Assembly: GCA_003990765.1 (NCBI GenBank)
Contig: RBNJ01000170.1
Span: 1 to 38,097 of the forward strand
Direction: 5' to 3'
Length of the DNA: 38,097 nt
DNA from: Jimgerdemannia flammicorona
Taxonomy: Eukaryota
The position numbers were made by a program, and so were the translations under genes. Below are positions 1 to 38,097 of this stretch, piece by piece. The notes under the pieces are model-generated. The model did not search any database, was not told the DNA's origin, and saw only the letters and a program-made list of their open reading frames with translations. Position 1 is the stretch's first letter. Every line of letters begins with the position of its first letter.

Positions 1-3000
1 CAAGCCTTCACCAAAGGTCCCCCCATCTCCCTCCTTCTCCTTCCCCCAGGGGCTGCAAACCCAATCTAACTATAATATAGTACCAAAACTCCCCCTGAAC
101 TTCACACTCTCCTAGCCAATGTTCAGATATTTGTACCACTCTCCCCTCCTGCCCAACACCTATACAATTCTCACACTCAAACATGCCATCTGCCACCAAG
201 TGACCTGTCCAATAGTTCAGCATCACATTCTATCTGAGGAATCTCCACCACACTAACCAGAACTTGGAGGGAAGCTACTGCATTATCTTCTTACTCCAAG
301 ACCAAACCCCATTCCAATTCCACTCCTCACTGATCCACACTCTCTACCAAGCTTCAGGCCATACATCCCCCCTGAGCCCCTGCATACATTTCATTCCATC
401 ACCAAGCTGAAAATCATCCACCAATGAACCTCCCAGCAGTAGTCTGTTCTATCACTATATCTGCAGTCTTCAGTTCTCCTTCCCCTCATCACTCTGCCAC
501 CAAAGCTCTATTCTCCTTGCACTATCTACCACTCTCTACCAAAAGCCTTTGTACCATATCCTCTTACTCCCATCCATGGCCACCATTGTAAGCAGGTCAC
601 CTGTCCCTCCACAAAGAGAGTACCAAGCCTCTCACAGCCTCTATATGAGCAGCATCCACTCCTGGCCCCTCAACTCACTTGTCCTCCTTAGCCACTATGC
701 TCATAGGTAATAAAGATACTTGGTAAAGTCTACTAAGCCCAGTCCGCCCCTTTCAACAAGCAGAGGGAGAACCTCCCAGCCTATTTGACTTCATCACCTA
801 GCTCAAATTCATAATCATACCATCTTTAGAAGTTGCCTGACTACCCACTCCAGAAAGTCCAGATGATACCCCACATACCACAACTTTGGCAGCCAATATA
901 CATTCAGCACTATCACTCTTTCTGCCAAGAATATATGCCAGCCACCCCACCTCAAGAGAACATTCCTCTATACCAGTAGCTATTATTCCAACTATACATA
1001 GGACAGAAGGGACCCATATACTAAAAAGTAGATCCCCAAGTATCAGACCGGTTCTTCTGCTGAAACCACTGTTTCAATTATGTTGTCACTAACTATTCTG
1101 CTACCTAGTACCATAGTCTCACATTTGTGCCAGTTGAGCTTAGCACTAGAACCCCACTCATACCATTCCACAGTTCTTTGTAATTCCTCCACATCAGCTA
1201 ATGAACCCAATCCAACCATTATATTATCTGCAAAAGCCCCCACTTTTCAACTAATACCCAAAATTTCCAAACCCCCAATTCAATGCCAGATCCTGTCCAA
1301 TAGGGGTTCCAGGGAAAGGGCATATAGAATAAGTGACAAAGGATCCCCTTGTAGCAGCCTACAACCCAGCAGAAAGTTTACATCCCTGTGCCCATTCACT
1401 ACCAATGCTGCTTAACTATTTTCCAAAAGACTGATTAAAGACCTCCTGAACTCTGGGGGGACACCAACACATTTCAGCACTCCTTCTAGCCAGACTCTCC
1501 TCACCCTATCATACACCTTCTCTTGATCCAGAAATACTAACTGGCTATCAACCCCAGCTGCCTGAGCACCTTCAATCACTCTATGGACTCAGACAGTTCC
1601 ATCTCAGATCAACCACCTGCCCACAAATCCTCTCTGCTCCACTCTCAGTACCTGCTGAGTGATCCCCTACAGCCTAGTCACCAAAATCTTCATCACCAGC
1701 TTACAACTCATGTCCAGGAGCATGATTGGCTACCAGTTCTTCCAATCTTCTCTTCTCCCCTTATCCTTATAGAGCAAGGAGACCAGCCCTAGGCACTGGC
1801 CCCCAATCCAAGTTCCAGATCTAAGAACCTCATCACACATTGCTGTCATCTCCTCCAATACTCCCTCCACCCCAGTCATCTTCTTCCAAAAATCCCAGAG
1901 GAGCCTATCCTCTCCTGGAGCTGTCCCCTTACTTGTTGAAGCCAAGACCTCATGTACTTCCTCTCCCACACTGGGGCTCCCAATGTCCTCAGACCCAGAG
2001 CTGGGTCTAGATGCCAATCCTTCAACTGCTGTTCAATGTTCCAGACATCCTCACCCCCTTCCTCATTACTCCATAAATTCCCCCAGTGAGATCTCAGCAA
2101 TTCCAAAATCTTAGGAGTCCCTGCCACCATCTCTCCCTCCTCATCAAGGATACCATCCTACTACTGTCTGATTCTCCAAGCTTGGAGCAATCATGAGAGA
2201 AATCTAGTGGACCTCTCCCTCTCCTCCAGCTCCTGCCACCACAGCCTTACTACCATCCCCTTCAGCTGAACCTCTTCCTCCCTTTGTAGCACTTCCTTTA
2301 GCTTATCAATTTCTTTTTGTATCCACAAAATTCACCAATCCGCCTCCCCCCAATCCTCCAGCGACCCTGCCCACCTCTCCAGAAGTGCTGCCAATCTCTG
2401 TGAAGCCCAATGCACTCACTGCTACTACTGAGTACTTCTCTCTTTCCCTGCCTCCCTCTGGTACCTCTGAGTATATGATTTCAGCTGTCTCCAACAATCC
2501 CCAATCATCAAACCCTGTTCCTGCCACCTACTAATCTTTACAATAACTTCCACCTCCCAGTCCATCCATAAAGAACTCTCCTCCAACAAAGAAGAATTCA
2601 GATGCCAATATCCAGGCCCATCCCCACTTCTCCCAAATCTCCCACTTCCTAACAGACCCCAGTGATCTGACCATGGACACTAAACATATCCCAGACCTTC
2701 ACTCCCCAGTACTCTACTGTCAACACCCAGTCAATCCTGGAGCCCAGTCCTGTCACCCAGTGAGTATAAATTTGATGCTCCTCCCATAACTATCACCCTG
2801 AGTCCACCAAGGAGCTCAACCTCTCAATCTCTATCCAATTGTCCAACCTGCCACTTCTGCCTCTCATTCTCCTCCTACTATTAGTCCTGTCCACCCTATT
2901 ATTATATACCATATTGAAATCACCCCCCAGGCAATCAATTCCTACCTCACCTATAACACCAGTCTCTCTTAATTCTCTGATCCAATCTATATATCCCTGC

Positions 3001-3332
3001 CTCTCAGCTAGGCAATAGCATGATTCAACAGTCAAAGGGTTTCACCCAGGCCTCTTTTATACTCCCTACACCAACCTACTCCTCCAATGTCTGATATCTC
3101 CAATGTCCCTCATCCCCTTTTGAACCAGAATGCCCACCTGCCCAGTCCATACCACTGCCCCTCTCCATTCTCTAGTCCAGTCCTGTAAGTCTATGTCTTC
3201 CTCATAATATATATTCTACAGTAAGAAAAGATCTACATCCAGTCCCTTCAATCAGCTAAATATATTCCTATACTGCACTACTCCCCTCAGCCCATTCACA
3301 TTCAAAGAAAAGATTCTAGTTGTACTATTCAT
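1..3332 (-). pseudogene. LINE A ORF2 (AP endonuclease + reverse transcriptase), many stops
   Basis: Starts MNSTTRIFSLNVNGLRG; contains LGGDFNMV, KGTAPGEDRL, LLQGDPLSLILYALSLEPL, VGAFADN and SSAKLNWHKCE. Confidence 0.93.
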
Positions 3333-3363
3333 ATTGAATAATGTTTGATATGGAGAACTCAAC

Positions 3364-5215
3364 CTAGAATTCTATGCTCATCTCATCACCAGCCAGATCC
3401 AAGTATCTCTCTGCCTCCAACTCCCCCTCTACTACTGCCTGAGCATCCAGTGCTTTCAAGATTTCCTGATACTCTACCTCATCCATAACCTCCATTTCTG
3501 CCTGATAGTTAGTGCATACTACTCACCACTTCTCCAACCCCTTCCTTGAATTCCACAAGTAAGCTGTCCTGTTATTCATAATCCCTCAAAGGGCTGCCTC
3601 CCTCTGATCATCCACTTGATATTCCTCTAACTTCAAGAGCACTGATAGTATCTCATTTCTAATCTTCCTCAGCACCTCCTCTCCCCAGAGAATTTCCTTG
3701 CAATGCCTATCACTCATAACTTGGAAGTCCTCACCCCCCAGCTCCTCAGCCACCACCCCTTCCAGAGTCTTCCACAGCTACTTCTCTTCATTCACTACTT
3801 TGGCAATACCCCTGGCAACTCTTTTGACCTCTACCACAAGGTCTACCAAGGCACTCCTCCTCCCTGACTCATTCCACTCCTCCTCCAATATATCCAGTAG
3901 TTCCTCCTCTCCACTTGCCCTGCTCGAGACACCATACTGAGGATGGGCTTCCTCTCTCATTTTGGCATCCTCCACCATACTGCCCATTCTCTCCTCACTT
4001 GATCTGCCCAGGACCACAACTTGGGCCATCCTATGCTCCTATGCCCAAGCACTCTCCATCAGTCCAGCACCCCCTTCTTCTGTCCCGCTGCCTACCACAC
4101 TCTCTCTCACCTTCTCTAACAGCTCTTTCTGAATTTGCCTCTCCTGCATCTTCTCTCAGACCCCCTTGTCCATCTTGATCTTCTTTCCATCCAAAATCTC
4201 CACTACTGTCTTGGCTTCATACTTCTTCTAATTCAATCTTCTCCTCTCTACTGCTCCTGCCAGATCCTGAAGAACCTTTAGCAAGTCTTTCTCTTCTTCC
4301 AGCATCCCTTTTACCCATGAGACCTTACACTCCACTGGTCCCCACTTGAGAGTTGCTGGCCAGTCCCTCATCTTCCCTGTATTCTCCTTTCTAGCCAGCC
4401 TAACCCTGATATCAACATCTCCAGTCTATAGCTCAGTACCCTCCCAGACTCTGAACCTAATATCTACTATATCTCTATACTCCTTGACTGCCTCCACAAT
4501 CATCTCTCTGGCCCTCTCTCTTGATACCATGGGAAGATCCAACACTATCAACTGCACCACTCAGAGGTCCCAGCACATATATCTGGCCATAGAGACCACC
4601 ACTCTACCCACTATAACCCTCTTCTCCATGGCCTTCAACATTAATGTCTCTTCCTCAAATCTAACCTTGACCCCTTCTTTCCCCTTCAAGAACTTCACTG
4701 AAGCCACCCCCTTCACCTTCTGCACTACTAGCCTCAAAATTATCCTCGCAGTCACTGCTAAGCCCCGGAAGCATAATGTGATAGCGAATTCTGACCTTGA
4801 TATCTTGAGTAATGGTGCCAACACTATGTCCATCATACCATCTGCCAGGTCCCTGGGCCTCATACCTTCTCTCTATCCTGATCTACCAACAACTATCATA
4901 TTTGGATTTTTTTCCAAATCCCCAGTCACAGCTCTATCAGCAGTCACATCTTCAGCCCCTACTCTTCCCCTCTCCTACTGCCCAACACTCCCATGGGGGC
5001 CCCTCTCTGTCCTCCAACAGAAGCTGTTGATGCCTTCCCCAGACCCAACCAACTATCCAGATCAGCCTCTATTCTCTCCAGCTTGACCTTGTCTGCAAAG
5101 GTCATTCTCCCCCCTCCTTGTTGCCTCAATCCACCTCTCTCTCTGTCACCAGTACTGTGGTCAGCTATAGAAGGCCCTGGCATCCCCAAACTGTCACCCC
5201 TCCTCCTCCCTACAT
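3364..5215 (-). pseudogene. LINE A ORF1 (putative RNA-binding protein), decayed
   Basis: Sits upstream of ORF2. Segments MTFADKVK and VLAPLLKISRSEFAITLCFRGLAV; clearly homologous to LINE B ORF1 (VAPLLKKLILEFAVTLCFRGLAV). Confidence 0.8.
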
Positions 5216-5374
5216 GCTACCAGTTGAAGGCACTGCTTCCCCCCTGGCTGATATGCTCACCAGTACATTCATTGCTGTCCATGTTACTAGTCTTCTTTCA
5301 CTAAAACATTATAGAAAAGTGTTGTCTGAGTCTTGTGTCACCTGAATGTTACTGGTGAAAGGTACAGACAATTA

Positions 5375-6045
5375 TCAAAAACTGGCTTCATTTGTATAAA
5401 GTTATATTGAGAACTGGCTCTACTACAAAGTTACATCAGATAGACTAACTTGTAGTAAGATTTATATAGTAGGCTCTCTAGGAAAAGCAGATTCTTCTCT
5501 GAGAAATAACTCAGGTTCTTCTCTTGACAAAGTTACATTAAGACTGGCTTCATTTGTATGAATAAGTTTATTGTGAAGTTGTGTCAAAAGACTGGTTTTG
5601 TAGTAAGATAGCAGACTTCTTGAAAATGATGGCTCTTCCTTAAGCAGTAGATTTACTCAAATTCTTCAGACTTATATGGTAAGTATATCAATCAATCTTT
5701 ATATTGGAAAGTAGACTAGAGTAGAAAGAAAAGCTATTGCTTTAGATTCAATTTTGGACTAAGATTTATTCACTCATATCTCTGGAGTATTTAATACAGT
5801 TATAGTTGCTATCTGATTGCTATCTGGTTAATTATAGAATATGCAGTATAGCTAAATATAATATATGACTTCTATTGTACCCTCAGAGTACAGTACCTTC
5901 AAGATACAGTGCCTTTGAGATTCAGTATCTCAATTTGAATATTTGGTACTATTTATATAGTTCTATAGCAACTAGATAACTATGAGGGTAACTATGATAT
6001 ATAGTCATATCATCTAGATATCTAATACTTATGTTGCATATCACA
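5375..6045 (-). repeat. 3' LTR of gypsy A, partial (about 600 bp missing on the LINE A side)
   Basis: Collinear with 15537-16213, differing mostly by transitions; ends ...CATATCACA versus ...TATATTACA. Confidence 0.92.
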
Positions 6046-6097
6046 TCAGTCTCTACTAAAGAATGGTCTATCCTCAGACTATTCTTTAGTTATTATT

Positions 6098-6589
6098 TCA
6101 GTAGGTATAAGTATCTTCTACATTAATGCCTATACCATTATCTATATTAGAGTCAGGATCACTCTATTCAAGATCTGAGTCTTATTACTCTAGCTTGAAG
6201 AATGAGAACTTTACTTATTGCAGTATACTTTAGAAGGTAGCTTCAATTATCTTTTAGATGTCATTGAGATGAAACTATACTTGGGCAAGTACTCTCTTAT
6301 TGTATCTATAAAGTATATAGATCCTTCTAGTGGCTATATCATTTTGGTGTTTTAAACATACAGGCCTTTATATGTATATAGAGTCTTAAAGGACTTGTCC
6401 AATAGAGAAGTAAGCTTGTAGCTAATGAATCTGTAACAATCTCTAGGCTATAGTTAGGTTTTTGAGGTGCTTTTGAATTTGTCTGCCTGGAGTTCTTTGG
6501 GGTTAGCAGAATGTGTGTATGGAAACAGACAGAGACTACAGAGAACTGAGGATAAGAGTCTGAAGATACTGGTCAATTCTCTGATTTAT
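6098..6589 (-). pseudogene. Extra ORF3 downstream of integrase in gypsy A (164 codons, unknown function)
   Basis: One frame without frameshifts: (M)NQRIDQYLQTL...AYFSIGQVL*D...IATRRIYILYRYNKRVLAQV...acidic tail. Internal stops are all TAA/TAG, revertible to Gln. Homologous motif in gypsy B. Confidence 0.65.
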
Positions 6590-6768
6590 AGTGTAGAGAG
6601 AGATATATCTTGAGGCAGTTGATATATACTAGTGTTCTCAGAGTTCACTCATCTATGTTTCTTAAAATAATACTGATTTCTCTAATATTGTATACAAGAT
6701 AAGATCCTTCCCATTTGAGATCTAGTTTGGTAGCAAAGTTTGTTTTGATCATACTTCTCTAAACTAGT

Positions 6769-8167
6769 TTTATTTTTTATTTTATTTTATTTTTTTCTCA
6801 TTTATTAACTATCTATAACATACCACATATCCTTATACAACATCAGTAGCCCCATTCCACCCCAATCTCAACCCACCTTCACACTTACTCAGTCTTGCAC
6901 CTTTAGGGTATAAGTTGCAACCTCACTGCCTGAGTAACTAGATCCTCCTATCTAGCCTGCCCTACCCAAGAGTGAGTATGGGTTGTGAGCTCCAACCACC
7001 TCAAGTACTTGGCATCTAGTGCACCTGACCTACCCCTATTAGTGCCTTCTGTCTTGCCTGTTTTACCTGTCTTGCCTGTCTTGCCCATCTTGCCTGTCTT
7101 GCCCATCTTACCCATCTTGCTCATCTATATTACCCATGTTGCCTGTGTTGCCATCTTGCCATCTTGCCCATCTTGCCCATCTTGCCTGTCTTACCTATCT
7201 TGCCCACCTTGCCCATCCATATTACCTGTGTTGCCCATGTTGCTCATATTGCTCATATTGCCTGTATTGCCTGTTTTGCCTATTTTGCCTATCTTGCCTA
7301 TATTACCTGTCTTATCATCTGCCCATCTTACCCATGTCACCTATCTTGCTATCTTGTCATCTTGCCCATCTCACCCATATTGCCTATATTGCCTATATTG
7401 CCCATATTGCCCATATTGCCCATATTGCCCATGTTGCTTATATTGCCCATGTTACTCATATTGCCCATATTGCCTATGTTGCCTGTGTTGTCTATGTTGC
7501 TCATGATGCCCATGTTGTCCATATTCCCTGTATTGCCCATGTTGCCCATATTGTCCATGTTGCCTGTATTGCCCATGTTGCCCATGTTGTCCATGTTGCC
7601 CATATTGCCTGTATTGCCTATATTGCCTATATTGCCTATATTGCCCATATTGCCCATATTGCCCATATTGCCCATGTTACCCATGTTGCTCATGTTGCCC
7701 ATATTGCTCATATTGCCTATGTTGCCTATGTTGCCCATATTGTCTGTATTGCCCATATTGCCCATGTTGTCCATGTTATCCATGTTGCCCATGTTGCCCA
7801 TGTTGCCCATATTGTCCATGTTGCCTGCCTGTATTGCCCATGTTGTCTGTGTTGCCTGTATTGCCCATTTTGCCCATTTTGCCTGTTTTGCCCATCTTGC
7901 CATCTTGCCCATCTTGTCTGTCTTACCCATCTTGCCTATCTTGTCCACCCATATTGCCCATGTTGTCTGTGTTGCCTGTATTGCCTGTTTTGCCCATTTT
8001 GCCTATTTTGTCCATCTTGCTATCTTGCCCATCTTATCTGTCTTGCCTATCTTGTCTATCTTGCCCACCCATGTTGCCCATGTTACCTGAGGGTCCCCCT
8101 TCCTCTATACCATAGGGATTCAATTTCCACCCAGACCTTTTGACTGGTATGATTCAAGATAGAGATG
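6769..8167 (-). mobile_element. 5'-truncated non-LTR retroposon (LINE 3' end) inserted in gypsy A integrase
   Basis: A-rich tail on the minus strand at 6769-6796. 18-bp TSD: ATACTTCTCTAAACTAGT (6751-6768) and ATGCTTCTCCAAACTAGT (8168-8185). The integrase peptide LVWRS is duplicated on both sides. HLYLE..QKVW resembles an L1 ORF2 C-terminus. Confidence 0.85.
7041..8087. repeat. 9-bp minisatellite, consensus TTGCCCAT(A/G/C)
   Basis: About 1 kb of tandem 9-mers; variants TTGCC/TCACC/TTACC and CCAT/CTGT/CTAT. Confidence 0.97.
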
Positions 8168-10859
8168 ATGCTTCTCCAAACTAGTACTTGATCTCCAATC
8201 TAAATCTTCTGATTTTTCTGCTTCTAGTCATAGTACTTCTTTTATCTTTCTTGGGCCTTAACAATCTGGACTTGAACTTGATTATATAACTGTTCTGTCT
8301 TTTTGAGAAGATTTCTGAGGTTCTCATGATTAGTAGTTCTGATTCTTTTGGCAAACATCATCTTGAATGGCTTTTATTTGATGGAGGTAGCAGGGGTGTT
8401 CCAAATTTTCCATCAGATCTCAGATAAGCAGAGGTCTCAGTTGATAGGATTAACTTAGGTAAGTCCTTTCTTAATGGTCTGATTCATTTATTCTATCATA
8501 CCATTGGTCTGAGGGTAGTATAATGTGGTTTTCTTGAGATGAATCTTATAAATTCAGATATAACTTATAATTATATTATGTATCTCAGTCAAAGATGAGT
8601 TCTTTTAGTGGTCTATATCTGAGTGTGAGTCTATAGAGGAGGCCAATAATGATCAGAACATCTGCAATTTCCATTGAAAAGACTTTAGGCCACTTGGTCA
8701 GATATTTTACAAATACTAGGATATACTTATTCCTTCTTGGTATAACTAATAGAGGTCTAATTATATCCACTTCCCATATTTGGAAGATATTGTCTGGTGG
8801 TATAATTAGTTGTAATGGTGCTTGATAATTCTTCTTTTCTTAATTCTTCTAACAGGTGTCACATTTCTTGAGTATGTCTCAGACTTGTATTCTGAGATTG
8901 AGCCAATGTTGGTACATTGTTTGCAGTTTTTCTTCTATATTTACCTATCTTTGGTGGGCTTTCTGATATTCTTTTTAGATGAGATATTTTTGTACTTTGA
9001 TGGTTAGAGGAGCTTCCTTTAGAGTGTAGTTCCTCAGTACATCCTTCTTCTGATTTATTGAGGTTGGCAGAAAAGTACATCAACATTGTTGTGAGCTTTT
9101 CTTGCTTTATGAATGATGGTGATTTTGTAATCCTGAAGGATAAGAATCCAGCAGGCCAAAATTCTGATGGGTTCCTTACAGTTGAATAGCTATTTGAGGG
9201 CAAGATGGTCAGTTATCAGGGTGAACCTTTTTCTGATAAGATAATGCTAAAAAGAGTGACAGTCCATATAACTGCAAGGCATTCCACTTTGGTGCTACTA
9301 TAGTTGATCTGCTGCTGATTGGTAGCTTAGCTTATATAAGCTATCATATGGTATCATTGGACAGGTCCTTCTTGGACTAGAACTGCTCTAAGATTATCTT
9401 TGGAGACATCTGAATACAAGACGAATAGCTTCTGTAGATTGGGATATATAAGGATTGGTAGTATGGTCATGCAGTGCTTGAGTTCCTTAAAGGCTAGTGC
9501 TTGTAATTCTGTCTATTTATATAGTACTTCTTTCTTGAGAAGGATCTAGATTGGAGCACCAATTTGGATGAAGTTCTTGATAAACCTTCTATAGTAAGAC
9601 ACTAGCATCAGGAATGATAGTGTTTTCTTTAGAGTCTTGGATATTGGCCAGTTGTTAATCTTCTCAGTTTTCTTTAGGTCTGTATAGATTCCTTCTTTTG
9701 AAACTATAAATTCAAGGATATAAGTTTCTGTTTTCCAAAGTAGTATTTCTTAGTATTGAGTCTCAGGTAGCTTTTGTGGGTAAGCTTGAAGAATTCTTCT
9801 AGATAGTATAGGTATTCTTTGAAATTTGCTAAATAGATTTTAGAATCATCAATGTATACAATCAGATAGTAGTGGATCAATAGGCTATAGACTGAGTTCA
9901 TCATTCTCTGGAAGGTGTAGAATACATTGCAAAGTCCAAAGGGTATTTAGAGGTACTCAAACAGTTTTCCTAGAGCAAGTGAGGCTGTTTTCTGAATATC
10001 TTTGGGGTCTATGGAGATCTCATGGAACTCTGCAAAAAGGTCCATACTATGTATCTGACATCTTGTAACTGATCCAAGAGGTCATTGATTCTGAGCAAAG
10101 GATAGGCATCCTTTTTGGTGACTGAATTGAGTTTCCTGTAGTCTATACAGAGTCTCCATCCTTATTTCTCTGGTAAAATAAGTATAGGGCTGGCCCAAGG
10201 CTAGTTGAAGGTCAGATGACTCTATTGTCTAAGAATATTTCTTTTTAAATATCTTTAGGTAATGGGGTATTCTATAGGGTTTCTACCAGATAGGTATTGC
10301 ATTTTCTATATTTATACTATAGTAATAGGATAGATTGTATGGTAGGTTGCCATAATTAGTGGTAAAGATATCTTGATATTTGTTGAGAAGTTCTACTAGT
10401 TTTTATCATTACTGTGGTATCAATTCTTCTTCAATATTAGTAGAAGGCTTCACTGTCTCCTGGGTCGCAGAGGGGCCTTTTCTTTCTTCTGGAACCCTTT
10501 TCTGTTTTCTGATAAGTTTAGCTCATAGACTTCTATGTAGGTTCAGTTGAGAAAGAGTACTAGATGTCCTATGATAGTTCCTTTTGACAAGATAATGCTT
10601 TTCTAGCTCTGGTTGGTTGCTCAGGAGTGTATAGAATTTATCTTATCAGAGAATGTGTGTCCCTCAATGTCCAGGTTCAGAATGTCTTCATTGGGTTCAA
10701 AGAAGAGGTTTCTGAGGTTGATGGTGCAAATATTTCGAAGGTAGTTTGCTCTCTGGCCTCCAGGATGAGGTTTTTGTGCAATTTGACTGGTTGACAATAT
10801 ACTTGTTAGGAAGTATCCTTCTTGAGATAGTTGATCTATAGGATTTATACTTCTTTCTT

Positions 10860-11250
10860 ATCTGAGCTTCCAAATCCTTCAGCTTGCCTTGTTCCTTCAG
10901 TCAGCTTGGAGACTTCTTGTAATTGAGGGATCTTGACTTTCATGAAGACTACCTGAGCAATCTTCTGTTCTCTGAGGATTCAGTGCCATTCTATATCACT
11001 GTTGTACAGGATGATCTTGATTTTACCTATATATCCTGGATCTATGATTCTCTGATAAGCCCAGACCTTAAGGTCAGTTGGATATAAGTTCCTTTAGATA
11101 GCTGTATAGCTAGTCTAGTTCTGAACATCAATATTCTTCTAGACTTAATAAGTTCATCCTCCAGATTGTAGAGATCATACTCTATATATTCTTGGTGAGT
11201 TTTGGTCAGGGGTTTGGCCTTGGAATGTAGTAAGACATACTGAGCAACAT
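10860..11250 (-). pseudogene. dUTPase domain of gypsy A pol
   Basis: YDLY; IIDPGYIGKIKIILYN (motif III); KIAQVVF (motif IV); TRQAEGFGSSD (motif V). Confidence 0.9.
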
Positions 11251-12999
11251 CTTTGCTAAGTTTGGGCTATCCTTGGACTGAAGCTCTACTAGCAGGGAGC
11301 CTCCAGGCTCTGAGATTAAGGTACAGCCATCTGGCTCTAGTAGAGGGATTTTGGAGATAGTTGATTCCTCTTTTTTCTGTAGGGTCTAGGGCTTCCATGA
11401 AGTTGGTGACATCTTCTATCCATTCTCAGCATGTTGTATGTCTGATGAGAGCTAGGATATTTTCTCTCAAATCAGAGATCTTAAGGGTCCTTCTTTCTGG
11501 TTTCTTGGTCTGGCTTTTTGAATCTGACTTCTGTTGTCTCTTCTCTTTAGAGTATGGACTAACATTCTGACTAAGGTGAATCTTATAGTGTCTGCAGTCT
11601 TGTGTCTTCCATGGTTGCAATATCCTATTACTCAGAAATATTGTTCTCAGTTGTTAATCTCTGGCTATCTTGAGAATCAGTATTCATCTTGGTCATAGGT
11701 TGAGGGAAAGATGGCCAAAGAATATACTTCTGTTTAGGTGAAAAGGCCTTATCCTCTAGCTCAGCTTTGTAGCTTTGTAGTGACTTTCTGGAAGGTAGTT
11801 GACTATGTAACTATAGTTGGGAGTTCTGGTCTTTGGGGTCTCTGTTTTTTCTATTAATCTAGTAGGTGATACTGGTAACAGTAGTCTCAGAGAGAGTGGA
11901 AGACCATTTGATATAGACATCTTCCTAGCCAAAAGGCTCTTTTCTGATATGTTTCTTACTTTGGAACAATGGAGATTATACTGAGTCCTTTTTCAATATT
12001 CTAGGGATCATTGTCCTCTAGTGCTATCTGACAAGAGTTATCCCAGAGAATGAGTTTGGGGACTTCTTCCTCTTCAGGTACTTCTTGTTTGAGAACCTCT
12101 TACTTGGGAGTTTCTTCTTTCTCAGATAATTCTTGATCCCAAATTGCTTATACTTCTGCAGCTTTAGCTGTAGGTGTCTTTAGAATATATTTGTATTTTT
12201 TCTTTCTTTTTCTGCACTCAGAGCAGGCTATTCCAGATGAATTACTTGTTCCAATGATCTTGGAGGAGTACTCAGGGCACTTGTGTCTTTTGAGACAGAT
12301 GGGACATCCTTTGATCTGTCCTGCAATAGCTCTAATAGTGATAGAGATGATATTTCTGATCCATATATTATCTTCAGGTCTATTATCTACCAGGTTGTTT
12401 TGGGGATTGAGTCTGGGATCATTTCTATCTTTGGATTCTTCTTTCTCTTCTGTGATAGACTCTTCACTACTAGCATATTCTTCCTGAATAATAATCTTCT
12501 TCTTCTTTAATTACTCATATATAACTAGTTATCTTAACTCTGTACTTCTTGCCTTGGTAGTCAAACTTAGTACTTATTGACTAATATCAACAACTGTATT
12601 CATTTCCTTCATTCAGTTGGTACCAAGGATCATATCATAGATGATAGCTTCAGTGATAATAGCTTTCAGGATAGAGAACTAAATGTGTTTCAGGGAGATG
12701 GTAATGTTTTGCACTTCTCCAAGGAGTTTAGTTCAGGCTCTATCTGCTACTATGATGCTAAGATAGGATGGTCTGTCAATGGGCCATTGGAGGGTATCTA
12801 GAAATCATTTGACAATAATACAGATAGTTGCTTCTGTATCTATAAGGATTTTCACCTTTTGTCCTCTAATATCTCCATATAGGTAGATGCTGATATATCT
12901 CTCTGCAGCTTGAATAGAGGTAGGAGCTGGTTCTTACTATAAGATTAGAACTCAGCCAGTACTAGACCTAGTGGTTCTCAGTAGTTTGTTTTAGACTCC

Positions 13000-14800
13000 A
13001 GCTGGTGTCAGTTGCAGAAACTGCAGGAGAGAGACTTCTATCTTAGCTATTTGAATATTTTGCCAAGCTTTATTGTAGATATCTCTGGTATGGTCTTCAA
13101 GATATACTTCTTCTTGGACTTTGGAGAGGCAGACTTTTATTCTTCTTACTCCATTTCTTCATCCTCTGAGAGTAGTTCATTTGTTTTGAGAACAAAAGGT
13201 AAAGGAGACCAGGGAGGTATTTCTACTTACTTTTCTTTATATTCCTTGAATTCTTTTACTTGTATTCCTGGATGGTCTTTCTATGGGTCTCTTCCTTTTC
13301 ACTGCTGAGTAAACTGTCTTTCTTAGCTAGGTACAAGTCTAGGTTACTATAGTCTTCACTATTGCTTTCTTCTTCAAAATCTTTGACAGAATAGGCTTCA
13401 GTCTTCTTATACTCAGTTTCATTTCTTTGATTTAGTAGTTCTGAGTCTCTTTGGTCACTTCTTTTGTTATCACATTTAGTAGCATAGTGTCCAAATTATC
13501 CACAGTGGAAGAACTGAACTTAGGCTCTGTTCTGAACAGAGTACCTTATTTTTTCTTACTGATAGCTCCTATTATCTCTGAGTGAATAACCTTAGTTCCT
13601 TTGTAATATATACCCTCTGTTGTCTTGTGAGTAGCTCTGATTTTCATGTATAGTGAGTTTTTTTATCTGTCCAACCAATTGGTCTAACTTGGAACTGAGG
13701 TCTTAAATTTCACTCTTATCTTTCTTTCATTCTTTAGCTGGCTCTCTTTCTTTAGATCTTTCTTATTCTTGGAGGAGTCCTTGTAGGGCTTTGATCAGAA
13801 TGTCTTCTTTATCATCCTTCTTATCATAGTCACTCTAGGTAGTCTCTTATCTGACATAAAAAAAAACTTAGACTATATCTACTTATTCTTCAGACCTTCT
13901 GATGTCTAGAGTATAGATATACTAAACAATGTTTGGCAAAATTCCATTCATAAAGGTCATTGGACCTATAATATCTTGGTTGGTGGCATCAAATCCAGCA
14001 GCATACATTCTCTTTTGAATTCTTGTAAAGAATGATCTAGGTAATTCTCCAAGATTCATCTATAATAGATTCTTGAGCCTTATAGTAGGTCTCATTTCCT
14101 ATATACTTTTCAATGAGCCAGTGGGTCATGGCTTCATATTCTGCTAGCCAGGTTGATACTATATTGATGGCTGCTCCAAGGTCTGAGTTTAGATCATTCC
14201 TTGCTCAGATGAAAATTCCTTTAGCTGGTTCTCTAAGTTAGGCCTTATAGATGGTAATCTTTCTTTTAGGAGTGAGGTTCTTCAGAGCTATAATTTCTTT
14301 AATTCCATCAAGATATTCTCTTGAGTCTTCTTCTGGGTATCCTGCAAAGGTTGGCAATAGATTGGCCATTTTGTTGTCACTGTCTTCTAGTTCTGGTTCT
14401 GATTCTGATACTGATTCTAATTCTAATTCTGATTGTAATTCTGATTCACTCTCTGAATTGTTACTAGAGTTTGGAATACTTGAGTATCTTAAGAATAGTG
14501 TTGGAGATCTTGAACAAGGTGGAATGGGTCTGTATATCCTTGAAGAAGCTACTCCTTGATCCTCTTGTTCTGTGATAGCTGGTGGAAGAGATTCAATGAA
14601 TAAAATTGGTAGAACTTCTGCAAGAAATTGGGCTTATATAATGAGATCTTCCAGTTCTTGAGTAATTTGGTTAAAGTTGGTGGTTGATCTGGTAAGAAGT
14701 CTGTTGATACTGGCTGAGAATTTTGTGCTATACTAGCTTTCTATTGAGATTTTTCTGATACTAGGTAGTTGGTAAGTCTTGAAGTAATTATTTCTCTTCC
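13000..14800 (-). pseudogene. gypsy A gag, decayed
   Basis: MANLLPTFAGYPEEDSREYL gag N-terminal motif at ~14370; zinc-knuckle remnant FFHCG*FGHYATKC at ~13475-13515. Confidence 0.85.
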
Positions 14801-14920
14801 TGTCTAAATACTAGTGATGACTAGTTCTCCTATAGTAGTAGAGATTAGTATTATATCAAATTTATTCAATTTGGTTGTAAGTTCTTTTAAGTTGAAAAGT
14901 TTTATCAATTTTGAAATCTT

Positions 14921-14936
14921 CCTAGTTGAGCCTCCA
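14921..14936 (-). promoter_or_regulatory. Primer-binding site of gypsy A
   Basis: TGGAGGCTCAACTAGG two nt inside the 5' LTR. Complementary to a tRNA ending ...UUGAGCCUCCA (discriminator U, as in Cys/Thr tRNAs; identity not determined). Confidence 0.75.
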
Positions 14937-14938
14937 AA

Positions 14939-16213
14939 TATAATATGCCCAGCTCAATGAAGGCAAATTATAAGATTAGGGGTTGATGTAGTTTGGCTTA
15001 AGCCCTCAGTTACTTTGTCAAAAAGCAATAAAATATTTTAAAATTCCTGAGATCCTTAGTATTTAGTGATATAATAGTTAAAGCTGGATATCTGTAAGCA
15101 ATTCTGGTAATTTCCTTATTGAGACAGTTTTTGGGTATAGTAGCAATTCTGATAATACAGATAATTTATATTAATGGTCTCTATGTAGTGTAGTGGTTTT
15201 CTTATATAATTTCTACATAACAATCTCTTTATGTAGTATAATGATCTCTGTATAGTATAATGGATATGTTATATAGGACAGTCTGACAATTTAGTAGTTT
15301 CCTTCTTGAGTAGTAGTGATCTCTATATAGCATAATAGGTTCCTAATGTGAATTTGATCAATAACTCAATTTGGATATAGATTCTTCTAAATTGGTAAGG
15401 TTTTTAAATAATAACTCAGATGGTATAGATTCTTTCTAAATCAGCAGACTTCTGAAAAATAACTTGGATAGTGCAGGTAATTTAGATAACTCAGATAACT
15501 TGAGTAGCTCAGATAGTAGGTTCTTGATAAGTTATATTAAAGACTGGCTTTGTTTGTATGGGGTTATTTTGAGGACTGGCTTCACTATGAAGTTGCATCA
15601 GATAGACTGACTTGTGACAATATTTCTATAGTAGACTCTCTAGAAATAGTGAATTCTTTTCTGAGAAATAACTTGGATTCTTCTTTTAGTAAAGTTATGT
15701 CAAGACTGGCTTTGTTTGTATAAACAAGTTCACTGTAAAGTTATATCAAAATACTGGCTTTGTAGTAAGATAGTAGACTTCTTGAAAATGATAGCTCTTC
15801 CTTAAGTAGTAGATTTACTCAAATTCTTCAGGCTTATCTGGCAAGTATATATATCAATCAATCTTTATATTGAAAAGTAGACTGGAGTGGAAAGGAAAGC
15901 TGTTGCTTTAGATTCAATTTCAGACTGAGATTTATTTACTCTTATCTCTAGGGTATTTTATATAGTTATAATTATTACCTAGATACTATCTGGTTAATTA
16001 TAGAATGCATAGTATAGCTAATTATAATGTGTGACTTCCACTATACCCTCAGGATACAATATCTTTGAGATACAGTACCTTTGAGGTTCAGTTATCTCAA
16101 TCTGAGTATCTGGTACTATTTATGTAGTTTTCACAGCAACTAGGTAACTATGAGAGTAACTATGATATGTGGTCACATTATCTAGATATCTGATACTTAT
16201 ATTATATATTACA
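14939..16213 (-). repeat. 5' LTR of gypsy A (~1275 bp) with internal AAGACTGGCTT sub-repeats
   Basis: TATAAT (decayed TGTAAT)...ATTACA inverted ends, adjacent PBS, homology to 5375-6045. Confidence 0.9.
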
Positions 16214-16651
16214 ATATAAAGTCTCAAAAAAGGAATAATATATTATAATATAGAGTTAACTAAATTAATAATCTAATATCATATAAGGAGCTAATCTCAG
16301 AGCAAGAATAAAAAACAAAATAAAATAAATCCAAATCAAGATTAAAAAACATTCTGATTCCCTTCAGGGTCTCATATTTACTCTAAGATATCTGGCCTCT
16401 ACTTTGTTCTCCTCTATTACTTTTAGCCCCTTAGCTTTACTTTGAGCTTACTATAACTTACTTTGCTTGATCTCTACCTCTTACTCTTGCTCACTACTCT
16501 ATAGTCTGTAGATGTTTTTTAATTTTAATTTTGATTTATTTTATTTTATTTTTTATTCTTGGTCTAAGATTAGCTTCTTATATAATATTAGATTCTTAAT
16601 TCAGTTAGCTCTGTATTGTAATATATTATTTCTTTTTTTAAAACTTTATAT
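16214..16651. repeat. Inverted repeat, arms of ~140 bp with a ~160-bp spacer
   Basis: The reverse complement of 16214-16352 aligns end to end with 16512-16651; the left arm is cut by the gypsy A LTR. Confidence 0.92.
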
Positions 16652-16699
16652 TTATATATAAGGACTAAGCTTTTATATAGTAATAAACTATAAATATAC

Positions 16700-19600
16700 T
16701 TTCTGTCCTATTCTTTGTTTGTTTTGCTTTACCATCTTTCTTTTTTTATAATATTTCATATTTTCTTTAATACTGACTTTAGGTTTGGCCCCCTCACTCT
16801 CCCTATGGCTTCTAGTATGCTCTCTTTTTCTACTGGTATATTATCTGTCTCTAGGGACCCTATTACTTCTGTGGTTATAGATGAGGATCTTCCTCTTTCT
16901 TTTACTCTTCCTGTCTTCATTCTTATTACTATCTCATTTAATACCTATATGTCATCAATTATTTTCTCTCTCTCTCTCAATTGCTATTCTTCTAAATACT
17001 CTCTTCTCTCTCAATTTTACTCAGTTCTTATTCTCTTCTCTAAGAAGACTTATCTTTGTTATTATGTTGATACTATTGCTCTATTTACTATCAAATTTTC
17101 TGTTCTTACTGAGGACTATTGTCAAGTCTTCTCTAAAGAGGTTCATACTATCTCTGTTGCTACCAAAACTATTACTGCTGATACTATATATAATATTACT
17201 TCTACTGCTTCTCTCTCCTTCTACTAGTTCTATACTATATATGTAATCTTTATTGACTTTTATCTTACTGATACTACTCCTTTCTACAGTTTCTCTACTA
17301 ATGAGATCTTCTCTACTACTGCTAATATTAATACTATTCATTAATTCTTACTTATTAGTAGCTTCTTTCTTATTTGCCTCTATGAGTCTGAGGCTTCTTA
17401 TACTATCTCTATGGCCTATTCTACCTCTACTATACTTACCTCAGCTGCTTTCAAAATCTTTATCTCTGAGGCAATTCATATTGAAACTTGCACTACTGGT
17501 TTATATCTCTTTTACTATTGCTACTACTAAGTCTGCTAAGTTCTTACTAGTTCTCACATCTACCTGGACCTCATCAGTCTCTTCTCACTCACTCTTATCT
17601 ATCTTCAAGATCTCCTCTATCTCTAAACATATGTAGCTATATTCTTAGTGCCTACTCTATAGACTCCTGGTTCTATACTATCTGCTCTAGCTGCCTCTAT
17701 AGTATCTACTGGCACCCTATTAAGGCTTCTTGCCCATATAGTAGTCTCTCTTATCCTACCATCTCTGCTTTCTTCTCTAAGACCTCAGCATACTCTTACT
17801 CTCTCTCTATAGCATCTTCTACCTCCTTCTTCTCTTACTCTCTCTCTACTTATATCTCTGAGTATAAAATCTGTACTAGAGCTTACTGCTAAAAGGTCTG
17901 ATATTCTGACAGTATATACTCTTGCTCATCTATATTGTCTCTATCAAAAATAGTCTAAGAGAAGAAAAAGTTCTCCCAATCTTAAACTTTCACTTAGCTT
18001 AGTTCTCTCCCAATATTCTCTCTCATCTTCAATCTCATTGTTACTTCTAGTATACTCTGAGTAGTTCCCTATATTATCCCCTCTTTATCTTTCTCAGTTG
18101 CTTGTTCTGAATTTTCAGATTTACTCTTCTTCTGAGATACTTTTGTCTCTCTCTTTCTCTTGGGCTAACTACTCTCTTTTCTTCTATTCAAACCTTTGTA
18201 CTTTCTTTGAGTCCTTGTTTATCTTTCTGATAACTTGCTCTCAATTTTCCTTTGTCAACCCAACTTGTCTTAAGTATTTTTATTATACTCTTAACCTTAC
18301 TATCTCTTTAAAGATTATGCTGAAAAGCTCTCTCACTATTTTGTTTCTAGTGATTGGATCCTCTCTACTAATATCTCTTAAAACTATATATTTCTCACAT
18401 GGTCTGCTTACTGTCTACTTCTGAATATGCTCACTCTTATTTGGTTTCAGACTGTATCATATACTATACTTAAATTGATCAAGTAATTACCTTCATATTT
18501 ACTTATAGTCATTGATAAGAATTAAAGTTTTGTCCTCATTTCTCACTTGCTCTACCTTGATGACCTTTCTGTCCTCCTCTATGTCTCAGCTTATAAGTTA
18601 TACATATACCCTTGGATTGAATCATATTCTCTCTCTTCTTTGGGTTAAATTGACTCATATAGCCTTGCTCTCAGATTCTCCATTTATACCTCTTATTTTT
18701 ACATTCTCAGACTCTTTGTTCTTATCAGATATTCATCTCCTAGTTTTCTATACTCTTTCTAAAGTTCATAAGCCTATTTTGGCATAGTATCCTATTATGG
18801 CTGTCTTTTACTCACTAATCACTGAGATTTTGAAATAGTTATCTCATTTCTTTCTCTCTTGGATAGTATTGCTTCAACACTATCTTGGGCCTAAGTACAC
18901 TATTCTTTATAATATCCAGGAGCTCACTCTTCTTTATTCCACTATTATACCTATTATATATTTTTTCCATTTGGAATCTAGTGATTTTTCTTCCTTCTAT
19001 ATACTATTTATTTGATGAGATTAATGACTGTCTATACTTTCTTAGATCTATTATTTATTCTTTAGATTCTCTGATTTCTTTGATCTTAATTATTGAGCTC
19101 ACACTTCTCATCTACTGCTCTAACTACTTTGAGTTGGCCCTTAGCTCCTATTGTTAGGTTTCTGACATTACTATAAAAATGAATTATATATATCTTCACT
19201 CTCACTAATTCTATTGGCTTAGTCTATGAGCTTTATGTATTGATCCTTTTTTACTGCTCACTATTATCTTCCAGACTGATGATATCTTCTTCTATCATTA
19301 TATTGATGACTTCATTGTTTTCACTGTTTCTGGTCTTAATATCTCTACTATATTTCAGAGTATATACTCTTCTCATCATTCTATTATATAGGTTCTTAGA
19401 ATAATTTGTATTTTCTTTTTAAATCTTTCTATTTCTATTTCTTCTTTCTGAACTATTGTTTATTCTAAATTTTCCCATTCCTAACAGTTCTCTAACTATT
19501 ATTCCAATGATCTCTATTGTACTCTTTATGAATATACTTATAGTGAGGTTTGACATCTTGCTTTATACAACTTCTGTTATTCTGACTAGATGTCAGCTAT

Positions 19601-19920
19601 TTGAATTTTTGGAAAATTTTTGGTCTATTGCCATACTTACTTTATTTCTATTATTCACAATCTGCCTATTTCTATTGAGTAGTCTGTTATATGTTCTTTT
19701 CTCCTCTCTCTCCTTTATCTCTTCTCTATTTTCTCTCTCTCTCCTCTTACTCACTCTATGCTCTCTCTTTATTCTTACTTCCAATTCTCATCATACTATT
19801 TAATCAAGCTTGCTGGACTATGCAACACTCTACTGCTGTCCTATACTCTTCTCTTTTATATCATAGCCTGTTATTTGTTTTTCAATACTCTATTATTACT
19901 ATATTACATCTTTCATCTAT
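16700..19920 (-). pseudogene. Heavily decayed ~3-kb ORF of unknown family: charged, coiled-coil-like, Ser-rich tail
   Basis: Purine-rich minus strand with long frame-consistent stretches, e.g. REKEVEDAIERE*EYAEVLEKKAEM...RQLEQIV*NQESIE*ALR. No RT, integrase or transposase motif recognised. Confidence 0.5.
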
Positions 19921-19994
19921 TTTTTTTTTAATCTATTACTTTTGTTTTATATTTTCATTACCTTCAGGTACCTTTGACTCTGCTGAAGAAGATT

Positions 19995-20472
19995 GAAAAA
20001 CATCCTGGTTCTCTCTGAGATCTCTCATTTGCTCTGAGATATTTAATCTTCACTTCACTTCTCTCTACTACCTTTGACCTCTTGACTTCACCTTAGGCTC
20101 ACTATAGCTCCCTTTGCTTAATCTCTACTCTTCACTCTTAAATCTGCTGATGTTTTTTAATCATAATTTAGATTTGTTTTGTTTTGTTTTTTATTCTTAC
20201 TCTGAGATTAACTTCTCATATGATATTAGGTTCTTAATTTGGTTAACTCTGTATTATGAATTTTTTTTTTTTTAGAACTTTATATTTATTATAAAGACTA
20301 TACTTTTGTATGATAATAAACAATAGATATACTTTTTATTCTATTCTTTACTCATTCTGTTTTACTACCTCCTTCTCTCTTTTATAATATCTTATATTTC
20401 CTTTGATACTGGCTTTGGATTTATCTCTCTCACTCTCCCTATAGCTTCTGGTATGCTCTATTCTTCTACTAT
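19995..20472. repeat. Diverged direct repeat of 16345-16835 (~480 bp)
   Basis: Collinear from AAAAACAT through GATGTTTTTTAAT and AACTTTATATTTAT to CTCACTCTCCCTATRGCTTCTRGTATGCTCT. Confidence 0.9.
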
Positions 20473-20488
20473 TGTTATACAATTCTGG

Positions 20489-20985
20489 TGTAATATAGTA
20501 GATGCATAACTATATAAGTATATCAGATTTCTGTATCTTGAAAACTTAATCTTCTTTGACTCCACAGAGTCTTTAAAATACAGGGGTGGATGAGTTTAAA
20601 GTATATCTGGTCATAGGCTTACTAGTTCTCTTACTTTCTCTTTGCTTTGAACTATTTTGATCTGAGATTTATTCACTCTAGATACTGGAATATTTATATA
20701 AGTTTGCTAGCTATAAAGTGGCTAAGTTATAACTATGTTTCCTGTAAGTTATTCTTTACAAGTGTTAAAATCTTTAACATCTACTAAATATTTAATAATT
20801 GTCAAAACTTTAATATTTGTGAAATCTTTGATATTTATAAATACTTTAATATTTTTTAAATTTTCTATATTTGTAAAATAAGACTACTATTTATAAGACT
20901 TACTATATTTTGGAATTAGATTCAGATATTATGATCAAATATCTATTTCCCTAATTCATGTTACTAATTCAGATCAACCATCACA
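20489..20985 (-). repeat. 3' LTR of gypsy B (~497 bp)
   Basis: TGTAAT...ATCACA ends. The first ~69 bp match 31191-31259. A purine run (CAGAAGGAAG, minus strand) abuts 20986. Right boundary inferred from the terminal inverted motif and this tract. Confidence 0.8.
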
Positions 20986-21374
20986 ACTTCCTTCTGAATA
21001 GGTGATTTGTCTATAAAAATATCCTATTCACTTGAACTTCCAAGCTTCTATGATTTGTATCTCCTTGTACTATGCAATTTGTATTATTATATTCTCCTAA
21101 TGGTATTTCTTAATATATTCAAAGTCTTCTGGGACTACTTCTCAGAAATGAGCTAAAGCTAACTCATTGTTTTTGAATAACTTATTAACTTATTTGGTAA
21201 TTGTAATCTGAGTATGAGAGAGCTGACACTCTCTGATTCAGTCTTTTTTTCCCATCTCTGGCCATAAGTTTAGTAGCTGTCTCAACTTGAAGTATTTTGA
21301 AACTTAGTCTGGTTCTAGTAGACCTTGAAATGTGAGATTTATAACAAGTATGTCTAGACTAGTGCTTGCAAAAA

Positions 21375-21720
21375 CCGAATTGAGTCAAATTGACTCTCAA
21401 TTCAATTCAATATAAACCAAATCAAGGCTCAATTTGATTCAACTTTCATTCGATTTGACTTTCATTTAGTTTGGCTTTTGTTTAATTTGATTTGGCTTTC
21501 ATTCAATTTCACCTTCATTTAATTTGACTTTCATTCAATTTGACTTTCATTCAATTTGACTTTCATTTGATTCAACTTTCATTTGGTTTGGCTTTTGTTC
21601 AATTTGATTTGGCTTTTATTTGACTTTTATTCAGTTTGATATGAGTTATATGACTTTCAGAATTATATGCTTTAAGGATATCCAAATCAAATTGATTTGA
21701 ATTGATTTGATTTGGTTCAC
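21375..21720. repeat. Left subterminal repeat array of the hAT (TTTCATTCAATTTGAC-type; inferred ancestral ATTCG units)
   Basis: Tandem ~16-bp units in which TTCAA, TTTGA and TTCGA alternate. Confidence 0.85.
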
Positions 21721-21767
21721 ATACTACCCACACACTATACTACTCATAATAAACACTCTCTTTCAAC

Positions 21768-22134
21768 ATATTAACTATATCAGAGGAACCATTTTCACTA
21801 CTACCACTACTTATGGAAGATACTAGAGCAGCCTTGATATCAGTAGATACAACTTCAATAAGTACAAGTATAACCTCATTATAACAATCTAGTATAGAAA
21901 GAAGAAAAGAAAAAGGAAAAGGAAAACTATATGAATGCTCTGAGATCTAGAAAGAATTTATAAAGATAGACAAAAATGGTGAAACTAGAGTGAAATACAA
22001 TCACTGTTTAGTAACATATAAATTTGTAGATAGTTCAATAACAAATATCCAGGACTATTTTACTTGGAGCCATAAAGTTAAACAAGCAGAAGCAATGGAT
22101 TTATTTCTTTCACAAGTATTATTAATTCACTTTA

Positions 22135-22179
<45 letters not shown>

Positions 22180-24325
22180 CTATTTTATTCATTATTACTT
22201 AAAATTTTCTTATTATAATAATAGCCAAAATTCAATGTACAATTATTTCAAGAGAAGCTTATTTGCTGGATTATTCAAGATAATCAGCCTTTCACAGTTA
22301 TTAAAAATTCAGAACTAAGAGATATTTTTCACCTTTTGAAATTGGATATTACTATTCCTTCTGCTGGAATAATTTGAAATAAAATCAGATCAACTTTTGA
22401 ACAAAGTTGAAATACTGTCAAAATTAAACTATAGGTAAATCTTAATAGTTTGAATCTTAATTCAAATAATCCAAATTTAATTTAATTCTAATAATCTAAA
22501 TCTCATTTAATTCATTGGAAACTAGAATATACTAGGTTGAATATCCTACACTCTTGATACATAGACATCACTGAATATGCATATATTTCTTGGAATTAAT
22601 GCACATTGGATCTATCAGGATTGGTGACTCAATTCTATATTAATTGATTTTATTGAGCTGTCAGGATCTCACTCAGGTGAAAATCTTACTGATACCTTCT
22701 TGAAGTATATTAAAGACTTTAACATACAGACAAAGATATATATTCTTCAAAAAGAGTATTTTCATACTTTCAGATTATTGTTTGATATTTAAAAATTATC
22801 TTATATTTTAAATTATTTACTCTAGGTATTGGCTATAATAACAGATAATACTACCAACAATAATGTTTTATTTTGAACAATTCATAAGAAGTTTGATCAT
22901 ATCAGCCTAAACTATCCATTAATACAACATGTATGATATATGACTCATATCAATAATCTGGCTTTTCAGGCTTTTTTAACCTGTCTGAAGGCTGATCAAG
23001 ATACTGTTGATATAACTGAGGGTGGAGAAATTTCAAAACTTTGAATGATCATTATGAAGATTCAATTGTCTTTACTATATCAAGAGAAATTTGTTAAGAA
23101 GTGCAAAATATTTGGACTCAAACTGAAAGAACTTATTTTAGATGTTAAAACTTAATAGAATTTAACATATTCTATAATTGAGTGGGCCTTAGAATTTTCA
23201 GATATAAGTTTTTTATTTATTTTTAAATTTGATTCAAAATTTGATTCAAAATTTGATTCAAATAATCTAATAAATTTATTTTCTATAATATATAGCCTTT
23301 AACTGCAACTATTATTGCAGATAAAGACTTAAGAAAATATACTATTGGGAGCCATACTTGGGAAATATTAAAAGACACTATAGAAATTCTAAAAAGCTTC
23401 AAAATAGCAATAGATCTTGCTGCTCAAGAAAAATATCCAACAATCTATTCTACTGTTCTGATTTACAATTTCTTACTAGATATGTTGGAAAAGCATAACA
23501 AGAAGATTTGAAAAACTACAGATGAGTAATCGAATACTATAGGAGAGCAATTAAATACTACTAAAGAGCAATCAAATACTATTCATCTGGCACTAATGGT
23601 GGCTATTGATAAGTTGAAAATATATTATTCAATAACAGATATTCTAACTTATTATATTGGTACTAATAAGTAAAATTTTGAAACTCAAGAGCTATATGAA
23701 TTTTACATTTCAAATTTTTACATTTTCAATTTATTTTTCTTTAAATATACCAGTACTTGACCCCAGACTTAAACTATCATATTATATATCTCACAAATGA
23801 GAGTCTGAATGGGTTGAGGCTGCCAAGAGAGCTGTTTATACAACTTATGATAAAACCTATACCCCTCTCTCTGGATCAGTTTATCAAGAATGGTATAATA
23901 TTATAGATACTGAAATTGATGATATTGATGCTATATTACAATAACATATATTCAACAAAAGACAAAAACTGATGACAAATCCTGAGCACAAGATAGATAT
24001 TTATTTGAAAAGTAAAATTGTTGAATATCCAATAAGAATTGATATATTATCTTAGTGGCAAGTAAGTTGAGACTTTAATTTGAATCATATTTAAATCAAA
24101 TCATATTTAATTTGAATCAAAATATATTCAAAAACATTAGGGCCATTTAGAGATTTTCCAAATCTAGTAAAAATAGCATGAGACTATTTAGCTATCCCAG
24201 AAACAAGTGCTCCAATTGAGAGAATCCTTTCTAATGATAGGGATCTTATATTACTTAAAAGAGGTACTTTAAAACCTGAAATAATTTGGGAATATATGTG
24301 TTTAAAGGCATGATAATCAGCCTAG
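21768..24325 (+). pseudogene. hAT transposase with BED finger and six introns, inactivated
   Basis: VKYNHC...SH (BED), WIIQDNQPFTVI, ISYTLDT*TS (first Asp), AIITDNTTNN (second Asp), LILDVKT**NLTY, ILDPRLK, YLAIPETSAPIERILS (catalytic Glu / dimerisation region). Confidence 0.95.
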
Positions 24326-24404
24326 TGCTAGCTAATCCCAAAATCTCGAAATATAACTATTTTTATATAATTAAATTGAAATACTTATTATAAAATCCCT
24401 CTGA

Positions 24405-24750
24405 TATAGTGCTTTGAAAGTAGGTACTTTAAAGCTTAATATATAGTAGGTACTTTAAAAGTGAGCACTTCAAAAGCTAAAGATATGGTAGGCACTTTGA
24501 AAGTAGGGTGGATATTGTCAGGGTGGATACTTTGAAAGTGAGATGAATGTTGTCAGAGTACTATAGATGTGTTCATGGGTCATGGGAATTATGATGAGAG
24601 TTATATTGAAAACAGAAAGCTTAAGATATGGCAAGTGCTTTAAAAGCAGGTAATTCAAAAGCTTAAGATATAGCAGATACAGATACTTTGAAAGTACAGA
24701 CACTTTGTGAAAGTGGGCACTTTGAAAGCTTAAGATATGGCAGGCACTCT
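24405..24750. repeat. Internal motif array (GGCACTTTGAAAG and AAGCTTAAGATATGG units)
   Basis: About ten imperfect copies of RCTTYRAAAG interleaved with AAGCTTAAGATATRG, lying between the transposase and the second ORF. Confidence 0.85.
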
Positions 24751-24833
24751 AATCTAAAATATATAAATAAGTACTTCTGATGTGAAAATTTCTATAAAAA
24801 AAAACCTCTTTCTCTCCCTACATCAATATTTAT

Positions 24834-25526
24834 ATATTTATTAAAGATCTTATCAGAGCATTGCAGAAAATAAATCAGAGAATCCATAAAGTCTCCAGCC
24901 AGCTTAATAAAGGAAACAAGTCTAGAGTTGAATATAAGAAAATAAGAATGAAGATTACTAAGGTGATTCAAGAATTCAATCTAGATATAAACAAAGCATT
25001 TGAGGCCAAACCCACTGTCACTACTATTGATCTAGACATAGATGAAGTATTTGAGACTGAACCCACTACTACCACTACTACTACCCCAAATGCTGCTACT
25101 GCTATTGCTGCCACTACCATAGCCCCCAATGCTGCCACTGTTATAGCCTCCAATGCTACCACTCCCAATGCTGCTGCTATTGACATTTCAGACTCAGACA
25201 TTGAAGTGGAGGATAATATGCTCACCAATACTACCACCATTGAGATTTTGGATTCAGACATTGAAGTGGAGGTTGATGATATATTTGAAATTTCTGATAA
25301 TGATACTCCAGACATTGTAATTTTGAGTGATGAGAAGGTTCTGGTTCCAAAAAGAGGTCATCCACATACCAGTTGCTATAATTGTAGATGATATGGAAAG
25401 AAATATAGGATAATACCTCGAATCTGTCAGAAGATCAACCCCTTGACTCTGAATCTTTCTCTTCAAAAAAGAGTATACAATAATACTTATCAGGTAGCAG
25501 TAGCTAGATATAAGAGAAATTGTTAA
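24834..25526 (+). pseudogene. hAT passenger gene: basic helical N-terminus, Thr/Ala linker, multiple SIM-like motifs, Cys-rich C-terminus
   Basis: 231 codons with a single internal stop (TGA at 25389, revertible to CGA). Likely start ATG>ATA at 24834. TATA-like motifs at ~24762 and ~24793; AATAAA at ~25565 and ~25593. Confidence 0.65.
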
Positions 25527-25599
25527 TAGCCTGTATCATTGATAGCCTAGCCTGTATTATAATTAATAAATTTTTTGTAACATTATTATTTGAATAAAG

Positions 25600-25810
25600 C
25601 CTTCATTCAATTCAACCCTAATTAAATTGAGGCTCCATTTGATTCAACTCTAATTGAATTGAGACTCCATTTAATTCAACCCTAATCAAATCAAGGCTCT
25701 ATTCAATTCAACTTCCATTTGATTCGACTTCCATTCAACTTGAAAAAATCTCAATTTGATTTGACTTTTCAGATCTCCTATTCAATTCAACTCAATTTTA
25801 TTTGATTTAT
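25600..25810. repeat. Right subterminal repeat array of the hAT
   Basis: Repeated ATTCAATTCAAC / ATTTGATTCGAC units like those at the left end. Confidence 0.85.
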
Positions 25811-25952
25811 TTGTGAGCACTAGTCTATACTATACTCTAGATACTATTAAAGAATTCTTCTATGATTGGCAGTTCAGTAGTGTACTATTGTCTTTCTATA
25901 GCTCATTGTATAGCACTAGTGATCTTGAGGGCTGCAGTAGTACTTCATCAAT

Positions 25953-28900
25953 TAGCCATGATACTTCTTTAGTCAGTTTTGATAAATAGTAGTAAAGATG
26001 ATTGTACCTGAGAATTTTCATAGCCAAAAGATGGTTCTTTTTATATCTTGCACCAAGTAAGGTCTTTCCTACTTAGGCTTCAGCTTTTGTGACCATAAAG
26101 CTTTTACTATGTTCTAATATACCAGAACTTTATCTTCTATCTTGATAATCTCTAGAGGCTTGTGAATTTTTCTGCATTATTCTATTATAGTACCTGTGCC
26201 TTGGTTATGTAATCCTCAACCTTCTTTCTAATTTGGTATAGTCTCTATATCTTTGTGTCTATGTATTTCCATATAGCATCTCTATTGGACAATAAGCTTT
26301 CTTGAGAACTTTTTTCTCTAAACAGTATCTCTCAAGAGGTAAAATAGGTACTTTGTGATTAGATATTTCAGAGAGCAGATAATGCTATTGGCAGATAGTG
26401 ATCCCAGTTTTCATAGTTATTACAGATCTTAGTGATAATATTCTTGAGAGTCTTATTAATTCTTTTTGCTTGTCCATTTCTCTAAGGGTGATAGGCTGTA
26501 GTCCAAATGTGCTGAATCTTATACTTTTTATAGACAATCTTAAAAAACTGGTTCACAAATTCTATTCCTCTGTCTATAGTTATTTATGATAAAGTCTTGA
26601 ATTAGCAGATGATTTCTTTGTAGAAGAAATTGGCAATTGACTGTACATTGGCTTCTTTGAGAGATCCTGTCTCTATCTATTTCATGAAAAGGTCTACAAT
26701 GACAATGATGTATTGGTTGTCAGTCAAAGTCAAGGGTAGAGAGCCAATTACATCTATTGCAATATATGCAAAGGGTACTAATTCTATATGTACTGATCTG
26801 GGGGTTTGATTTTATTAGTCTTGTTTCTGTTTCTAACATTTATCACAGATCTTGACAAATTGTCTGATATCTTTCTCTATTTCTGGCCACCACATTGTTC
26901 TTCTTACTTTATCATATATGTTTGTTCCTCTTAGATGGCCAAGTTTGTGAACTGATTTCATTACTTGCTCCTTCTTATATTTAGATATAACTAGTAGCTT
27001 TCTCTTTTTTAGTATTTCTCCATCAGTCTCAAATTGTTTCCATATTCTATAGATAATCATTTGTATTCATTCTGCCAGATATTGAGATATCTTTCACTGT
27101 CCCAGATAGTATAGTAAAGTTTCTTATTCATAGTTAATTTGCTAGTTAGGAGTTCTTTGGGATATCTATAAAAGAGTATCTGTATTGGCATTAGTTCTTC
27201 CAGAGTAGTGTACAATAGTTATGTTATAGTCTTACAACTTCATTATCTAACTAGTATAGATTCCTTTTGATTGCTCAGTAGTCAGTAGTCAAGTGAGGGC
27301 TGAGTGATCTGTCTGAATGGCAAAGTGTCTTCCCACAAGATAGTAGTAGAACTTCTCTATAGCCCAGATAACTGCAAGACTTTCCAACTTGTAGGATTCA
27401 TACTCTTTTTCAGCTCCTTGAATTCCTCAGCTAAGATATGTGATTATATATTCTACTTTGTCTATCTTCTCAACCAGAACTACTTCTAGTCCTTGTATAC
27501 TTACATCTGTCTATAGGATAAATTCCTGAGTCCAATCTGGTCTTCTGAGAATGGGTGCTTAGATCAGTCTGATCTTGAGCTCATCAAATACTTTCTGTTA
27601 TCTACTGGTCTATTGGAACTTGACTTCCTTCTTATTGAGTTTATATATTAGATCTGCAATATTGGAGAATTCTTTGATAAATCTGCAGTAGTAAGAGGTG
27701 AGTCCCAGAAGACTTGGACTTCAGTAACTATGATGGGCCTTAGGTATACTACTACTGCTTGAATCTTGAGAGGGTCTATATATATTCTATCTTAGTTAAT
27801 AATATGGCCAAAATAAGAGATCTTGATTTCTGAAAACTTGTACTTCTTGGGCTTGATGTAAAGATTATACTTCCTTAGCTTCTCTATTATCTGCTGAATG
27901 TACTGCAGATGTTCCTCATATAAATAATAATATTATCTACATAGACTATCATCTATCTTCCCATATTATAGTAGAAGATTTTGTTTATCATTTACTAGAA
28001 GCTTGCTAGTATGTATATTATACATTCTGAATAGTATTTATAGGTAGACATAGGTTCTGTCTGGAGTAATGAAGGCTGACTTCTCACTTGCTGCTTCTGT
28101 AAGGCTAATTTGATAGAATCCTGAATATATGTCTAAGATGCTATAGTACTGTGCTTCATCTCCTAAGATTACAAGGATATCACTGATGAGGGGTAGTGGC
28201 TGACAATTCTTCTTAGTAATCAGATTGAGCTTTCTGTAATTGGTGTAGAGCCTTGGGGCAAATTCTCCTAGCTCTTTCTTTTTTTGAGACTAATACAACT
28301 GGTGAAGCCCAGGAGCTGTAGGCTTCTTTAATGATACCAGCTTCTTCTATCTGCTTGATTTCTTCTCTAAGCTATTCATAGTAGACTAGTAGTATTGGTC
28401 TTACTTTTTAATAGATTGGTTTAATGTCCCCTATATCTATATTATGATAGTAGTATAAAGTCTTTTTCTTAATATCCTTGAAGTCTGTGGCTAGGATATC
28501 CTTGAATTTGTAAAGTATCTTCTTGAGTTTCTTTTTGAGTGAGAATTCATCTTCAATGATATAGCTATACTTTTTGTAGTTTCCTCCTTCTTATAATCTA
28601 GTTTGGTAATCTTGGTATTGGTGAATACTCCTCTTTCTATAGATCTAAATCCTTTCTTTCCTCATTCTGTTTCCTTCAACTTTTTGACTTCTATGATCTT
28701 TGGCTGAAGAACTGGAAAGATCAACATCTGTACCAATCAGTCCTTCTTCTTGATTGGAAATGGAATCATAGAGTTGTAGTTTCTAGCAATAAGTAGTATC
28801 TCTATAATATAATCTAAATCAATAACTTCTCCTTCAATCATAATCTCACTCTTAGCCAGGCTGCTTCTTATCTTGAGAATCCCAACATGGTCTTTTGGAA

Positions 28901-29760
28901 TGGTCATCTCTAGACCAGTTGTCAGAAGAGCAGTTGTCTGGGGTTCAAGTACAGTTTCTTCTACTATAGTAATATTTATTTCAGCTATATTCTCTAACTT
29001 ATATTGGTAGAAATGTATCAGAGTGAATTTTTTGAATCTTGATATTGATTTCTTCTTCATCATCACTGTCTTCCAGGAGGACTGATAGTTTATCATCCTC
29101 TTCCTTCTCCTTATCTTTTCTTGTCTGCTTTTCAAGAGCCTTCTGTCTTTTTTTATAATAGATCTTCTTGATACTGCTAGTACATTAGTAGCAATCATTG
29201 ATATACTCCATACAGTACATCTTGATTCCATGGGGGCAGACTCCTTATAGTATATATCTTTCTGTGATCTTCTTGCACCAGTCCTCTCCACTAATTTATC
29301 CAACTTTCTTCTTCTTTTTCTGAATAATCACTATATAGGCTTCTTTTTGTTCACTTTCTTCTTTCTCTATCTCAGACAGCACTCCTTTATTGATATTGAT
29401 GGGAATTCACATCTTCAGGGCATTTAGGTTGATTATTACTCTGACTTTATAAAGTCACTGGTTGCTGATAAGGATGTCATAGTTGGTTATATTAGTTACA
29501 ATCATATCTACTGTGATTATTACTCCTCTGAACTTGATGGAAACATCCTGGATCTTTTCTAGAGGTGTGGCTCTTATATCATCTACTGTGATAAATATTA
29601 ATTTGGTTGCTTCTTCAATCTCCCAATCTAGGCAGTCTGCTGCTTTCTTACTGAGGAGGCATTCTCTTACTCTAGTATCAATGATGGCTTTGAGATTCTA
29701 TCTCCAATCTAACAGATTGCATAGAGAGAGATTGCAATTGTCTTCACTTTCTTCTCTAGA
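25953..29760 (-). pseudogene. gypsy B pol (PR, dUTPase, RT, RNase H, integrase)
   Basis: KAIIDTRV (protease), SSWASPVV, YTNYRKLN and VYVDN (RT), LYTDVS (RNase H), HKLGH...ICDKC (integrase zinc finger), IAIDVIGSLP, KLKPK*ERPY. Confidence 0.93.
28640..28990 (-). pseudogene. dUTPase domain of gypsy B pol
   Basis: LLTTGLEMTIPKDHVGILKIRSSLAK, GEVIDLDYIIEI, LVQMLIFP, ETE*GKKGFRS. Confidence 0.92.
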
Positions 29761-29799
29761 GTCTTCTTGAATATTATTGGCCTCAGTTATCTTTCAACT

Positions 29800-31080
29800 T
29801 TGCTTCTTGGTTATCTCAGTAAGTCTATATCTCATTTGCTATCTGAATGTGGGTATTTTCACCAGCTGGCCAAAAGTTGTGTTGAAATTTTATTGACTAA
29901 GATCCTTGAAGATATCCTACTTAAAGGTCTTGGTTTTGCAAAGCTTCTTCTTCTTTTCTCCTTTACTGGCTGGGGTAGTTTCTCAAATGATATCTTGAAC
30001 AGCCTGTTCTAGTTCTAAATTATGATTTATTTCTTCAGCTTGGCTTTCTGTAGCAGTCTCTATCAAGGTTCTTCTTAGGTCTTTCTGATGGTCTCTTATA
30101 GGGTTACTTATAGACATTCTTCTTAACCGTCTCAGTAGAGTAGACTTCTTATTCTTCTTCATCTGATTCTCCAATCTCCTTGAAGGTAATGATGTTGGCC
30201 TGTTTCTTATTTTGAGTAGCATTGCTTAGCTGAGCCTTGTACTTGGTTTCATTCATATATTTATATAAGTAGTGGCCTTCTTCTCCATAGATATAACAGG
30301 TACCTCTCTTCTTGTCTAAGATAGTAGCAAACTTCTGAACTGGACAATGGTCTCTTTTTCTAATTTCTTTTACCATATCTCCTAGATGGATAGTCATTTC
30401 AGCAAACCTTTTGACAAGTTCCTCCATAGAATTACTATTTCTCTATTACTCTATAGCTCTTGGCTGAGGTGTGTTTTAATTGATCACTATGATAAAGATC
30501 ATACTAGTTGTCTTGAGTTCTTTAATAATGACTCCAGTGACTCTCTCTATTATATAGTCTTGTAGATATCTGGCTATCTGGCTATCTAGTATTGCTGAGT
30601 ATAGGTGACTTTTTATACTAGATTCAGAACTACTAGTGATGAGTGGATGGCCAGAACTATCTCTAGATAGACTCTTTTCATAAAGATTACTTTTACTACT
30701 TGATCTTGGATAGTAGCAGTATAATCTGTAAGGATTATCTAATATCAGATTCTGGTGTAGAATATATTTGGATTTTTGCTTATTTCTTGATATATTATAT
30801 TGAGCTGATTCTTCAGTGCTTGCTTGATCTCATCTATATAGTAAGTGGTTTGGAGCCAGACCTTCTATGCTACTAGTATAGCATTATCATCATTTCTCAT
30901 ATAAATTGTAGCTATAAATGCTACTCTTGCTAGTCCTTAGAGACTAAAGAGTATGAGAGCTACTTGCTATCTTACTATTAGGGTTCTTATAGCAGTATAC
31001 TACTCAAAGTCATTAATGAATGTAATGATCAATCATCTGATATATATCTGTAAAATACTGGTGATCTCATATTCATCTTG
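29800..31080 (-). pseudogene. gypsy B gag, decayed
   Basis: MEELVKRFAEMTIHL followed by the knuckle remnant TCYIYGEEGHYLYKY (a CCHC knuckle with G>A hits). Confidence 0.85.
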
Positions 31081-31169
31081 TCTAGATGTCTTGATTTGAT
31101 TTGTATGATTGTTCAGATAGTAGTAGTTGTTTGCTATTTAGCTTGAAAGTGAGAGATTTATCTTAAATT

Positions 31170-31187
31170 ACCAGCCAATGAACACTA
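31170..31187 (-). promoter_or_regulatory. Probable primer-binding site of gypsy B (tRNA-Gly-like)
   Basis: TAGTGTTCATTGGCTGG next to the LTR resembles TGGTGCATTGGCCGG, the complement of the eukaryotic tRNA-Gly(GCC) 3' end, with transitions and a 2-nt insertion. Confidence 0.5.
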
Positions 31188-31190
31188 AAT

Positions 31191-31259
31191 TGTAATGTAG
31201 TAGACACATAACTGTATAAGTATATTAGATTTCTATATGTTGAAAACTTGATCTTCTTT
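31191..31259 (-). repeat. 69-bp remnant of the gypsy B 5' LTR
   Basis: Matches the start of the 3' LTR (20489 to ~20557), then switches abruptly to LINE B ORF2. Confidence 0.88.
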
Positions 31260-34200
31260 CTCTGTTCACAGATCCCTTCTACCAGATGGCAATGTCACTC
31301 ACTCTGGGGACTCCAACCAATCCACCACCTGGTCAACAGATTTCCCATCAATCTCTCCCATCTCAATAACTTCTCCTATATATCCATCTACCACTCCTCC
31401 TCAAAAACAAAGAGCCAATATCCAGTTAGCCCTACCTATATAGCTAAAACTCACCCTACAGTGAGCCATCTATGCCTACACCATCCACTAACCAAGATTT
31501 CAAATCCTCCCAGTGATCTCTCTCTCTATCTAGTCTCCTCTCCACACTCAACTAGATCCCTACCACTATTCAAAAGTCCCCCAGAACCTCATACTCTCCC
31601 AGCTAATATTCTGGCATCTGCACAAATCCTCCAACTTGCTCTATATTATAACACTCCTCACAATCTAATTAACCACTATCCACTAGATGTCTAGCACAGA
31701 AATTCAACATAACATTCCTCTGCAGCATCCACTACCATACTACCCAAAACTTGGGAGGAAGCCACCTCTGTACTTCAGTACTCTATGACTAGACTCCTGC
31801 CCAGTCCCACTCCTCACCAATTCTCACTGCCTGCCAACTACTTGGCCATAGATTCTGACCAAGTCTCTACTGACATTCTACTCCTTCACCAATGTCAAAC
31901 TCAGCAAGTGGAATACCCCCCAGAAGTAGTTGGTCCCATTGCTATATAGCTGGACTCCACAGCATCTCTCCCTCATTGCTTTATCAGTGTAGGCCTATTT
32001 AGTGTGCTCCATCTACCACCCCCCACCAGAAGCCCTTATACTATAGCTGTTGGCTTCCATCCAGACTCACTAGAAATAGCAAATCTTCCAAGGACCCTCT
32101 CAGGGAGAATCTCATCTCCCACATCTTCTGCATCAGAGGTACCCAATCCCCTCCCTGAAATTCAACAGCCCTTTTCAACCACCAAGCTTGCAGATAATGT
32201 AGCTGCTTAGGAAAATCCACTAGGCCTAGCCCTTCCTGAACCACTGGTGTTGCAAGAGTATCCCAACTGATCTGGGACCACCTCCCTACCCAAATCCAAT
32301 CTCTAGCCAGTTTCATCAGTCTCTTCACCACCCAAGCTAGAAAGTCCAAATAATAAGCAACATACCATAGCCTGGGGAACCAGTAGACATTCAGGATCGA
32401 TACCTGGCCTGCTAGGGAGATGTGGCAACCTCCCCAACCTCTAAGAGCCTCCCCCCAAATGGCCACTCTCTTCTCTCACCACACTCATGGCAAGACAGAA
32501 CTATATACAGAGAGGAAGATGCCCAGATATCTCACTGCCTCTCCTGTAGGGACAATTGTTCCAATGACATCTCCTCCTACTAGTCTGTTCTCTAACACCA
32601 TTGTCTCACACTTATGCTAGTTGAGTTTTACCCCAGAGTGTGCCTTGTACCATTCCACTATCTCCTGAAGTATCGCTATATCTGCCACTGAGCTAAGTCC
32701 AACTACCATATCATCTGCAAAGGCCCCCACCTTCTATACTACACTATATACAGAGAGCCCTGCTACCTTCTGCCATATCCTATCCATCAAAAGTTCTAAT
32801 GAAAGGGCATAGAGGATAAGAGACAGTGGGTCTCTCTGAGGAACTTCTCTTCCCAAGGAGAATGCCAGACCCTGGTGACTATTATACATTAGTGCTGTCC
32901 TACTTCTCTCCAACAGATTCAATATAGAATTTCTAAATTATGGGGGAACACCAATTTTATCTAGTACCTTGCCTAGCCACACCTGTCAAACATGGTCATA
33001 GATCTTTTCCTGGTCCAAAAAGACCAGTCTCCCATCCAATCCACAAGCCCTTGCTCCTTCAATAATATCATGAACTCAGGCAGTCCCATCTCTGATAAGC
33101 CTGCCTCCAACAAAGCCCCACTACTCCTCATCCAGTACTTGTTGGGCAACCTTCTGTAGCCTCACAACAATTACCTTAGTCACCATCTTCCTATCCATAT
33201 CCAGAAGCATAATTGGCCTCCAGTTCTTCCAATCCTCTCTCCTTCCCTTGTCTTTATACAATAAGGCCACCAGCCCTAAGTCCTACTTACCAACCCACCT
33301 GCTATTTAGAAGAACATGATCACAGAGGGCTGCCATCTCTCCTAACACTCCAGGGACCCTTGCTATCTTCTTCCAAAAGTCCCAAGATAGCCAAGCTTAG
33401 TTGCCACCAGGACTCCCTGGATCTCCTCCTCTCAGACTAGTAGTATCAAGTCTTCAAGGTCTTCTACCAGTGGTGGTTCCCATTTCTCCAATGTGTCACC
33501 AATTTCCCCCACATCTGTACCCCCTTCCTCCTCACTCCACAGACCCCTCCACTTCTCCTTCAGTACTCCCAAGATCTGTTGCATACCATGCACTATTTCC
33601 CCCTTGGCATCAAGGATTCCATTCCATCGATGTCACACTCTCTTGGCTTGGAGAAGTCTTGACAAGTACCTAGTAGGCCTCTCTCCTTCCTCAAGCCCCT
33701 GCCACTTAGTCTGGCAGTCATTCCTTTCATATGAATCTCTTTCTCTTCTCTCAAAACCTGTTGTAGCTCCACTACCTCCAATTTCACTTACTCTAACCTC
33801 TAATCCCCCATCTCTTCAGAAGAAATCAAATTAGCCCACTCCATCTGTAATCTAAACAGCCTATTAAAAGCACACCTTACTCTCTTCCTTCTCTGCCTCC
33901 CAGCCTCCCTACCAGCTTCTCTTCAATAAACCCTCATGGCCTCCTTCAACCTCATCCAACAAACATCCACAGATGTACCTTCATATATCCAGCTAGTCAT
34001 CTTTACTTAGATGGCCTCTACTTATGGGTCTCACAATATCTTCTCAGCCAGCAGGGAGAAGTTAAGGTGCCAATGTCTGGGTCCATCTCTACTCTCTCCA
34101 AACTGTCCCTCCAAACATCTACACCCCAGTATTCAGCAGTCAGAATCCAGTCAATCCTTATACTCAGTCCATTCACCCAGTGTGTGTAAACTCTCTTTTT

Positions 34201-34748
34201 GCCCCACCATGTTCTGCCCATATCTCCCAAGGAGCTGAGGTTCTCTACCTCCTCTCAGGTATTCAGACCACTACTCCTCTCACCTGCACTCCTCTCTCCA
34301 TCAGTTCTAACTGTGGATTCTGTACCATATTAAAGTTACCTTCCAGGACATCCACTCCTTCCTCCAAAAGAATATTCTCCTCCAAAAGATCCTGAACCCA
34401 TTCAATCTGCTTACTCCTAGCTGTAGGGCAGTAGCAGGAGTCAACTCTCACTGGTTCCCACCCAGGTTGATGCCATTCTCCTCAGACCAAACAGTTCCCC
34501 CAGCTCCTGATTCCACCCAAATCTCCTCTACCCCTCCTCACCAGAATCGCCACTTTGCCAATCCAAGCAGTAGCTCCTTCCCACTCTCTAGTCCACTCTA
34601 CCTAATCCTCCTCATTCTCATACTGTATATTCTGCAGTAAGAAGAGATCAGCCTCCAATCCCTTAAGCCAAGTAAAAATGTTCTTATATCTCCCAGATAC
34701 CCTTAACCTATTCACATTTAGAGAGAAAATATTAGTTATACTGTTCAT
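31260..34748 (-). pseudogene. LINE B ORF2 (AP endonuclease + RT)
   Basis: MNSITNIFSLNVNRLR, LEGNFNMV, SIRIDWIL, VPQRDPLSLILYALSLE, VGAFADD, ISLAGQVSILNVYWFPRLWY, QEGLGLVD. Confidence 0.93.
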
Positions 34749-34778
34749 AAGGAATAATGTTAAAATCAATCTCATCCT

Positions 34779-36733
34779 CTACAAATCTGCATTCAACTCC
34801 TCCTATACCAAGTCCAAGTTGTGTTTAGTGGCTAGTTCCTTTTCTTCAGCTGTCTTTGCCTTCAGCCCGACCAGAAGTTCAGCCATCTCTCCATTCTCTT
34901 TTTCCTCGAAGTCCTTATGATACTTCAGACATACCTCCTGCCAGAGTTGCAAACCATGATGCTCTGCCCAACAATAAGCAGCCTGCTCACCAGCAACAAC
35001 CACCAGCTCAGCCTCTCTCTCCTTATCAATCTCATAACCCTCTTCCTTCAGTAAGATCACCAGTACCTCTGTCTTCAGTGCCTCTACCATCCCATCTCCA
35101 TGTAGAATCCTCACTCAATACTCCTCACTTATCACTCACAAGTCCACTTCTCCCAACTCCTCAGCTGCGAAGTTATTCATCATCTTGCTCATCCACAGCA
35201 GATTTCTCACCTTCTTCCCTCTAGGCATCTCTGGCCTTCCTGTATCCAGTATTGTGGTATCTGTAGTCTCATCCCACCCCTTCTCTGGGACATCCACCAG
35301 CTCATCCTCACCAACTGCCATCACCTTTCTACTCTTCATCATATCAGGAACCCCAAAGTGCACCCTTTGAGTGCCCCACATCAGCACATCTTCTACTGCC
35401 CACCCCCTCGCAGCTGGACCTCACCTGACCAGAGGGAGAGTATTGCCCAAGACTGGTTCCCAGACCTCGAACATACCATCAGCATATGGATCCTTGTGCA
35501 GTACCTTCCCAGCCCCTCCCAGGCCCTCCTCTATATCTCCTCCTCCCTTACTGGCCCAGATACTTGCCTCCACACTCTCAGACTTTTCAGTGCCCTCAGC
35601 CTTCATCTTTTCTCCTCTATTTATGCTTGCCAGTAGCTCTCTCTGTCTCTTGTACTCCTGAGCCCTCTCTCACTGCCTCTTGGCAGTGCATATATATTTC
35701 TCATTAACAATCTTTAGATGTATTACCTCTACATACAACTTTCAGGTCTTTGCTCTCTGCTCAACAGCATTACTCAACTCCTCTAGAGCCTCCAACAAGT
35801 CCTCCTCCTCCTTCTCACTCTCTTTCACCCTCGATATCTTACAGACAAAAGCCCCCCACATCATCACTGAAGGCCAGTCACTAGTCTTCCCCATGGCCTC
35901 CCTCCCAGCCAGTCTAATCCTGATACATATCTATATCTTCCATCCTGAAGGTAGTTCCCTCTCACATCTGGAAACTGATATTGACCACATCACCATACTC
36001 TGCCATCACCTCCTCCACCCTTCTCTTAGTCTCATCCTTCATCACCATAAGCACCCTCTTTACCAGTAACTACACCATCCTGGGGTCTCATCTCAAGCAC
36101 CATACTATAGGGACCACTATCTCTCTTACTGCCACTCCAGACCTCAAAGTCTCCTCCAATAGGCCTGCCTCCTCGAAGCCCACCTCCACTCTCTTCAACC
36201 CCTTCAGGAACTTCACTGAGACTGCTCCAGCCACCTACTCTGATATAAGCCCCAGAACCATTCTGCCATCACTGCCAAGCCCCTGAAGCACAAGGTTACA
36301 GCAAACTCTAAAATCAACTTCTTGAGTAATGGTGCCACCACTAGCCCCATCACATCATCAGCCAGGTTCCCCTTCTGCTTTAGGTCCATCTGCCCAGCCC
36401 CCCCATCAACAGTCACATCTGGATTTTTTTCCAGATTCTCAGTTATGCCTCCATCAGCAGTCCCACCACTACTTCCAGTAGCTACTCCATTAGCTCTATC
36501 TCTCACCAGCTGAGGTCCAGTACCTTCAGCTTCCCCAACCTTCTGCTTCCCCTTCCCTTCTGCCTGCCCACTCTGTATTCCCACCAGCCAACCTCTAGCC
36601 TGCAGCATGTCCACAAAGCTCCTCCCCTTCTGCCCTCTGGTCTCACCACCAGTGCTGCTTCTACTGTCTGAGCTGCCCTACCCACTCAGACCACCAAAAG
36701 ACCCCATCCCAAGCCCATATCCTTGTATAACAT
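34779..36733 (-). pseudogene. LINE B ORF1
   Basis: Homologous to LINE A ORF1 (LEKNPDV, LADDVMGLVVAPLLK, DWPSVMMWG, conserved C-terminal block). Confidence 0.8.
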
Positions 36734-36960
36734 ATTGCTAGTTGAAGGCCCCAGGTCCACCTGACCTAGTACACACATCTGCTTGCTTGCTAGTTGCCAT
36801 TGCCTTAGTACCTTTCTCCAATAAATGACTTGAAAGTGTGTTGTAAAAGTGTGTGTAACGTGAATTGTACAACTCTAATACCTTATAATGGTCTTCTTAA
36901 TGACAATCTCCTTCTTTGCTGAAATTTTATCTATCTATATTAGAGTATAAATATAGTAAT

Positions 36961-37125
36961 ATCAACTAAGTACAGAAACCAACTAAGTGTAGAATGGGGA
37001 TACTGACTGAGTACAGAATGATGATGCCAACTAAGTGCAGAACCTGACTAAGTATAGAACCCAACTAAGTGAAGAATCTAACTAATCACAGAATGATGAT
37101 ACCAACTAAGCACAGAATGATGATC
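36961..37125. repeat. Array of CCAACTAAGTGCAGAA-type 16-22-bp units; probable terminus of a DNA transposon
   Basis: About eight imperfect copies ending ...GAATGATGATC exactly where CpG depletion stops. Confidence 0.7.
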
Positions 37126-37136
37126 AACAAGCCGAC

Positions 37137-37712
37137 GGCTCACTCTCAAAACCAAACCAGCGACGCCTAAAACGGAGGGCATACCTGTGTCATCGCGGAA
37201 GGCAAGAATTTAAATTCAATTAGATTCCCTCCTCAAACAATGAATGCCCCTCACCACAAACGGTCCCACTGGTGAATGCTAGCATTTCTGCAATTTCTGC
37301 GGCCATTGTGCCAAAGCATTTTGTCATTCTCACGGCTTCTGTAAATGATCTGCGGACTTTAACTGGGCTGATGCAGCACTAAAAATCCTGATTTTGCTGT
37401 ACATGGGCTGCAGACAATGTTTATTTATTTACAATGAACACTGATGCGGCGAGAAAGTGGTCATGATATAGCCACACACGTCAACTGAGTGTCATCGGCA
37501 TTGACAAGTGCCTTTGCTGAAAACAGACACGAAATATAACCCATCAAATAAAATGAAAATAAAAACTAACTCCCTTACTTTCGCACATCCTTCGTCCACC
37601 GAACGTACGGTTCACTCTCAAATCAAACCAGCGATGCAATAAACGGAGAGCATACCTGTGTTATCGCGGAAGGCAAGAATTTAAATTCCTTCCTCAAAAA
37701 GATGAATGCCCA
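37137..37712. repeat. ~105-bp direct repeat (37137-37250 / 37609-37712) in CpG-containing DNA
   Basis: Shared CACTCTCAAA..CAAACCAGCGA..GCATACCTGTGTYATCGCGGAAGGCAAGAATTTAAATTC. Confidence 0.9.
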
Positions 37713-38097
37713 CATAGTACCGTAGCATATATTGTGGCACTCAAAAATATTCGTTCGTCCAGCGGTACTTTATGTTCTGCATTATCCTGCTCATTTCATT
37801 TACCCGGGCCTAAGCTCTTTTAATGCCTGCATCAGTAACTATAGATCGTCGTTTAGCTCACTATTGCCGTCAAGTGCAAGCTTCTTTTGAGGCCTCCTGT
37901 TTGACCATCATCTCGCCTGCACAGAGGAAAGTTTATTTGCCATCTCCGCAGGTGCTTCTCTTGTCGTTGTCACCACACCTTTACGACGTCTCTGCGTCAC
38001 TACATCAATTTCGCACTTTTTATTATTATTTTTTATTTTCCCACACTTCTCTATCTGTTGTGGAACTTTTCACGCCATTTAATGCCCTTTTTTTTTT

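Follow-up and report, generated by a model that had tools for sequence, protein, structure and literature searches.

A decayed hAT transposon of Jimgerdemannia flammicorona holds the remnant of a second gene whose relative hints at a transposon-borne SUMO reader

Introduction

Two-gene DNA transposons include the PIF/Harbinger elements, with their Myb-like ORF2, and the CACTA elements, with TNPA and TNPD. The VANDAL elements of plants, which are Mutator-like, encode VANC, a protein that acts through sequence-specific DNA binding and methylation loss, not through SUMO. To our knowledge, hAT is not a two-gene superfamily, and hAT elements normally carry a single gene. Proteins that read SUMO through tandem SUMO-interacting motifs (SIMs) include RNF4, yeast Slx5 and the STUbL subunits of the fission-yeast Rfp1/Rfp2 type, and SIM clusters are usually disordered. 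A cargo-carrying fungal hAT, ToxhAT, is described in excerpts of two sources as a 14-kb unit whose hAT-type TIRs enclose non-transposase genes, with a secreted virulence effector as cargo (PMC6737239, PMC12506042). In excerpts of other sources, SUMO conjugation is linked, for animals and fungi, with the formation of heterochromatin and the silencing of transposons (10.1101/2022.08.15.504007, PMC8131101), and DNA viruses are reported to overcome intrinsic silencing with SIM-bearing proteins such as ICP0 (PMC3174244).

The window analysed here is the whole stretch of 38,097 nt taken from J. flammicorona (GenBank assembly GCA_003990765.1, contig RBNJ01000170.1, positions 1 to 38,097). It holds an old hAT element and, within it, the remnant of a small gene, which we call ORF2 and compare throughout with its database relative P0001. 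As in PIF/Harbinger and CACTA, a transposase and a second protein gene lie within one TIR pair, but neither ORF2 nor P0001 has a Myb/SANT or known accessory domain (Pfam, E up to 10). The locus shares with VANDAL the plan of a DNA transposon that has, besides its transposase, a gene with a possible action on host silencing; VANC belongs to the MULE superfamily in plants, whereas ORF2 lies in a hAT of a non-plant, a separation that is made by description. It shares with ToxhAT the hAT-type TIRs around a non-transposase gene in a fungus, and differs in that 4.5 kb and one gene for a small, probably nuclear, protein stand here against the 14 kb and the secreted effector of ToxhAT, the cargo being unrelated as far as the excerpts describe it (PMC6737239, PMC12506042). 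A narrow keyword search of the literature, weak as evidence of absence, did not bring up any SIM-bearing accessory protein of a hAT. DNA transposons that carry accessory or passenger genes are known; what would be new is a SIM-cluster protein in that role.

An old hAT element surrounds ORF2

ORF2 sits within a hAT element of 4.5 kb, where it follows the transposase on the plus strand and precedes the right end. The element has the following parts.

21352-21372, plus strand: left TIR, a 21-nt arm 86% complementary to 25810-25830; its core TAGACTAGTGCT starts at 21355
21380-21720, no strand: left subterminal repeat field with a 16-nt period, about 12 copies at 21442-21639 (TRF)
21951-22115, 22225-22431, 22541-22735, 22826-23197, 23296-23667, 23753-24061 and 24140-24310, plus strand: hAT transposase remnant in seven exon-like pieces, from a three-frame translation read by eye
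24152-24307, plus strand: hAT C-terminal dimerisation domain, Pfam PF05699 at 28.5 bits against a cut-off of 21.4 (E 1.3e-6), over residues 818-869 in the frame from 21701
24318-24332, plus strand: TIR-like site, uncertain, 2 nt past the transposase stop, which differs from the left TIR at 3 of the latter's first 15 nt
24410-24748, no strand: repeat field between transposase and ORF2, with near-palindromic ACTTTRAAAG cores; families D6 and D17
25590-25810, no strand: right subterminal repeat field, TRF periods 32 and 64, with D2 and D3 members
25810-25830, minus strand: right TIR, a 21-nt arm that repeats nucleotides 1-15 of the left TIR with 2 mismatches

The original prediction had taken the element for a hAT and had placed the second gene within the TIR pair, downstream of its transposase. 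The hAT identity is borne out by the PF05699 match above the cut-off and by the TIR pair at 21352-21372 and 25810-25830, and the placement is true for this copy, in which the transposase remnant ends at 24310. The remnant, read by eye, keeps motifs that we take to be typical of hAT transposases, and within the limits of such a reading there is no obvious frameshift inside its pieces. No other Pfam model (BED-type zinc finger, RNase-H-like core) matched the three read-through transposase frames at E up to 0.1; the remnant is decayed, with 15 stops in frame among 597 codons. The two ends share repeats, namely the 60-nt inverted pair I1 (21380-21439 and 25620-25679) and members of the families D2 and D3. 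The 8 bases outside each of the TAGAC...GTCTA ends (21347-21354 and 25828-25835) are unlike, and no 8-bp target-site duplication was recognised by eye, in an element so old and mutated that a lost duplication is indistinguishable from none. The element is embedded in a pile of other repeats, and a Pfam scan of seven stop-free ORFs placed an LTR-retrotransposon remnant (integrase, dUTPase) directly to the right of the hAT.

hAT elements are normally single-gene, and only one copy of this element was seen, with no second one within the 38,097-nt window. Both points would suit a one-off passenger, that is, a small host or orphan gene captured by, or composite with, a single hAT copy, having no role for the element and a function, SUMO-binding or otherwise, unrelated to transposition. 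A precedent for cargo in a fungal hAT is the 14-kb ToxhAT, as excerpted (PMC6737239, PMC12506042). The TIR-like site at 24318-24332, just past the transposase stop, could mark such a composite; however, it is rejected as a true internal TIR, as 1.14 sites with 3 mismatches are expected per window by chance, and no repeat field of the left-end kind (21380-21720) follows it on the right. Also in view of the relatives of ORF2 described below, we consider a passenger somewhat less probable than the explanation favoured further on.

Extent and composition of ORF2

Translation of 24834-25526 on the plus strand gives 231 codons with an internal TGA at codon 186 and a terminal TAA at 25524-25526, so the 231-codon frame with a single internal stop that had first drawn attention to the locus is seen as it was claimed. 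Read from stop to stop, the frame begins at 24798 and runs for 197 codons until the TGA.

24798-25526, plus strand: ORF2 pseudogene, 197 open codons, TGA, 44 codons and TAA, without a native start codon; P0001 is collinear over the whole length
25165-25217 and 25225-25277: 53-nt direct repeat (D9) within ORF2, with 60-nt spacing

The earliest in-frame ATG, at 24948, aligns to a position well inside P0001; judged by this alignment, the native start codon of ORF2 is lost in this copy. TATA-like and AATAAA hexamers are present near ORF2 (24760, 24793, 25565 and 25593), as had been noted; since each of them occurs about 1.6 times per kb across the element, they carry little weight as control signals of its own. 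A Pfam scan of the ORF2 frame and of its tail found no family above the cut-off, and a word-indexed protein search with the 197-residue frame returned 409 candidates, none at E <= 0.01.

A frame of this length might also be a chance opening in low-complexity, triplet-repetitive DNA. Among 2000 mononucleotide shuffles of 24798-25526, read in six phases, none reached 197 codons (mean 69, longest 180), which argues against chance. Length alone is nevertheless indecisive, because the middle of ORF2 is built from 3-nt and 24-nt repeats and the reverse strand is likewise open for 129 codons (24968-25357). A frame poor in stop-prone codons, as ORF2 is, would also stay open more readily. What refutes the chance frame is the homolog described next, which is collinear over the full length and was found at E 5.6e-13 among 1.84 billion proteins, together with the match of a tail that lay outside the query; we give this explanation next to no credence.

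Relatives of ORF2 in the databases

A HMMER (phmmer) scan with the 197-residue frame over 1,835,955,588 representative proteins (E <= 0.001, no length restriction) gave P0001 as the sole match. This protein has 218 residues, and query residues 10-197 align with target residues 8-174 (65.6 bits). P0001 originates from JGI and is located on a single contig of 1000 bases. It extends 44 residues past the point that matches the stop in the window, and the 43 residues encoded after that stop, which were outside the query, match the collinear part of P0001 with 18 of 31 identities (58%, E 3e-10). As this tail was absent from the HMMER query, its match is an independent check on the relationship. Over the full length, ORF2 and P0001 share 41% identity with no frameshift; DNA free of constraint would not remain open at such divergence, which suggests coding constraint in the past. 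The evidence for such constraint on ORF2 is thus the homolog and not the scarcity of stops. On these comparisons, ORF2 is best described as the remnant of a true protein-coding gene, not a chance frame.

A second relative, P0002, is 93% identical to residues 105-174 of P0001 (70 residues), and its predicted product stops at the same CYNCR. It would represent a second copy that ends early, so the source of P0001 probably holds more than one copy, partly decayed. P0002 begins with a bacterial IS256-type transposase (Pfam Transposase_mut), which makes up its front half and is joined to the rest inside a Thr run; we read P0002 as an assembly chimera. Word-indexed searches with P0001 and with a two-sequence profile over about 5.8 billion clusters, run without the 'longer' and 'shorter' length classes, found P0001 and P0002 only. 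Scans of metagenome, viral and genome contig collections for DNA encoding a relative yielded none that tblastn confirmed. Pfam searches with P0001, P0002 and the P0001 tail gave nothing above cut-off apart from the Transposase_mut half of P0002; the ESM Atlas had no usable match to P0001, whole or as residues 160-218; and a PDB sequence search with the tail returned two rows (E 1.6 and 2.5) that we judged meaningless. ORF2 would so far define a protein family with two database members.

These results bear on the passenger explanation as well. ORF2 is a complete gene collinear with P0001, not a captured fragment, and two relatives in about 5.8 billion clusters are unlike what a conserved host gene would leave, so that their rarity speaks against one. 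The source of P0001 holds at least two diverged copies, one of them ending early, which is not what a single capture in one hAT copy predicts.

SIM-like motifs

The SIM consensus, as excerpted from PMC8616421, is a four-residue core of the form hXhh or hhXh (h = I/V/L) with an acidic or phosphoserine flank; the source warns of its degeneracy and of the many predicted SIMs that are false (PMC8616421). We counted motifs with a regular expression of our own built on this consensus (PMC8616421), which also admitted three consecutive aliphatic residues and required an acidic or Ser/Thr flank. P0001 has three such motifs (IVIS-EE, VLEL-SDTDDD and IMVI-SSDKE), a number that was reached or exceeded in 18 of 5000 composition-preserving shuffles. 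The window frame has two (IEIL-DSD and IVIL-SDE), and at least two were found in 453 of 5000 such shuffles, which is not unusual. Part of the motif excess in the window stems from the 53-nt direct repeat D9. Three positions are shared with P0001.

25176-25199, plus strand: AIDISDSD, aligned with IVIS-EE, the first motif of P0001; Asp in the core, with only two aliphatic core residues
25236-25259, plus strand: TIEILDSD, in SIM consensus (hXhh with an acidic flank); aligned to VLEL-SDTDDD in P0001 and located within one D9 arm
25311-25334, plus strand: DIVILSDE, in SIM consensus, aligned with IMVI-SSDKE of P0001

All strings that the original prediction had quoted from this region are present in the translation (TIDLD, AIDISDSD, TIEILDSD, IEVEVDD, IFEISDND, IVILSDE, and CYNC...VYNNTY in the tail). 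Its figure of about six SIMs is an over-count: TIDLD, IEVEVDD and IFEISDND lie outside the consensus and are not accepted as SIMs, so that six becomes three conserved positions, of which two are still canonical in the window. At the level of the alignment, ORF2 and P0001 have kept a cluster of SIM-consensus motifs in common.

Cysteine motif, basic tail and predicted structure

Beyond the SIM-like cluster, three regions of ORF2 can be placed against P0001.

24828-24974 (approximate), plus strand: region aligned to the hairpin of P0001 (residues 9-56), from the AlphaFold2 model and the alignment
25374-25427, plus strand: Cys motif region; C-x2-C-x6-C-x6-C in P0001, Cys, Cys, Tyr (25404-25406) and Cys in the window
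25464-25523, plus strand: basic tail QKR ... AR.KR, kept with P0001; invariant columns Q200 K201 R202 ... A213 R214 K216 R217

The AlphaFold2 model of P0001, built on a 2-row alignment, has a mean pLDDT of 48.8, and only its N-terminal part is usable. There the chain is predicted to form a helical hairpin (H9-36 and H40-56, block pLDDT 68-79). Residues 67-177, which include the motif region, form a long stretch of low confidence (block pLDDT 32-47) that is predicted to be disordered. The Cys tail comes out as helices rather than a zinc knuckle, at low confidence (block pLDDT 43-58). A wide fold search (VIA) with this model reached a best Z of 7.5 and returned only generic helical hairpins, below the meaningful level for helical models, with the rest of the protein barely covered.

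In the Cys motif, the window retains the first, second and fourth Cys of the P0001 pattern, the third being Tyr. It had been proposed that VYNNTY in the tail be reverted to VCNNTC to restore a zinc finger. P0001, the sole homolog there, contradicts this reversion: VYNNTY aligns with AYDNSR, and as the first Tyr is an invariant column, a Cys at that position would be wrong. The zinc-finger reconstruction fails with it. The conserved Cys pattern lies elsewhere; it matched no Pfam zinc-finger model and has low confidence in the fold model. Scanned alone against Pfam at E up to 10, the Cys tail matched no model. Three known Cys-based folds were considered and rejected. P0001 has four Cys in its tail, preceded by H165, the sole His of the region, and no Pfam RING model matched at E up to 10, so a RING does not apply. 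The CCHC knuckle has the spacing C-x2-C-x4-H-x4-C; neither protein has a His after the second Cys at that spacing, and Pfam zf-CCHC did not match. The Zn2Cys6 cluster has the spacing C-x2-C-x6-C-x5-12-C-x2-C-x6-8-C; only its first four Cys are found in P0001 and three in the window, and Pfam Zn_clus did not match at E up to 10. The spacing in the basic tail of ORF2 and P0001 is one that, in our assumption, recalls the bipartite NLS consensus.

The likeness to the Gal4-type cluster, in which C-x2-C-x6-C-x6-C of P0001 has the spacing of Cys 1 to 4 in the fungal Zn2Cys6 cluster and is followed by a basic stretch, raises the question of an element-encoded transcription regulator, with an acidic activation domain and a Cys4/basic tail that would bind DNA, for example the near-palindromic ACTTTGAAAGT repeats upstream. 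Five exact ACTTTRAAAG matches, all within 24452-24728, stand against 0.22 expected per window. These cores, however, are copies inside tandem repeats, that is, duplicated copies and not independent events or sites; the fifth and sixth Cys of the cluster are missing from both ORF2 and P0001, and neither Zn_clus nor any other DNA-binding model of Pfam matched at E up to 10. Aromatic residues usually abound in activation domains. The aliphatic I/V/L followed by S-D/E that is found here fits the SIM consensus better, as that consensus is excerpted from PMC8616421. We hold such a regulator to be distinctly unlikely.

A candidate SUMO reader

Tandem-SIM readers of the RNF4, Slx5 and Rfp type offer a closer parallel: ORF2 and P0001 are likewise small, with several motifs of an aliphatic core and Ser/Asp/Glu in a disordered stretch that is followed by a Cys-containing C-terminus. 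They differ from the RNF4 and Slx5 type in that they are without a RING, with four tail Cys only, and their SUMO binding is a prediction; without a RING, they would not be ubiquitin ligases of the RNF4/Slx5 family. The excerpts at hand give IIVLSDSD as a validated SIM of Daxx, whose serines are casein-kinase-II targets (PMC8616421), and IVISDS (SLS-4) as a validated SIM of HSV-1 ICP0 (PMC3174244). IVIL-SDE, IVIS-EE and IMVI-SSD of ORF2 and P0001 resemble both, within the excerpts (PMC8616421, PMC3174244). None of RNF4, Slx5, Rfp1/Rfp2, Daxx and ICP0 has sequence homology to ORF2 or P0001, and by analogy the RNF4-type tandem-SIM readers and viral SIM proteins like ICP0 appear to be the nearest functional analogues of ORF2. 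A relative with three SUMO-binding-like motifs and a four-Cys tail hints at a transposon-borne SUMO reader.

The explanation that we tentatively favour, at somewhat less than even probability, is that the element carried a small gene, of which ORF2 is a dead copy, and that the protein of this gene was a nuclear, multivalent adaptor for SUMO conjugates that aided the element against silencing or in the choice of chromatin. The ancestral gene would have been intronless, with about 220 codons, and would have lain between the transposase and the right end of the hAT. Its protein, as far as P0001 represents it, would have begun with a helical hairpin and continued in a long, disordered, acidic linker rich in Thr, Ala and Pro, with three SIM-like units, each of an aliphatic core and then Ser/Asp/Glu. 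The C-terminus would have carried the C-x2-C-x6-C-x6-C motif and then a basic tail with nuclear-localisation-like spacing. The tandem motifs may bind SUMO or poly-SUMO conjugates multivalently, and the Cys/basic tail may serve in nuclear import and perhaps bind nucleic acid or zinc. Borne by the element, such a protein could act on SUMO-dependent chromatin, either blunting the silencing of the element or steering the element to SUMO-rich chromatin; given the role of SUMO in heterochromatin, help against silencing or in chromatin choice is deemed most plausible. What is established in this explanation is that a gene remnant exists, that it lies within the hAT and that its motifs are conserved; the explanation is drawn from one genomic copy of the element and from P0001 on its 1000-base contig. 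From these we infer SUMO binding, nuclear location and benefit to the element. A more specific version, in which an autonomous hAT family in a CpG-methylating fungus encodes a nuclear poly-SUMO reader (three phospho-SIM-like motifs, Cys4 and basic tail) that interferes with or exploits SUMO-dependent heterochromatin, seems to us unlikely as it stands.

If the favoured explanation is true, a cut-and-paste transposon had its own multi-SIM protein, transposons too would target the SUMO pathway, and the hAT superfamily would gain an accessory gene. On the more specific version, this gene would found a new class of transposon accessory genes, in a superfamily regarded as single-gene, and its product would parallel, on the side of transposons, viral proteins with SIMs that act against intrinsic silencing, ICP0 among them.

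Decay of ORF2 in this copy

In this copy ORF2 reads as dead: no native start codon is present, one premature stop interrupts the frame and one Cys is lost.

25389-25391, plus strand: premature TGA, aligned with Arg175 of P0001

Compared per codon with the transposase remnant, ORF2 has fewer stops than expected (1 observed, 6.1 expected, Poisson P = 0.016). It also has few codons that are one transition from a stop, nine in all, of which eight are left and one was struck, while 15 of 47 were struck in the transposase pieces; at the rate of the transposase, the probability that at most one of the nine in ORF2 is struck is 0.16. The caution already attached to the original prediction, that near-intactness does not prove selection, is thus upheld once the small number of stop-prone codons is allowed for. 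That this copy still has its frame is uninformative about selection after insertion.

The CpG o/e of the window is 0.06 (0.06-0.07) and its TpA o/e is 0.84-0.96. A change from CGA to TGA needs a single C-to-T change at a CpG, and with the TGA aligned to an Arg and CpG nearly absent, the stop is as CpG decay would give. ORF2 lies inside an old hAT that was probably decayed by methylation-driven mutation. RIP is rejected as the mutational process, since TpA o/e and CpG o/e at these values show no RIP signature; with the extreme CpG loss in the window, the earlier framing in terms of G>A changes, which are of the RIP-like type, is only partly right. On a modest reading, ORF2 is a worked example of CpG decay killing a transposon gene in a genome without a RIP signature.

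CpG depletion and mutational signature

CpG dinucleotides are strongly depleted throughout the 38-kb window (observed/expected 0.06), and similar ratios are found in the decayed hAT transposon (0.07) and in the second frame, the pseudogene with SIM-like motifs between the transposase and the right hAT end (0.04). TpA is not increased (observed/expected 0.84-0.96). The mutational signature of the window is that of methylated-CpG deamination and not that of repeat-induced point mutation (RIP). A matching pattern is described in a preprint on a gigabase rust genome (10.1101/2025.05.29.656941).

Repeats in and around the hAT element

Besides the hAT, the window contains an LTR-retrotransposon remnant a short way to the right of the hAT, as well as several repeats.

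Repeats and element remnants in the window
84-4948 and 31571-36465, two direct, collinear copies of a ~5-kb repeat (64-70% identity)
15535-16213 and 5373-6045, direct repeat pair (83% identity)
16338-16834 and 19989-20470, direct repeat pair (76% identity)
24410-24748, loosely tandem repeats with near-palindromic ACTTTGAAAGT cores, located after the transposase stop and ahead of the second frame
26836-29327, minus strand, LTR-retrotransposon remnant
26836-27066, minus strand, its integrase H2C2 zinc-binding domain (E = 2.8e-13)
28740-29327, minus strand, its dUTPase domain (E = 5.2e-8)

The AT-rich block that carries the hAT is flanked on both sides by the ~5-kb repeat copies, which are richer in GC (about 47%) and show a strong C skew. 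For the two shorter direct pairs, possible identities are LTRs or, if elements are nested here, copies of other elements. At 6976-8143, long open frames of up to 366 codons, in which Leu, Pro, Cys and His are abundant, occur on both strands and in several phases; they are generated by short tandem repeats and look like repeat DNA and not genes.

Within the hAT, the ACTTTGAAAGT-core repeats are spaced 35-185 nt from copy to copy, and their cores include five exact matches to ACTTTRAAAG, compared with 0.22 expected per window. These repeats may represent a promoter or protein-binding array. The apparent first intron of the transposase contains a 43-base T run (22137-22179).

Composition of the database protein P0002

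Outside the window, the database protein P0002 is related to P0001, the 218-aa relative of the second frame. Residues 1 to ~72 of P0002 are the C-terminus of a Mutator/IS256 transposase of bacterial type (PF00872, E = 1.7e-27), and the part joined to them is a copy of P0001 residues 105-174 (93% identical). The junction between the two parts lies inside a Thr run, and the join is most likely an assembly chimera spanning a low-complexity repeat.
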